Positions 1 to 64,000 of a stretch of 64,000 bases of DNA are shown here, one piece after another (the stretch's first letter is position 1; each line of letters starts with the position of its first letter). The stretch lies in assembly GCA_937903035.1 (NCBI GenBank), contig CALCZP010000004.1, forward strand, positions 84,465 through 148,464, read 5' to 3'. The notes under the pieces were generated by a model that worked only from the letters and a program-made list of their open reading frames with translations, was not told the DNA's origin and did not search any database. Both the position numbers and the translations under genes were made by a program. The DNA comes from an uncultured bacterium (lineage in GTDB: Bacteria; Patescibacteriota; Minisyncoccia; Phycocordibacterales; UBA9973).

Positions 1-707
1 TCGTCCATCACCTGACGCACATCAAAGCTCGACTTTGGCTGACCGATGATATTTCGGATGAGTGGGTTTGCCGTGAACTGACCGATCTTGTTTTGAATCG
101 CAGCACCTGCTTCTTGCATGTAGCGCTCACCGTACTTGGCAAACTCATCCACCCAGAATGCTTTTACACCTGGATCAGTCACGTTTGCAACCACCTTATC
201 ACGAAATGGCTTGTCCGCAAGCATACGGTTCACACCCAGCAGTGTTGCACCTGGGTACTCAAGGAGCGCAAGCAAGATGTTGTTGAGAATGTACTCCATA
301 CGAGCACTCCATGCATCCACCCAAATCTTCTTGAAGGTCGACATGAGACCGGATGCTACGAAATGGCGACGATCATGACCGACATCTTCGAGGACATTAA
401 ATGACATCGGATTGTCAGTATCAAACGGCGCGAAGTAAATCACATCCTTGATGCGATGATCAGGTACATAGTCGAGCATTTTCTCAGCAAATGAGCCGTG
501 CGGATCAAGCACTGCGAGACCTTCACCGTTTTGAATGTCCTGGATCGCCATGTTCTCAAGCATCGTCGATTTACCGACACCGGATTTACCGATCACATAC
601 ATGTGACGAGTACGATCGCGACTCTTGATGCCAAAGCGTGTGCGTTGATTGCGAAAATCCGTCTCAGCAAAATACGTGATCTTTTCTGGATCGTAGGGAG
701 CACTCAT
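1..707 (-). CDS. P-loop NTPase, HerA/TraD (DUF87-like) family, 3' part of gene lies outside window
   Basis: Minus-strand translation from ATG at 707-705 reads MSAPYDPEKITYFAETDF...RHMYVIGKSGVGKSTMLENMAIQDIQNGEGLAVLDPHG... The Walker A motif GKSGVGKST follows a conserved His, as in HerA/TraD/VirB4-like ATPases. The frame stays open to position 1. The ORF track misses it because the N-terminal Met is the only Met. Confidence 0.45.
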   Translation of the reverse strand, partial: MSAPYDPEKITYFAETDFRNQRTRFGIKSRDRTRHMYVIGKSGVGKSTMLENMAIQDIQNGEGLAVLDPHGSFAEKMLDYVPDHRIKDVIYFAPFDTDNPMSFNVLEDVGHDRRHFVASGLMSTFKKIWVDAWSARMEYILNNILLALLEYPGATLLGVNRMLADKPFRDKVVANVTDPGVKAFWVDEFAKYGERYMQEAGAAIQNKIGQFTANPLIRNIIGQPKSSFDVRQVMD

Positions 708-752
708 ATAGTGATAAGTATAACAGAAAGAACTTACGACTCCATCAAGACA

Positions 753-1271
753 CTACTTCTCCAAATACTTTTGCACCTTTTCTATCTTTGGATCAATGAC
801 AAGTTGGCAGTATGGTGCATCACGGTGATTTTCATAGTAGTTCTGATGATAGTCTTCTGCAGGATAAAATATCACCGCTTCAGCAACCTGTGTAACAACA
901 ACCTTACCTTCACCAAGATGTTCTTGCGCTCGCTGGACCGCGAGATGCGCTTCTATTCGCATTTCCTCGTCGGTATAAAAGATTACTGACCGGTACTGCG
1001 TACCTACATCATTTCCCTGCCTATTAAGTGTTGTCGGGTCATGCGTTGCAAAGAATGCATCAAGTATCATACCGAGAGGTATCACCGTTTCGTCATAGAG
1101 TACTTCAATAACTTCAGCGTGACCTGTGGTACCTGTACAGACAGCCTCGTAAGTTGGATTGGACACGGTGCCACCCATATAGCCAGGCACGACCTCAGCG
1201 ACTCCGCGCAGATTGCGAAAGACTGCCTCCGTACACCAAAAACATCCACCTCCAAGAAATATTTTCTTCAT
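753..1271 (-). CDS. msrA: peptide methionine sulfoxide reductase MsrA
   Basis: 172 aa with the GGGCFWC catalytic motif near the N-terminus and MsrA-like conservation throughout (GHAEVIEVLYD, YHQNYY). Confidence 0.9.
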   Translation of the reverse strand: MKKIFLGGGCFWCTEAVFRNLRGVAEVVPGYMGGTVSNPTYEAVCTGTTGHAEVIEVLYDETVIPLGMILDAFFATHDPTTLNRQGNDVGTQYRSVIFYTDEEMRIEAHLAVQRAQEHLGEGKVVVTQVAEAVIFYPAEDYHQNYYENHRDAPYCQLVIDPKIEKVQKYLEK

Positions 1272-1302
1272 ATATCAATTGTACTCCTCCACCCTAAAAT
1301 GC

Positions 1303-1329
1303 AAACATCCGCTCACTGAGCGGATGTTT
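1303..1329. terminator. inverted repeat AAACATCCGCTCA-ctg-AGCGGATGTTT between rplE stop and msrA start
   Basis: A 12-bp perfect stem read directly. It lies just downstream of the rplE stop on the transcribed (minus) strand. Confidence 0.4.
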
Positions 1330-1342
1330 GTTGTGTAAAAAA

Positions 1343-1879
1343 TTATTTCTTGAACGGGATGCCGAGATGTTCAAAGAATGCAGTTGCTTCTGCCTTGGTC
1401 TTTGCAGTCGTCACGATAGTGATTGCAAGACCAAAGACATCACGGAGATCTTCGTCAGATGTTTCTGGGAAGATCGTGTGCTCCTTGATACCAATCGTCA
1501 TGTTACCAATAGCATCCACCGCCTTTTTGTCAATACCACGGAAGTCCTTGGTACGAGGAAGTGCAACATGAATGAGCTTGTCGATGAAATGCTGCATGCG
1601 AGCACCACGGAGGGTCACTGCAACACCTACTGGATCTCCTTCACGGATTTTGAAGCTTGCAACTGACTGCTTTGCGGCACGAACAGTCGGACGCTGACCA
1701 GTGATACGAGCGAGACGATCAGCCACCATGTTGCTGGTCTCACGATCTTTCTTCATGCGAGTACCAGTACCAGACGCGATCACGATCTTCTGGAGACGAG
1801 GTGCAGCGAGCTTGCTCTTGTAGACAAATCCCTTGAGTGCAGCTACGGTTTCTTCTTGTTTTTTCTTCGTGAGTTCCAT
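1343..1879 (-). CDS. rplE: 50S ribosomal protein L5
   Basis: 178 aa with typical L5 conservation (RLQKIVIASGTG, VALPRTKDFRG). Confidence 0.95.
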   Translation of the reverse strand: MELTKKKQEETVAALKGFVYKSKLAAPRLQKIVIASGTGTRMKKDRETSNMVADRLARITGQRPTVRAAKQSVASFKIREGDPVGVAVTLRGARMQHFIDKLIHVALPRTKDFRGIDKKAVDAIGNMTIGIKEHTIFPETSDEDLRDVFGLAITIVTTAKTKAEATAFFEHLGIPFKK

Positions 1880-1880
1880 A

Positions 1881-2126
1881 TTATTTTACTCCTTTCTTAG
1901 TTTTCTTTTCATCAGCAAGCTTCACATTTGATGCATGAATTGATGCCTCGACTTCGACGATTGAGCCTTTTTCGCTCTTGTTGCGAGCTTTGACATGGTG
2001 CTTGACCTTGCCTACACCGCCGATGATCACACGCTCTTTTTCACGAAGCACTTTTACAAGCGCACCCTTCTCACCTTTGTGTTTACCAGCGATCACTATT
2101 ACGTTGTCTCCTTTTTTGAGTTTCAT
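1881..2126 (-). CDS. rplX: 50S ribosomal protein L24
   Basis: 81 aa, MKLKKGDNVIVIAGKHKGEKG, KOW-domain L24. Confidence 0.9.
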   Translation of the reverse strand: MKLKKGDNVIVIAGKHKGEKGALVKVLREKERVIIGGVGKVKHHVKARNKSEKGSIVEVEASIHASNVKLADEKKTKKGVK

Positions 2127-2134
2127 ATATGTAT

Positions 2135-2506
2135 TTAAATTACTTCAGGGGCAAGTGAGGTGATCTTCTGATAGCCAAGCTCACCGATTTCACGAGGGAT
2201 TGGACCGAATATACGACCAGCCTTTGGCTCTTTCTTACCTTTTTCAAGGATTACGACTGCATTGTCATCAAAGCGAATGTATGAACCATCCTTGCGGCGA
2301 AATGCCTTGGTCTGGCGTACTACTACTGCATAGCAAACATCTTTTTTCTTGATAGCCTTACGAGGTTCTGCAACCTGCACTGAGAGCACTACAGTGTCAC
2401 CGATAGCTGCATAGCGCTTGCGTGAACCGCCGAGCACTTTGAAGACTTTACCGATTTTACCGCCGGCATTGTCTGTGATTTTAACGATTGATCCTGGTTG
2501 CAACAT
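2135..2506 (-). CDS. rplN: 50S ribosomal protein L14
   Basis: 123 aa, MLQPGSIVKITDNAGGK..., the universal L14 start. Confidence 0.95.
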   Translation of the reverse strand: MLQPGSIVKITDNAGGKIGKVFKVLGGSRKRYAAIGDTVVLSVQVAEPRKAIKKKDVCYAVVVRQTKAFRRKDGSYIRFDDNAVVILEKGKKEPKAGRIFGPIPREIGELGYQKITSLAPEVI

Positions 2507-2510
2507 AGTA

Positions 2511-2753
2511 TTATTTTACGATGGTAAAGCGCTTGTCTTTTGACAATGGACGCACTTCCTTAATAGACACACTAGCGCCGACGACCGCAGCATTGTCCTC
2601 ATCATGAGCCTTGAACTTCTTGGTGATTTTCAAGAACTTCTTGTATTTTGGGTGCTTCACGAATCGGGTAACCGAAACAACCGCAGTCTTTTCCATTTTG
2701 TTGGAAGTGACGACGCCTTTGAGTATTTTGCTGTTGGTTGTTTCGGTTGTCAT
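2511..2753 (-). CDS. rpsQ: 30S ribosomal protein S17
   Basis: GVVTSNKMEKTAVVSV..RFVKHPKYKK, the S17 OB fold. The start is placed at the internal Met (MTTETT) to avoid a long overlap with rpmC. Confidence 0.85.
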   Translation of the reverse strand: MTTETTNSKILKGVVTSNKMEKTAVVSVTRFVKHPKYKKFLKITKKFKAHDEDNAAVVGASVSIKEVRPLSKDKRFTIVK

Positions 2754-2784
2754 AATAGTTGTAGGTTTCTTATAGTACTTATTT

Positions 2785-2976
2785 TTACGCATTTGTCGAG
2801 CGGGCTGCGTTTTGCGCAGTGAGTGCACGAGCGATGTTCTTGCGAGTCTCGCTGTATGCCTTGCCGATCTTGCCTGATACGCCTTTGACGGTCATCGCGT
2901 GAAGTGATGCACGAAGAGTTGCGATCTCGGTCGCGAGCTCAGCAGGAGTTTTGGTTGTGTAGGTAGTCTTTTTCAT
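2785..2976 (-). CDS. rpmC: 50S ribosomal protein L29
   Basis: ELATEIATLRASLHAMTVKGVSGKI, a typical L29 helix. The start is taken at MKKTTY. Confidence 0.8.
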   Translation of the reverse strand: MKKTTYTTKTPAELATEIATLRASLHAMTVKGVSGKIGKAYSETRKNIARALTAQNAARSTNA

Positions 2977-2980
2977 AGGA

Positions 2981-3397
2981 TTATACTCGTTCAACAAAGC
3001 GGGTCTTTACTGGGAGCTTGGTACCAGCCTTGCGAAGTGCTTCGCGCGCAACAGCAGCATCAACACCATCTACTTCAAAGAGAATGCGGCCTGGCAATAC
3101 TTCGATCGTGTAGCCCTGGAGCTCACCCTTACCCTTACCCATCGGCTGCTCTGCAGCTTTCTCGGTAAATGGACGATCAGGAAACACACGGATCCACATG
3201 CGGCCAACCTTGGTGAGGTGACGTGATGCTGCTTTACGAGCTGCTTCGAGCTGATTTGAAGTGAGACGACCAAGGCTTTCAACCTTGAGACCGTATGAGC
3301 CGAATGATACTTGGGTACCACGAGTCTCAACACGGTCACTCATGTCGGTACGCTTCTTCTGCCACTTTCTGAATTTTACTTTCTTTGGGAATAACAT
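2981..3397 (-). CDS. rplP: 50S ribosomal protein L16
   Basis: MLFPKKVKFRKWQK...; the start is placed at this internal Met. The longer ORF would overlap rpsC. Confidence 0.9.
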   Translation of the reverse strand: MLFPKKVKFRKWQKKRTDMSDRVETRGTQVSFGSYGLKVESLGRLTSNQLEAARKAASRHLTKVGRMWIRVFPDRPFTEKAAEQPMGKGKGELQGYTIEVLPGRILFEVDGVDAAVAREALRKAGTKLPVKTRFVERV

Positions 3398-3401
3398 AAG
3401 C

Positions 3402-4070
3402 CTATTTCTTTGCGTCCTTATTAAAGACCTGACCCTTGTAGATCCATACCTTGATACCGATATCACCGTATGGCATGTGTGCACGCTCACGAGCATAGTC
3501 GATGTCAGCACGGATAGTCTGAAGCGGGATTGAACCACGCTTGATCACTTCTGAACGAGAGATTTCAGCACCACCGAGACGGCCACCAACATAGAATTTT
3601 GCACCTTGGATACCACGAACAGTCATAACCTTTTCGACGAGCTGCTTCATGATACGACGGTATGGCATACGCTTTTCGAGACCTTCAGCAATCATGAACG
3701 CAACAATCTTTGCGTCAGCTTCTGGATTTGCAACTTCAACGATTTCGAGCTTGATATCATCGTTTACCGCAAGCTTTGCACGCTTGAGCTGCTTCATGAG
3801 ATCAGTCTTGAGCTTCGTGATACCTTCACCACTGCGACCAATGATCATACCTGGACGTGAGGTACGGATGATGATGCGAACAGCCTTCTGGCTGCGCTCG
3901 ATCTCAACACTTGATACATAGTATCCACGGAGACGCTTTTCGAGGTATTCACGTACGGTTACATCAACCTTGAGGTTGTCGACAAATGCATTGTCAGTAG
4001 CAAACCAGCGTGATTTCCAATCACGGAGGGTTACGAGGCGATGTGCGTATGGATGGACTACTTTAGACAT
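3402..4070 (-). CDS. rpsC: 30S ribosomal protein S3
   Basis: 222 aa with a KH domain and the S3 C-terminal domain (GIKVWIYKGQVF). Confidence 0.95.
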   Translation of the reverse strand: MSKVVHPYAHRLVTLRDWKSRWFATDNAFVDNLKVDVTVREYLEKRLRGYYVSSVEIERSQKAVRIIIRTSRPGMIIGRSGEGITKLKTDLMKQLKRAKLAVNDDIKLEIVEVANPEADAKIVAFMIAEGLEKRMPYRRIMKQLVEKVMTVRGIQGAKFYVGGRLGGAEISRSEVIKRGSIPLQTIRADIDYARERAHMPYGDIGIKVWIYKGQVFNKDAKK

Positions 4071-4073
4071 ACA

Positions 4074-4442
4074 TTATTTTGATACTTTTTTACTAACTGG
4101 CTTCTTTGCGGCCTTTGGTGCTGCTTCAGCAAGGGTGACCGTCACATGACTCGTACGCTTGTTGATTGGAGCTCCACGACCCATAGCACGAGGCATCATA
4201 CGCTTGAGCACGATTCCCTTGTTTACTTCGACATTCTTGACCACAAGCTTTGACGCATCAGCACCGAGCACAACAGCGTTTGCAGCTGCACTCTGAATGA
4301 GTTTTTGCATTGGCTCCGCACCACGCTTTGCCATGAATGAAAGCGCTGTATCAGCAGCCTGGAGTGACTTGCCCTTTACTGCACCTGCGATGAGGCGAAC
4401 TTTACGAGGACTCTGACGATAGTTGGTAAGTGATGCTTTCAT
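4074..4442 (-). CDS. rplV: 50S ribosomal protein L22
   Basis: 122 aa, MKASLTNYRQSPRKVRLIAGAVKGKS, L22. Confidence 0.9.
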   Translation of the reverse strand: MKASLTNYRQSPRKVRLIAGAVKGKSLQAADTALSFMAKRGAEPMQKLIQSAAANAVVLGADASKLVVKNVEVNKGIVLKRMMPRAMGRGAPINKRTSHVTVTLAEAAPKAAKKPVSKKVSK

Positions 4443-4460
4443 AAAATGAGGCTTAAGATA

Positions 4461-4805
4461 TTATTTCTTTTTGGTGTCACTAGTAGACTTTGCTGCTTTT
4501 GCTGCAGAAATTTCGGCTTCTTTTTTCTTCTGGTCGATGTCCTTTTGCATCTTACCACCATGGCGAGTGAATTTACGAGTTGGAGAGAATTCACCCAATC
4601 GATGACCTACCATGTCCTCGGTAACGAGCACTTCGATGTGCTGCTTGCCGTTGTGCACTCCAAAGGTAAATCCAACCATTTCTGGTGCGATTTGGCTGTC
4701 ACGTGACCATGTCTTGATAACCCCTGCTGAGAGAGGCTGTTTTCCTTCAATTTTCTTGAGGAGTTTTGGGTCAACGTATGGACCTTTAGAGAGTGATCGA
4801 GTCAT
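4461..4805 (-). CDS. rpsS: 30S ribosomal protein S19 with a Lys-rich C-terminal extension
   Basis: [20 protein letters not shown]...[18 protein letters not shown]19. Confidence 0.9.
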
Positions 4806-4885
4806 AACTAGAATAAAAAATGCCCGTTTTGAGCTCCGAGTATCTTAGCAAATTACAGCGCAATGTCAAATAAGATAATGACGAT

Positions 4886-4988
4886 TCGGAAATAGGGAGT
4901 AAAAAATGACTTACACAGGCCGACTGGGCCGAGTACAGCAATTTGCCAGCAGGCAAATATGCGTTCATTTTTTACTCCCTATTTCCGA
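4886..4988. repeat. perfect 24-bp inverted repeat (TCGGAAATAGGGAGTAAAAAATGA / TCATTTTTTACTCCCTATTTCCGA) enclosing a 55-nt spacer that contains two smaller hairpins
   Basis: Read directly: arms at 4886-4909 and 4965-4988. The spacer holds CGGCC-gactg-GGCCG and ATTTGCC-agca-GGCAAAT hairpins. Confidence 0.8.
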
Positions 4989-4997
4989 AAGGAATGA

Positions 4998-5396
4998 TTA
5001 TTTGCCAAGTAAAATAAGGATTTTTGGGAGAAAAATGACCAATCCCACTGCAACAGCTCCGATCACCGTCAGTAGTACCGCTCCAGCGGCCACATCCTTG
5101 GTGTCACGGGCATAAGGATGGAAGTCTGGACTCGTGAGGTCAATATCAATCTCAATCGCCGTATTGAAGCCCTCAGCGACGAGTACACTGGTAATAGCAA
5201 GAATGAGCAATCCCCACTCGGCCTCATTGATATTGAGGTAAAAGCCAAGCCCGATTGCAACGACTGTCGCAAGTCCATGCACCCATGCATTGTGCTGCGT
5301 TTTAAATATGACACTAATCCCCCGTATCGCATGTTTGAAACTTTGTGCTCGAGCAATGATTGAAAAGCGCTTTTTTTCTGAGAGTTTTGGTTGCAT
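4998..5396 (-). CDS. dgkA: diacylglycerol kinase (DgkA family) membrane protein
   Basis: 132 aa with three TM helices and the DgkA-like segment NAWVHGLATVVAIGLG...EGFNTAIE. Confidence 0.8.
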   Translation of the reverse strand: MQPKLSEKKRFSIIARAQSFKHAIRGISVIFKTQHNAWVHGLATVVAIGLGFYLNINEAEWGLLILAITSVLVAEGFNTAIEIDIDLTSPDFHPYARDTKDVAAGAVLLTVIGAVAVGLVIFLPKILILLGK

Positions 5397-5427
5397 AGAG
5401 AAAGTATAGCAAACAAAAATCCCGCCT

Positions 5428-5928
5428 TTATAAAAGACGGGGGCATGTTACTAACTGTTTGTACACTCTATCTTTCGTTCCATATGGCAGGTGCCATACA
5501 AAAGAAAATTGGAGTTGTCGTTTCATTTTGCGATGGTCAAGCATATAGAGCTCAACACTCCATTGTTTTTTCATATGATGATACCAACCATATCCATAGG
5601 TCATATAATTCTCATGAGTTGTACCGATTGCTTTGTAATATAAACCAACAGCAGGACCAGTGAACAATTCAGTATTATCGTTATCAGACCACCCTATCAG
5701 ATACTGAAAACCTGAATATGATGGAAAACCCCCATCAATACCAAACCGTTGATCAATAGAAGCCAAGTGGGTGAGATATTCACCCCACCGATACCCAATG
5801 CTTCCTGTTACGACACCACGAGCAGAGTCTTGTCTAAGATTTATTCCTCCACTTACTCGAATGACTATTTGCGAATGGGTACTAGTAGTACATACAAAAA
5901 AAGATATAAAGAACAATGACTTTTTCAT
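5428..5928 (-). CDS. hypothetical secreted beta-rich protein (signal peptide MKKSLFFISFFVCTTSTHS)
   Basis: N-terminal signal-like segment. The rest is Gly/Tyr/Trp-rich with alternating aromatics (YGYGWYHH). No family recognised. Start taken at the internal ATG. Confidence 0.45.
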   Translation of the reverse strand: MKKSLFFISFFVCTTSTHSQIVIRVSGGINLRQDSARGVVTGSIGYRWGEYLTHLASIDQRFGIDGGFPSYSGFQYLIGWSDNDNTELFTGPAVGLYYKAIGTTHENYMTYGYGWYHHMKKQWSVELYMLDHRKMKRQLQFSFVWHLPYGTKDRVYKQLVTCPRLL

Positions 5929-6047
5929 AGATTGTTTTTCTTTTACATTACATTTATTTTTTGTTTTGTCAATAGTATATACCTCCCTCTCATACAAACA
6001 AAAACCGCTCATCTGAGCGATTTTTGTAGAGTAAAAAAGTGAGGAGA

Positions 6048-6887
6048 TTATCTCTTGCCGGTCTTGCGTCGGGTGACAACAAGGTGGTTTGAGTATTTCT
6101 TTGGCGTACGAGTGCGCACACCGTATGCCTGCTTACCGTGACGGGTCTTTGGACCACGTCGGAGACCAATACCCTGCACACCTTCACCACCACCGTGTGG
6201 GTGGTCCACAGGGTTCATCGCAGTACCTCGGACGGTAGGACGAATACCTTTCCAACGTGAGCGACCAGCCTTACCGTATTTCACGAGCTTGTTCTCTTCG
6301 TTTGACACTTCACCGATCGAAGCCCATGCAGTATCGATCACCTTGCGGATCTCGGTTGAAGGAAGCTTGATCTGTGCATAACCATCGTTTTGCGCGATGA
6401 CCTGTGCAAAGCTTCCAGCTGAACGAACAATCTTTGCACCACTACCGAGCTTGAGCTCGATGTTGTAGATGTACGTACCTGCAGGAATGTTCTTGAGCGG
6501 GAGACGGTTACCAGTTTCGATCGGTGCGTTCTCAGACACGATGAATGAGTGGCCAACCTTCACTGACTTTGGCACGAGCACATAGCGCTTTTCACCATCA
6601 GCATAGACTGCAACACCCACGAAGCCTGAACGGTTTGGATCGTATTCGATCGTTGAAATAGTCGCTTTGATGTCTTTCTTGTCATAGAAAAAGTCCACAT
6701 CACGGTAGAGACGCTTGTTACCACCACCTTTGTGCGCAGTTGTAATGCGACCCATGTTGTTGCGGCCGACTGAACGCTTCTGACCCTTAGTGAGAGATTT
6801 GGTAGGCTTGTCACCAGAAAGGAGCTTGCGATAGTCAATCGTAATCGTGTTTCGGTTTGATTTGGTTGTCGGTTTGTAGGTCTTCAT
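6048..6887 (-). CDS. rplB: 50S ribosomal protein L2
   Basis: 279 aa with the HPHGGGEG motif. Confidence 0.95.
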   Translation of the reverse strand: MKTYKPTTKSNRNTITIDYRKLLSGDKPTKSLTKGQKRSVGRNNMGRITTAHKGGGNKRLYRDVDFFYDKKDIKATISTIEYDPNRSGFVGVAVYADGEKRYVLVPKSVKVGHSFIVSENAPIETGNRLPLKNIPAGTYIYNIELKLGSGAKIVRSAGSFAQVIAQNDGYAQIKLPSTEIRKVIDTAWASIGEVSNEENKLVKYGKAGRSRWKGIRPTVRGTAMNPVDHPHGGGEGVQGIGLRRGPKTRHGKQAYGVRTRTPKKYSNHLVVTRRKTGKR

Positions 6888-6891
6888 AGAT

Positions 6892-7203
6892 TTACATTAC
6901 TTGGATAGTAGTACCCTTTGGAAGGTATACGTACGCCTTCTTGGTCTTCTTGCCGAAGCCCAAACGTCCTCGACGAAAGAGTGCAGGAGCGATAACGTTG
7001 ACGGTGTTTACCTTGAGTGGACGTACCTTGTAGGTGAGTTCAAATGCCTTTGCGATCTCGTTCTTGGTAGCACCTGGCGTGACATCAAAGAGATACACAT
7101 TGTGCACACTTGCGTCAGCAGCCTTTTCGGTGATGCGAGGATTGCGAAGAACGGTGAGGTCAGCTTGTTTTGCAGTATTAGTTTTTGAAGTGTTGGTAGC
7201 CAT
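6892..7203 (-). CDS. rplW: 50S ribosomal protein L23
   Basis: 103 aa, LRNPRITEKA..., L23-like, in the conserved position between rplD and rplB. Confidence 0.85.
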   Translation of the reverse strand: MATNTSKTNTAKQADLTVLRNPRITEKAADASVHNVYLFDVTPGATKNEIAKAFELTYKVRPLKVNTVNVIAPALFRRGRLGFGKKTKKAYVYLPKGTTIQVM

Positions 7204-7208
7204 ATGAT

Positions 7209-7934
7209 TTATTTCATTTTCTGCTCAAGTGACGCAATGATTGCCTCAGGACTTACAATCACGAGATGTTTGAATGTTGCTGCTGAGAGCGTGTTCAACC
7301 CATCAAGCATTGATACCGTCACACCTGGAATATTGTTAAAGCTCTTTGCGGTAGCATCGTCAGTCTCAGGAACGATCACGAGTGTACCAGTAGCTTTCTT
7401 GGTAGTCATCTTTGCGAAGCCATCGATCTTTGCAAGGTTTGCAACAACTGCTGCAGCACCCTTGGTCTTGATTTCAGGAAGTGCAAGTGAGTCAACAAAG
7501 AGCATTTCACCGTCAGCAAATTTCTTTGAGAGAACAGTAAAGAGTGCCTTTGCGCGCTGCTTCTTGTTGATCTTCTTTGAGTAGTCCTTATCAGAACGTG
7601 GTCCAAAGGTAACACCTCCACCAACCCAGATTGGGCTACGAGATGAACCGTGACGAGCGCGACCAGTTCCCTTTTGCTTCCATGGCTTTTTACCACCACC
7701 AGAAACTTCAGATCGGTCCTTAGTGTGCGCAGTACCTGCACGCTTGTTGGCCATCATTGAGACAGCAACCTGGTGCACGAGGTCAGCATTCCATGCGAGA
7801 CCAAAGATCTTTTCTGGAAGGGTGATCGTAGACGCCTTGGTTCCCTTTTGTGAGTACACGATTGCATCAAGTGATACAGCCGCTGCAACTGCTTTCTTTG
7901 AAACCTTTTTTGTTGTAGGAGTTTTTGTAGTCAT
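7209..7934 (-). CDS. rplD: 50S ribosomal protein L4
   Basis: GGGKKPWKQKGTGRARHGS motif. Start placed at MTTKTP to avoid overlapping rplC. Confidence 0.9.
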   Translation of the reverse strand: MTTKTPTTKKVSKKAVAAAVSLDAIVYSQKGTKASTITLPEKIFGLAWNADLVHQVAVSMMANKRAGTAHTKDRSEVSGGGKKPWKQKGTGRARHGSSRSPIWVGGGVTFGPRSDKDYSKKINKKQRAKALFTVLSKKFADGEMLFVDSLALPEIKTKGAAAVVANLAKIDGFAKMTTKKATGTLVIVPETDDATAKSFNNIPGVTVSMLDGLNTLSAATFKHLVIVSPEAIIASLEQKMK

Positions 7935-7944
7935 AAAAATATTC

Positions 7945-8559
7945 TTAGCCAACGATGCTAATAAGGGTGCCGCGTCGACCTGGAACTGCGCCACTAATAT
8001 AGATCTTGTTCTCCACTTCGTCTACTGCAACGACTTTGAGACCGCGAGTAGTGACTGTGTCACCACCAGTGCGTCCCGCCATGCGCATACCTTTGACCAC
8101 GCGGCCACCGGCACGTCCTGGACCACCACCGATTGAACCTGCTTCACGCTCAGAGTGTTTCTGACCGTGTGAACGAGGACCACCGTGGAAGCCATGACGT
8201 TTGACCACACCCTGGAAGCCTTTTGACTTTGAGGTACCTGACACAATGACTTCGTCGCCTGCAGCAAATGAGCCAACAGTCACCACTTCGCCAACAGCTG
8301 GTGTAGAGTCATCAGTGAGCTTGAACTCACGGATTTCCTGGTATGCTACGCCGCCTGCTGCGCCGAGTTCAGCCTTGGTCACGCGAGATTCCTTTTGTGT
8401 ACCGAAGCCAACCTGTACCGCCTTGTAGCCGTCAGTAGCCATAGTCTTGATCTGAGTAATCGTATTTGGTGTCGCCTCTACAATAGTAACAGGCGTCACG
8501 CGACCGCTCTCGTCAAAGAGTTGGGTCATATGCACTTTTCTTCCGAGGATAAATTTCAT
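7945..8559 (-). CDS. rplC: 50S ribosomal protein L3
   Basis: 204 aa, MTQLFDESGRVTPVTIVEA, FKGVVKRHGFHGGP. Confidence 0.95.
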   Translation of the reverse strand: MKFILGRKVHMTQLFDESGRVTPVTIVEATPNTITQIKTMATDGYKAVQVGFGTQKESRVTKAELGAAGGVAYQEIREFKLTDDSTPAVGEVVTVGSFAAGDEVIVSGTSKSKGFQGVVKRHGFHGGPRSHGQKHSEREAGSIGGGPGRAGGRVVKGMRMAGRTGGDTVTTRGLKVVAVDEVENKIYISGAVPGRRGTLISIVG

Positions 8560-8745
8560 AGATGTTCTTGCCCTGTCCGCCTACTGCTAAATGAGGCTGG
8601 AGTTAACGGGTATTGGACCATTTAAAGGATTATTTAAATGTCCCGAGATTATACACGGGTTTGGAAAATGTGCAAGTGAGGTCTCATTTACAAAGATATA
8701 ACAGAGAATATACTTACGGCATATTAAATAATTGTAGATAAATAT

Positions 8746-9000
8746 ATGGGTTTTGAGAATTTTCCAAGTAATAATAGTGAAAAGATCGCGCAGATAACTT
8801 CAGAAGAAGTTTCTAAATATCTTAATATGCCAGTGGATAATGCTGAGCTTCAAGCATGGATGCAAGAAAAAGGAATAGATTTTGACAAGGGTGTTATTGA
8901 AATCGAAGTAGATGGAGAAAAAGCAGAAATGCAAACAGACAAAGAAGATTTTGGTACATTCAAATTAAAAAATAATAACGAGATAATTTCATCATCTTAG
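8746..9000 (+). CDS. hypothetical small acidic protein, opposite strand, inserted between rpsJ and rplC
   Basis: 84-aa ORF with an ATG start. It ends 7 bp before a strong bidirectional hairpin. No family recognised. Confidence 0.35.
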   Translation: MGFENFPSNNSEKIAQITSEEVSKYLNMPVDNAELQAWMQEKGIDFDKGVIEIEVDGEKAEMQTDKEDFGTFKLKNNNEIISSS

Positions 9001-9006
9001 TAAATC

Positions 9007-9048
9007 ACATACAGAAAAAGCCCCCGATCGGGGGCTTTTTCTGTATGT
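9007..9048. terminator. bidirectional rho-independent terminator ACATACAGAAAAAGCCCCCGATCGGGGGCTTTTTCTGTATGT (fully palindromic)
   Basis: Perfect 19-bp arms around a GATC centre with flanking A/T runs. It lies between the rpsJ stop (9052) and the 8746-9000 ORF stop. Confidence 0.75.
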
Positions 9049-9051
9049 GAT

Positions 9052-9390
9052 TTACATCATCTTAACGTCGATATCGACACCAGATGGCATTGAGAGGTTC
9101 GTGAGGGCCTCGATAACCTTTGGTGATGGATTCTCGATGTCGATGAGGCGCTTGTGCACTCTCATCTCAAACTGTTCACGTGAGTTCTTGTAGATGAACG
9201 GTGAACGGTTGACGGTGTATTTCTTGATCTCAGTTGGAAGTGGGATTGGACCACGGACAGCGGCATCATGTCTGATGGCGGTGTCGATGATCTGCTTCAC
9301 ACTCGCGTCCAAGATCTTGTTTTCGTAAGCGCGTACTCGAATGCGAAGCATTGATTGTACGTCGTCTTTCTTGGTTGTTTTTGTTGCCAT
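9052..9390 (-). CDS. rpsJ: 30S ribosomal protein S10
   Basis: RIRVRAYENKILDASVKQIIDTA...VRGPIPLPT...HKRLIDI, the classic S10. Confidence 0.9.
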   Translation of the reverse strand: MATKTTKKDDVQSMLRIRVRAYENKILDASVKQIIDTAIRHDAAVRGPIPLPTEIKKYTVNRSPFIYKNSREQFEMRVHKRLIDIENPSPKVIEALTNLSMPSGVDIDVKMM

Positions 9391-9477
9391 AGTTGTAAGG
9401 TGCTCGGTGCGGATCGTGATCTAGGTGATGAGTTCGAATGTTTTCATCTCGGAGACCCGGTGTCCAACACCATGAGA

Positions 9478-10671
9478 TTATTTGATAACTTTGGTAACAA
9501 CTCCTGCACCAACGGTCTTGCCACCTTCACGGATAGCGAAACGCATCTGGTCTTCAAGAGCAACTGGTACAACGAGCTTCACGGTGATTTTCACTGTGTC
9601 GCCAGGCATAACCATTTCTGTTCCTGTAGGAAGTGCAACATCACCGGTAACGTCAGTTGTACGAACGTAGAACTGAGGCTTGTAACCGTTGATGAATGGG
9701 GTGTGACGACCACCTTCTTCTTTCTTGAGCACGTAGATTTCAGCTTCGAATTCGGTGTGAGGAGTTACTGAGCCAGTCTTTGCGAGCACCTGACCACGAG
9801 TAAGGTCATCCTTTTTAACACCGCGGAGGAGAATACCTGCGTTGTCGCCGGCCATACCACTATCGAGCTGTTTGTTGAACATTTCGATACCAGTAACGGT
9901 AGTCTTCATGGTGTCTTTAATACCAACGATTTCTACTTCTTCACCAACTTTCACCTGACCACGTTCGATACGACCAGTTACCACAGTACCGCGACCTTCA
10001 ATTGTGAAGATGTCTTCGATTGGCATGAGGAATGGCTTGTCGAGATCACGAACAGGAACTGGGATATAGGTGTCGAGCGCGTTTGTGAGCTCAAGCACCT
10101 TCTGTGCCCATGGATCTTCCATTGAAGTAGCTTCAAGACCCTTAAGACCTGAACCACGGATAACCGGGCAGTCACGGTCAAAGCCTTGCTTCTCAAGGAT
10201 TTCACGGATTTCTTCTTCAACGAGTTCGATCATATCTGGATCATCCACCATGTCGCACTTGTTGAGGAACACAATGATCTTTGGCACACCAACCTGCTTT
10301 GCAAGGAGGATATGCTCACGAGTCTGAGGCATCGCACCATCAGTCGCTGCAACCACAATGATTGCACCGTCCATCTGGGCAGCACCGGTAATCATGTTCT
10401 TGATGTAGTCAGCGTGACCTGGGGCATCAATGTGCGCGTAGTGACGAGTCGCTGTTTCGTACTCATTGTGCGAAATGTTGATCGTAATACCACGTGCTTT
10501 TTCTTCAGGTGCACCGTCGATTTCGCCGATACCCTTGAGCTTTACTTGGTTTCCGTTCATGTTCAAGACATGAAGGATTGCCGCGGTAAGCGTAGTCTTA
10601 CCATGGTCAACGTGACCGATAGTACCTACGTTTACGTGTGGCTTTGAACGGTTAAATGCTTCTGCAGCCAT
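9478..10671 (-). CDS. tuf: elongation factor Tu
   Basis: 397 aa with [22 protein letters not shown]. Confidence 0.97.
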
Positions 10672-10808
10672 AAACTTTAATTAACTAATTTTCTCTAATA
10701 AACAAACAAAAACAACGCAAAAATATGCGTAGCGATTCATGATAGCCCCGAATACGGGGTATGTCAAATAAAAAAGCCCCGCGTATAGCGAAGCTTTTGG
10801 TCTTTTAC

Positions 10809-11207
10809 TTAATTAATTGGATCAAACAACACCTTTTGTACTTTGATAAAAACTTCAAACATTCTTTTTGATAGTTTTCCAAATAAAATACGATCAAGAC
10901 GTGAAGGATGTAATGCGAGCTTTTCTGGAGTATTATGCTTAACAGTAAATACAGCAACCGGTTCTATGTTTTTGTAATCCTCTTGGATCTCCTTGATCGA
11001 ACCCACAATAAGCATAATGTGAAGATACTTCCCTCTGAGGTGGGTAGCTATGGTGATCAATTCTTTCTTTTCAAATTCCAGTTGTGTAAGTCTAATTTGA
11101 CCGTGATAACTGATGATTTGAGCAACATATCCACTATCAATAACTTTGTATCCAGAAGTTATCTGTGCCAATAAATTGAGCATCCATTGTTCATGTACTT
11201 TTTCCAT
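10809..11207 (-). CDS. hypothetical protein inserted between fusA and tuf
   Basis: 132-aa ORF with no recognisable motifs. It has its own flanking hairpins. Confidence 0.45.
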   Translation of the reverse strand: MEKVHEQWMLNLLAQITSGYKVIDSGYVAQIISYHGQIRLTQLEFEKKELITIATHLRGKYLHIMLIVGSIKEIQEDYKNIEPVAVFTVKHNTPEKLALHPSRLDRILFGKLSKRMFEVFIKVQKVLFDPIN

Positions 11208-11257
11208 TGTTGTATATTTTTTCTACACATTACCACTATTCCCTATTTTGTCAAAAC

Positions 11258-11286
11258 AAAACCACCCATATAGCATGGGTGGTTTT
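11258..11286. terminator. hairpin AAAACCACCCAT-atagc-ATGGGTGGTTTT downstream of fusA
   Basis: 12-bp stem read directly, 14 nt past the fusA stop on the minus strand. Confidence 0.5.
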
Positions 11287-11299
11287 GAATGAGATCTAT

Positions 11300-13444
11300 T
11301 TATGCAGTGCGAGCTTTGATAATCGTATCTGCAACGTTCTGCGGCACGATATCGTAGCGAAGGAATTCCATGGTGAATCCAGCTCGTCCTTCGGTCATTG
11401 AACGGAGGTTGGTCATGTAGCCAAACATTTCCGAAAGTGGCACCACGGCGTTCACTACCTGGTTGAGTCCGCGAGTTTCCATCCCTTCAATGAGACCACG
11501 GCGTGATGAGAGTGAGCCAGTCACGTCACCCAAGAACTTGTCAGGGGTTACAACTTCGACTTTCATCATCGGCTCAAGAATCACCGGCTTTGCAGCCTTT
11601 GCAGCTTCCTGCAATGCCATTGAAGCAGCGATTTTGAAGGCCATTTCATTTGAGTCAACTTCATGGAAGCTACCATCATAGAGATCAACTGATACATTTT
11701 CCATCTTAAAGCCAGCAACAACACCACGATCAAGTCCTTCACGGATACCTTTTTCAATCGGTGCAATGTATTCGCCTGGAATCGCACCTCCTTTAATGTT
11801 ATTGATGAATTCAAAGAATCCATCACGCTTCACATTCTTTGGAAGATTATCCTTATCAACCGACATATCCATTGGCTTGATCTTGATCTTCACGTGACCA
11901 TAGTTACCCTTACCACCAGACTGTTTGATGTATTTTCCTTCAGCCTGCGCTTCAGTAGTAATAGTCTCACGGTACGCAACTTGTGGCTTACCAACATTTG
12001 CCTCAACGTTGAACTCACGCTTCATACGATCAACGATGATTTCAAGATGGAGCTCACCCATACCAGCGATCAATGTTTCTTCTGTTTCTGGATCGGTTGA
12101 TACCTTCAAAGTTGGATCTTCCTGTGCGAGACGGTTGAGGGCAAGACCCATTTTCTCCTGGTCAGCCTTGGTCTTTGGCTCGATGCGGAGGTTAATAACT
12201 GGCTCTGGGAATTTGATACGGTCAAGGAGGAGTGGGTGTGCTTCGTCACAGAGGGTATCTGAAGTATTAGTATCCTTGAGACCAACTGCAGCGGCGATTT
12301 CACCAGCAAAGACTTTCTTTACTTCTTCACGCTGATCAGCCTGCATACGAACAATACGACTCATACGCTCTTTGTTGCCAGTACGAGGGTTATAGATGTA
12401 TGACCCAGCCTCAAGCGTACCTGAGTACACACGGAAGAAGACAAGCTGTCCAACGAATGGATCACTCATGCTCTTGAAGGCAAGCGCAGCAAATGGAGCC
12501 TTGTCGTCAGCACGGCACTCGATCTCTTCTTCGGTATCAGGATCAGTTGCACGAGCAGGTTTGATATCGGTTGGCGCAGGAAGGTAGTCAACTACAGCAT
12601 CAAGCACGAGCTGTACACCTTTGTTTTTAAGGGCAGAACCAGCAAACACCGGGAAGATTTCATTCGCAATCACCGCTTTTCGAAGCATCTTTTTAAGATC
12701 TTCGAGTGCAGGTACGGTACCTTCGAGGTATGCATTCATCATCGCTTCGTCGTTTTCAACGATGCGCTCGATGAGCTCTGCACGGTATTTCTCCGCGTCA
12801 GCCTTCATGTTTTCAGGAATATCTTTTTCAACAACCTTATTACCCATGTCACCTTCGAAGTAATAGGCCTTCATCGTGAGGAGATCAACGACACCTTCGT
12901 GGTTTTCTTCAAGACCGATTGGGAGTTGGGCGCGAACGGCTTTCTTGGAAAGACGGTCGAGGATCGTCTTGTATGAGTGCTCAAAAGAAGCACCAGTACG
13001 ATCGAGTTTGTTTACAAAACAGATACGGGGAACACTTGCCTCGTCCGCATAGCGCCAGTTAGTTTCAGATTGCGGCTCTACGCCTGCGACACCGTCAAAC
13101 ACCACCACCGCACCATCGAGCACGCGAAGTGACCGCTTCACCTCAACGGTAAAGTCGATGTGACCTGGAGTGTCGATAATGTTAAAGCGAAAACGCTTGT
13201 TTTTGTCAGTACCAGCGTATGTTGGGATCCATGAACATGAAACTGCAGCAGCAGTAATGGTGATACCACGCTCTCGCTCCTGCTCCATCCAGTCGGTAGT
13301 GGTCTCACCTTCGTGTACCTCACCGATCTTGTGACTCATACCAGTGTAGAAGAGTACACGCTCTGAAGTCGTAGTCTTGCCGGCATCAATGTGAGCAATG
13401 ATACCGAAGTTTCGTGTTTTTTCTAATGAGAATTCTCGTTCCAT
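11300..13444 (-). CDS. fusA: elongation factor G
   Basis: 714 aa with AHIDAGKTTT, DTPGHIDF and EF-G domains IV/V. Confidence 0.97.
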   Translation of the reverse strand: MEREFSLEKTRNFGIIAHIDAGKTTTSERVLFYTGMSHKIGEVHEGETTTDWMEQERERGITITAAAVSCSWIPTYAGTDKNKRFRFNIIDTPGHIDFTVEVKRSLRVLDGAVVVFDGVAGVEPQSETNWRYADEASVPRICFVNKLDRTGASFEHSYKTILDRLSKKAVRAQLPIGLEENHEGVVDLLTMKAYYFEGDMGNKVVEKDIPENMKADAEKYRAELIERIVENDEAMMNAYLEGTVPALEDLKKMLRKAVIANEIFPVFAGSALKNKGVQLVLDAVVDYLPAPTDIKPARATDPDTEEEIECRADDKAPFAALAFKSMSDPFVGQLVFFRVYSGTLEAGSYIYNPRTGNKERMSRIVRMQADQREEVKKVFAGEIAAAVGLKDTNTSDTLCDEAHPLLLDRIKFPEPVINLRIEPKTKADQEKMGLALNRLAQEDPTLKVSTDPETEETLIAGMGELHLEIIVDRMKREFNVEANVGKPQVAYRETITTEAQAEGKYIKQSGGKGNYGHVKIKIKPMDMSVDKDNLPKNVKRDGFFEFINNIKGGAIPGEYIAPIEKGIREGLDRGVVAGFKMENVSVDLYDGSFHEVDSNEMAFKIAASMALQEAAKAAKPVILEPMMKVEVVTPDKFLGDVTGSLSSRRGLIEGMETRGLNQVVNAVVPLSEMFGYMTNLRSMTEGRAGFTMEFLRYDIVPQNVADTIIKARTA

Positions 13445-13595
13445 ATATATGTTTTGGGTGTTGTGTGATCTGTCTTGTAAATGGGGAATAAAAAAAGCGC
13501 CCGTACGCTTGCAAAACTATACTGTATATGTACCTTTTTCGCAATAAACTATTGTCTCTTGGTTTCCACCATGCTATGATACACACGTTTCACCT

Positions 13596-13814
13596 ATGGC
13601 AAACATTCTGCACAGCATTCAGGTTATCTCGGCAATCGCACTCATCGCGCTTGTACTGCTTCAACGCAGTCAAGGCGATATGGCGAGCTCTATCGGAGGC
13701 ACCAACGCTTCATTCCTTCAGACACGCCGCGGCGCCGAGCGTTTTTTGTTCACCTTTACAGTCGTTATTGCGATTGTATTTGTCGCAACCAGTCTTGCAG
13801 TAATCGTTCTCTAA
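13596..13814 (+). CDS. secG: preprotein translocase subunit SecG
   Basis: 72 aa with two TM helices and LLQRSQGDMASSIGG, resembling the SecG LLQ.GKG...G.. signature. Confidence 0.65.
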   Translation: MANILHSIQVISAIALIALVLLQRSQGDMASSIGGTNASFLQTRRGAERFLFTFTVVIAIVFVATSLAVIVL

Positions 13815-13840
13815 ATCCATCCTGGTGAGGCTCGTCATTC

Positions 13841-15379
13841 ATGGCGTCCTTTTCCTCATTCATCAAAACAAATAAATACCCGTCTCGTGACACCTTTATT
13901 AAACTCTTTGAGGGACCATTTTCTTGGTATACAGCTACACTTTCAGTTCTAATAGCAGTTACTATTGGATCAGCATATCTTCTACTTATCAACCTCAACG
14001 ACAAGCTACTTGTGACAGTCCCCGCCCGTGGTGGAAGTCTCACTGAAGGAGTGATTGGCGCACCTCATTTCATCAACCCAGTTCTTGCTGCAACACAAAC
14101 CGACGTCGGACTCACTCGTCTAGTTTACGCAGGACTTACCAAACATACTGATGACGGGACGATGGTTCCTGATATGGCAGAAGGCTATACAATCTCACCT
14201 GATGGCAAAAACTACGAAGTACGCCTCAAAAAGACCATTTATTTTCATAACAAAACAGCAATGACTGCGAGCGATGTTCTCTACACCTATGAAATGCTCA
14301 AAGATGAGACCCTTGATGTAAGTAATGCAACGTACTGGCAAAGTATTCAAATCGAAGAAATAGACCCGTACACAGTCCTTTTTCGCCTACCACAAGCAGA
14401 CCCTACATTTTTGTCAAAACTCACGATCGGCATACTGCCAAAGGCAGTATGGGAACCAATTGCTCCAGCAGATTTCCGAACAGCAGCAGCAAACCTTGCA
14501 CCAGTTGGTACAGGTGCATTCATGGTTGATGCTATTTCATACGAAAACAATATCCCTACAGAAATTATCCTCAAAGACAATCCGCATGTTGAAGAAAAAC
14601 CATATCTTGATGAGCTCCATATTGCTTTTTTTGCAAACCAGGAAGATCTCGCTCAAGCATTCAATGATGGTAGTATTGACTTCACGGCATCACTCCTTCC
14701 TGCTTATATAGAAAAAATTTCAGATACAAATCTGAGCACAAAACGTATCGAGACAACAACCACTATTGCACTCTTGCGTACCAGAAGCGAACCAAATCTT
14801 GATAATGCAAGCGTTGTTGGGATTCTTAATCATTTTATTGACAAAAATGATATAATTGCTACAGTTGAACACGGTTATGGAACAGCACTCAACGTTCCCC
14901 AGGGAGGACTTCCTCTATCGTCTGATGACGCTCTATCGCAACTAAAACCGCTTGGATATGTTCTCGAAAACGGGATTTTGAAAAAAAGAGGAGTACCTGT
15001 ACGACTCACGATTGCAATAGAAAACAGCGAATCAATGCTTGAGACCGCACACTTGTTGCAGCGAACACTCGGTACTATCGGTATCGGTGTATCGATTCAA
15101 GCATTCGATCAAGGCGCATTTCAGACAGGAGTACGGTCTGGTGAATACCAACTAATTATTACGAACTCATCAGATACAATAACTCCTCCAGGATACCAGT
15201 CAGTAATCCAACTCTATACCAAAACACTACCTTATGTTCTCAATGCTCGAGCAATCGGCATTGCGGAAACCATACCAATAGCTGCCGCAGAACGATACGA
15301 CCATAGCACAAAGTGGTACGTCTACACCGAGAAACTATGGACATGGTTCGCACCAAAAGAAACATCAAAAGAAAAATAA
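13841..15379 (+). CDS. ABC transporter substrate-binding protein, family 5 (oligo/dipeptide-binding-like), N-terminally membrane anchored
   Basis: 512 aa with an N-terminal TM segment and typical SBP_bac_5 architecture (GTGAFMVD..., LKDNPH). Confidence 0.6.
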   Translation: MASFSSFIKTNKYPSRDTFIKLFEGPFSWYTATLSVLIAVTIGSAYLLLINLNDKLLVTVPARGGSLTEGVIGAPHFINPVLAATQTDVGLTRLVYAGLTKHTDDGTMVPDMAEGYTISPDGKNYEVRLKKTIYFHNKTAMTASDVLYTYEMLKDETLDVSNATYWQSIQIEEIDPYTVLFRLPQADPTFLSKLTIGILPKAVWEPIAPADFRTAAANLAPVGTGAFMVDAISYENNIPTEIILKDNPHVEEKPYLDELHIAFFANQEDLAQAFNDGSIDFTASLLPAYIEKISDTNLSTKRIETTTTIALLRTRSEPNLDNASVVGILNHFIDKNDIIATVEHGYGTALNVPQGGLPLSSDDALSQLKPLGYVLENGILKKRGVPVRLTIAIENSESMLETAHLLQRTLGTIGIGVSIQAFDQGAFQTGVRSGEYQLIITNSSDTITPPGYQSVIQLYTKTLPYVLNARAIGIAETIPIAAAERYDHSTKWYVYTEKLWTWFAPKETSKEK

Positions 15380-15392
15380 TAATTTACATACT

Positions 15393-17324
15393 ATGGAACC
15401 AAACACAACAAACAACAATCCTCGTCCGCAGCACACACAACACCAGCAGCGTCCTCGTCCGAACAATCAGCAAAACCCTCAACACCCTGCACAACCTGGC
15501 GGCAAAAAGCCATTTGGCAAGCGTGGCAACTTTGGTGGTGGCAATCGTCGTCCGCAGCGCGCACCTCGTCGTCCAGCATGGCCAACAGCTGACGGTGTAG
15601 TTGAAACCGAGCGCAAGACCGCACATATTCCAAACATCGAAGCGGGTGTTGTTCGCATCATCCCACTCGGCGGCGTAGAAGAAATCGGTAAGAACATGAC
15701 CGCAATCGAAATCGGTGATGATATTATCGTTATTGATGCGGGTATGTTCTTCTCAAATGAGAACACTCCTGGTATCGACTACGTCATCCCGAACACTCGC
15801 TACCTCGAAGAGCGCAAGGACAAGATCCGTGCCCTCATCGTGACGCATGGTCACCTGGACCACATTGGTGGTGTACCACTCGTACTCTCACGTATTGGCA
15901 ATCCACCAGTCTACTCTCGAAACCTCACCGTTCTGATGCTTCAGAAACGTCAGAGTGAGTTCCCACATCTTCCACCACTGAACGCTATTGTTGTTGAAAA
16001 TAACGAGGCGATCACCATGGGTAACATTAAGGTCAGATTTTGGGGTGTAACCCATACGATTCCGGACTCAATGGGTATTATCATCGAAACACCGCACGGT
16101 GCAATCGTAAACCCTGGTGACTACAAGCTCGATCAGATTGATGGCGTCGTCAGTGAAGCCGAAGAAAAAGCATACAAGGTCTTTGATGGGATGAAGACAC
16201 TCCTTTTGATGACCGACTCAACCAACATTGAGAACGAAGGCTTTGCACTTCCTGAATCAAAAGTACACCAAGGCCTCGAGAACATTTTGCGTCGCGAGAA
16301 GAACAGTCGTATCTTTATGGCTGCATTTGCCTCTCATATCACTCGCCTCATCAAAGTCGTACAGATTGCGGAGGAAATGGGTAAAAAGATTGTACTTGAA
16401 GGCCGCTCAATGAAGACAAATATCGAGATTGCGATCCAAGCAGGACTGCTCAAGCCAAAACCTGGCACACTCATCTCTGTCGAAGAGATCGACAAATTCC
16501 CGCCTGACCGCCTTTTGATTCTCATCACCGGTGCGCAAGGTGAAGAATTTGGCGGACTCAACCGTCTCGCACAAAAGACGAACAAGAAGCTCGCACTTCA
16601 CAAGCACGACACCGTGATCCTCTCAGCATCGGTAGTACCAGGTAATGAACGCCAAGTACAGGCAATGAAAGACGGTCTTGCACGACAAGGTGTCAAAATA
16701 ATTTCATACCGTACTCCGGGTGAAGATTATGTACATGCAACCGGTCACGGCAACAAAGAGGATATTAAATGGCTTCACAACAAAGTGAATGAGAAGTTCT
16801 TTATCCCGATTCATGGCCACCACTACCACCTCCAGCTTCACAAGATCCTTGCGATGTCAGTTGGTATTCCAGAGCAGAACATTGTTGTACCTGACAACGG
16901 ATCTATTATTGAGATCTCTGCTGACGGTGAAAAAATCTCTGTTCGCAAAGAAAAAGCTCCTGCAAGCCCAATGATGGTTGATGGATTCTCGATCGGAGAC
17001 GAACAAAACGTTGTCATTCGCGATCGCCAACTCCTTGCCGAAGACGGTATGTTCGTTGTGGTTGCAGTACTTGATGCACGCAGTGGTGCACTCAAGAAAT
17101 CTCCTGACATTATTTCTCGTGGATTCGTTTATCTTAAGGAGAACCAAGAGCTTTTGCGCCAAGCACGCATGCTCGTCAAAAAGACCGTTGAATCAGCACC
17201 AAAAGGAAGTGATCAAAACAACTATGAAAATCTCAAAAATGTTGTTGCTGAAACCCTCGGCAAATACCTCTTCCAGAAAACCGCAAAGCGCCCACTCGTC
17301 ATTCCGGTCATTCTCAGCGTATAA
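15393..17324 (+). CDS. rnj: ribonuclease J (metallo-beta-lactamase / beta-CASP) with a 70-aa N-terminal Gln/Pro/Asn/Arg-rich low-complexity extension
   Basis: VTHGHLDHIGGV motif in a beta-lactamase fold, plus beta-CASP and RNase J C-terminal regions. Confidence 0.9.
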   Translation: MEPNTTNNNPRPQHTQHQQRPRPNNQQNPQHPAQPGGKKPFGKRGNFGGGNRRPQRAPRRPAWPTADGVVETERKTAHIPNIEAGVVRIIPLGGVEEIGKNMTAIEIGDDIIVIDAGMFFSNENTPGIDYVIPNTRYLEERKDKIRALIVTHGHLDHIGGVPLVLSRIGNPPVYSRNLTVLMLQKRQSEFPHLPPLNAIVVENNEAITMGNIKVRFWGVTHTIPDSMGIIIETPHGAIVNPGDYKLDQIDGVVSEAEEKAYKVFDGMKTLLLMTDSTNIENEGFALPESKVHQGLENILRREKNSRIFMAAFASHITRLIKVVQIAEEMGKKIVLEGRSMKTNIEIAIQAGLLKPKPGTLISVEEIDKFPPDRLLILITGAQGEEFGGLNRLAQKTNKKLALHKHDTVILSASVVPGNERQVQAMKDGLARQGVKIISYRTPGEDYVHATGHGNKEDIKWLHNKVNEKFFIPIHGHHYHLQLHKILAMSVGIPEQNIVVPDNGSIIEISADGEKISVRKEKAPASPMMVDGFSIGDEQNVVIRDRQLLAEDGMFVVVAVLDARSGALKKSPDIISRGFVYLKENQELLRQARMLVKKTVESAPKGSDQNNYENLKNVVAETLGKYLFQKTAKRPLVIPVILSV

Positions 17325-17332
17325 TAGGGTCA

Positions 17333-18490
17333 ATGACTCCACATCGAACGATCTTTCTTGCAACGTTTTTCTTTTCGCTGCATCTCGCACTTGTCTCATA
17401 TATAAACTCAAGCGCCCTTGCGACCTTCATATCGGGAGGTGCTATTAGTGCATGTTTTGCAATTGCATCATTACTCTCACTGTCTCTTGTGGAATATGCG
17501 CCACATATCTTGCGAAAAGTAGGACTCAGACGGTTTGCCGGCGCATCACTCATGCTGTCATCATGTGCACTGTTGGTACTTGGGTTTGCAACACATAAAC
17601 TCATCTTCGTACCATTGTTTATTCTCTATTTCACTTTAAACACGAGTATCATTTATGCATTTGATATCTTTATAGAGCATTATTCAAAAAAAGGCGCAAT
17701 TGCAACGGAGCGGGGACTCTATCTCACACTCAACAATGCGGCATGGGTAGTTGCACTTGCAACTGTCACAATCATCTCAACAAACTTTGGCTTTGATAGT
17801 GTCTACCTCCTTGCGGCCCTTGCAATGCTTCCAGCTGTCTTTCTCGTCACCTGGGGGCAAAAAGAATTCGTCGACAAAGCCTACACGATCATTCCGTTTA
17901 GAACAGGACTAAAAACAGTATGGGCACGACCACACATCAGACGTGCAATTGGACTTAATTTCATCATGCAATTTTTCTTTGCCTGGATGGTCATCTATGC
18001 ACCACTGTATCTCACTGAGTACATCGGCCTTTCGTGGAAAACAACAGCAACCATGTTCACCTGTATGCTTGTTCCATTTGTATTACTTCAGTATCCTGCA
18101 GGTAAAATTGCGGATCGAATTAGACATGGCGAACGAACACTACTCATCTTTGCCACCATGATTGGGGGTTGTGCAACCATTATTTTTGCAACACTTGGTA
18201 AAGCACCTGCCCTTTACCTTGGGATAGCACTGGTGTGCACCCGTGTTGGCGCAAGTATTATGGAAGTCATCTGTGATAGCTATTTTTTCAAACAAGTTAC
18301 CGAAGATGATGCGGAGAGTGTAAGCTTTTATCGGACAATGACACCACTTGCGTATCTTATCGCCCCACTTCTCGGTGTGATTACCCTTTCATTCACTACC
18401 CTGCAAGGACTCTTTATGATACTCGGCACCATCATGCTTTGTGGCACAATTCTCTCTATCAGACTCGATACTACGCCTTCGCAAGGGTAA
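17333..18490 (+). CDS. MFS-type membrane transporter
   Basis: 385 aa with about 12 predicted TM segments and MFS-like loop motifs. Confidence 0.65.
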   Translation: MTPHRTIFLATFFFSLHLALVSYINSSALATFISGGAISACFAIASLLSLSLVEYAPHILRKVGLRRFAGASLMLSSCALLVLGFATHKLIFVPLFILYFTLNTSIIYAFDIFIEHYSKKGAIATERGLYLTLNNAAWVVALATVTIISTNFGFDSVYLLAALAMLPAVFLVTWGQKEFVDKAYTIIPFRTGLKTVWARPHIRRAIGLNFIMQFFFAWMVIYAPLYLTEYIGLSWKTTATMFTCMLVPFVLLQYPAGKIADRIRHGERTLLIFATMIGGCATIIFATLGKAPALYLGIALVCTRVGASIMEVICDSYFFKQVTEDDAESVSFYRTMTPLAYLIAPLLGVITLSFTTLQGLFMILGTIMLCGTILSIRLDTTPSQG

Positions 18491-19664
18491 TTTTCACCGT
18501 TCGGAGTACTCCTTGATGGAGGACTTCAAGTGATATAGTTGATCCAACTGCTTTGGTTCGAACAATACTTGCAAAGTCATGTTTCTCATCAAGGAGTATA
18601 CCGTTCACCGATATAATAACATCGCCTTCTACAATACCTGCATTTGCTGCAGGTGAACCCGGCTGAACAGCAGGACTTCCATCAGGACCAGGTATCACTG
18701 CGACACCTGCTGTTGCTGTAATACTATACGCGCGCTTGATAGCAAGATTCAACGGCTGGTAGCGGATGCCGACAAACGGACGGACGATACTTCCTGTTTT
18801 TTTAATCGATGCGACAACTTCATTTGCACTTTTTGCAGGAACAGCAAAGCCAATTGATTGTGATCCTGATGCCATTGCAACATTCACACCAATAACTTCA
18901 CCTCGAAGATTTAATAGCGGCCCACCGGAGTTCCCCGGGTTAATGGCTGCATCAGTCTGAATCACCTTATCGAGAAATTCAACACTACCACCCCCACTTG
19001 CAGTGATTGAACGTGAAAGCCCAGATATAACACCAACTGAAATCGAGTTTTTAAATTCACCAAGCGCAAAACCAATCGCCACAACACTTTGTCCAAGATC
19101 AAGTTTCTCAGAGTCGCCAAATGGCAGCGCGACGAATCCTGAACCCTGCACCTTGAGCACTGCCAAGTCGTACACCGGATCACGATCAACAATAGTTGCT
19201 GGGTATCGTTTCCCATCCGTAGTAATAGCAACAAATGTCGCATTTGCACGATCAACAACATGGCGATTTGTCATAATAAGCCCATTTGATGATACAAAAA
19301 ATCCACTTCCTCCACCGGAGATGCGAGTCTTTTCACCAAGAAGCGCAGCAAGTCCCGTAGCGGGTACTGATACTTCAATAGAGACAACGCTCTCATTTAC
19401 TTTTGCAACAACTTCGGTCACGGTGAGGTCTTTTGGACCCTCAGGAACTACTGGCAACTCTTCAACAGTAGGAGCTATCACTTGATCAGCAATACTAGAC
19501 GTAGATATCGGAATATTCGAAAGGATGATTGCAACGATACGTGCCCGATAGTGCCAAACAGCTGCGCCCGCAATGGTAATCACCATTAGTGATGAGAACA
19601 TGCTAACACCAACTACTTTGAGCCAGTGTTTCATCTTTTTGTGCCGTTTCCAAAATTCTTTCAT
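18471..19664 (-). CDS. htrA: HtrA/DegP-family serine protease (trypsin-like plus PDZ), membrane anchored
   Basis: TNRHVV, DLAVLKV and GNSGGPL catalytic-triad contexts with a PDZ-like C-terminus. Start placed at the internal Met (MKEFWKRH) to avoid overlapping the upstream gene. Confidence 0.85.
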   Translation of the reverse strand: MKEFWKRHKKMKHWLKVVGVSMFSSLMVITIAGAAVWHYRARIVAIILSNIPISTSSIADQVIAPTVEELPVVPEGPKDLTVTEVVAKVNESVVSIEVSVPATGLAALLGEKTRISGGGSGFFVSSNGLIMTNRHVVDRANATFVAITTDGKRYPATIVDRDPVYDLAVLKVQGSGFVALPFGDSEKLDLGQSVVAIGFALGEFKNSISVGVISGLSRSITASGGGSVEFLDKVIQTDAAINPGNSGGPLLNLRGEVIGVNVAMASGSQSIGFAVPAKSANEVVASIKKTGSIVRPFVGIRYQPLNLAIKRAYSITATAGVAVIPGPDGSPAVQPGSPAANAGIVEGDVIISVNGILLDEKHDFASIVRTKAVGSTISLEVLHQGVLRTVKITLAKA

Positions 19665-19671
19665 GGGTAGA

Positions 19672-20478
19672 TTATAACAAATACCTCCCTTTTTCTTTTT
19701 GTATAAAATCTTCTTGTAGCAAATCTTCAAGTACTGATTCGATGGAATCTTTTTCTTTTTCCAAGATATTCACAAGCTGCACAACTGTCTTTGGGCCACT
19801 AATCAAAGCCTTCATAATACCTCCGCGAATCTGACGTCGAGATCCCTCAAATTTTGACTGCTTGATATACTGCTTGCTCTTGCGATGAACCTTACTACCC
19901 GTACTTTTGAGATAACTGCCGTAGTCCATAAGTGCCCAGTACCACGCTCGGGGATTTATCTTATCAACAGTTGCCTCAATACTAGGCATAAGCTCGGCAT
20001 CTGACACTGTTTCTCGAGTAGGAAAAAAATGGTGAATATACACCGTCCGAATATTAGTCTCAATTAACGCATCAGGTATATTATATGCAAATGCGGCGAC
20101 TGCGCGTGCAGTATACGGACCGATACCGGGAAGCGCGAGTAATCCCTCGATAGTTGTTGGAAATTTTCCTTTATGTTCACTGGTCACTACCTGTGCCATA
20201 TGGTGCAAAAATTTAGCACGGCGATTGTAGCCAAGTCCGCTCCATTCAATCAGTACATCACCAAGCGGCGCAGATGCGAGCTTTTGCACGGTTGGAAAAC
20301 GCTTCAAAAAAGACGTATACTTTTCAATCACGCGAGGCACTTGTGTCTGCTGGAGCATGATTTCTGAGACTACAATCCTGTATGGATCAGTCGTTTGACG
20401 CCATGGCAAGTCATGTCTTCCATATGACCTAAAGTAGGTGTATACGTCTTTAACGAATCTTTTTTGAGCGGCGTCCAT
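19672..20478 (-). CDS. HhH-GPD superfamily DNA glycosylase (endonuclease III / MutY-like, no Fe-S cysteine cluster seen)
   Basis: LPGIGPYTARAV helix-hairpin-helix followed by the conserved Asp region. The C-terminus lacks the CX6CX2CX5C motif. Confidence 0.7.
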   Translation of the reverse strand: MDAAQKRFVKDVYTYFRSYGRHDLPWRQTTDPYRIVVSEIMLQQTQVPRVIEKYTSFLKRFPTVQKLASAPLGDVLIEWSGLGYNRRAKFLHHMAQVVTSEHKGKFPTTIEGLLALPGIGPYTARAVAAFAYNIPDALIETNIRTVYIHHFFPTRETVSDAELMPSIEATVDKINPRAWYWALMDYGSYLKSTGSKVHRKSKQYIKQSKFEGSRRQIRGGIMKALISGPKTVVQLVNILEKEKDSIESVLEDLLQEDFIQKEKGRYLL

Positions 20479-21100
20479 ACTTGATGATCATACCCGTCAA
20501 AAGCGAAATCGCAAGGAGTACACCAAATAACACTCCAATTCTTGAGAGAAGACTGTGCTCAGAGCCACTATAAACATCACCGGTTGCCCACCCAATAGCT
20601 CCCAGATACAGTGCTCGTATAAAAATACCAATGAATGTTGAGACGATGTATTGCTTGGGTGGAATACGGAGCAATCCCGCTACAGCAGTAATGATCGTGT
20701 TTGGTAAGAGAGGGATAAATCGGAGCATAGTGATGAAATAGATCGTGGAAGAACGATGTACCATATCAACACGAGCTGCTTCGATTTTGCGCTCTGAAAG
20801 AAGAAAGTATTTGCCAAAGCGATGCAGTGCTGGACGTCCACCGTAGTATGCGAGGAAATAAATTACTAGTGAACCAATGGCGACACCAAGCGCTGATGGA
20901 ACCGCAACCCAAAATATGAGCTTAACTACTCCTTCCCATCCAAACGGTAGTTCAGAAAGGAGGAAAAATCCTGCACCCGCTTGTACTAGTACTGACGGTA
21001 TGACTACAATGATTTCTTCAATGATTGATCCCAGAAAAACACCAAGTATACCCCAAGCTATGATCGCATGTTCAATCCAAATGGTGAGTGCACTGAGCAT
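20450..21100 (-). CDS. DedA/SNARE-associated (TVP38/TMEM64) family membrane protein
   Basis: 216 aa with multiple TM segments and the DedA-like ...YFLAYYGGRP... motif. Confidence 0.75.
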   Translation of the reverse strand: MLSALTIWIEHAIIAWGILGVFLGSIIEEIIVVIPSVLVQAGAGFFLLSELPFGWEGVVKLIFWVAVPSALGVAIGSLVIYFLAYYGGRPALHRFGKYFLLSERKIEAARVDMVHRSSTIYFITMLRFIPLLPNTIITAVAGLLRIPPKQYIVSTFIGIFIRALYLGAIGWATGDVYSGSEHSLLSRIGVLFGVLLAISLLTGMIIKYGRRSKKIR

Positions 21101-21895
21101 TTAGTAACCACCTTTCTTGAGCCATTTACATGCATCCTCGTCACCTTTTTCACAACGTTCACGCATCATTTTGATCTGATCATCACCAGTGAACCCTTTA
21201 GATTCTTGCCATTCCTTACATTTATCTTCATCTTCGTATGGACACTTTTCGCTCGATGAATCACTTGAGACTGCAAATCCTACCCCAAAGCCAAACTGTG
21301 ATGGTCTGGTATCAAGTTTATTCGCATAGATTTGATATGACCCTGTGTCAGCACCTTCTGTAAGACCGCCTGGAGCAACATACACATACCCATAGCCATT
21401 TTTACCATCTGATTTCTTGTCTCGCGCAAGTGTTGCAATATATGGTTTGAGCTGTTGACTGAGTTTATCCCAGTTACCACCAGACAGTACTTCAACTTCA
21501 GTGATACCATCCTCTTCTTTTCGAGGATCTTCACTTACTACTTCATCCTGGAGTTTTTTCTGTGCGTATGCAGTCAACGGGATAAGTGACGCTAATCGCT
21601 TGTTCAAAAATGAGGTACCTACTTTCTTGTCTGATTGATAATCATACGCAACACAATCAGGATTACCGGCGTTTGGTTCAAGACATGCATCATTACCAAG
21701 ATCAGGTGCATGCCCATGATCATTTACATACAACTCAAGAGCGCTATGCATCTGCTGCACTGCCTGCATACGACTTGCATCATCACTTTTCTGACGGGCA
21801 CTATTGAGTGAAGCTACAACAACAGCGGCCAAAATACCGATAATAGCGATCACGACCAAAAGTTCAATAAGGGTGAAACCACGGTTTTTATTCAT
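21101..21895 (-). CDS. type IV pilin-like protein (prepilin-type N-terminal cleavage/methylation domain), Cys-rich C-terminus
   Basis: N-terminus KNRGFTLIELLVVIAIIGILAAVV is the canonical class III signal with G/FTLIE. Start placed at the internal ATG. Confidence 0.8.
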   Translation of the reverse strand: MNKNRGFTLIELLVVIAIIGILAAVVVASLNSARQKSDDASRMQAVQQMHSALELYVNDHGHAPDLGNDACLEPNAGNPDCVAYDYQSDKKVGTSFLNKRLASLIPLTAYAQKKLQDEVVSEDPRKEEDGITEVEVLSGGNWDKLSQQLKPYIATLARDKKSDGKNGYGYVYVAPGGLTEGADTGSYQIYANKLDTRPSQFGFGVGFAVSSDSSSEKCPYEDEDKCKEWQESKGFTGDDQIKMMRERCEKGDEDACKWLKKGGY

Positions 21896-21920
21896 ATGCC
21901 TATAGTGTATCAAATCAATA

Positions 21921-22421
21921 CTAATAAGGGTACTTGCGAAGCCCAAGCCGGAATGTCACAAGAGTCGCTATAGGATGAACAATATACGTAAACAGAATCC
22001 CTGCAAGTGCAAGCTGCCAAGAGATGATACCGATACCACCAAGTACAATACCTGTCATTACCATATAGTCCCCGTGGTCAATACCAATGACAAACTGGCC
22101 ATCACCTTTCCCCATTCGTCGTTTTATAAAACTACCCACCAAATGCCCGAGGTACACAAGGAGCGGTATTGCATACAGCATGGCATACGAGGTACAAGAA
22201 ATTGCATATGAACATACTAGTGCGACACCAAGACCTGGGAGTGTGGTTGAATCCCCGAGCAATCGACGACCGTCGCGCAGCAGTATTCCCCCATCAACTG
22301 GCACATCATAACGCGCGAGTGAAGACAAACGTGTCTTGAGCACATAGAGCAAGTTAAAGGCAATATTTGTCCCCCATGTAAATCCTATATAGAGCGCAAA
22401 ATGAAAAAAGGTTAGATTCAT
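21921..22421 (-). CDS. integral membrane protein, possibly DUF46/CDP-alcohol-transferase (CarS)-like; function uncertain
   Basis: 166 aa with about 5 TM segments and an Asp/Gly-rich loop (DVPVDGGILLRDGRR). The family assignment is weak. Confidence 0.35.
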   Translation of the reverse strand: MNLTFFHFALYIGFTWGTNIAFNLLYVLKTRLSSLARYDVPVDGGILLRDGRRLLGDSTTLPGLGVALVCSYAISCTSYAMLYAIPLLVYLGHLVGSFIKRRMGKGDGQFVIGIDHGDYMVMTGIVLGGIGIISWQLALAGILFTYIVHPIATLVTFRLGLRKYPY

Positions 22422-23710
22422 GGAAGAGTAATTTCAAGTGCAAAATGGTCTATACCACTGTTTCGGATTGCATCACCGATGACATTAATCGTCTGTGGTA
22501 AACAAGCATCAAGCACAACTATCACATCAGTGTGCCAGACACCATTCATCTGAACACTTTCTTGTATCTCGATACGATATCCTACTTCATCCACAACCTG
22601 GGCCTTAACTAGATCAGCAGTGATAAGTGTCCCTCGTATCACTAATGGCACTGCCTCAGGGAGACAGGTCTTCCATGGAACTTGCACGGGATGGTAAGTT
22701 GGATTAACACCTTTCGTAAGTGTTGCGAGTGTAGTGTTCGTACCAGCACGTTCAAGTACGACTTGTTTTTGTATTTTGTCATATCTGTAATAAGCTTCAC
22801 CTTGGGAGATCGGCGTATGAACATATGAGACAAGATCTCGGTCACTAGCTGATACGGTCCACCAGGCCGCAAGAAAAAGAATTGCAACTGCTGTACCCAT
22901 TCGACGATCCAGGTTACGTTCACTGAGGATAAACAGCATTAGGTAGAGTGACACAAGTGCAGCAATGCCAATATATCGGTTACCAGCACCTGTAGTATGC
23001 ATAGTAAAAAATAACCCAACCCCAAAGAAAGTAAGTACTATTGCCAATATAGTGGGATACCAACGAGTAGAAAGGCTATGCTTAAGTCGAGCACCGTAAC
23101 ATACTATCACACATACCGCTATTGCAACTGATGGTACAAACAGACCACCATCAATCGAAGATTTCACGAGTGAAAAAATAGCCACTGCATACAAAAGTGT
23201 ATGTGCAACAATCTGACGTCGTGTATATCCTGAAAGCAGCGGTCGAACACTAATAGCAAATTGATAAACGCTTTGAAATAGTACCCATACCAAAAGTACT
23301 CCACCTAGTACTGCGATAGAGGGTGGTACGAAATCAATATATGCAATTCCAGCATCAGTATTTACCACCGAGAGATGGAGCAGTTGCAAGAGTTTTCCAA
23401 TAAAAACTTTTGCAAGATGGATATGTGAAATCGTCGAACTCGACAATGCATCGCCTGAGAATGTAATAACAAATGCATCATGAGGAAGTCCAAGTGTTTG
23501 AATATACCAAATATGTAATAAAAGTCCGAGTAGGAATATGGCTCCAAGTGGGATATAAAACCATTTCCAAGACAGGCGAGTATTATTTTTTCGCGAAGGA
23601 ATAAGTAATGTGACAAAAAGTGCCACAACAAATAAAGCAAAAAGAATTGCCTTACTCGTACTCCTTCCCCCTGCAAAAAGATTTACGAATGAATGCAAAA
23701 TGAAAAACAT
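22418..23710 (-). CDS. large polytopic membrane protein with a C-terminal extracytoplasmic domain, between two pilin genes
   Basis: About 430 aa with 10 or more TM segments. No catalytic motif recognised. Context suggests a pilus or cell-surface assembly role. Confidence 0.5.
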   Translation of the reverse strand: MFFILHSFVNLFAGGRSTSKAILFALFVVALFVTLLIPSRKNNTRLSWKWFYIPLGAIFLLGLLLHIWYIQTLGLPHDAFVITFSGDALSSSTISHIHLAKVFIGKLLQLLHLSVVNTDAGIAYIDFVPPSIAVLGGVLLVWVLFQSVYQFAISVRPLLSGYTRRQIVAHTLLYAVAIFSLVKSSIDGGLFVPSVAIAVCVIVCYGARLKHSLSTRWYPTILAIVLTFFGVGLFFTMHTTGAGNRYIGIAALVSLYLMLFILSERNLDRRMGTAVAILFLAAWWTVSASDRDLVSYVHTPISQGEAYYRYDKIQKQVVLERAGTNTTLATLTKGVNPTYHPVQVPWKTCLPEAVPLVIRGTLITADLVKAQVVDEVGYRIEIQESVQMNGVWHTDVIVVLDACLPQTINVIGDAIRNSGIDHFALEITLP

Positions 23711-23727
23711 GAGCAAACGAAGTTGGA

Positions 23728-24378
23728 TTATTTTGATCCACCATCAAGACCGTAGCCGAACATACCATCCTTAGATTCAAATTTCTTTGCGTAGAGACGA
23801 TAACTTGAAGAAGTACCGGACGACTGTGCTCCTGGCGCTTCATAGATATAGCCATATTCACTACCATTTGCAGACTTTGCATCACGTGCAACGGCTGCGA
23901 TATACGGTTTGAGCTGCTGTCCAAAACGATCCCATTTACCCCCAGAGAGCGTGACCAGTTCAACCGGAGTATCACTATCTTCATTTACAGGAGTGAGCTG
24001 ACCAAAATCACCACCCTTTGTTTCCTCTCCTGCCATGGCAGGACCTCGCTGTGCATGCGCAGTCAGTGGTGTAAAGAGTGCGAGCGAAGAACGCTCTTGT
24101 GAGGTCAATGCGAGAACTGAGTCATAGTCATAGGCGATACAATCAGTATTTCCACTTGGTTCAAGACAACCATTGATACCTAAATCAGGAGCAACACCAT
24201 GATCATTGGTATACATCTCTAGGGCGGTATGAATCTGCTGAATCTCTTGCATGCGTTTGGCATCACGACTCTTTGCACGCGCACTGTTGAGGGACGCAAT
24301 GACGACACTTGAAAGGATACCGATAATAGCGATCACGACCAAAAGTTCGATAAGGGTGAAACCCTGTTGTTTTTTCAT
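23728..24378 (-). CDS. type IV pilin-like protein (second paralogue)
   Basis: N-terminus KKQQGFTLIELLVVIAIIGILSSVV. Start placed at the internal ATG at 24378. Confidence 0.8.
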   Translation of the reverse strand: MKKQQGFTLIELLVVIAIIGILSSVVIASLNSARAKSRDAKRMQEIQQIHTALEMYTNDHGVAPDLGINGCLEPSGNTDCIAYDYDSVLALTSQERSSLALFTPLTAHAQRGPAMAGEETKGGDFGQLTPVNEDSDTPVELVTLSGGKWDRFGQQLKPYIAAVARDAKSANGSEYGYIYEAPGAQSSGTSSSYRLYAKKFESKDGMFGYGLDGGSK

Positions 24379-24395
24379 ATGTTTCAAGTATAGCA

Positions 24396-24445
24396 GTCAA
24401 AAACACAAAATCCACCCTGGTTATAGGGTGGATTTTGTGTTTTTG
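24396..24445. terminator. perfect 22-bp inverted repeat TCAAAAACACAAAATCCACCCT-ggttat-AGGGTGGATTTTGTGTTTTTGA
   Basis: Read directly. It lies 10 bp downstream of the small membrane-protein gene and upstream of the pilin gene. Confidence 0.6.
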
Positions 24446-24454
24446 ACGAACGTA

Positions 24455-24607
24455 TTATTTGATTGGATTTTCTCCACGAATCAAACGAATAAGGATCATA
24501 ATGATCGCAACAACCAACAAGACGTGGATGAAGCTTCCAATAGTATATACCCCAACAACACCAAGAAGCCAAAGCACAAGAAGAATAACTGCGATAGTAG
24601 TAAGCAT
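24455..24607 (-). CDS. small two-helix membrane protein (50 aa), not in the ORF track
   Basis: Minus-strand ORF MLTTIAVILLVLWLLGVVGVYTIGSFIHVLLVVAIIMILIRLIRGENPIK, followed by the 22-bp palindrome. Confidence 0.4.
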   Translation of the reverse strand: MLTTIAVILLVLWLLGVVGVYTIGSFIHVLLVVAIIMILIRLIRGENPIK

Positions 24608-24634
24608 AAGATAAAAAGACTTATTGAATAATAA

Positions 24635-25282
24635 TTACTCGAGTGACAATGTATCCATTACAGCACCAAGTGTACGGTTCACGAGCCCACTATCGAACAC
24701 TTTGATTCCCTGATCAGGATCATAGTTTTCAATGTTGGTTGAGTGAACGATCTGCTCAACTGCAATACATGTCCCATTTTTGATCGCACGATAGCTGATT
24801 GTTTCGTAGTAATTGCCCGCACCAGCATCCCCAAGCATAAACCCAGTGAAGCCTTGTGGCGGTATCGGGAGTGGCGACTCGCCGTTTTGTGCCACCAAGC
24901 AATTGTTCACTGCAGTCTTGTCAGTACTTACACCGACAGTAATAATTGCATTTGAAAAATTGGTTGATGGCTGAAATGTGCGTGGAAGCAGTAGTGTGAA
25001 GAGCCGGACACCAGACTGGGACGAATTATTGCGCCACTGATCACCTTCTTTTACTTGCTGCACAACAAACTCACTGCCATAAGTAAAACTCACGCCATAC
25101 ATATCATCATGGTATGTATGAGAAGTTTCAGATAGAACAGGAGTCTCAACAATAGGTGCTTGCACTTCTTGCTTGATACGCGCTGTTTTTGATAGCGGAG
25201 CAACTACTGCGAGCAAACCACCGACAATAACAATCACTGCGATACTGAGTGCTCTATTCATTTGTTTTGTATGATGTTCCAT
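24635..25282 (-). CDS. hypothetical membrane-anchored protein
   Basis: 215 aa with an N-terminal TM segment. No family recognised. Confidence 0.5.
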   Translation of the reverse strand: MEHHTKQMNRALSIAVIVIVGGLLAVVAPLSKTARIKQEVQAPIVETPVLSETSHTYHDDMYGVSFTYGSEFVVQQVKEGDQWRNNSSQSGVRLFTLLLPRTFQPSTNFSNAIITVGVSTDKTAVNNCLVAQNGESPLPIPPQGFTGFMLGDAGAGNYYETISYRAIKNGTCIAVEQIVHSTNIENYDPDQGIKVFDSGLVNRTLGAVMDTLSLE

Positions 25283-25345
25283 GGAACAAGTAACGCTTTG
25301 TACTAAGCGCTCTCTATAGTGACGACCGAGCGGCCGAAACCTTTC

Positions 25346-25765
25346 TTATTTCTTTTTCGTAGGAGCTTTTTTAGTAGTAACCTTTGACGCTGCTTTAGTG
25401 ACTACCTTTTTAACCGTCTTTTTTGCACCCTTTTTGGCATCACCCATGATTCCCTTCCAATGCTTTTTGAGGGTTGCCGCAAATGCGACAACCTCATCTG
25501 CACTGATTTTGCCAGACTTCTGATATGCAGCAGATACCTTATCAACAATCATATTGTATGCAGACTCAGTCATATCCTGAGCATCCTCCATTTTTTCAAC
25601 GATTTCACCTTTCATTTTTACCATCCACCCCTTGAGCTTAGTACGGTTTTTCTTTCCTTCGGGACCGAAGAAATAGTATGAGATCGCTGCGGCAGCAGCA
25701 ACACTGGCACCAATGGCAACAACAGTACCGGTAGACACCCCTTTCTTTGATGATTCTTTTTTCAT
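25346..25765 (-). CDS. hypothetical Lys-rich protein with an N-terminal TM helix
   Basis: 139 aa. The C-terminus is a KKxxKK-type basic repeat. Confidence 0.5.
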   Translation of the reverse strand: MKKESSKKGVSTGTVVAIGASVAAAAAISYYFFGPEGKKNRTKLKGWMVKMKGEIVEKMEDAQDMTESAYNMIVDKVSAAYQKSGKISADEVVAFAATLKKHWKGIMGDAKKGAKKTVKKVVTKAASKVTTKKAPTKKK

Positions 25766-25814
25766 ATATGTATATTTCGTCTAACTGATAAACTGTACTC
25801 TTTATCTAAGTATA

Positions 25815-26054
25815 CTACTTTTTAGCTTTTCCGAAGAGAAAACGGAATGCACGACTATGACGCAAGTCGTGGATTAGATCCTTGGTATCACTACTGATTG
25901 CAGCGACATCTTTTTCAAGGATGGTGGTAATGCGAAGCACGCTTCGAAACAGACGTATCACATAGACAATTGCGATAGCAATAAGACCCCACAACAGCAC
26001 AAATCCAATCGTAGCAATAAAGAAGAACAGGTCTGCATGTATGAGTGTTTCCAT
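25815..26054 (-). CDS. small membrane protein
   Basis: 79 aa with one TM helix and a charged tail. Confidence 0.4.
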   Translation of the reverse strand: METLIHADLFFFIATIGFVLLWGLIAIAIVYVIRLFRSVLRITTILEKDVAAISSDTKDLIHDLRHSRAFRFLFGKAKK

Positions 26055-26060
26055 ATATAG

Positions 26061-26627
26061 CTAGTATACACGCTTTTTACCTATCGTACCCGGATCAATC
26101 AGTCGGAGCGCTCTGCGATACCTGCTCTTAATCGTATTAATAGAAAACCCTGTTTTAGCACTGATCTCCTCAAATGTCAGCTGTTGCTCCAGCCGAAAAT
26201 AGAGCACTTCTTTATATATGGGTGATAGTTTATCAATTGACTGCCTGAGGTGACCTATGCGCTCTGTAGTAATGAATTGTTCATCTGGAAGCGGTGCCGG
26301 ATCAGCTATGGTATCAATAAGTACATTTCCTGTTGAGCTATCAAAGTCTGATATAGTAGGAATTTTCTTTTTGCGCAGATGATCAAGTGCGGTGTGGTGC
26401 GCGATTTTGTATATCCACGGCTTCAGTGATATATGCCCACCAACACGCCCGATACTTCGCCATACCTTAATAAGTGTTTCTTGTACGATGTCATGAAGCT
26501 CGATTGAGCCTCGAGCAAACCTCCGACAAAAATAGTACAAGGGCTTGGTATAGCGTTTAACAAGCGTTTCAAACGCCTCCTCATCACCAGACCGGTACGC
26601 CACAACAAGTTGCTCATCGGTTTCCAT
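26061..26627 (-). CDS. ECF-type RNA polymerase sigma-70 factor
   Basis: Sigma-70 region 2 (HDIVQETLIKVWR) and region 4 (LTFEEISAKTGFSINTIKSRYRRAL). Confidence 0.85.
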   Translation of the reverse strand: METDEQLVVAYRSGDEEAFETLVKRYTKPLYYFCRRFARGSIELHDIVQETLIKVWRSIGRVGGHISLKPWIYKIAHHTALDHLRKKKIPTISDFDSSTGNVLIDTIADPAPLPDEQFITTERIGHLRQSIDKLSPIYKEVLYFRLEQQLTFEEISAKTGFSINTIKSRYRRALRLIDPGTIGKKRVY

Positions 26628-26664
26628 ATACACAGTATACGCGAGAAAGATCTAGTGTACTGCT

Positions 26665-27366
26665 TTATTGCATAATGCGATGTGCAATAATGACTGCGTC
26701 GATCGCAAGGGTGTCATCAACACTTGCGATGAATGGCAAGTTTGGAACAGCGAGACTAAAATCACTGCGCTTGATCATGCCATGTGCAGTACCGCGCACT
26801 GTGTCGTCAGTGATGGTCGCATCAACAGCGAGTGCAACTGGTTTGGTTACTCCTGCGATAGTCATGTCCCCGTTTACGGTAAATGTTGCCTTGCCATTTG
26901 TTCCTTCTTTGAAGTTTGAAATACCTGTTGAAGCAAACGTGATGAATTCATTACCTGCTGTTTCTGATTTGAGGATAAATCGCGCAATTGCACCGTCGCG
27001 CTTTGCGTCATCTGTTTTAAAGGTCTTAGCATTGACCTTGATCTCTCCAAATGAATAGCTTGGCGCAGCCTTGGCATTATCAGGATCAGTCTTTACCAAA
27101 ATATCACCCCCGACTTCTGACGTCGTACCAACAGCAGTGAATGGCTTGTCGCGGAGTATTTCCTTGATACTAAATGATACCTTTGATTCATCTTGTGAAA
27201 TACGGTAAATATGCGTGTTTGGATCAGCGATCGTACCTGCTGGCATTTTCTGAGAGACAGTTGCAATGCCCTCAGTTGGCACTGTTGCAGGACGAGTTGC
27301 ATAGAGGAATCCTGCCGTACAAAGAATAACGATTATCCCGATAATAGTAATAGTTTTTTGACTCAT
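26665..27366 (-). CDS. YceI-like family protein, membrane anchored
   Basis: FTVNGDMTIAGVTKPVAL, a typical YceI beta-barrel motif. Confidence 0.75.
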   Translation of the reverse strand: MSQKTITIIGIIVILCTAGFLYATRPATVPTEGIATVSQKMPAGTIADPNTHIYRISQDESKVSFSIKEILRDKPFTAVGTTSEVGGDILVKTDPDNAKAAPSYSFGEIKVNAKTFKTDDAKRDGAIARFILKSETAGNEFITFASTGISNFKEGTNGKATFTVNGDMTIAGVTKPVALAVDATITDDTVRGTAHGMIKRSDFSLAVPNLPFIASVDDTLAIDAVIIAHRIMQ

Positions 27367-27420
27367 GGTAGTGAAATATTATGCTTGTAATGCGATACTG
27401 CTCAGTATACTATATCGACT

Positions 27421-28053
27421 ATGAAGAAACTTATCTTTTTTGATTTGGATGGCACCCTTATTCCTGGTAACAGCTGGTATCAGTTCAACCTGTATTTCGG
27501 CATGTCTGAGACCGAGGACAAGGTACTTCTGGATTGGTATACACGAGGACTCATCACCTATGATGAATGGGACAATTTGATCGTAAAGATATTGGGTGAA
27601 AAAAATCAAATCACCAAAGACAAAGTGAGTGAATTTGTACAAACCATTGAACCCCGTACTGACGCCAAAGATGTCATCACGAAATGCAAAGAACTCGGAT
27701 ACACGACGATCATTCTCTCAGGTACGATGGAACAGATTGCCGAAAGTGTCCGCGAGCGACTTGAGGCAGATCATTCATACACGACCTCAACAATTGTCTT
27801 TCACGAAGACGGCACATTTAAAGATATTGCAAACGACAAGGACGAAGCTCCTGCAAAGCTCCGTATCTTTGAACGTATTTGTACTGAACATGGCGTGACA
27901 CCAGAAGATACGATATGTATTGGCGATAGTGGCAACGACATCGCAATGTTTCAGAAAAGTAAAAAAGCTGTTCTCATCGGCAATTATGAAAAACTCAAAC
28001 CATTTGCCTGGAACCAAATCACCGAACTTTCTGAGATAATCCCGCTTCTATAA
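27421..28053 (+). CDS. HAD-superfamily hydrolase (phosphoserine-phosphatase-like, subfamily IB)
   Basis: FFDLDGTL motif I and GDSGNDIAM motif IV. Confidence 0.8.
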   Translation: MKKLIFFDLDGTLIPGNSWYQFNLYFGMSETEDKVLLDWYTRGLITYDEWDNLIVKILGEKNQITKDKVSEFVQTIEPRTDAKDVITKCKELGYTTIILSGTMEQIAESVRERLEADHSYTTSTIVFHEDGTFKDIANDKDEAPAKLRIFERICTEHGVTPEDTICIGDSGNDIAMFQKSKKAVLIGNYEKLKPFAWNQITELSEIIPLL

Positions 28054-28279
28054 TTTCTGCTTTTTCTTCCCTTTTCAGACGCTTAAGTTCTGCTTCACGA
28101 GCGCGGGCTTCGGCAAGCGTTGCGACTTCTTCATGATACTTGAGCACGACAGGACGACGAATTTTGGTGTAATGGGCACCTGACTTTGCATGATTGTGCT
28201 GATGCACGCGACGCTCAAGATTATTGGTGGAGCCGACGTAATAGGTCTTGTCAGCACACTCTAGAATATAGACAAACAT
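28019..28279 (-). CDS. GIY-YIG nuclease family protein (UPF0213-like)
   Basis: YILECADKTYYVGSTNNLERRVHQH is the canonical GIY-YIG. Start placed at the internal Met. Confidence 0.8.
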   Translation of the reverse strand: MFVYILECADKTYYVGSTNNLERRVHQHNHAKSGAHYTKIRRPVVLKYHEEVATLAEARAREAELKRLKREEKAEIIEAGLSQKVR

Positions 28280-28352
28280 GAATAGTGCGAGTGTACACTT
28301 TATTATGTATTGAAACAAACCGTTTCAAATATTTTTTAATGTTCCGGGCAAA

Positions 28353-28655
28353 TTATTCAGTAGCAAATGGTACATCTCCACACTTACTAGTGTGTTTCCA
28401 CAAAGTACTGTATATCGCATCGATTCCAGGCTCTTTTACTGTGAACTCTCTTCCATCAATAAGTTTGATGGATACATCTAAGCTATGCGCTTGTGCTCCA
28501 GAAGCAATTTCACAATTTTCTGCAAACCGCTCTACATCCTGCCATGTGTAATTATTACTTTTGATTAAAGACCTGCTTTCCTGGTATTGAATAATATTTA
28601 AAAAGATTGAGCCAGTAAGTAAAAGGAGGGGTATTATTAAGATTTTTTTATTCAT
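28353..28655 (-). CDS. hypothetical secreted protein
   Basis: 100 aa with a signal-peptide-like N-terminus. Confidence 0.4.
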   Translation of the reverse strand: MNKKILIIPLLLLTGSIFLNIIQYQESRSLIKSNNYTWQDVERFAENCEIASGAQAHSLDVSIKLIDGREFTVKEPGIDAIYSTLWKHTSKCGDVPFATE

Positions 28656-28709
28656 ATTTTTATTTTATCATTATTAATTTAATTCTAACATTCGTAAGAT
28701 GCTAGAGAC

Positions 28710-29966
28710 CTAAACATTTGAACCTGCGACGTAGCCGGTTGTCCAACAAAGCTGGAGTGAGTAGCCACCTGATGGTCGGTTTACATGGAGCAAGTCTCCG
28801 GTGACATAGAGATTGCCGATTTTCTTAGATTGCATGGTGCGTGTATCAATCTCGGTGAGTGGTACACCACCATCAGCAACGACTGCTCGGTCGTACCCCA
28901 TGAGTCCGATAATATTTATTGGGAGTGCCTTGAGTGTATCAACGAGGATTTTGCGCTCGCCTTTGGTGACGCTGTGTACCTTGCCATCAAAATTAATCTC
29001 TCGATCAAGGAGAAGCTTGATACCTGGCGCCATACCTTCAGGTACGACTTCACGCAAAATGTTTTTGAGTAATTTGTTTTTGTTCGCATCAAAGACACTG
29101 ATGATCCGTGACTCAAGTGCGCCACTATCAGTATCAGGGTACGCATCAATGCGCGCAGTGACTTGGCCGCTTTCGAGCAGTCCGCCAACTTCACCAGCAG
29201 CGTTCAGTATGAGCGGTCCCGACAGACCAAAATGGGTAAAGAGCACCTTGCCGACTTTAGTGATCTTTTTCTTGCCATCAAGGTAGATATTAATACGCAT
29301 GAACGAAAGCGAAATACCTGACAGTATATGTATCCATGTGTCAGACACCGCAAGTGGCACAATAGTTGGTGTTGGGTCTTTGACCGTATGCCCGAGATCT
29401 CGAAGCCACCCAAAGCCATCTCCTGTTGATCCTGTTTCAGGATGCGACACGCCACCAGTCGCAAGAATAATATTATCAGCAGTAAATGTGCCCGCTGTAG
29501 TGATCACCTCAGTGATGCGACCAGCCTTGGTATTCATCTGCTTGACCATCGTTCCTGTCTGAAGCACAACCTTTCCATCCTGCATATGACGACGCAGTAC
29601 CTCAACTACATCTGATGCTTTTTCGGTATGTGGAAATGCACGATTGCGTGCTTGTACGACAAGTGGCAAATTAAGAGATTCAAAATACGTGAACGTATCC
29701 TTGACCCCAAATTGTGAAAACGGTGAATGCAAAAAGTCAGCAGCACTTCCGTAGTGCGACAAGAGCTTGCGCATGTCGTACTCAGCGTTCGTGATATTGC
29801 AGCGCCCTCCGCCACTGATGGAGAGTTTTGCACCGAGCTTTTTATTTTTCTCGATGAGCAAAACTTTCTTGCCGCGATGTGCTGCAGTCGCAGCTGCCAT
29901 CATCCCCGATGCACCACCACCGATCACGATGACATCATATGAAGTTGTGGATGGTTTGGTCGACAT
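28710..29966 (-). CDS. HI0933-like FAD-dependent flavoprotein (BaiN / aminoacetone oxidase family)
   Basis: YDVIVIGGGASGMMAA dinucleotide-binding motif and GGGRCNITN, characteristic of the HI0933 family. Confidence 0.85.
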   Translation of the reverse strand: MSTKPSTTSYDVIVIGGGASGMMAAATAAHRGKKVLLIEKNKKLGAKLSISGGGRCNITNAEYDMRKLLSHYGSAADFLHSPFSQFGVKDTFTYFESLNLPLVVQARNRAFPHTEKASDVVEVLRRHMQDGKVVLQTGTMVKQMNTKAGRITEVITTAGTFTADNIILATGGVSHPETGSTGDGFGWLRDLGHTVKDPTPTIVPLAVSDTWIHILSGISLSFMRINIYLDGKKKITKVGKVLFTHFGLSGPLILNAAGEVGGLLESGQVTARIDAYPDTDSGALESRIISVFDANKNKLLKNILREVVPEGMAPGIKLLLDREINFDGKVHSVTKGERKILVDTLKALPINIIGLMGYDRAVVADGGVPLTEIDTRTMQSKKIGNLYVTGDLLHVNRPSGGYSLQLCWTTGYVAGSNV

Positions 29967-30015
29967 GGTGAGGATTGCAAAAAGTCCACGATCGTGGACT
30001 TTTTGTTTTTTGAAA

Positions 30016-30597
30016 TTATTTCTTTTTCGCCGCAGCTTTCTTTGGAGCTACTTTTTTCGGAGAAGCTTTCGTAGCTACCTTTTTTGCAGCAGGCTTTGCT
30101 TTTTCTTTTGGAGCTTCTACTTTCGCAGGAGCAACTTTCGGAGCTTCAGCCTTTGGAGTCTGTTTGCCAGATTCCATTGCACTCATGAGCTTGTCGAGCT
30201 TGGTGTTTACCACTTCAAGCTGACGCTTGAGTTCATCAATCCGAGTATCAGGTGCAGCTGGTGCACTATATGCAGGCTTTGAGTACGCAGGCTTCTCGTA
30301 TGATGAGTTACCGTAGTCGCGCTTTGCGAATCCTGAAGTTGGAGCATCTGTCTTGTGACCACCGAAACAGTCATTACAGTACACAGGCTTTTCACCAGTT
30401 GGGCGAAATGGCACTTCGCACATCTTGCCACAGTCATCACACTTTGCCTTGTGCATTGGACGATCAAAGTCACGTCCGCCGCCAAAGCCTCCGCGACCAC
30501 CACCAAATGATGGACGTCCGCCAAAACTTTTCTTTTCAAAGCGACCACCTCCGCGACGTTCGTCGCCAAATCCATTGTTTTTCTTAAAATCTTTCAT
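30016..30597 (-). CDS. Gly/Arg-rich protein with a CxxC...CxxC zinc-ribbon and a Lys/Ala/Pro-rich basic tail
   Basis: RGG/FGGG repeats, CDDCGKMCEVPFRPTGEKPVYCNDCF, and a histone-like KKAAAKKK tail. Confidence 0.5.
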   Translation of the reverse strand: MKDFKKNNGFGDERRGGGRFEKKSFGGRPSFGGGRGGFGGGRDFDRPMHKAKCDDCGKMCEVPFRPTGEKPVYCNDCFGGHKTDAPTSGFAKRDYGNSSYEKPAYSKPAYSAPAAPDTRIDELKRQLEVVNTKLDKLMSAMESGKQTPKAEAPKVAPAKVEAPKEKAKPAAKKVATKASPKKVAPKKAAAKKK

Positions 30598-30733
30598 TTG
30601 TTTAAATAGTGTTAGTTATTATATATATGATACTGAGCCTGTCGGGCTATTGCCATAATCCCGAAAGTATAGTCTATTATGCATTATTTTGCAAGGACCC
30701 CGAGCAGTTGGTGTGCTATACTCGCCCCATTAT

Positions 30734-31447
30734 ATGAAAACGACGACCAGTACACTCCCTGACGGCTATGAACGCCTCGAGCGTGCCCTTGCACATGCTG
30801 GGCTTGCTTCTCGTCGCGAAGCCAAGGATCTCATTGTCCGTGGCAAAGTCTCTGTCAATGGCAAAGTCATCCGTGAGACGGGCTATGGCATCAAGCTTGG
30901 TGAAGACAAAGTTGAAGTCGTAGGTAATCCTATTGCGACCAAAGAGTCGGTCCTCATCTACAAACCTCGCGGCATTGAGACGACCAAAACACTTCCGACC
31001 TCAAAGGATATTCATGACGAATTTCCGCAGTACGCGCACCTCTCACCCATCGGTCGCCTCGACAAAGAGTCAGAAGGTCTCATCATCCTCTCAAACGATG
31101 GTACACTCACCAAAGCTATCACCGGTCTCGACTCAAATGTCTCCAAGACCTACCTCGTCACGACACGCGAAGCAGTATCTGATAGCGCACTCAAACGTAT
31201 GACGAACGGTATCGCCATTGATGGTGTCATGACCAAGCATGCACAGACCGAACGCCGATCGCCCTCAAGCTTCATGATCACCCTTCATGAAGGACGTAAA
31301 CATCAGATCCGCCGTATGTGTGATGCACTCCACCTCACCATCGAATCCCTCATCCGCGTCAGCATCGGCCACCTCCAAAAAGGCTCAATGAAAGCAGGTT
31401 CAAGTAAGAAACTTGCTGCCGCAGATATCAGCAAGTTGAAGCAATAA
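30734..31447 (+). CDS. pseudouridine synthase, RsuA/RluB family (S4 domain plus PseudoU_synth_2)
   Basis: S4 domain (LERALAHAGLASRREAK) and catalytic-Asp context HLSPIGRLDKESEGLIIL. Confidence 0.85.
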   Translation: MKTTTSTLPDGYERLERALAHAGLASRREAKDLIVRGKVSVNGKVIRETGYGIKLGEDKVEVVGNPIATKESVLIYKPRGIETTKTLPTSKDIHDEFPQYAHLSPIGRLDKESEGLIILSNDGTLTKAITGLDSNVSKTYLVTTREAVSDSALKRMTNGIAIDGVMTKHAQTERRSPSSFMITLHEGRKHQIRRMCDALHLTIESLIRVSIGHLQKGSMKAGSSKKLAAADISKLKQ

Positions 31448-31476
31448 AAAAGCCCTACTCTTGTAGGGCTTTTATT
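31446..31476. terminator. hairpin AGCCCTAC-tctt-GTAGGGCT plus T-run
   Basis: Immediately after the pseudouridine synthase stop. Confidence 0.6.
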
Positions 31477-32444
31477 GCTGTAAGGTCAGTAATTTTTGCT
31501 TTTTCAGATTCTTCAACAATCGTAAGAACTTCTTCTATACCAAAAAAGCTCAACATTTCTGCACGAACAGGAACAAAAGGTATTGAAACTTCGGTATATG
31601 ACAAGTCAGGAAACGAAATGGCTTCGAACCATGGTCCTATACTCAAGAAGTCCTTATCGGGAGAATATTTTGTCGTATCAACTAAACCATTACCCCTTTT
31701 TGCCTCCTTGTTGATCCAACCAAGAAAATCTTGATTGAGTTTATCAACGTCATTGGTAACCAAAGAATAGATTTTTTTCTTACCCTGTTCTGCAACAAAC
31801 CTTGTCCTTTCAAAAAAATCATCCGATTCAAACATCATGAATGATGATGGAATTTTACCAAATACCTCCATCTCACTTTCAAGTCCAATCTTAATGATTC
31901 CTTCAATTTTCCAAAGAATACGAAGTAGTTCTGATTGCACCTTTGCCGCTTCAACCCGATTTTCGATGAAAACTTCCAACATAGTCTGTATCGATTTTTC
32001 AGGAGAAAGACTATTCGTCTCACCATGCCGTTTCCAATCAATACAAAGCAGGAGTTTGAAATCATCTCTCTTTTTTCTAAGTTGAACAATTAAGTCTCGT
32101 GCCATTTTGCATTTAGACATAGTACTTTCATGGTCACTGATCGAAGAGCGTATCTTTCGATCTCTCCGCTTTTCTTCTAAGTCTTCCATGGTTGATGGAC
32201 TTTTTCGTCCCCTTCTTTTAACCATGGTAAGCAAGTCTGTTTTTTCTTCTTTGGTGAGGTTGTAATGAGCATCAAGGCGTTCGATATTTTCTATTGAAAT
32301 ACCGGCATCTTCCTTGAGCAGAACAACCCACAAATAAGTAAGACTCATTGCTTTGCCATAGAGTGTTTGAAGTAGTCCAGCTTCCTGAACTTCCGTAGCA
32401 GAAACGTTACGTTTTTTAAGGAATCTATTCAAGGCGTTTGCCAT
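31455..32444 (-). CDS. hypothetical protein (AT-rich gene)
   Basis: 329 aa with no recognisable motif. It is visibly AT-richer than its neighbours. Confidence 0.45.
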   Translation of the reverse strand: MANALNRFLKKRNVSATEVQEAGLLQTLYGKAMSLTYLWVVLLKEDAGISIENIERLDAHYNLTKEEKTDLLTMVKRRGRKSPSTMEDLEEKRRDRKIRSSISDHESTMSKCKMARDLIVQLRKKRDDFKLLLCIDWKRHGETNSLSPEKSIQTMLEVFIENRVEAAKVQSELLRILWKIEGIIKIGLESEMEVFGKIPSSFMMFESDDFFERTRFVAEQGKKKIYSLVTNDVDKLNQDFLGWINKEAKRGNGLVDTTKYSPDKDFLSIGPWFEAISFPDLSYTEVSIPFVPVRAEMLSFFGIEEVLTIVEESEKAKITDLTAIKALQE

Positions 32445-32529
32445 AAAATTATATTTTAGTTTAGCTTACTCTACCCTATTTATTGACAAAGTCAAGTTTA
32501 GATTGTAAGGTATTAAAAACGTAAAAACA

Positions 32530-33078
32530 ATGATCTATCCATTAAAAGACTACCCGTCGGTAGCAACAGATGTTTTGGCATTTCAAAAGGAGTTTACTAT
32601 AGGATTATTCAACACCGTATATTATCCATGCTCAGCACATGATGCATCTCTCTTTTTTACCCTAAAAGAAAGCCGGGTCATACATGTCGACACTGACAAA
32701 AACGTTATTGAAACGTTGCATTCGATTGGAGCAGAAGCTTATGAACATTCTGTACTTGATTTTGAACTTTTTACAGAGACTGGTAAAAAGGCAGACTTTC
32801 TCCATATATTGAATCCACAAGTGGTGATTGATGAACATTTTATTGAAAACTGCTTAAACATTGGAGGGTACTGTATGTGTAATAACTATCACAAGACAGC
32901 AGAGCAGGTTGGTACAGTTAGTACCATGAAATCTTTAGGTGTAATGAAAGATGGTGTGTTACTGCAAGAAACAATGCCTGAGATTTTTAAAAAGATTGCT
33001 AAGTACAGAATAGATACTCCAGTTTCGATGTTTACACCGTACATGGATCACCGATTTCTATTCCAAAAAACATCTTAG
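32530..33078 (+). CDS. hypothetical protein (divergent partner, AT-rich)
   Basis: 182 aa with no recognisable motif. A strong terminator follows. Confidence 0.45.
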   Translation: MIYPLKDYPSVATDVLAFQKEFTIGLFNTVYYPCSAHDASLFFTLKESRVIHVDTDKNVIETLHSIGAEAYEHSVLDFELFTETGKKADFLHILNPQVVIDEHFIENCLNIGGYCMCNNYHKTAEQVGTVSTMKSLGVMKDGVLLQETMPEIFKKIAKYRIDTPVSMFTPYMDHRFLFQKTS

Positions 33079-33086
33079 TTCTATCT

Positions 33087-33119
33087 ATGACCCACTGAGA
33101 AAAGGTGGGTCATTTTTTA
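33087..33119. terminator. bidirectional hairpin ATGACCCAC-tgagaaaag-GTGGGTCAT plus T6
   Basis: 9-bp stem. Shared by the convergent genes at 32530-33078 and 33117-34589. Confidence 0.7.
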
Positions 33120-34589
33120 TTTCTCTAAATCAAGGATTTCGTCGATGCGGATTTGTGAGACGAATTCTGGCACGTGCGAGACGAGGATCATACCTCCCGC
33201 AAATCCACTGAGTGCCTTGGCAATCACCGGCAAGTGACGGAAGTTGATGTGATTGGTCGGCTCATCGAGAATGAGGAGTCCTGGCTCCAGAAACACGAGC
33301 GCAGCAAATGCCACGAGCCCCTTCTGCCCTTCTGAGAGTGCGCCGACTTTCACATGCATGTACTCTGCAGTGATAAGGAAGCTTGATGCAACACTTCGCA
33401 TGCGCTCTTCGTTAAATCTCGCACCGGAAGCTTCCATGGCGCGCTTGAGTGCCTGATGCACACTGTCTTCAAAGTTGAGTGTTGAGAAATCCTGTCGATA
33501 ATAGCCGACACGGATACCCTTAGCAATCTTTGCCCCCGGTGCCTTGCCAGTGGCGAGCGACTCGAGCAGTGTTGACTTGCCAATGCCGTTGGGACCACGA
33601 AGTAAAAGATGCTGATTGCGTTTGAGCGAGATGGCAGTCTTGCGCTCGACAATCTTGTGATCACGCATGATGGTGAAGCTTTTGATATCCATGATCTCTC
33701 CGATCATGTCGGTCTGAGTCGGGATGGTGAATGGACGGATAGTCTTGTCTTCTTTGCGAACATCCACGATATCTTCCTCAAGCTCTTCTGCTTTTTCACG
33801 CATACGCTTTGCCACAAGTCGCATCTGACCACCTTTGTAGGCGAACTGGTTAGCCTTTGCTTTTTTCGCCTGAATCTCTTTTGCGAGCTGCGCGTTTTTC
33901 ATGTTTTCCTTTTCGATACGTACCGTGATATCGCGAAGCACGTCGTGATAGTTACCAACATACTGTTCGATCTTGCGGCTATAGACGTCGAGATAGAGGA
34001 CACCCTCGGTAAAGGCATTGAGAAACTCTGCATCATGGGAAATCACAATAACGGTCTTTTTGTAGTCGATGAGAAATTTTGTGAGATGTTCAATTCCTGC
34101 TTTGTCGAGATTGTTGGTCGGCTCATCGAGCAAGAGCAAGTCAGGATTTTGGATGAGTGCTGATGCAAGGAGGAGTCGTGCCTGCTGCCCACCAGAAAAT
34201 GAATTAATGATACGATCGTGGACATTTTTGTGCCCCGTGAGGTTCACGACCTCCAGAACTTCATCAATCCGTGGATCGATATCGTAGATTTTGTCTTTGA
34301 AAAATGACTGGAAAAATTCTCGTACCGTCTGCGTCATTTGGTCACGCGGAATCACCTGCTTTGCGATTGCCACACTCGTCCCGCGTACGATATTGATGGT
34401 GCCACTCTCAGGTTTGAGTACGCCAGTGAGGAGTCCAAAGATCGTACTTTTGCCAGCACCGTTTTGTCCCATAAGCGTGATCTTGGCACCCTTTCTGATC
34501 GACAAATCTACCGCATCGAGGATGGGCTTGGTGGCACTATATTCAAATGTGAGTCCTTCAAATCGGACAATGGTCTCGGCCTTTGACAT
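33117..34589 (-). CDS. ABC-F family ATPase (two ABC cassettes, no TM domain; EttA/Uup-like)
   Basis: Two Walker A motifs (GQNGAGKST, GPNGIGKST) and two LSGGQ-like signatures. Start placed at ATG 34589. Confidence 0.85.
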   Translation of the reverse strand: MSKAETIVRFEGLTFEYSATKPILDAVDLSIRKGAKITLMGQNGAGKSTIFGLLTGVLKPESGTINIVRGTSVAIAKQVIPRDQMTQTVREFFQSFFKDKIYDIDPRIDEVLEVVNLTGHKNVHDRIINSFSGGQQARLLLASALIQNPDLLLLDEPTNNLDKAGIEHLTKFLIDYKKTVIVISHDAEFLNAFTEGVLYLDVYSRKIEQYVGNYHDVLRDITVRIEKENMKNAQLAKEIQAKKAKANQFAYKGGQMRLVAKRMREKAEELEEDIVDVRKEDKTIRPFTIPTQTDMIGEIMDIKSFTIMRDHKIVERKTAISLKRNQHLLLRGPNGIGKSTLLESLATGKAPGAKIAKGIRVGYYRQDFSTLNFEDSVHQALKRAMEASGARFNEERMRSVASSFLITAEYMHVKVGALSEGQKGLVAFAALVFLEPGLLILDEPTNHINFRHLPVIAKALSGFAGGMILVSHVPEFVSQIRIDEILDLEK

Positions 34590-34597
34590 GTCCCACA

Positions 34598-35743
34598 CTA
34601 TAGCGGGTTTTGGGCATTTGGCCTAGTCTTTGCACCGATTGCTTCAGCGATATTACTATAGCCGTCACGTGTGAGCATATGCGCAATACCCTCGTTGATG
34701 ACACCTATTTGTTGCGGGCCCTCATAGACCATACCGGTGATGAGCTGGACAAGGGATGCTCCTGCACAGATTCTGTCGTATGCATCCTCTGCACTAAATA
34801 CTCCACCGACGCCGACAAAGACAAACCGTGCATGATATCGCTCATACGCATGACGAAGAAGTTCAGTGGACTGTGCAGCGAGCGGTTTACCACTGAAGTT
34901 ACCCACACCCGCAGCAGCTATCTCGCACGTATCAAATGCTGGATTACTGCGATCCTTGGCAAGGTTGGCAAAAACAAAACCTCGAACAAACTCATACCGT
35001 ACTGCAACAGCAATCAGTGCGTCCATCTCATCAACCGTACGTTCAAGCGGCATTTTAATAAACACTGGACGACTAATACCAAGCGGTGCGAGCATTTCGA
35101 GTGTCTGTCGAAGTCCATCAACACTTGCAAGACTTCCGTTGAGGTTTCTAGTATTGAGTAAGTTTGGACAGCTAATATTGAGCTCAAAATAATCAAACGT
35201 ATGGTAGGTATTCGCAAGACGAAATCCTTCGACAAGGTTTGCAACCATCGATGCAAAGTCAGCATAGGGTTTGTTGGTCGCACCAATACTCACACCGCGC
35301 ATGGATGCACCTGATCGTGGAGGTACCTGGTCGAGCACTGATACAACGCCGTCATTCTTAAATCCTTTGTTCACCAGAAGTGACTTTGATTTGGGGAGAC
35401 GACCAAGCATCGGTGGCGGGTTTCCTTCATATGACTCTGCAGTAAGTGTTCCGATAGTATGAAATCCAAAGCCGACACTCGGAAGTATCTGTACAAGATC
35501 TGCATTGTAATCAAACCCGGCCGAAAGACCGATAGGGTTTTGCATGTGCATACCGGCAACATCCTGCACAAGCATCGGGCTGTCATATCGCCACAATACA
35601 CTGACAATCCTACGCATCAACGGATATGCCCCCAGTATCCGCCCCGTCCTGAGAAACAAATGATGAACAGTATCAGCAGGAAACAAAAAAAGGATTGGCT
35701 TGACGAGATGTCGATAGATAATGCCGGTGCCAATCTTTTTCAT
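34598..35743 (-). CDS. pyrD: dihydroorotate dehydrogenase (quinone-type, family 2)
   Basis: GLSAGFDYN, NISCPN and GVGGV motifs. Confidence 0.85.
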   Translation of the reverse strand: MKKIGTGIIYRHLVKPILFLFPADTVHHLFLRTGRILGAYPLMRRIVSVLWRYDSPMLVQDVAGMHMQNPIGLSAGFDYNADLVQILPSVGFGFHTIGTLTAESYEGNPPPMLGRLPKSKSLLVNKGFKNDGVVSVLDQVPPRSGASMRGVSIGATNKPYADFASMVANLVEGFRLANTYHTFDYFELNISCPNLLNTRNLNGSLASVDGLRQTLEMLAPLGISRPVFIKMPLERTVDEMDALIAVAVRYEFVRGFVFANLAKDRSNPAFDTCEIAAAGVGNFSGKPLAAQSTELLRHAYERYHARFVFVGVGGVFSAEDAYDRICAGASLVQLITGMVYEGPQQIGVINEGIAHMLTRDGYSNIAEAIGAKTRPNAQNPL

Positions 35744-35752
35744 ACTAGATAG

Positions 35753-36565
35753 CTAGTTTGTAAGCACTTCTTCATGAACACGAGTGAGTCCATGCATATG
35801 TGCAGTAGTGACAATCCGTCGCATCATACGAACGGCTTCAACAGGATACTTGCCGGACGCACTTTCTTCGGAAAGCATGACTGCAAACGCACCTTCAAGC
35901 ACCGCTGTTGCAACATCAGTAACCTCTGCACGGGTCGGCACCGGATGTTCTGCCATTGAGAGCATCATTTGTGTCGCAACAATAACTGGCGTTTCTGAAG
36001 CCTGCGCCATAGTAATAATATCTGCTTGTACAAACGGAATTTCCTCAAGCGGAACCTCGTTCCCGAGATCCCCACGCGCAACCATCACCATATCACTCGC
36101 ACTGATAATTTCCTGCATATGATCCACTGCAATCGATCGTTCGATCTTGGCAACGACACGCTGGGTGCCACCACAGGTATCAACATAGGCACGACATGCG
36201 ATAACATCCGCAGCAGATCCAACAAATGACAATGCGAAATAATCAACACCAAGCTCAACACCAACAGCAATGAGCTCTTTGTCATGATCGGTTAGACATG
36301 ACACTTCATCCTTGTGATAGGTATGAGTGGCACCCTCCTGAATGCGGGGGCCAGGCAAATCAGCTAGTACCTTTACCGTTCGATTGGCACGTACGATTGC
36401 TGAGTGGATCAATCCGACAGTGACACGAAATTCGGGTGCTTTTTCCCAGGAGAGATTGATACGAAAGATATCAACCCCAGCCTCAATCAATGCAACCAGC
36501 AAATCTTCGGTATGTGACGACGGGCCGATTGTTGCGATAATCTGTGTATTTGGAAGTGTTTTCAT
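35753..36565 (-). CDS. pyk: pyruvate-kinase-like protein, catalytic barrel only (no C-terminal regulatory domain)
   Basis: IIATIGPSS, DIFRINLS, LPGPRIQ, DYFALSFV, KIER and MVARGDLG motifs. The protein ends right after the A-domain. Confidence 0.75.
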   Translation of the reverse strand: MKTLPNTQIIATIGPSSHTEDLLVALIEAGVDIFRINLSWEKAPEFRVTVGLIHSAIVRANRTVKVLADLPGPRIQEGATHTYHKDEVSCLTDHDKELIAVGVELGVDYFALSFVGSAADVIACRAYVDTCGGTQRVVAKIERSIAVDHMQEIISASDMVMVARGDLGNEVPLEEIPFVQADIITMAQASETPVIVATQMMLSMAEHPVPTRAEVTDVATAVLEGAFAVMLSEESASGKYPVEAVRMMRRIVTTAHMHGLTRVHEEVLTN

Positions 36566-36572
36566 GTAGAAT

Positions 36573-40262
<3,690 letters not shown>

Positions 40263-40352
40263 ACCGCCACTATAGCATCATACGAAGAAAAGTGGATTAT
40301 TTGAGACTTTTGGCATATACTTGACCTATCTTATTAGCAAATAACTAGTCAT

Positions 40353-40490
40353 ATGGGAAAAAGAGATACGTCACTCGGCGCAAAAGTTAAATCAAAAGGA
40401 TCACACAAGACTGCAAAAAGACTTGCTGTAAAAAAAGAAATGCTCGCCAAGAAAGCAGCAAAAAAGATTCCTGCAAAGAAAAAGAAATAA
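40353..40490 (+). CDS. small Lys-rich basic protein (45 aa), not in the ORF track
   Basis: ATG at 40353, MGKRDTSLGAKVKSKGSHKTAKRLAVKKEMLAKKAAKKIPAKKKK, stop 2 nt before a strong terminator. Confidence 0.3.
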   Translation: MGKRDTSLGAKVKSKGSHKTAKRLAVKKEMLAKKAAKKIPAKKKK

Positions 40491-40491
40491 C

Positions 40492-40518
40492 AAAAAGCCC
40501 TCGATCGAGGGCTTTTTG
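40492..40518. terminator. hairpin AAAAAGCCCTCGATCGAGGGCTTTTT
   Basis: Palindrome with a GATC centre. It is a near-copy of the 9007-9048 hairpin core. Confidence 0.7.
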
Positions 40519-40522
40519 TTAT

Positions 40523-40939
40523 AACATTCTCTTCTTATGTTTCTATCGAAACATCCGCGAGGCAAATTCTTTTGCATGTGGAGTATTAAATTCGTCTTCT
40601 TGGTTGCCTTTTAAAGGGCAATCCGCGAAGCGAATTCGAGCTCTGTAAAGAGTAAGCTTCGCTTCCTTTTACAGACTCTAATTCGGCTGACTGTCACGGT
40701 TGTGAACTTGTAGGGTGAGACCGTTCAACACCTTTTGGAGTCCCTTCTACTCCTTATATGAGGCGTCTCGGTCTCAAGGCTTTTTTTACAAATGAAGCAA
40801 ACAAAGCGTTTTCTAACTGTCTCGGTCACTGTCTCATTTAGATTTTAATGCCTATTCTCCGCTTATTGTAGAATATGGATATTTTAGCGAAATGAGACAA
40901 AACGAGACACTTTGGAGCTTATTGAAATCATGTCTCGTT
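40523..40939. other. 417-bp noncoding region rich in direct and inverted repeats (candidate ncRNA, regulatory, or junction region)
   Basis: Direct repeats ATCCGCGA(G/A)GC(A/G)AATTC at 40552-69 and 40621-37, nested hairpins at 40603-20 and 40641-78, several GTCTC(G)-containing repeats, and IR pairs 40831-40/40891-900 and 40897-908/40931-42. Confidence 0.3.
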
Positions 40940-41374
40940 TTAAGACTGAAACTCTACCTCAAACGGATACATTCCCATTCCGCACGATCCCTTAAGGGTA
41001 CCGATTTTCCCACTGCCGATATCAATATCTGTTGACCCTGATTGAGGCAATGATTTTGTTATATCCAAACTAGGAATACGGATTGAAGATGAGCAATCAA
41101 AAGTCCCTTTTGTATTGAATCGAATGATAGTCGGAATACCTGCCTTGGCAATGCTCTTACGAGGTTGATATCCGCCTCTAGCGGTTATCTCAATAATCTG
41201 TTTTCCGTCTACAACACTGACATTATTTGCATTTATAACTTGCCCAGTATCACCACCGTCTCGCGTGAATATGAAAGCTCCCCCGATGAGAACTACTGCC
41301 ACGATAATTGAAATAATAGTTGCTTTCATAATTGAAATTATACTAGAAATTAAAGACTGGTGGTATAACCCCAA
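40940..41374 (-). CDS. cupredoxin-like copper-binding protein, membrane anchored
   Basis: 144 aa with an N-terminal TM segment and a C-terminal GSCGMGMYPFEV-type motif. It sits in the copper locus. Confidence 0.45.
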   Translation of the reverse strand: MGLYHQSLISSIISIMKATIISIIVAVVLIGGAFIFTRDGGDTGQVINANNVSVVDGKQIIEITARGGYQPRKSIAKAGIPTIIRFNTKGTFDCSSSIRIPSLDITKSLPQSGSTDIDIGSGKIGTLKGSCGMGMYPFEVEFQS

Positions 41375-42374
41375 TCACGACCAAGCTATTAATGAGATTG
41401 AATACTGCAAACATAATGACTATCAATCCAGCGGTTTTGAAAAAAATTCCTGCTTTCGAACTTTTTTGGATACTGAACGAGCTGAAACTAATGAGTGCCA
41501 GAACTGGCAACGTACCAAGTGCGAACGCAAGCATGGTTAGTCCTCCAGTGACGAAACTTCCTGTGGTAAGCGTGTAGAGTTGCATGGATTGCGTAAAGCC
41601 ACACGGTAAGAAGAATGTCGCCACACCAACAAGAAGCGGAGTAAGAGTGTGGTTGAATTTCGACACACCGTGAGCATGCTTAGCAATAAACTTCGGCATC
41701 GACGGCTGAAGTTTTTTTGCCCAATGAAAAGTATCAAGGAGATTGATACCTAGAATGAGCATGACGATGCCGATGATTAGACTCAAAATAAATGTTGCCG
41801 AGGTGTTGAGCGTAAATGCTGATCCGATAACACCTATTACTCCACCAAGTATAAAGAATGATGCAATACGGCCACCATGGAACATGAGTTGAGGTTTTAT
41901 CTTGTCACCTTCTTTAGCAAACGTAGCAGACATCGAGAGAACCAGCCCACCAACAACCGCCATACAGGTTGAGAGTGAAGCGACAATACCAATGACAAAC
42001 GCCGTCCCATAGGTTACGTTTCCAGCACTCACAAGATTTACTATGCCCATTTTTTGCAACACCACAAAGAGCACTGCGAAGCCCAGAGCTATCGGGATTG
42101 CAATTTTGAAGTCCTTCCATTGGGCACTACGCTGTTGTTTTTCAACAGAAATTGTATAGCCGTGAGGCTTGAGAGGTATGGTAAGTTCTTGAGCGATTTG
42201 TTCTGGAGTTTTGTGTCCAAAATTACCAGTAACTTCTACCGAATGATTGCTGAGAATCGATTTAACATGAGTGATATTTGGCATGTCGCCAAGCTCACTT
42301 TCTATCATGAGTACACACGCATTACAGTGCATACCGTGTACATGAAAATTGTATTTTTGTGTTTGTGTAGTCAT
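41343..42374 (-). CDS. heavy-metal-associated (HMA) domain fused to a DsbD_2/CcdA-like polytopic membrane domain
   Basis: N-terminal HMA with GMHCNAC. The membrane domain carries conserved Cys in TM helices (LSTCMAV, FFLPCGFTQ). Confidence 0.55.
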   Translation of the reverse strand: MTTQTQKYNFHVHGMHCNACVLMIESELGDMPNITHVKSILSNHSVEVTGNFGHKTPEQIAQELTIPLKPHGYTISVEKQQRSAQWKDFKIAIPIALGFAVLFVVLQKMGIVNLVSAGNVTYGTAFVIGIVASLSTCMAVVGGLVLSMSATFAKEGDKIKPQLMFHGGRIASFFILGGVIGVIGSAFTLNTSATFILSLIIGIVMLILGINLLDTFHWAKKLQPSMPKFIAKHAHGVSKFNHTLTPLLVGVATFFLPCGFTQSMQLYTLTTGSFVTGGLTMLAFALGTLPVLALISFSSFSIQKSSKAGIFFKTAGLIVIMFAVFNLINSLVVIGVIPPVFNF

Positions 42375-42379
42375 GGTAA

Positions 42380-44638
42380 TTATAATTTTTTAGCTTTAAT
42401 ACGAAGTGAATTTGATACAACCGACACCGACGACATGGCCATAGCAAAGCCTGCGAAAATTGGGTTTAATAACCAACCAAAGATTGGATAGAACAAACCA
42501 GCGGCAAGTGGAATACCAATAATGTTGTAGATAAAAGCCCAGAAGAGATTTTGTTTAATTCCTCGCATAGTTATTTTCGAAAGCTTAATAGCTTTTACAA
42601 GTTTTGAGATATCACCATGGAGAAGTGTTATACCGGCTGATTCTATTGCCACATCAGTTCCAGTGCCCATGGCGATACCAACATTAGCTTGAGCAAGTGC
42701 AGGTGCATCGTTCACACCGTCACCAGCCATGGCCACGATTTTACCTTGCGCTTGCAACGCCTTGATTTTGTCCATCTTATCCTGTGGCAAAACATGAGCA
42801 ATCACTTCATCTATACCAACCTGCGAAGCTATGTATTTTGCAGCTTTCTCATCATCGCCAGTAAGCATAACCACTTTTATACCGAGCTTGTGCAAACTCG
42901 CTACTGCATCTTTTGACTCTTTCTTCACTTCATCTGCGACCATAACAAATCCGAGAAAGTTGTCTTCGGTACTTATAAGAACAGGTGTCTTACCTTCCGA
43001 GGTATACTGTTCTAATTGATTTCGGTCAAAAGAAATCTTAAGTTCACCCATTAATTGAGCATTGCCAATAAAATATTCTGTGCCATCAACAATACCCTTG
43101 AGACCTTTACCTTGAATGATTGAGAAGCTTGATGTATTTGATAGAGATATATTTTTACTCTGAGCATATTGTGTGACAGCGTGTGCAATCGGGTGCTCAG
43201 ACTTACTTTCAAGTGTTGCAATAATGCGAATGAAATCATCGTCACTCAACTTCGATTTATTATGAATATTAACAACTGTTGGTTTGCCGATCGTAATGGT
43301 ACCTGTCTTGTCTACCACCACAGTATCTACCTTATGCAAGTGTTCCAGAGATGCCGCGTCCTTAATAAGGATTCCGTTGCGGGCGCCCTTGCCTACACCA
43401 ACAATAATGGCGGTAGGAGTTGCAAGACCAAGAGCACAGGGACAAGCAATGACGAGGATGCTCACAAAGGACAAAATACCCAGAGACATTGATTGTGAAA
43501 AACCGATGAATTGAGATCCGATTGTAAGCCAAATGATGAGGGAGACAAAAGCAATTATGAGTACGATTGGCACAAATATACCCGATATTTTATCTGCAAG
43601 AGCCTCAATCGGTGCTTTACTACCCTGTGCATCTTCAACCATTTTTATAATTTGAGACAACAGAGTTTCTTTACCAACCTTTTTAGCTTCAAATATAAAT
43701 GAGCCACTGGTATTGATCGTTCCAGCAACAACACTATCACCAATCTTTTTTTCAACGGCAATCGGTTCACCGGTGACCATTGATTCATCGACAAATGAAC
43801 TGCCTTCGAGAACTAGTCCATCAACTGGTATTTTACTACCTGGCTTTATAATAATTCTGTCACCATGAACAACTTCATCAATTTTTACTTCCACCTCCTT
43901 GCCATTACGAATAACTAAAGCTGTTTTTGCTTGAAGATTTAGTAATTTTTCAATAGCATCTCCAGTTTTCTTCTTTGACCGTGCCTCTAGATATTTCCCT
44001 AATGTTATAAAACCGATAACAACAATTGTTACATCGAAATAGGTATACTCAGGAACGCGCAATAAAGTCCCTAAGGAAGGCAAAAGTGTTATAAGAATAC
44101 TGTAAGTGTATGCAACAAGCGTACCGAGACCGATGAGGGTGTCCATATTCGCAACACGATGTCTTATGAATCTTGTTACGCCGAGCAAATACGGCTTGCC
44201 AACCCAGAATAAAGCTACGGTCGCCACAACCATTGAAATAGTATTGAAAAGTGCCATCGGAATTGGCAAATTTGGCATCCATGCAGTTGTTCGAGCAAGA
44301 ATGTCCCACATCATAAGAGCAAACACCGTGATTGTGACTGGAATAATAAACGAAGTCTTATTTCTAAGTTCATCCAGTTCATCTGCTTTCATGAGAGCAT
44401 GATCATGACCACTCTTTGCCTGATTATTTTCCGAGACAAAAGAGTATCCAAGCTTACTTATCTCATCATTCATTGAGTCAATTGATGTATGAGCATCATC
44501 ATAGTCGATCTTAGCTTTTTCATTTCCATAATTTACCGAGACCGATTTAACATGAGGCATTGCACTGAGCTTCTTGGTAATGATTGAAGCACAACTAGCA
44601 CAATGCATCCCTTTAACTTTTAAAATTTGTGTAGTCAT
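42380..44638 (-). CDS. copA: copper-translocating P1B-type ATPase
   Basis: HMA GMHCASC, a CPC motif ([11 protein letters not shown]), DKTGTIT, and [10 protein letters not shown]. Confidence 0.95.
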
Positions 44639-44643
44639 GGTTA

Positions 44644-45204
44644 TTAAATGTTATACCAAGTAGTTCTTAGACCTTTAAGTGTTTCCAGGCCATTTGAAAG
44701 GAACGTCTCAACTGCATTTGCATTATCCAATACCTGTGCCCGACTAGATTTTAGTCGTGTCTCTTTTGTCATAACAATACCAGCCTCATGATGAGCTATA
44801 ATCGCATTAAGGAAACGTAAATCAAATGTGTCTCCTGTAGGACCAAGATTTGCCACAATTGGATCTCTCACACCTTTTGTATCTCCATACCAATCCTTTT
44901 TCCATGAATACAGTTCAGCGATAGCTTTTGGCTCATCTGCAAGAATATTCTGTGCTAAGGTCTTCATCTCCGGACGAGTAGTATTTTTAGCCAACTGTTC
45001 CGCAAGAAGCATTGCACCCCTATGATGAGAAATCATGGCGTTTACATATCGAAGATCAAAAGTTCTGTCCGCTTGGCCAAGACTCATGGTATTTTTATCA
45101 TACATCGATACTTTATAGTCAGGAGTTATATAATATCCAAAAGCAGCGCCCAATATTACACCAACAACTACTAAACCTAATGTTAAATATATTGATATCT
45201 TCAT
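44644..45204 (-). CDS. DUF305-family protein (copper-resistance-associated), membrane anchored
   Basis: Two repeats of the F.DLRY.NAMI.HH..A DUF305 signature. Confidence 0.65.
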
Positions 45205-45205
45205 A

Positions 45206-45481
45206 TTATTTTCTTTTTAATTTATAAACCTTGAGAACTTCACCTTTGGCTTTATCTACTTGACCAGAAGACATTTGATGATGAACACAATGACCTAAAT
45301 GATTCTCCATTAATATATCCTCGACAGAAGACAAGCTTTGTTTAACCGCAGATGTTTGTGTGATTACATCAATGCAGTAAGTGTCATTCTCGACTAATTT
45401 TTGTAAACCGCGAACCTGCCCCTCAATACGTTTGAGTTGCTTAATAATTTTCTCTTTTCCTTTTTCATCTATATACTTCAT
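45206..45481 (-). CDS. csoR: CsoR/RcnR-family metal-sensing transcriptional repressor
   Basis: IEGQVRGLQKLVENDTYCIDVITQTSAV with metal ligands C..H..C. The ORF track's first codon is TTG; ATG at 45481 is used here. Confidence 0.85.
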   Translation of the reverse strand: MKYIDEKGKEKIIKQLKRIEGQVRGLQKLVENDTYCIDVITQTSAVKQSLSSVEDILMENHLGHCVHHQMSSGQVDKAKGEVLKVYKLKRK

Positions 45482-45492
45482 ATACAAAGAGT

Positions 45493-45513
45493 ATATACCC
45501 CCTAGGGGTATAT
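45493..45513. promoter_or_regulatory. candidate CsoR operator: near-perfect palindrome ATATACCCC-CTAG-GGGGTATAT
   Basis: GC-core inverted repeat 12 bp upstream of the csoR start. It resembles known CsoR operators (TACCC...GGGTA). Confidence 0.55.
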
Positions 45514-45560
45514 GTCAAATACATCAGTTAAATCAGGGGGGTGATATTGATAGTGTGAAT

Positions 45561-46925
45561 TTATATTCCGAAACTTTGAAGTTTGTTTTCTGGAGGTTTG
45601 TGCGTTCCATTCTTTATTGCTTCGGAAACTTTTCTGTATTCATCACCAAATTTCTTTCCAATCTTTTCAAACTCCGAAGGCTTCAGTTCTTTTGGACGAT
45701 TATATCGATACCAGCATCTGTATCGTATTGGCAGATCAGGATAATCTTTCATATTCACATAGGCGATATTCTCTATCTTTTCTGGTGGCTTATATTTATT
45801 CGCATTTGCAGGATTTTTTAGAATCATCATTTCTTTGAATGCCTCCTCGACATGCTTCCATGGTTGAGAGTTGTATCCATCTTCATCATCCAAGCTCATA
45901 CTGAAATCGCAATGACCATCATCTTGCCCAGGTATATACCAAATCTGTCCGTGTGCCCACATTGGAGCTGATATCTCAAAATCCGAAGCCTTGTCTCCTC
46001 CAGGATGTATTGACTCATCGTGTTTTTCTTCCATGTAGTAGTCGACGGATACAGTCGACATATCGAGCAAGTATTCGCGAGAAAAAATTGTATATAAACC
46101 GAATCTATCTGTGCCCGGAACACTCTTTTCCAAATCCTTGATTGATTTTGCGTCAGGATACCTTTGAGGCCAAAGTATTCGGTTACGATCGTCCAGAAGT
46201 GGATACGCTTTGAATAAGCCTGGCATTTCCCCATGCTTTATTCCTTTGTACAAAGTGATCATTATTGAACTTGGATGAAGCAGGTTTCCTAGAACAACAA
46301 TGTTTGTCTTCTCACTTCCGATAGACCAAATCTCTCCCATAAACCAATCATGAAAGAGACGTATCTGTTTGCCATCTTGGAATGATGTCATATCTTCCAT
46401 GTCATCACAGATGATGAGATCGGGACGATGATTGCGATACTTTAGTCCACGAATATTCTGTAACGCTCCGATGCACATGATTTTTGCTCCGTATTTCGGT
46501 ATCTCAATTGTAAACGCACCCCAATCTTCCTTGCTCGCTTGGAATGGACCAAGATCGTTTTTCAATAGCTCGTTCTCTTCAAGTTCTTGTTTGATGCTGT
46601 TGAAATGAGACTGTGACTGAACTCTGGTTTTAGACATGATTACTATAAACTTTTTCTGATGTTTTCCAAGAATACTCCACAGAGCATTAGAGAGGTTCAG
46701 AATGGTCGATTTTCCTGAACCTCGAAATGCCATGAACACGTTGAGCTTGTGTTGGTATTCTTCTGTAATGCGGAACATCTCCTTATGGAACCATGCGAAC
46801 TCGTACGTGATATGTCTCTGAAGATAGATACGGCAAAATGCCTCGTGATTTTCATATACGAGTGCTTTTCGTACGGCAACATCATTGATGATTGCCTGTT
46901 TAAGTTCAGGAGACAATTCTTTCAT
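45561..46925 (-). CDS. phage terminase large subunit-like ATPase/nuclease
   Basis: Walker A FRGSGKST, Walker B DLIICDDMED, and a C-terminal nuclease-like acidic region. Confidence 0.75.
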   Translation of the reverse strand: MKELSPELKQAIINDVAVRKALVYENHEAFCRIYLQRHITYEFAWFHKEMFRITEEYQHKLNVFMAFRGSGKSTILNLSNALWSILGKHQKKFIVIMSKTRVQSQSHFNSIKQELEENELLKNDLGPFQASKEDWGAFTIEIPKYGAKIMCIGALQNIRGLKYRNHRPDLIICDDMEDMTSFQDGKQIRLFHDWFMGEIWSIGSEKTNIVVLGNLLHPSSIMITLYKGIKHGEMPGLFKAYPLLDDRNRILWPQRYPDAKSIKDLEKSVPGTDRFGLYTIFSREYLLDMSTVSVDYYMEEKHDESIHPGGDKASDFEISAPMWAHGQIWYIPGQDDGHCDFSMSLDDEDGYNSQPWKHVEEAFKEMMILKNPANANKYKPPEKIENIAYVNMKDYPDLPIRYRCWYRYNRPKELKPSEFEKIGKKFGDEYRKVSEAIKNGTHKPPENKLQSFGI

Positions 46926-46927
46926 GG

Positions 46928-47314
46928 CTACTTAAAGTGAGATAGGGCCTCTTCGAGGAGTTCCTTTTGGTGCTGGTTAAGTTCGACTTTTTTCTGAGCA
47001 CGAATAAACATATCTTTCTTCTCCTCAGACATGTATGCTTTATGTCTGTTTCTGAGCCAGAATGCCACTGCTTGAAATTTCTTCTCTTTCAAGAGGGCGA
47101 CGAGCTGACTTTCAGATAGATCGTTTATATACTCCACACCATCGATCCTTGCGTTTTCAACATCGGTCTTGAAGTCATCGCTTTCTTCACACCAGCGGTA
47201 GAAAGTAGCTCTTGATATCCCGACTTTGGCACAAGCATGACTTGTGATTGGGACGGCACGTAGTTGTTCAAGCAGAAGTTCTTTCTGCTTCTTTATTGTT
47301 TTTACAGTAGCCAT
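46928..47314 (-). CDS. terminase small-subunit-like HTH protein
   Basis: HTH ACAKVGISRATFYRWCE. It is adjacent to and co-oriented with the large terminase. Start placed at the internal Met. Confidence 0.5.
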   Translation of the reverse strand: MATVKTIKKQKELLLEQLRAVPITSHACAKVGISRATFYRWCEESDDFKTDVENARIDGVEYINDLSESQLVALLKEKKFQAVAFWLRNRHKAYMSEEKKDMFIRAQKKVELNQHQKELLEEALSHFK

Positions 47315-47315
47315 A

Positions 47316-48638
47316 TTAGTTGATCTTCTTACGCTTTTTACCAGTCTCTTTCTCCCAGCGACGCATAATGACTTCGGCATAAACGTGTGATTTCTCCATA
47401 ACAAAGCATCTTCGACCCATCTTTATCGAAGCGATGAGAGTTGAACCAGAACCACCGAATGGCTCAAGGATGAGATTGTCTCTTTTGGTCAAAACTTTGA
47501 TGTATGGAATGAGAAGCTCAATCGGTTTTGTCCCGAAGATTATCTCTTGCCCTGATGATTTCTTATCTGCGGCTGGATGAGCAATGAAATCGGTAGGACA
47601 AATTTTCTTTCCTTTCTCATACTGCTCCCAGTGAGGTTTTCCTGCTGTGGCAAAGAGAGCATTCTCATACTCATTCTGAAAAATCGCATCTTCTTCTACT
47701 AGATTAAGAGGTGTGCTACCAGAGTTTCCAACCAAAGCGATATCTGTCTTGTTGAAGAATTTGTACTTAGACGAAAATCCCTGCATACGATTCGACACAT
47801 GCCACGTGATGGTGTTTCTATACTTCCAATGCTTCTCAAGAGCAGTCCAAATCGTCTTTAGATTTTTTGGATTCTCAAAGATGATGATTGAGAAGTCGGG
47901 CTTTTGCACTTTAGCAACATTTGCCATCCATAGATCCGAGAAGTTGTCCGGCAATACATCAGTCTCAAGATAGCGACGATTCTTCTTTGCTCCGAATCCA
48001 ACAGTTGGACCATCTTTACCTCGACCTTTTCCTTTGAGGTAATTAAGAATATATGGCGGGTCAGTGAGAACCATATCAGCTTTGTTTTCACCCATGAGTT
48101 TAATCATGTCAGCCTCAACAGTAGAGTCACCAATCATGATTCGAGAACCATCGAGGTCGTACACATCTCCTTTCTTTGCTTTGACTGTGATATCTAGCTT
48201 GTCGAGTTCCTTTTGGAGATCAAACTGTTCCTCATTTATTTCCGCAGGAAAAATATCGTCGATTTCCTCTGAGCTAAAACCGATATCTGTGAGAAGTGAC
48301 TCATCGAATTCAGCGAGGAGATCAAGATCAAACTCTCCTTGGTTTTTATTGAGTCGCAGGTTGAGTTCAGACTCCTTTTCAGGTGTGAGATTAACAAATA
48401 CGACAGGCATATTCTTGTACCCAAGCTCTTTGCAGACTTCAAGTCTGAAGTGACCGCCAACCACAACGTTCTTTCGGTCGGGATGGGAATTAACGATAAT
48501 GGGATCGACGTTGCCAAACCTCTTGATGCTCTCCGTGAGACTCTTCTTTTGTTCATCGCTCCACTTGCGTGGGTTCTTGTCGTTTGCGACAAGGCTGTCG
48601 ATTGAGATGTACTCAATCTTTAGATTTTCTTTATGCAT
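47316..48638 (-). CDS. ParB-like nuclease domain fused to an N6-adenine/N4-cytosine DNA methyltransferase
   Basis: N-terminal ParB/Srx motif (NPRKWSDEQKKSLTESIKRFGNVDPIIV) and an MTase with DPPY and EPFGGSGST. Confidence 0.85.
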   Translation of the reverse strand: MHKENLKIEYISIDSLVANDKNPRKWSDEQKKSLTESIKRFGNVDPIIVNSHPDRKNVVVGGHFRLEVCKELGYKNMPVVFVNLTPEKESELNLRLNKNQGEFDLDLLAEFDESLLTDIGFSSEEIDDIFPAEINEEQFDLQKELDKLDITVKAKKGDVYDLDGSRIMIGDSTVEADMIKLMGENKADMVLTDPPYILNYLKGKGRGKDGPTVGFGAKKNRRYLETDVLPDNFSDLWMANVAKVQKPDFSIIIFENPKNLKTIWTALEKHWKYRNTITWHVSNRMQGFSSKYKFFNKTDIALVGNSGSTPLNLVEEDAIFQNEYENALFATAGKPHWEQYEKGKKICPTDFIAHPAADKKSSGQEIIFGTKPIELLIPYIKVLTKRDNLILEPFGGSGSTLIASIKMGRRCFVMEKSHVYAEVIMRRWEKETGKKRKKIN

Positions 48639-49020
48639 ATACTTTGCTTTTTAATTAATTTCTAAAAAGCAAAAGACCATCTTTATCGTTAAGTTTCCTT
48701 AACTGCAAAGATGGTCTTTCGAGAAGCGGTGCACGACTCAAAAAACACTCTTAACTTTACAGTTAAAAGAAATTTCTTTGAGCAGTGTAGGAATATAACC
48801 TTCAGCATTTCCTACCTTAGTAGGGGTCTGCGAATCTATATCCAGCCGCTGTGAAGAATGATTGAAAGTGTAGAGAGTTCCTCCTAGTAGGAGGGTTTTC
48901 CCAGCCGTCAATCCGATATGAGGATGTCAATTGCTCTGAAAGTATTATCTACCTAACTAAACAAAAATACAAGACGATGTTTAGTTAAAGAATACATGAA
49001 AACCCTTTTTTAATTTGTCC

Positions 49021-49959
49021 TTATACTAAAAGGCTTTTCTTAAGTTCGGTCATTACAAAATCCTTAAATATAAGACAGTTATCCACAACTTGCTTAAGTA
49101 TGTATTCTTGTTCCTCAAACTCTTTTTCGAAAGAAACAGGTTCTACCTCCAATCTAAAACTTACTGATTTACCAGTCATGACCAATTCCATATTTGGAGG
49201 TAGCTTATTATAGTCTTGAAGTAATTCTTCATATTGAGAAGCCATGCCACTTAACTCAAGATCAACATATCCTTTCTCCATCTTATGAATAAGGCGTGTA
49301 TTTTTTAAAAGCCAGAAGGGACTGAAATACACAAAAGAAGATGCTGTCGGCTTTACTTTAGGTTGAGGCATATTTAATTCCTGTAATGTGCCTGATATAT
49401 ACAAATAATATTTCTTCCAAAACTCTGTAACAACCTCATCCTTTATAGCTTGATATCCTCTTCGTTCTTGTTCAATCGCAAGACGAAGAATTTCTGATTT
49501 GTACCATGATCGTAAAGAGGCGTCTTTAGAAAACCAAGTAAGTATTTCCTCATAAGAAACAGAGTACTCAAACTCACTTTTATTATCAATATAAGCCTTA
49601 GGAGCAACAAGAATGACCGCGGTCTCAATATTAGGTCCAGCAAGAAGTTCTGCACGCTTCATGTATCGATCATACTGAGCATCTTGAAACATAGCGTCAA
49701 CTTTGTTTTCAATTAGAAGAAACAATTTCTTTTGATTAAAAACAAATTCAGCTTGAATGTCAGTCTCTCCGAGCCCTGCGGTTGTCACACTTCGATATGC
49801 TTTTGAGAATATAAACTCTGGCTTACCAACAACTTTTAAAAATAACTTTTCTAAGCCTGTATTTGCATATAGTTCTTCTAATATCAATAAATCAATATCT
49901 CGTTCACGCACGGATTCGACTATCGGGAATGTTGCACCATTATTTTGAATTGCCTCCAT
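49021..49959 (-). CDS. protein with an N-terminal RecB/Cas4-like PD-(D/E)xK nuclease domain and a C-terminal domain of unknown function
   Basis: ERDIDLLILEE (motif I/II), ETDIQAEF, LLIENKVDA (ExK) and FQDAQY (QxxxY). Confidence 0.5.
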   Translation of the reverse strand: MEAIQNNGATFPIVESVRERDIDLLILEELYANTGLEKLFLKVVGKPEFIFSKAYRSVTTAGLGETDIQAEFVFNQKKLFLLIENKVDAMFQDAQYDRYMKRAELLAGPNIETAVILVAPKAYIDNKSEFEYSVSYEEILTWFSKDASLRSWYKSEILRLAIEQERRGYQAIKDEVVTEFWKKYYLYISGTLQELNMPQPKVKPTASSFVYFSPFWLLKNTRLIHKMEKGYVDLELSGMASQYEELLQDYNKLPPNMELVMTGKSVSFRLEVEPVSFEKEFEEQEYILKQVVDNCLIFKDFVMTELKKSLLV

Positions 49960-49964
49960 AATAG

Positions 49965-50867
49965 TTATTTCCTCCAGAAGATTAGCGACTTAAAGAACCC
50001 TGTGACTCGCTCTGTAAATGTTGGCTTTGGAGCTTCTCCCACTTTCGCAGGCGTAACTGGCTCTTCAACCTCGGTAGTTGTTGAGACCACAGGCTCAATC
50101 ACTTTTAGTGTCTCGACCTTTGGTTTCTGTTCAGCTTTTGGAGTAGGTTTAATTTCAGAAGCAGGAGTATTAACAACAACCTCTTTTACCTCCTCAATGA
50201 CTGGAGGGGTTGTTGTAGCTTTCTGTGATTTTTTAGCAAAGAAGTCAGGATACTTAGCTCGATAGAGTTGCTCAACTTTGTAAGCGTTCACTGGATTCAT
50301 TTTCTGAAGCAGTTTGAACTGAGCCACCTCTTGATCATCGGGGAGCGATTCAAGCCAATCGAAATATTCTCCGATGGTTATCTGCTTTTGTGGAGGCTGG
50401 ATTGCTTGCTCGTATACTTTGGTGTACTTGTCGTATTCGAGTTGCTGAATCTTGAGCTTGAGTTCGGCGATTTCAGCCTCTTTTGCTTTCATATCAATTT
50501 GAGATTGATATGAAGACCTTTGAGATTCTAGGTCAGCAATCTGTTTGGAGTACTTGGTATCAATTTCAGAAAGCTCCGCCTTGATTTGCTCCGTCAGACC
50601 ATAGGTGCCAGTGAGATAGTTTTTCTTGGCATCTCGTTCGTTCTTTAATTCAAGAATTCTGTTATCAATGTTTCCAATTGATGATGCAGAATTATTTTGC
50701 AATTGTGCCTCAAGTGATTTGAGACGATATTCTAAAGCTGACTTTTCCTCCTGCTGTTTGATGGATACATCTGCGGGCAGATAGTTATAGTCGGTTGCGT
50801 GTGCGATGGTTGCTTGGAATACAAATATTCCTAGCACGAACACGCATGTTCGTATGATTTTGTTCAT
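49965..50867 (-). CDS. secreted coiled-coil protein with a Pro/Thr/Lys-rich C-terminal region
   Basis: Signal peptide MNKIIRTCVFVLGIFVFQATIAHA, long heptad-like segments, and a PTPKAEQKPK tail. Confidence 0.5.
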   Translation of the reverse strand: MNKIIRTCVFVLGIFVFQATIAHATDYNYLPADVSIKQQEEKSALEYRLKSLEAQLQNNSASSIGNIDNRILELKNERDAKKNYLTGTYGLTEQIKAELSEIDTKYSKQIADLESQRSSYQSQIDMKAKEAEIAELKLKIQQLEYDKYTKVYEQAIQPPQKQITIGEYFDWLESLPDDQEVAQFKLLQKMNPVNAYKVEQLYRAKYPDFFAKKSQKATTTPPVIEEVKEVVVNTPASEIKPTPKAEQKPKVETLKVIEPVVSTTTEVEEPVTPAKVGEAPKPTFTERVTGFFKSLIFWRK

Positions 50868-50871
50868 AAGC

Positions 50872-51042
50872 CACTGTAGCGGTTTTAGCCTATTAACTGA
50901 TAATAGGCGGAGAATCTTGAGTCTTGCGACTGAAGACTCCTCGCCATTGTGATCCAACCTTTCGGTCAGACCCATATATCCTTTCGGATACACGACCGCT
51001 ACAGTGACTCTGACGAGGAGTCTTCAATACTGTAGCGGTTTT
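50872..51042. repeat. interleaved repeat system A1-B-A'-B'-A2 in the leader of the 49965-50867 gene
   Basis: A1 CACTGTAGCGGTTTT at 50872-86. B TGAAGACTCCTCG at 50931-43. A' ACCGCTACAGTG at 50995-51006. B' CGAGGAGTCTTCA at 51014-26. A2 ACTGTAGCGGTTTT at 51029-42. Confidence 0.75.
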
Positions 51043-51185
51043 GCTATTCCGACCATATCCTAGGAAACTAAGGGTTTTCTAGGGGTTAGGTCTTTGTTGT
51101 ACAAGAACATGATAGCAAATTTTTGGCTATCTTTCTAGACTTTAGCTTACATTTAGGGAGTTGCGAAGCCTGAGTTGTCGACAGT

Positions 51186-51731
51186 CTATTTTGTCTTCTT
51201 TTGCGAACCAAGACCTTTCATTAGATATTCCTTTTCATGACCATGGACCTTGTCCATAACAGCAAGTAAATCCTCAAAAATATTAAAAGCTTCTCGAAGG
51301 TGTTCACTGGCTTTGGTTTGAACTTTACTGTCATAACTTGCCTGATCTTTAATATCTTTCATTTCAGAGTAATCAACTAATTTATATTCTGCTTCAACAT
51401 TGTGCAAAACAAGATTCCTGCTCTTCTTGAATTTACTTATCCTCGAATAAAGTTTTTCATCTAGCACATCCTTGTTTTTCAAAACCAAAAAGATTGCCAT
51501 ACCATCGAAACCAACACGCCCTTTTATATTATGAAGATGGTTAATAAGAGATTGCGCTTCAAAAGAGTTGAAAATCTGTCTCAAGATTGATTCACCAGTA
51601 TTATCAATAATTGAATCAGCACCTGCGAATGCTTGAGCAAAATAACCCTTATTTGCTGGATCAAGCACGAACTTACCCCAATCTATTGAGATACCAGAAT
51701 ATTTACCATCCCATGTGACTCTCGATTCCAT
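51186..51731 (-). CDS. hypothetical protein, last gene of the CHAT operon
   Basis: 181 aa. Its start lies 2 nt from the stop of the 984-aa gene. Confidence 0.5.
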   Translation of the reverse strand: MESRVTWDGKYSGISIDWGKFVLDPANKGYFAQAFAGADSIIDNTGESILRQIFNSFEAQSLINHLHNIKGRVGFDGMAIFLVLKNKDVLDEKLYSRISKFKKSRNLVLHNVEAEYKLVDYSEMKDIKDQASYDSKVQTKASEHLREAFNIFEDLLAVMDKVHGHEKEYLMKGLGSQKKTK

Positions 51732-51733
51732 AA

Positions 51734-54676
51734 TTATTTGAGTACATCTTTTAGCCCCCAGAACATACTGCTTCCTTTCTCAATCAGGACGTTAATGAGA
51801 TCTTCGACCTTAGCCTTAAACGAAGGATTTTTGTAGATAATTTCTAGAGCTTCTTTAATTTCTCCATCAATACTGAATAAAGGTGCACGTCGATTCGTGT
51901 TCAACTCGTCTTCATTCAACAAATACTGCTTAATGACACCTAAGGTACTTTCAGGATCAATAGTTGCGAATATTTTCAAACGTCGAGTAAGCCCATAATC
52001 CCAATCAATATCACCTTTTGATTTCTCAAGAGTTATTGCAAGATTCTTGATGATGATTTTCTCATCAATTATCTCCTTATCAGGATTCACCCAAAATCCA
52101 AAACCAGAGAAGGCTTTCGGCTCAATCGGAATACCTGTTGAAATAATCCAATTCCAAAACTCTACAAGTTTATCCTTGCTTACATTGTTTTCCTTAAACC
52201 AATCATCGCCAGCCTGACTTCGAGTGATACAACTTCGACCAATAAAGGATACGAATTCGTAATGACGAGCTTCGTTTGGTGTCTTCCAAAATAGTTCAAA
52301 GAGTGGATCAGTAATTTTGAAATCAAAATGAGCATAAGCCAGTGCCAAATGGACAGCCAGTGTCTCATCAAGACCTTTCAAATATTTCCTATCTGGATAA
52401 ATATTTGGATTTAGCTTTATCGCATACTCGTAATAGCCACGAAGTTCATCAAATAACTCCTTGTACAGAGAACTTGCCAGGTATCCTTCCCAAGTAGCAA
52501 AATACAGTTTTTCTTTTCCTGATTCTTTAGGGAATATCTTCGATAGGAGTCCTTTAACAAAAGTAATGTCACGGAAGTAGAATGACGCAAGGAACTGACC
52601 AAGGGTGAATCGAACCGCATTCGATGTTTCTGTATCAAGAACCTGCTCAAACAAAACCTTAACTTCATTTGAAAGTGTCTTGTTGCTTTCGTTGTAAGCA
52701 AATTGGACAAAAGCTCGATACGCCTGTCCTCGAACGGAATTTATCGCAACATGAGCAGGTTCATTGGACTCACGCTTATCATCTTCAACATCAGGACTGC
52801 TCTTAATGGTAAAGAGATATTTGATGATGCTGAATATTTTTGCCTGATTATCTTTGAATGTATTTGAGTCCTTGATGGTTGCAAGTATCTCAAGAAGAAC
52901 ATCCGCTATAGATTTATGGACGGTTATCCAATCAGCAAGATAAACCCGCTCTTCCATTGGCTTAAACTCTTCTTTCTCACCCGATTGTCGAATGAGATCA
53001 AAGAAATTAATAACCTGTATGAATTGCTCATCTGTGAACGATTCCTTTGCCCTCAAACTGTCTTCAACTTGTCGCAGTATTGAGTAAACATAGTTTGGAG
53101 AAATAACACCCCTGTCAAAAAACTTATTAAGGTTTGATAGATAATCAGCCTTTCGAGCTTTAAAGTCTTCCTTAATGGCATCACCTAAGCCTTCGGGACC
53201 ACGAGGACTTAAGAAATCATCATTCTTATACTTTTCCTTCAACACCGCTGGAGATGCGTCAGTTTTCAAATGATCAATGAGAGCATCAATGGTCATTTCT
53301 GATGGATTAAATGGTGTTTTGTGATTCACAATACCTCCCATTCCGCCCATGACAGTAGGATGAGGAGTAATCTGACCATCTTCTAACAACTTTCCGAAGA
53401 TGGACTCAGCCTTTGTAATTTCTTCAGGAGTTAGGTACTTTTTTATATAAGTAAGTATCTCTAAACCGTCACGTTTCCTCCATTTTTCTTTATCAGCATC
53501 GTCTAGTTTTGCTCCGTAGTATTTAATAACATTTTCAACATATTCTCGTTGCTCGGTATCCTTATCTAGAGCGTTAAACCCAGCAATCAACCCCTGGTGA
53601 TATTCAGCTCCTGTATCAATCTCAAAGTAGCGTTCACCAACATTAAACACACGGAACAAGAATTCCTTTATCTCCGACTTAAACGCATCAGGACATCGTG
53701 TAATTGCATATAACTTAAGCCTCCAAGAGGTAAGAGCGTCGGGTAATGTGGCAATATTTTCTAAATAGATGCGACGAACCTCTGCGACATCATCACACTT
53801 ACCGCCAAGAATTATCTCAATGAGAGTTTTTATTGTTGCTATGAAATTCTGAATATCTTCTCGGAAATGAGACCTCTTGTCCGTATCTAATTGTAGTGTG
53901 AATACACTCACATCGAGTAGATAGAATGGCTCTGACTTGTCAAAGACGGTTCCGTCTTTTTCTACACCAATGTCAGTAATTTTTGTAAGGATTTCAGACA
54001 ACAACTTCAAAAACTTTTCCTTATCGGGATTGTTTTGATCAAGAATAAGTTCAAATATTCCAGTCTCGCTTACATCACCGAGATAGAATAACTTATCTGT
54101 TATTGAGAAACGCTCAATGTTGGCAAACTCTTCTTTATCCCTAACCGTAAGTACTACTCTAGCGAGATCGTAGATTGCCTCATAATCCTTTTCTTGAGCA
54201 AACTTCTCAGTCATCTTCTTGTATTCATATCCGGAACGACCAAAACGAGACATGAGTTTCAACCAGTTATCTGAATACATTTTTGGAAGAATCTTCTTTA
54301 TCTGAGCAACTGGCAAAAGACCAGTGATCCAGAAGAACCTGTCGATGACCTCAGGGTTGAAGGTATCTTTTGAAATTGGTGTTGAAAGAATTATCTCAGC
54401 GACTAATTCAGGTAGTTTTTCTGCCATTCGAGTAAGATACTCAAGTTCAGAAAGACGATATCCATATTTACTAGGATCTTCCGACTTCTTTTTTAATTCA
54501 TCAAAAAGACCGTTATCAAAAAACCACTTAAGCCAAGCTTCGTTTGCCTTCGAAAATAGATAGCGCTTTGAGTCTTCATTGCTTTCGATAAAATTTTTTG
54601 CAACTTCAATAGATGCAACTGATGGGCCAGCTGTTACGAATTCGTCTATTTTTTTGTGTATTTGAAGTTGGTTCAT
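51734..54676 (-). CDS. large (about 980 aa) predicted alpha-helical protein of unknown function, translationally coupled to the CHAT protease
   Basis: ATG (MNQLQIHKK) 4 nt after the CHAT stop. The protein is Leu/Lys/Glu-rich and helical. No NTPase motifs seen. Confidence 0.55.
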   Translation of the reverse strand: MNQLQIHKKIDEFVTAGPSVASIEVAKNFIESNEDSKRYLFSKANEAWLKWFFDNGLFDELKKKSEDPSKYGYRLSELEYLTRMAEKLPELVAEIILSTPISKDTFNPEVIDRFFWITGLLPVAQIKKILPKMYSDNWLKLMSRFGRSGYEYKKMTEKFAQEKDYEAIYDLARVVLTVRDKEEFANIERFSITDKLFYLGDVSETGIFELILDQNNPDKEKFLKLLSEILTKITDIGVEKDGTVFDKSEPFYLLDVSVFTLQLDTDKRSHFREDIQNFIATIKTLIEIILGGKCDDVAEVRRIYLENIATLPDALTSWRLKLYAITRCPDAFKSEIKEFLFRVFNVGERYFEIDTGAEYHQGLIAGFNALDKDTEQREYVENVIKYYGAKLDDADKEKWRKRDGLEILTYIKKYLTPEEITKAESIFGKLLEDGQITPHPTVMGGMGGIVNHKTPFNPSEMTIDALIDHLKTDASPAVLKEKYKNDDFLSPRGPEGLGDAIKEDFKARKADYLSNLNKFFDRGVISPNYVYSILRQVEDSLRAKESFTDEQFIQVINFFDLIRQSGEKEEFKPMEERVYLADWITVHKSIADVLLEILATIKDSNTFKDNQAKIFSIIKYLFTIKSSPDVEDDKRESNEPAHVAINSVRGQAYRAFVQFAYNESNKTLSNEVKVLFEQVLDTETSNAVRFTLGQFLASFYFRDITFVKGLLSKIFPKESGKEKLYFATWEGYLASSLYKELFDELRGYYEYAIKLNPNIYPDRKYLKGLDETLAVHLALAYAHFDFKITDPLFELFWKTPNEARHYEFVSFIGRSCITRSQAGDDWFKENNVSKDKLVEFWNWIISTGIPIEPKAFSGFGFWVNPDKEIIDEKIIIKNLAITLEKSKGDIDWDYGLTRRLKIFATIDPESTLGVIKQYLLNEDELNTNRRAPLFSIDGEIKEALEIIYKNPSFKAKVEDLINVLIEKGSSMFWGLKDVLK

Positions 54677-54680
54677 AATT

Positions 54681-55718
54681 TTATACACATGAATATAGAA
54701 GTGGAATATACTCTCTCTTCTTCGGGCCTGAATAATATGATCCTAAAGATGTTTTATATACCTCCTCAATTTCTTTCCCAGTCGTAAGATTTTTATAGAA
54801 TAGTTCTGTAAATTCTTTTGCAGAAAGTTCACCAACAGGATCTCGATACGCGATTACATAACGCGAACAACCAGATTTGATTATTTTAAAAGCAAGACTC
54901 TCTTTGTTTAAAATTCCACCCCCAGAATAGCAAAGTGACAGAAAAATTAATTTTTGATTACTATCCTTTATAAGTTCAACAAAATCATCTGGGGAAAATT
55001 TTTTTGTCTCTTTATATTTTGTATGGTCGTCATCTTCCAAACAAAGATTTCCATCCTGATCACCGTGCATAACAATATGAACCAGCGAATAATCCTTCCA
55101 AGAAACACCCTTAATCGACTCAGTAGTTGTGTGTTTTAATAGTAAAATACTATCAACTCGAAAATATTGCTGATTATTTTCAATAAGAAAATGTAAAGAG
55201 TTGTATATAGATTTAATCTCATCATCCATGACTGCCTTCAAGTCAGATCCCACACCTTCATGGGCATGAGACATAAGCATTACAAGATTATTGTCTTCTT
55301 TTACTTGGGGCTCTCTAACTGGGGTAGAAACTTTTCTTACTATATATAAATTATTATCTTTGAGATTTTCCCATGGAAGCTCGAGAAATACAGAAAAATC
55401 AGATCTGATTGTTAGCTGATCATCTTCTAAATTTTCAGCAATTTTAATTTCCTTATTTACGAATTCTAAAACCTTCTGAAGGTCTGGTCCTTGTTTCGAG
55501 AAAACAGGATTAATATCTGAACTTTTACCTATACCAATTTCTGGTGTTACAACTGTTGTTACGTCTTTGTTTCTTAAATACTCACTATGAAAATCATCGA
55601 ACGATATTAATACAAACTGACCGTTAGATTTATTGGTTTTAACACTTAAATACAAACCTCCTTTTATTGATTCTTTTTCGCCATCTTTAACTTGTTTAAG
55701 TTCGCAATAGATTTCCAT
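54681..55718 (-). CDS. caspase-like (CHAT / peptidase C14 fold) protease with an N-terminal domain of unknown function
   Basis: His-Cys dyad in caspase order: SLVHIVMHGDQDG ... about 40 aa ... KLIFLSLCYSGGG. Confidence 0.6.
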   Translation of the reverse strand: MEIYCELKQVKDGEKESIKGGLYLSVKTNKSNGQFVLISFDDFHSEYLRNKDVTTVVTPEIGIGKSSDINPVFSKQGPDLQKVLEFVNKEIKIAENLEDDQLTIRSDFSVFLELPWENLKDNNLYIVRKVSTPVREPQVKEDNNLVMLMSHAHEGVGSDLKAVMDDEIKSIYNSLHFLIENNQQYFRVDSILLLKHTTTESIKGVSWKDYSLVHIVMHGDQDGNLCLEDDDHTKYKETKKFSPDDFVELIKDSNQKLIFLSLCYSGGGILNKESLAFKIIKSGCSRYVIAYRDPVGELSAKEFTELFYKNLTTGKEIEEVYKTSLGSYYSGPKKREYIPLLYSCV

Positions 55719-55739
55719 AATTTACTAATAATTCAACGC

Positions 55740-56264
55740 CTAAGAAACAGAGGGTAATCCTAGTCGGTTCAGAGTTATTGCCTCGAAGAAATAATCACAA
55801 TCCACCTCTTTAATATAAGCGAGCACATCTTTATACGCTGGTGCCTGAAACCACTCACTTAGAATATAGATATATTCAACTTTAACGCCTAGAGAATTGA
55901 GAAGTTTTTCATACTGTCGTTTTTTGAAATGACATGTCTGTAATTTTTCATCAACAGACCCTGCAACATTTTGAAATTTGATTTCAATTACATAAAAAGA
56001 ATTGGTTGCCAATACAAAAATAGCATCATCGGGAAGGAGTTTTTTGGAAAGTATTTCCTTATGATTTACACCTTTCTCCTCTAAAAATTTATATAGACGA
56101 TTTTTCCGAAGATTAAGAGCGACTTTTTCTCCTTTAAAAAGAATCGAGCCATCTTCATGCACCTCATAACCAGGCACAGTTTTAAGCACTTCAAGAAAAT
56201 CCACTTTGCCCTCAAAGTGAAGTCCTGATTTTGTATTTGCTCCTCCTACGCCACCAATTTTCAT
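55740..56264 (-). CDS. small PD-(D/E)xK nuclease: either the restriction endonuclease of the adjacent DpnII-like R-M system or the first gene of the CHAT operon
   Basis: LPDDAIFVLATNSFYVIEIKF gives a PD...ExK motif. It lies 21 bp upstream of the CHAT gene on the same strand and is divergent from the Dam-like MTase. Confidence 0.55.
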   Translation of the reverse strand: MKIGGVGGANTKSGLHFEGKVDFLEVLKTVPGYEVHEDGSILFKGEKVALNLRKNRLYKFLEEKGVNHKEILSKKLLPDDAIFVLATNSFYVIEIKFQNVAGSVDEKLQTCHFKKRQYEKLLNSLGVKVEYIYILSEWFQAPAYKDVLAYIKEVDCDYFFEAITLNRLGLPSVS

Positions 56265-56334
56265 ATAACGTGATTATCTCACAAAAACGCCCTTAAATCT
56301 AGGATATAAAGGTAAAAAATGATAAAATGAAATT

Positions 56335-57252
56335 GTGAAGACAGATAACGTAAAAAAAGCAAAACCATTTCTAAAATGGGTCGGTGGCAAGGGTCAATTA
56401 TTGACTCAATTTCAGAGTCTCTTTCCTAAAAAATACAACTCGTATTTCGAACCATTTATTGGTGGAGGTGCTGTCTTTTTTTCTATCAACCCACAAAAAG
56501 CACACATAAACGATATAAACAAAACACTAGTTCAGACCTACACGCATATTAAGAATGATGTAGAGAAATTAATAAAATCTCTTGCAAAACTTGAAAAAGA
56601 ATTCCTTGCAAAAGACACTGAGGCACGAAAAGAATTCTATTACTCGATACGAGAAAAATACAACTCTTTATCTCACGAGGATTTCAAGAAAAGTCTCTAC
56701 TTCTTATTCTTTAACAAGACTGCGTTTAATGGTGTCTACCGAGAAAATTCAAAAGGTGGATTCAATGTGCCGATGGGTAGCTATAAAAATCCTAAAATCG
56801 TAGATGAGGAAAATCTTAGAGAGGTTTCCAAAATGCTTTCAAACACCAAAATAACAAGTGGTTCATTTGTTGATGCTGTAAAGAATGCAAAGGCTGGTGA
56901 TTTTGTTTACTTCGACCCTCCATACCACCCACTTTCCGAGACATCTAGTTTTACAAGTTATAGCAAGGATTCTTTTTCTAAAGATGATCAGATAAAGCTC
57001 CGAGATTTATTTGTAGAACTCGACAAGAGAGGTGTATACGTAATGCTCAGTAACTCAAGTGCGCCTTTTATTCAAGAAATATACTCTGGATACAAACAGA
57101 TTCCTGTTTATGCTAGTCGAATGATCAACTCAAAAGCAGATAAGCGCGGAAAGATATCAGAAGTCGTAATAATTAATTACGATCCGCAATCAAATCTTCA
57201 AAGCGTTTTTGAGAAAGATTTAAGTATTTCTTCTCAGTATCAATACCTATAA
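56335..57252 (+). CDS. Dam-family (alpha-class, D12) N6-adenine DNA methyltransferase
   Basis: KPFLKWVGGKGQLL and DPPY motifs. The start is GTG at 56335. A C-terminal extension overlaps the convergent MTase gene. Confidence 0.85.
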   Translation: MKTDNVKKAKPFLKWVGGKGQLLTQFQSLFPKKYNSYFEPFIGGGAVFFSINPQKAHINDINKTLVQTYTHIKNDVEKLIKSLAKLEKEFLAKDTEARKEFYYSIREKYNSLSHEDFKKSLYFLFFNKTAFNGVYRENSKGGFNVPMGSYKNPKIVDEENLREVSKMLSNTKITSGSFVDAVKNAKAGDFVYFDPPYHPLSETSSFTSYSKDSFSKDDQIKLRDLFVELDKRGVYVMLSNSSAPFIQEIYSGYKQIPVYASRMINSKADKRGKISEVVIINYDPQSNLQSVFEKDLSISSQYQYL

Positions 57253-57994
57253 ATCTTCGTCCGTGTTTCTTCGCGGCGATTCCTGTAGTTGAGCTTCCTG
57301 TAAAAGGGTCGAGAACTATGTCTCCCTTATTTGTACTAGCGAGTACGATTCGCTCAAGAAGTGAAAGTGGTTTTTGCGTTGGATGTTTGGTGAACTTCTT
57401 CTCTTCTTTCTTTGGTGGGTTAACTGCCCAAACCGAACGCATTTGTAAGTTCGGCTTCTTTATAAAATCTTCTGGCCACTCGCCATTTTTCATTAGTTCA
57501 TAATTGAAAGTGTGTTTTGCTTTCTTATGTTTTCTAGCCCAAAGAATTGTTTCGTGACTTGCTGTAAAAAATCGACAACTTAGATTTGGAGATGCGTTCG
57601 GTTTGAACCAAGTAATATCATTCAAAACATGGAAACCAATTGACTGAATAGCATGGCCACATTGATAGATAGAATGATAGGTACCACTAACCCAAATGGT
57701 GCCATGGGGTTTTAAAACACGATAACAAGCTTCTAGCCATCTTTTATGAAAGGCATAGTCAGCATCGAAGCCTTTGCTTTTATCCCAATCACCTTTGTTA
57801 ACGCTTACCATTTTCCCTGCGTGCACAGTAAAACCTCCATTTGAGAGCATATATGGAGGATCTGCAAAAATCATATCGATTGAGTTTTCTGGGAGAGTAT
57901 TTAAAAGCTCTATTGAATCAGCCAAATAGAGCACAAAATCCTTGTGCATAAAATACGGTTTTTGTTTTATTGAAGCTAAAATCTTTTTTGCCAT
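57173..57994 (-). CDS. beta-class N6-adenine DNA methyltransferase, DpnA / M.MboIC-like
   Basis: DMIFADPPY...VSVNKGDWDK...HPTQKP...DPFTGSSTTG, collinear with DpnA-type methylases. Confidence 0.85.
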   Translation of the reverse strand: MAKKILASIKQKPYFMHKDFVLYLADSIELLNTLPENSIDMIFADPPYMLSNGGFTVHAGKMVSVNKGDWDKSKGFDADYAFHKRWLEACYRVLKPHGTIWVSGTYHSIYQCGHAIQSIGFHVLNDITWFKPNASPNLSCRFFTASHETILWARKHKKAKHTFNYELMKNGEWPEDFIKKPNLQMRSVWAVNPPKKEEKKFTKHPTQKPLSLLERIVLASTNKGDIVLDPFTGSSTTGIAAKKHGRRFIGIDTEKKYLNLSQKRFEDLIADRN

Positions 57995-58117
57995 TTATAA
58001 GTACATTTTAGCTTAAAAGACATAAAACCTGAATAAAATTTACCTAAACTTACCTACAGTTTATCTACTTCGGACGCTCTAGACTCCTAAGAGGTTCAGC
58101 GTCATCAATGTGTTTGT

Positions 58118-59443
58118 ATGAAAATACAAAATCCGCTACAAGTGACGCCTGACGAGGTTGAGGCAAAACAACCGATTAAGTACTGCTTATATGCTCGTAA
58201 ATCAACCGAACAAGAAGATAAGCAGGCATTATCAATTGAATCGCAAGTCAGAGAGATGCAGGCTCTGGCTGAGCGAGAGAAACTGAACGTGGTCGAAATT
58301 AAGCGAGAAGCACACTCCTCTAAAGAAGTCGGACAGAGGCCTGTATACAATGAACTTCTCGCTGAAATCAAACAAGGAAAGTTTAATGGGATACTAACAT
58401 GGGCACCAGACCGCTTATCGAGAAATGCCGGTGACTTGGGAGCGGTAGTAGACCTGATGGATCAGAAGCTTCTTCTAGAGATCCGCACCTATGGACAGAA
58501 ATTTACAAACAATCCAAATGAAAAGTTCCTCCTCATGATTCTCGGATCACAGGCAAAGCTTGAGAATGACAACAAGATGGTGAATGTGAAGCGAGGACTC
58601 AGAGCAAGGTGTGAGATGGGCTTATGGCCATCAGTACCTCCAACAGGATACTTGAGCAATCCTGATAGAAATAGAAAATGTGAAGTAATAACCGATCCAG
58701 CAAGAGGTCACATTATCAGGCAAATGTTCGAGAAAGTGGCATATGATGGCTGGTCAGGACGAAAGCTGTATAAATGGATGGCACATGACCTCAAATTTAA
58801 AACAAAGAATGGCAAACCATTAACATTGAGCAATATTTACATAATTCTCAAAAACACTTTCTACTACGGAGAATTTGAATACCCAAAAGCAAGTGGACAA
58901 TGGTATGTCGGAAAGCATGAACCTGTGATAACCAAAGACTTGTACCTACAGGTTCAAGATAAAATTACATCGGATTCAGTAATACATGCACAAGACAAGG
59001 AGTTTGCATTCACAAAGATGATGACATGTGGATTGTGTGGATCGGGAGTGACGGCAGACGAGAAATTTAAGAAACTCAAAGATGGTACAACGGCACGATA
59101 CGTGTACTACGGATGCACGAGATTTAGGGATAAAGATTGTCCGTGCGGATACATACGAGAAGAAGACCTGATTGAACAACTCGCAAATATACTGGATACC
59201 GTGTCACTGAACGAGATTGGGATGAAAGACAAGATCAAATCAGAGATTGAAGCACATACAGAATTTCAAGAATCAGTACTTGGAAAAGCAGTTAAAGAGA
59301 AGATAAAGATTAAGGAGGTCGATATACGAAACTTCGCCAAGCATATCTTAAGAAAGAGACCGATCTACGAAAAGAGAGAGCTATTAAGCAATCTGAGAAG
59401 CAAGTTGGTGTTAAAAGACAAACAGATAAGCATGATGAATTAG
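58118..59443 (+). CDS. large serine recombinase (resolvase catalytic domain, recombinase domain, zinc ribbon)
   Basis: Catalytic CLYARKSTEQ Ser motif, LSRN, recombinase domain, and CGLCGS...C zinc ribbon. Confidence 0.85.
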   Translation: MKIQNPLQVTPDEVEAKQPIKYCLYARKSTEQEDKQALSIESQVREMQALAEREKLNVVEIKREAHSSKEVGQRPVYNELLAEIKQGKFNGILTWAPDRLSRNAGDLGAVVDLMDQKLLLEIRTYGQKFTNNPNEKFLLMILGSQAKLENDNKMVNVKRGLRARCEMGLWPSVPPTGYLSNPDRNRKCEVITDPARGHIIRQMFEKVAYDGWSGRKLYKWMAHDLKFKTKNGKPLTLSNIYIILKNTFYYGEFEYPKASGQWYVGKHEPVITKDLYLQVQDKITSDSVIHAQDKEFAFTKMMTCGLCGSGVTADEKFKKLKDGTTARYVYYGCTRFRDKDCPCGYIREEDLIEQLANILDTVSLNEIGMKDKIKSEIEAHTEFQESVLGKAVKEKIKIKEVDIRNFAKHILRKRPIYEKRELLSNLRSKLVLKDKQISMMN

Positions 59444-59454
59444 GCAAACAAAAA

Positions 59455-59478
59455 ACCACCCGAAGGGGTGATTTTTTG
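59455..59478. terminator. short hairpin CACCC-gaag-GGGTG plus T6 after the recombinase gene
   Basis: Read directly. Weak stem. Confidence 0.4.
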
Positions 59479-59618
59479 TTCTGGATACTGCGCTCAGCAG
59501 GTATGCAATTTACGGAATAGTATCGTGTGTTTTACCTTAGTTCGAGCCCATGACTGGTGCTCAGAACTTTTATTCCTAAACGGCGATTTTAGCCGTCTAG
59601 GTAGGTCTCACATGACTG

Positions 59619-59689
59619 CTGCCGAACCTGGACTCGAACCAAGATAAACGGTACCAGAAACCGTTGTCCTACCATTAGACGATTCGGCA
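59619..59689 (-). tRNA. tRNA-Gln (anticodon CTG)
   Basis: Minus strand TGCCGAATCGTCTAATGGTAGGACAACGGTTTCTGGTACCGTTTATCTTGGTTCGAGTCCAGGTTCGGCAG folds as a cloverleaf: 7-bp acceptor with U1-A72, D-loop with GG, anticodon loop TTCTGGT, T-loop TTCGAGT, discriminator G. Confidence 0.8.
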
Positions 59690-59720
59690 ATATTGATCGT
59701 CTTGCGCCTCACTATACCTA

Positions 59721-59748
59721 AAAACCACCTTTTTTTCAAGGTGGTTTT
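59721..59748. terminator. hairpin AAAACCACC-(10 nt)-GGTGGTTTT downstream of ftsX
   Basis: 9-bp stem immediately after the ftsX stop. Confidence 0.55.
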
Positions 59749-59750
59749 AT

Positions 59751-60674
59751 CTAGACTTTGAGATATCGACGAACTGCAAGGAAGCTTGAGATCACCCCAA
59801 GGAGCATACCCGCAAAGAGTACCCCAAATCCAACAGTCAAAAAATGTGTCAGGTAATAGCTATAAATATTGATACCGAGCGCATCAGTGGCACGATGCCC
59901 TAGGAAGTAGGTTACCGGCAGGAATATGATGAGCATCACAATCCATGCAAAGAATCCATAGAGCATTCCCTCCACCAAAAACGGCGAACGAATATAAGTA
60001 CCTGACGCACCCACAAGTCGCATAATACCGATCTCCTCTCGTGCCATATAGATCGTCAGACGAATGGTCGTGTACATAATGATGATTGCAACAATAGAGA
60101 GTACCATTGTTACAAAAAATCCAACTTTCTGTGCATCATCAATGAGGCGATTGAGGCGGTCAATCACTGCTTTGTTTTGTGAGTAGTTGATACGCTCAAT
60201 GATCTGCGCATTCTCCCGAGCAATCTTACTGTCGCCCTCGAGTACCTGCGAGATTGCTTCGTACTGCGTTGAATCTTTTGCCTTGATACGAAGTGACCCA
60301 CCGAATGGATTGTCGCCCAGCTCATCGAGTGCTTGAAGTGTCAAATAGTCATCAGCATGACGCTGACGAAATGCGAGCACTTCATTGTCTGCAGAGCTAT
60401 ACTCCACGGTCGCAACCTCAGGAAGACTCTCAAGGGTAGTTTCAAGTGCAAGAATGCGCTCCTCAGATGCATCAACACTAAAGTATACTGCGATGTCGAC
60501 TTGGTTTTTGAGGCGAACAATCGATGAGTCAAGTACTGCCTGAAAAAGGAAGAGCGCAGTGAGTACTGAAAGAACAATTGTGGTGACCAAAATAGACGCA
60601 GATGATACCAATCCGTTACGACGAAAATTGATCCACCCACTCTTGACTACTCGTTTTACTCTAACCCAAAACAT
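59751..60674 (-). CDS. ftsX: cell-division ABC transporter permease FtsX
   Basis: 307 aa with 4 TM segments and a large extracytoplasmic loop, adjacent to ftsE. Confidence 0.8.
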   Translation of the reverse strand: MFWVRVKRVVKSGWINFRRNGLVSSASILVTTIVLSVLTALFLFQAVLDSSIVRLKNQVDIAVYFSVDASEERILALETTLESLPEVATVEYSSADNEVLAFRQRHADDYLTLQALDELGDNPFGGSLRIKAKDSTQYEAISQVLEGDSKIARENAQIIERINYSQNKAVIDRLNRLIDDAQKVGFFVTMVLSIVAIIIMYTTIRLTIYMAREEIGIMRLVGASGTYIRSPFLVEGMLYGFFAWIVMLIIFLPVTYFLGHRATDALGINIYSYYLTHFLTVGFGVLFAGMLLGVISSFLAVRRYLKV

Positions 60675-60684
60675 ATACTATATA

Positions 60685-61362
60685 TTATACTGTCTTTCGC
60701 TTTGTTTCGTCACTCACCACACGACCGTTCTCCATGGTGATAATACGACGACCTACTGCCTTGATCAGTGCAGGATCATGTGTAGTCAGGATCACCGTAG
60801 TACCAAGGTCATTGATCTTTTTTAAGATATGTATCACTTCTTTTGTATTTGCTTCATCAAGGTTTCCTGTCGGCTCATCCGCAATGAGGACTTCTGGCTG
60901 GTTAATGATGGCACGAGCAATTGCAAGTCGCTGTTTCTCACCTCCTGAGAGTTGGCTTGGAAAATGAAACATGCGGTTCTGGAGATCTACCAGCTGTAGC
61001 ACGTGTGGCACATCAGATACAATTTCCTCGTCACTTTTGCCTGCCGCCTCCATCGCAAATGCAATATTTTCATAGGCAGTCTTGGTGCCGAGCAAACGAA
61101 ATTCTTGAAAGACGGTACCAATACGACGACGAAGATTCATGAGCTGTGCAGTAGAGAGACTATGAATATCTACGTTTTCAAAAAGGACTGTACCTTCAGT
61201 TGTCTCTTCTTCTTGCATGAGAAGCTTGGTGAGTGTTGTCTTCCCAGCACCAGACGGACCAACAATAGTTACAAATTCACCTGTTTGAATCTCAAGATTA
61301 ACGTTCTCAAGAGCGATAGCACCGTTTGGATAGGCTTTTGAAGCGTTGACGAATTTGATCAT
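60685..61362 (-). CDS. ftsE: cell-division ABC transporter ATPase FtsE
   Basis: GPSGAGKTTL, LSGGEKQR and ILIADEPTGNLD. Confidence 0.9.
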   Translation of the reverse strand: MIKFVNASKAYPNGAIALENVNLEIQTGEFVTIVGPSGAGKTTLTKLLMQEEETTEGTVLFENVDIHSLSTAQLMNLRRRIGTVFQEFRLLGTKTAYENIAFAMEAAGKSDEEIVSDVPHVLQLVDLQNRMFHFPSQLSGGEKQRLAIARAIINQPEVLIADEPTGNLDEANTKEVIHILKKINDLGTTVILTTHDPALIKAVGRRIITMENGRVVSDETKRKTV

Positions 61363-61370
61363 AGGAGCCT

Positions 61371-62255
61371 CTAGTATAGCATGAGCTCTGCATCAAGAAA
61401 TGCATCAATATCCCCATCATTGAGGACTTTGTCCGTATTACTTGTCTCTACCTCAGTGCGATGATCCTTCACCAGTTTATACGGATGCAAGACATAGGAA
61501 CGGATTTGGTTGCCCCATTCGATATCAGTAGACTTTGAGATAGCCATACCGCGCGCAAGTGCCCGTTCTTCTTCTTCGCGACGTTTATAGAGCTTGGCCT
61601 TTATCATCGATAGTGCCTGCTCTCTGTTTTGCTCTTGTGAGCGCTCGGTCGTCACATGTACTGCGATACCGGTTGGTTTATGTGTCATGCGCACCGCTGT
61701 CTCACGCTTGTTTACATTCTGCCCACCAGGACCACCAGCACGAGCAAACGTAACCTCAAGTTCACTATCAGGAATCTCGATATCGGTATCACTTTTTGAG
61801 AACTCAGGCATGACCTCAACCATGACAAATGACGTCTGACGTTTTGCATTCGCATTAAATGGTGAGATGCGCACGAGTCGATGCACCCCACTTTCATACT
61901 TGAGACGACCATAGACACCTTTCCCGCTGATTTGAAACGTCACGTTTCGATACCCTCCCTGGTCGTTTTTTGATTCACTAATAAAGCTACTACTCCACCC
62001 ACGACGCTCCACATATTTTATATACATACGCAAAAGCATGGCGACAAAATCTTCCGCATCATCCCCTCCTGCACCAGCAAAGATCGTAATAAGGGCATTA
62101 CCCTTGTCGAATTTACCAAGACCTTCGAGACTGTCTTTGAGCTCGGAAAGCTCCTTAATCATCGCCTGCGCCTTGGGTACATCAGACCAAAAATCTCCCC
62201 CACTCATGCGTGTTTCGATTTCGCTAATTCGTGCAGCAATTACATCCTTGTCCAT
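61371..62255 (-). CDS. prfB: peptide chain release factor 2 (class I RF with SPF and GGQ), N-terminally short and lacking the frameshift leader
   Basis: [15 protein letters not shown] (SPF) and [10 protein letters not shown] (GGQ), 294 aa. A terminator hairpin lies 30 bp upstream, leaving no room for the about 25-codon leader ORF. Confidence 0.85.
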
Positions 62256-62285
62256 GACACAGACTGTACCAAGAAATAGGCAAAC

Positions 62286-62316
62286 AAAAAAGCCCGAGTC
62301 ATGCTCGAGCTTTTTT
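62286..62316. terminator. hairpin AAAAAGCCCGAG-tcatg-CTCGAGCTTTTTT
   Basis: 7-bp stem with one mismatch plus a T-run, after the 62320-62850 gene. Confidence 0.5.
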
Positions 62317-62319
62317 ATA

Positions 62320-62850
62320 TTAAAACGTTATTGGAATGCGGTGTGTGATCGGCTTGTCGCTTGTGCCTTGCGGCGAAATAAGTATCAAATAGCCAGTTCC
62401 TTTTTTTGGCTTGCCAGTGACCGCTATGGTTGTAGCAAATGTTGCACGACCATCAGAGAGTCCTGTAGTAGGAACAATCATTTCATTTGGAACAGTCGTA
62501 TATGCAGCCATCGGCTTGCCTGTACTATCTACAAGTTGTGCGTAGAGCGCGATTGAACCCTCAGGTCGCCAATCACAGCCAGTCTTTTCTCCTTTGAGAG
62601 AAACACTTGTCGTGATAGTTGTCGATGGTAGAGGACTCACAATCAAAAGGCCACAATTAGAGTCAGTATTAGAGGACACAAGAGTCGTCGACGGAGATGT
62701 TTTTTGAATAACAGGCGCAGTCGTCACAGGAGCTGTTCCAGACATATTACGACCAAAATGGTTTAGAACGCCAAGTACAAGAATAATAACAACGATAATT
62801 TCAATAGCCTCCCATCCGCCGCCACTTGGTGCTTTTGGTGCATCTGCCAT
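62320..62850 (-). CDS. hypothetical membrane-anchored Ser/Thr-rich extracytoplasmic protein
   Basis: 176 aa with an N-terminal TM segment, a Thr/Ser/Pro-rich linker, and a beta-rich C-terminus. Confidence 0.45.
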
Positions 62851-62853
62851 GGA

Positions 62854-63885
62854 TTACTTCTTGACCGTATAGCGGCCATCTTCAAGCTTGGTAAAGAATT
62901 TTGCGTTCTGAAGATTCACGAGAATAGTGTTCTTTTTAAGAAAGCGCTCTTTGAGTACACGATCGACGACATCTTCTTTAGTGAGCGGTCCTTCCTTTAC
63001 AAGGATTTCTTTGATGACATCTTTTACCACACCAGCCTTGTAGCCCCATTCAGCAAGTGCGTAGTAGCCACGACCAACGAGTACAAACCGTGAGTCTTTA
63101 ATAAGTTCATTGTGAGTAGTTGCAACATGTGTTTTTCGACCAAACGTATCAACGATTGCTTTTGCGACTTCACGGAAGTGCATTGGTGAACCGTGCTTTT
63201 TCATCATGAGATATGCGTAGTCTTTAATACCACGAGTTTTCACATTTTGTGAGTCAGCAGGACCCCATTCACCAAGTGGATTCTTGGCAATCTTTTTTGA
63301 AATCTTGAGCCAACGACGAGCAATTTCTTCGTTTTTATATTGCTCTGACACATCTTTGAGCTCCTTGATAAAGCGAGTTACTAGATCATCCTCTGAGAGC
63401 AGTTCCTTATCATCAAGATTGCGATACACATCGTGAAGTGCAGTATGTACCACTTCAGCAAGACCAGTATCAGTTGTCCATCGAGCTTCAAAGTGATCGT
63501 CTTCTTTGATCTTGTTAAACGCATCACCGAGTACGAGATAGAACCTCACATGATTTTGAATTGACTTGTCTTTTGAGATTGCAGTGAGAAAGTCGTCTTC
63601 ATGAACCATGGCACCCATAGCTTCAACAAGGGTTTTGAGTTCGCTGAATGTCTTGTGTTCAGCTTTAAAAGTCTCACTCTTACGGATAGCCGCAAGCGCC
63701 GCGTTTTCGATCTGGCGAACACGCTCACGAGTGATATTGTATTTCTTTCCAATTGCCTCAAGTGTCTTGGCGTCGGCATTATCAGCCAATCCATAACGGT
63801 TGACAATAATATCGTATGAACGATCTTGAAGACCTGAAAGCAGGTGTTTGGTGACTTGTTTCGGTTTGAAGCTAATAACTGGCAT
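62854..63885 (-). CDS. sigma-70 region-4-like HTH protein with a C-terminal HARE-HTH-like domain
   Basis: ITRERVRQIENAALAAIRK is a sigma-70 r4 / LuxR-type HTH. C-terminal MHFREVAKAI...VGRGYYALAEW resembles HARE-HTH. Confidence 0.5.
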   Translation of the reverse strand: MPVISFKPKQVTKHLLSGLQDRSYDIIVNRYGLADNADAKTLEAIGKKYNITRERVRQIENAALAAIRKSETFKAEHKTFSELKTLVEAMGAMVHEDDFLTAISKDKSIQNHVRFYLVLGDAFNKIKEDDHFEARWTTDTGLAEVVHTALHDVYRNLDDKELLSEDDLVTRFIKELKDVSEQYKNEEIARRWLKISKKIAKNPLGEWGPADSQNVKTRGIKDYAYLMMKKHGSPMHFREVAKAIVDTFGRKTHVATTHNELIKDSRFVLVGRGYYALAEWGYKAGVVKDVIKEILVKEGPLTKEDVVDRVLKERFLKKNTILVNLQNAKFFTKLEDGRYTVKK

Positions 63886-64000
63886 ATATGTGGTTCAATA
63901 TAAATTTAGTATTACTACACTTTATCATGGATATTAAAAAAGTCAAACCCTCGTCAAGTCTTGACCTAGAACAGTCGATGAACATCCACGACCGTAAGGA

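Follow-up and report, generated by a model that had tools for sequence, protein, structure and literature searches.

TPR-CHAT proteases include Csx29 of the type III-E Craspase, Borvo BovA and eukaryotic separase, and CHAT proteases activate by cleavage in type III-E Craspase and gasdermin systems. Dsr1 (defence-associated sirtuin 1) and Avs7 belong to a shared sensor family (Gao 2020; Garb 2022, 10.1101/2021.12.14.472415; Nature 2026, PMC13581612). The sensor common to the two is bilobed and sharply bent, detects the phage major capsid protein and is also found in proteins that have no NTPase and carry other effectors (PMC13581612); CHAT as an effector of this sensor is absent from the main text of PMC13581612. 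In DSR2, SIR2 is joined to a HEAT-like solenoid, and this binds the tail tube protein of the phage (PMC11087589, PMC11850899).

Here we describe a locus in a 64,000-nt stretch of a Patescibacteria (CPR) genome (the window), in which a CHAT protease gene (B) directly precedes the gene for a large helical solenoid (C). We consider it rather probable that the two form an anti-phage module on an integrated mobile island, with C as the sensor and B as the effector.

Organization of the locus

All four open reading frames of the run, A, B, C and D, were confirmed on the minus strand. The stop codon of A is followed after 21 nt by the ATG of B, that of B after 4 nt by an ATG at 54676 (gene C), and that of C after 2 nt by the ATG of D; the 21/4/2-nt spacing reported in the first-pass annotation is borne out by the junction sequences. 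A terminator was looked for inside the A-B-C-D gene run and none was found. The remaining description of the surroundings also holds: GC content is 0.33-0.39 at 51-57 kb vs about 0.45-0.49 elsewhere, in line with the AT-richer block that had been noted, and the methyltransferases, serine recombinase and phage terminase named as neighbours are all present, as a Dam methylase, an N6_N4 methylase, a large serine recombinase and the small and large terminase subunits. The defence-island setting proposed there is confirmed, the surroundings being a mobile island rich in defence genes. Among the island ORFs scanned, there was no match to any capsid family, the terminase genes notwithstanding.

The protease and its solenoid partner

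Gene B (54681..55718, minus strand; 345 aa) is, by its family match and catalytic dyad, a CHAT protease (caspase-like, clan CD) and the predicted effector. Residues 135-319 match Pfam CHAT PF12770 (E 4.7e-8, 33.2 bits vs a cut-off of 24), which is present in 7/7 database homologues of B. The predicted catalytic His218 (codon at 55065..55067, minus strand) lies within HIVMHGD (residues 214-220) and the predicted catalytic Cys263 (codon at 54930..54932, minus strand) within FLSLCYSGG (residues 259-267); both residues, in the contexts MHGD and SxCYSGG, are invariant in 9 sequences with identity down to 37% (alignment A3). The caspase-type His...Cys dyad recognised at first reading is therefore upheld by an above-threshold PF12770 match and by its conservation across the family. 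The unassigned N-terminus, put at about 180 aa, was overestimated and measures about 105-135 aa: a domain of ~105 aa that has no family is followed by the CHAT domain from about residue 108; the CHAT-type FLELPWE motif begins at 111 and the Pfam match at 135. PDB sequence and profile searches with B gave no match, and the CHAT part matched PADLOC BovA weakly (E 0.0053).

Gene C was listed as an ORF of 984 aa from a GTG at 54688 (54688..51734). The ATG at 54676 is the likely start, because the resulting 980 aa agree with the lengths of homologues and with the L047 gene call on the same contig. Gene C (51734..54676, minus strand; 980 aa) is predicted to encode a free-standing sensor of the Dsr1/Avs7 type. 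Structure prediction gave an all-helical HEAT/TPR-like alpha-solenoid (pLDDT 89.7), and comparison of the model with the PDB returned solenoids only; the Avs4-portal complex was the sole prokaryotic entry among the top matches and had the best TM-score among the matches listed (0.35). These results agree with the first description of the protein as all-helical, sensor-like and devoid of an enzymatic signature. Searches with the C of the window gave no Pfam or NCBIfam match and no PADLOC match at E<=0.1. Neither B nor C matched a SIR2 domain, the solenoid beginning right at the N-terminus of C, and neither matched a STAND NTPase (P-loop) family. The C family is large and unnamed (2126 clusters) and occurs mainly in Patescibacteria; just 2 viral contigs in IMG/VR carry it, and it is also found outside such mobile islands, for example in L044, where it lies beside genes for CTP synthase and ribosomal proteins.

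The sequence link of C to Dsr1 runs through P0201, a full-length member of the C family that aligns with the C of the window over its full length (BLASTP, 31.6% identity, E 2.6e-134). Residues 843-1287 of P0201 (445 residues) match positions 791-1201 of 1227 of PADLOC Dsr1 (E 2.4e-19), and the equivalent region of C comprises residues 525-959 in the 984-aa numbering (51812..53116, minus strand). Because the C of the window itself lacks a match in the three libraries, the link is transitive and covers the C-terminal 45% of C only. Two family motifs, AINSVRG (52727-52747, minus strand) and ATWEGYL (52478-52498, minus strand), lie in this region of C. Two further proteins are picked up by the C-family HMM, a plasmid protein of Legionella and, in its C-terminal part, a P-loop ATPase of a haloarchaeon; both share AINSVR and WEGYL-type motifs with the C family, and the distant haloarchaeal protein is the only C relative with a P-loop. 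The occurrence of C-family sequence in these two proteins mirrors the published Avs7/Dsr1 architectures. By this transitive route, C most likely belongs with the Dsr1-type sensor solenoids. The statement that the partner set matches no named system has to be qualified by the link of the C family to the Dsr1 sensor, a member of the sensor family common to Avs7 and Dsr1 (PMC13581612).

Linkage of C and CHAT homologues elsewhere, a check named in the first-pass annotation, proved strict: each of the roughly 15 B-type CHAT loci found has a C homologue directly after the CHAT gene (the window, L013/L056, L042, L044-L046, L053-L055 and L057-L063), with a B-to-C gap of about 1-30 nt and B identity down to 32%. 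In most C relatives the place of the CHAT gene is taken by an uncharacterised helical domain of ~200 aa (U), which occurs as a separate gene, in tandem or joined to the C protein at its N-terminus; among about 37 species-level loci, 31 carry U, separate or fused, at the site upstream of C. The C proteins that have a CHAT partner are scattered through the C tree. Since U occupies the partner position in most relatives, CHAT appears to be one of several interchangeable effectors. A backbone of serine recombinase, U or CHAT, C, a 342-aa protein, a ParB-methylase and terminase recurs among the islands. The genes upstream of C modules are dominated by restriction-modification (R-M), and Shedu and Schlafen-like helicase genes also lie nearby.

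Flanking genes

Gene A (55740..56264, minus strand; 174 aa, PD-(D/E)xK-like) lies outside the CHAT module and is probably the endonuclease of an adjacent two-methylase type II R-M system. Both methylases are immediately upstream of A: a Dam-family (D12 class) N6-adenine DNA methylase (56335..57252, plus strand; MethyltransfD12 E 2.5e-69, TIGR00571 dam E 9.8e-92) and a beta-class N6_N4 DNA methylase (CcrM/DpnA-like; 57173..57994, minus strand; N6_N4_Mtase E 2.3e-63, PADLOC MTase_II E 1.6e-101). We base the assignment on A homologues in other phyla, which directly follow homologues of the two methylases. In N. gonorrhoeae, a 46%-identical A homologue begins 3 nt past a 56%-identical homologue of the 273-aa methylase, and on a Leuconostoc plasmid a 34%-identical A homologue comes directly after a 44%-identical Dam homologue. 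The PD...ExK motif of A, first described as clean, is nuclease-like, but the HMM scores are sub-threshold (PDDEXK_11, E 6.8e-4, 19.8 bits under a cut-off of 23.7), and the match to PADLOC REase_II is weak (E 0.0053). Most other CHAT loci lack A, among them the CHAT-C loci L013, L042, L044 and L045; the closest relative, L046, retains the A-B-C order. Type II R-M cassettes of the DpnII/MboI type have two methylases. As in such cassettes, genes for a Dam-class methylase, a beta-class N6_N4 methylase and a small endonuclease stand side by side here; unlike DpnII, A has 174 aa, and it does not match the DpnII endonuclease family. L017 and L040 do have true DpnII genes, upstream of their C.

Gene D (51186..51731, minus strand; 181 aa) is a weak candidate for a HEPN RNase. 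An HEPN-type Rx4H motif, RNLVLH, was read directly off the sequence (residues 105-110; 51402..51419, minus strand), and the top matches in two libraries were HEPN families, both below threshold (HEPN_Cthe2314, E 0.038, 14.4 bits, cut-off 27.1; HepT, E 0.021, 14.7 bits, cut-off 60). The PDB search with D gave no match, and in public data exact copies were found and no other homologue. The gene that takes the slot of D in L025 has RIKIVH and a significant HEPN_Cthe2314 match (E 9.8e-12). At other loci the slot after C often holds nucleases (RNase H, SNase, Mrr and DpnI-like genes, and a HEPN gene whose match is significant) and also accepts unrelated genes (UvrD, kinase, ExoVII); in several CHAT-C loci (L042, L055) it has no gene or one that runs on the other strand. 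Even in L046, whose C is 92% identical, a different gene stands where D would be, so D does not qualify as a conserved partner. Its position in a hypervariable slot makes its membership of the system uncertain; D may be an optional second effector, a substrate of the protease or just the next defence gene of the island.

Discussion

The first-pass annotation proposed that A, B, C and D constitute one new four-component defence system. The close spacing of the four genes on one strand suggests co-transcription, the run shows no internal terminator, and L046 has A-B-C in the same order; however, A is absent in L013, L042, L044 and L045 and, in Neisseria and Leuconostoc, has homologues that pair with those of the neighbouring methylases, and D was found as exact copies only and is replaced in L046. 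On these comparative data the proposal is largely refuted and we regard it as very improbable, since A probably belongs to R-M and D is not conserved, which leaves B and C as the core. A narrower version would retain D in a protease-activated toxin cascade, in which CHAT, on sensing, cuts D (a HEPN RNase pro-toxin) or C and thereby frees RNase activity. The 2 nt between the C stop and the D start, the Rx4H motif and HEPN best matches of D, and the frequency of nucleases in the same slot of other loci would fit such a cascade, but L042 and L055 among the CHAT-C loci have nothing or an opposite-strand gene in the slot, which elsewhere holds UvrD, kinase or ExoVII genes, the HEPN call for D falls under every curated threshold, and D as a separate, stand-alone defence gene explains the arrangement equally well. 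We rate the cascade as unlikely.

B and C could also be functionally coupled to R-M, as a back-up or guard that fires on inhibition of R-M and not on a capsid protein (cf. PrrC with EcoprrI). Many U-C and CHAT-C modules start -35 to +14 nt from the end of a same-strand R-M gene, the R-M types involved are very diverse (type II, type III, Eco57I/MmeI-like and type ISP), methylase motif IV occurs in the first or second gene upstream in 12/35 loci, with DpnII-type cassettes in two further loci, and the layout of the window is alike, with the R-M endonuclease and then B. Against this stand the homology of C, which suggests a sensor of phage proteins (Dsr1 link; PMC13581612), and the many loci that lack upstream R-M and have a serine recombinase, a Schlafen-like helicase or unrelated genes instead. 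CPR defence islands are, moreover, rich in R-M genes generally, and a single sensor would hardly watch unrelated types of R-M enzyme; we judge a guard function unlikely. A role outside defence, as a split separase-like or TPR-CHAT host regulatory protease or in an island function such as helper-phage sensing, seems more doubtful still. Helical-repeat CHAT proteins are also developmental (the name CHAT derives from HetF), C belongs to the recurring island backbone that runs from serine recombinase to terminase, and the island combines terminase genes with 0 capsid-family matches among the ORFs scanned; yet the C family also occurs outside islands, as in L044 with its ribosomal and CTP synthase genes, is carried by just 2 IMG/VR viral contigs, and combines defence-rich surroundings with effector swapping and the link to Dsr1.

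The reading that we favour is a two-gene module of B and C. In it, C would be a free-standing TPR/HEAT-like solenoid sensor of ~980 aa, homologous to the common sensor of Dsr1 and Avs7, and B a separately encoded CHAT protease effector that docks on C, probably via its small N-terminal domain. We infer that binding of a phage protein by C would switch on B, that the activated protease would cleave host or phage proteins, and that infection would thereby be halted. In most relatives, the same sensor would be paired with or fused to U instead of CHAT, and A would merely be co-transcribed with the module.

Comparison with described systems

The predicted B-C module resembles Dsr1/Avs7 in its helical-repeat sensor of about 950-980 aa, in an effector position on the N-terminal side that is swapped among relatives, and in its defence-island location with signs of horizontal spread; like the Dsr1-type branch, it has no STAND NTPase. 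The C family is linked by sequence to the Dsr1 model, although the C of the window itself falls below direct HMM detection. Unlike Dsr1, B and C lack a SIR2 domain, and the predicted effector is a CHAT protease with a gene of its own instead of an N-terminal fusion; unlike Dsr1/Avs7, the C family is largely confined to Patescibacteria. The logic proposed for B-C is also that of DSR2, with a small effector and a large alpha-solenoid that directly binds a phage structural protein, and no NTPase; for B-C such binding is a prediction.

With the TPR-CHAT proteases the module shares a caspase-like CHAT domain and a large helical-repeat region, which is predicted to control the protease here as it does there. 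The helical part of B-C is, unlike theirs, a separate protein encoded downstream and not an N-terminal fusion. Unlike Csx29 in Craspase, B has no Cas7-11, crRNA or Csx30/31 nearby, and the similarity of Borvo BovA to B is limited to the protease domain. Neither the four genes nor their neighbours include the hallmarks of type III-E Craspase, CHAT-effector CBASS or Borvo (Cas7-11/crRNA, a CD-NTase cyclase and a single protein of the BovA type), in agreement with the earlier remark that no cyclase or Cas signature is visible.

The phage major capsid protein is known to trigger a protease-based defence, Lit, with the involvement of EF-Tu, and EF-Tu has reportedly been found, along with capsid protein, bound to Avs7. 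The parallel between B-C and the Lit/Gol exclusion of phage T4 (Yu & Snyder 1994, as cited in PMC13581612) is speculative and purely functional; Lit, unlike B-C, is a zinc metalloprotease that has no solenoid sensor and no homology to B or C. If our reading is correct, B-C would represent a CHAT protease acting as a separately encoded effector on a sensor of the Dsr1/Avs7 type, a new two-gene form built on a known kind of sensor.

A protease gene beside a predicted sensor

Sequence comparison across loci identifies a two-gene conserved unit in the window, namely a caspase-like protease gene (B, 345 aa) beside a gene for a predicted free-standing sensor of the Dsr1/Avs7 type (C, 980 aa). The two lie among the four minus-strand ORFs that the first-pass annotation had described, all of which are present in the ORF list as stated: a 174-aa nuclease-like ORF (A), B, C and a 181-aa protein (D). 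In the junction sequences, 21 nt separate the A stop codon from the B ATG, 4 nt the B stop from the C ATG, and 2 nt the C stop from the D ATG. The mechanical ORF list begins C at an upstream GTG (984 aa). Because homologues measure 978-985 aa and the gene call on an identical public contig is 980 aa, the ATG at 54676 is the likely start of C. An AATTATG context is common to the start codons of C (54676), B (55718) and D (51731), with no obvious Shine-Dalgarno sequence before any of the three, and the promoter and terminator scans were uninformative, their counts not exceeding the shuffled expectation.

Protein families of B and C

B matched the Pfam CHAT family above its curated threshold (E 4.7e-8), and all 7 of the homologues present in a 5.8-billion-sequence collection carry PF12770. 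In an alignment of 9 sequences reaching down to 37% identity, His218 (MHGD), Cys263 (SxCYSGG) and the motif FLELPWE are invariant; FLELPWE marks the start of the CHAT domain, and the first ~105 residues are without family assignment. The family match and the invariant His and Cys bear out the earlier caspase-like CHAT call; B is by sequence a CHAT protease, for which we infer a caspase-like fold from the family match.

C had no direct match in Pfam, NCBIfam, PADLOC or PHROGs and was not found in an annotated phage collection, and among 2.9 million IMG/VR contigs just 2 encode a homologue. The homologous proteins all come from Patescibacteria metagenome-assembled genomes, and none is named. Profile search of 1.84 billion cluster representatives returned 2126 clusters at E ≤ 0.001 and 363 at E ≤ 1e-30. 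Searches of the PDB by sequence and by profile gave no match for A, B, C, D or P0201 (a distant full-length member of the C family). The AlphaFold2 model of C, computed from a 69-sequence alignment, is all-helical with a mean pLDDT of 89.7; among its listed Foldseek matches, which comprise karyopherins and the Avs4-portal complex, the latter had the best query TM-score (0.35). This model and its matches support the original guess of a helical scaffold or sensor, and C is predicted to be an alpha-solenoid of a large unnamed family.

Exchangeable partners upstream of C

We fetched 41 species-level C loci (handles beginning with L denote loci from other genomes, metagenomes or plasmids), of which ~37 had an intact 5' side. 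In 31 of these ~37, C was preceded by or fused to a ~200-aa helical domain that we name U. As a separate protein, U is a family of ~180-280 aa encoded just upstream of C, often with a 4-nt overlap; as a fusion it forms a ~170-215-aa N-terminal extension, which gives rise to a second C length class of 1150-1200 aa. P0201 carries two tandem U domains. We had also considered that the long C forms (~1150 aa) were C+D fusions, and rejected this because the additional sequence lies at the N-terminus and is of the U family. U had no family match, and its invariant residues are N87, W90, S97, R99, H152 and H153. No U-like ORF or sequence occurs in the window, and kinship of U with A, B or D was rejected at hhalign probabilities below 1%.

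A B-type CHAT gene takes the U position in the window and in L013. Look-ups of B homologues and a metagenome scan with the B alignment added the CHAT-C loci L042, L044, L045, L046 and L053-L063. The pairing of CHAT and C genes thus recurs elsewhere: each B-type CHAT gene found, at identities to B down to 32%, has an adjoining C homologue, which starts ~1-30 nt past the CHAT stop codon. When C proteins are arranged in a neighbour-joining tree, those paired with CHAT are scattered among those paired with U, so that CHAT and U are interchangeable beside one conserved protein. The C of the window, for example, shares 71% identity with the U-partnered C of L001 but only 47% with the CHAT-partnered C of L013, and sliding windows along C detected no partner-specific drop in identity in any region. 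Such an exchange would be the pattern expected of effectors docked on a common sensor.

Relationship to the Dsr1/Avs7 sensor

In a PADLOC scan of distant family members, P0201 matched the model of Dsr1 (a SIR2 anti-phage protein) with an E-value of 2.4e-19, its residues 843-1287 aligning to positions 791-1201 of a model 1227 positions long. Window C is homologous to P0201 along its whole length (31.6% identity, E 2.6e-134), and the Dsr1-matching region of P0201 corresponds to C residues 525-959. The putative link between window C and Dsr1 is transitive via P0201 and spans the C-terminal 45% of C.

The C-family HMM also reached two plasmid-encoded proteins, both containing the AINSVR and WEGYL-type motifs of the C family. 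One is a 789-aa Legionella protein (L064:3705-6074, E 1.9e-17) encoded directly after an IS3 transposase gene; as it starts 40 nt past that gene, it may be truncated. The other is a 1510-aa haloarchaeal P-loop ATPase from Natrinema (L065:1473-6005) whose Walker A motif reads GPAGVGKTG and whose C-terminus, the part found by the HMM (E 4e-10), is C-like; this protein looks Avs7-like. Judged by profile and motif, both are distant relatives of the C solenoid outside Patescibacteria (CPR).

A large TPR-like sensor is common to the STAND NTPase Avs7 and the SIR2 protein Dsr1 (Nature 2026, PMC13581612; preprint PMC12803255), and is also found without an NTPase, joined to NADase, nuclease, kinase or HEPN-like effectors (PMC13581612). 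The sensors listed in that work number 9,097. Phage major capsid protein triggers both SeAvs7 and EcDsr1 (PMC13581612), and Dsr1 has been shown experimentally to be an NAD-depleting defence protein. The P0201-Dsr1 match and the motif-sharing Legionella and haloarchaeal relatives agree with this published sensor (PMC13581612). For B+C itself, we infer the defence role, the trigger and the substrates.

Genes flanking the B-C pair

A scored below threshold against both PDDEXK_11 (19.8 bits, cut-off 23.7) and a PADLOC type II REase model (E 0.0053). Homologues of A came up when plasmid records were searched by tblastn. The one in Neisseria gonorrhoeae (46% identity) starts 3 nt past a 56%-identical homologue of the 273-aa methylase encoded in the window, and the one on a Leuconostoc plasmid (34% identity) immediately follows a 44%-identical counterpart of the window's Dam methylase. 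The gonococcal record (L051, NZ_CP119142.1, 2.17 Mb) is entered in PLSDB as a plasmid and is evidently a chromosome; the A homologue in it aligns as two separate tblastn segments, covering query residues 1-144 and 145-171, a break that points to a frameshift or stop after roughly residue 144. A is kept in L046, the closest CHAT-C relative, and absent from L013, L042, L044 and L045. Given these methylase-paired homologues and the absence of A from most other CHAT-C loci, A most plausibly serves as the endonuclease in a type II restriction-modification (R-M) cassette with two methylases, which is by chance co-oriented with B. The first-pass inclusion of the nuclease in the set is accordingly not upheld, and in annotation A goes with the R-M system, outside the CHAT module.

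D contains an Rx4H motif (RNLVLH), and in each of two libraries its top match is a HEPN family, scoring far under the threshold. Public assemblies hold only exact copies of D, and no close relatives were found in JGI metagenomes. In other loci a same-strand gene often follows C by 1-45 nt and differs almost every time: a significant HEPN_Cthe2314 protein (L025), RNase H-like, SNase, DpnI-like, Mrr with a zinc ribbon, UvrD, kinase, SWIM, and many of no known family. L046 has another gene in D's place although its C is 92% identical to window C, and nothing occupies the slot in several loci, among them L042 and L055, which have CHAT-C. D may be an optional second effector, a protease substrate or an independent defence gene.

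Two more island genes lie 3' of D. The product of one (49021-49959, 312 aa) resembles PDDEXK_4 nucleases and matches PADLOC PDC-S26 weakly. The other (49965-50993) encodes a coiled-coil protein of 342 aa whose N-terminal part includes a hydrophobic segment; it is conserved along with the island backbone, at 36% identity in L001. The gap between D and the GTG start of this second gene measures 192 nt. Within it, immediately upstream of the GTG, lies a 10-bp inverted repeat, CCGCTACAGT ... ACTGTAGCGG, enclosing a loop of ~25 nt (50995-51035).

Island and restriction-modification context

The B-C-D module lies within a ~20-kb integrated island (40000-59700, GC 0.33-0.43), consistent with the AT-richness relative to the remainder of the window noted earlier. 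At one end are tRNA-Gln (59618-59689) and an adjoining large serine recombinase (58118-59443), and at the other a copper-resistance cluster with a CopA-type P-type ATPase (42380-44638) and CsoR-like, DUF305, DsbD-like and cupredoxin genes. Neighbouring genes further include the Dam and N6_N4 methylases, a ParB-methylase fusion (47316-48638) and small (46928-47404) and large (45561-46925) terminase subunits. No capsid family was matched among the island ORFs scanned. The island backbone is also found in L001, L042 and L045, and the island may be a satellite-like or defective element.

We counted the two nearest upstream genes at 35 loci. R-M proteins comprised N6_N4 methylase (8), ResIII (6), Eco57I (5), MmeI methylase (4) and DpnII (2), together with HpaII, EcoRI methylase and type ISP genes, mostly on the same strand as the C module and at gaps of -35 to +14 nt; at 5 loci a serine recombinase stood in their place. 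This R-M-dominated context fits a defence-island location. U-C and CHAT-C very often begin within a few nt of the end of a same-strand R-M operon (L004, L006, L014, L015, L017, L023, L025-L027, L034 and L040). Packing in such islands may account for the adjacency, or, as a less probable rival explanation, it could reflect functional coupling of the module to R-M. The operons concerned are of unrelated types: DpnII-like type II, type III Mod/Res, type ISP, and PLD-SNF2 with an Eco57I-type methylase.

Discussion

A joint reading of these features, which we consider improbable as a whole, would combine a C hub, two effector positions, a proteolytic relay and an R-M-attached second layer. Free-standing C would be a docking hub with effectors encoded in trans on both sides, the upstream position holding CHAT or U and the hypervariable downstream position HEPN, RNase H, SNase, Mrr-like or other genes. 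On sensing of a phage protein, CHAT would cleave and release the downstream toxin, and the cassette, routinely placed at the 3' end of R-M operons, would provide a second defence layer in genome-reduced CPR. If true, such a pattern-recognition system would be modular, encoded by several genes, free of any NTPase and equipped with a proteolytic relay, and U would represent a new fold or activity among effectors.

To our knowledge, phage defence in Patescibacteria is almost unexplored, and many canonical systems are lacking there. Literature searches yielded no named CHAT-plus-solenoid system in CPR. B+C offers a concrete pair for studying effector activation in trans by a solenoid sensor that has no NTPase, and poses the question of which targets a CHAT protease has during abortive infection. 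U, as a widespread unannotated ~200-aa partner domain, is a candidate new effector; it merits testing, as do the split CHAT form and the hypervariable downstream slot.

The sensor concept has already been published. With B+C, the Avs7/Dsr1 family of capsid sensors would gain a form that is split over two genes and has a caspase-like protease as its effector, and would also reach into Patescibacteria. Unlike in Dsr1 and Avs7, the predicted effector of the B-C pair is a protease and is supplied in trans, and the C family is a large CPR-centred branch.
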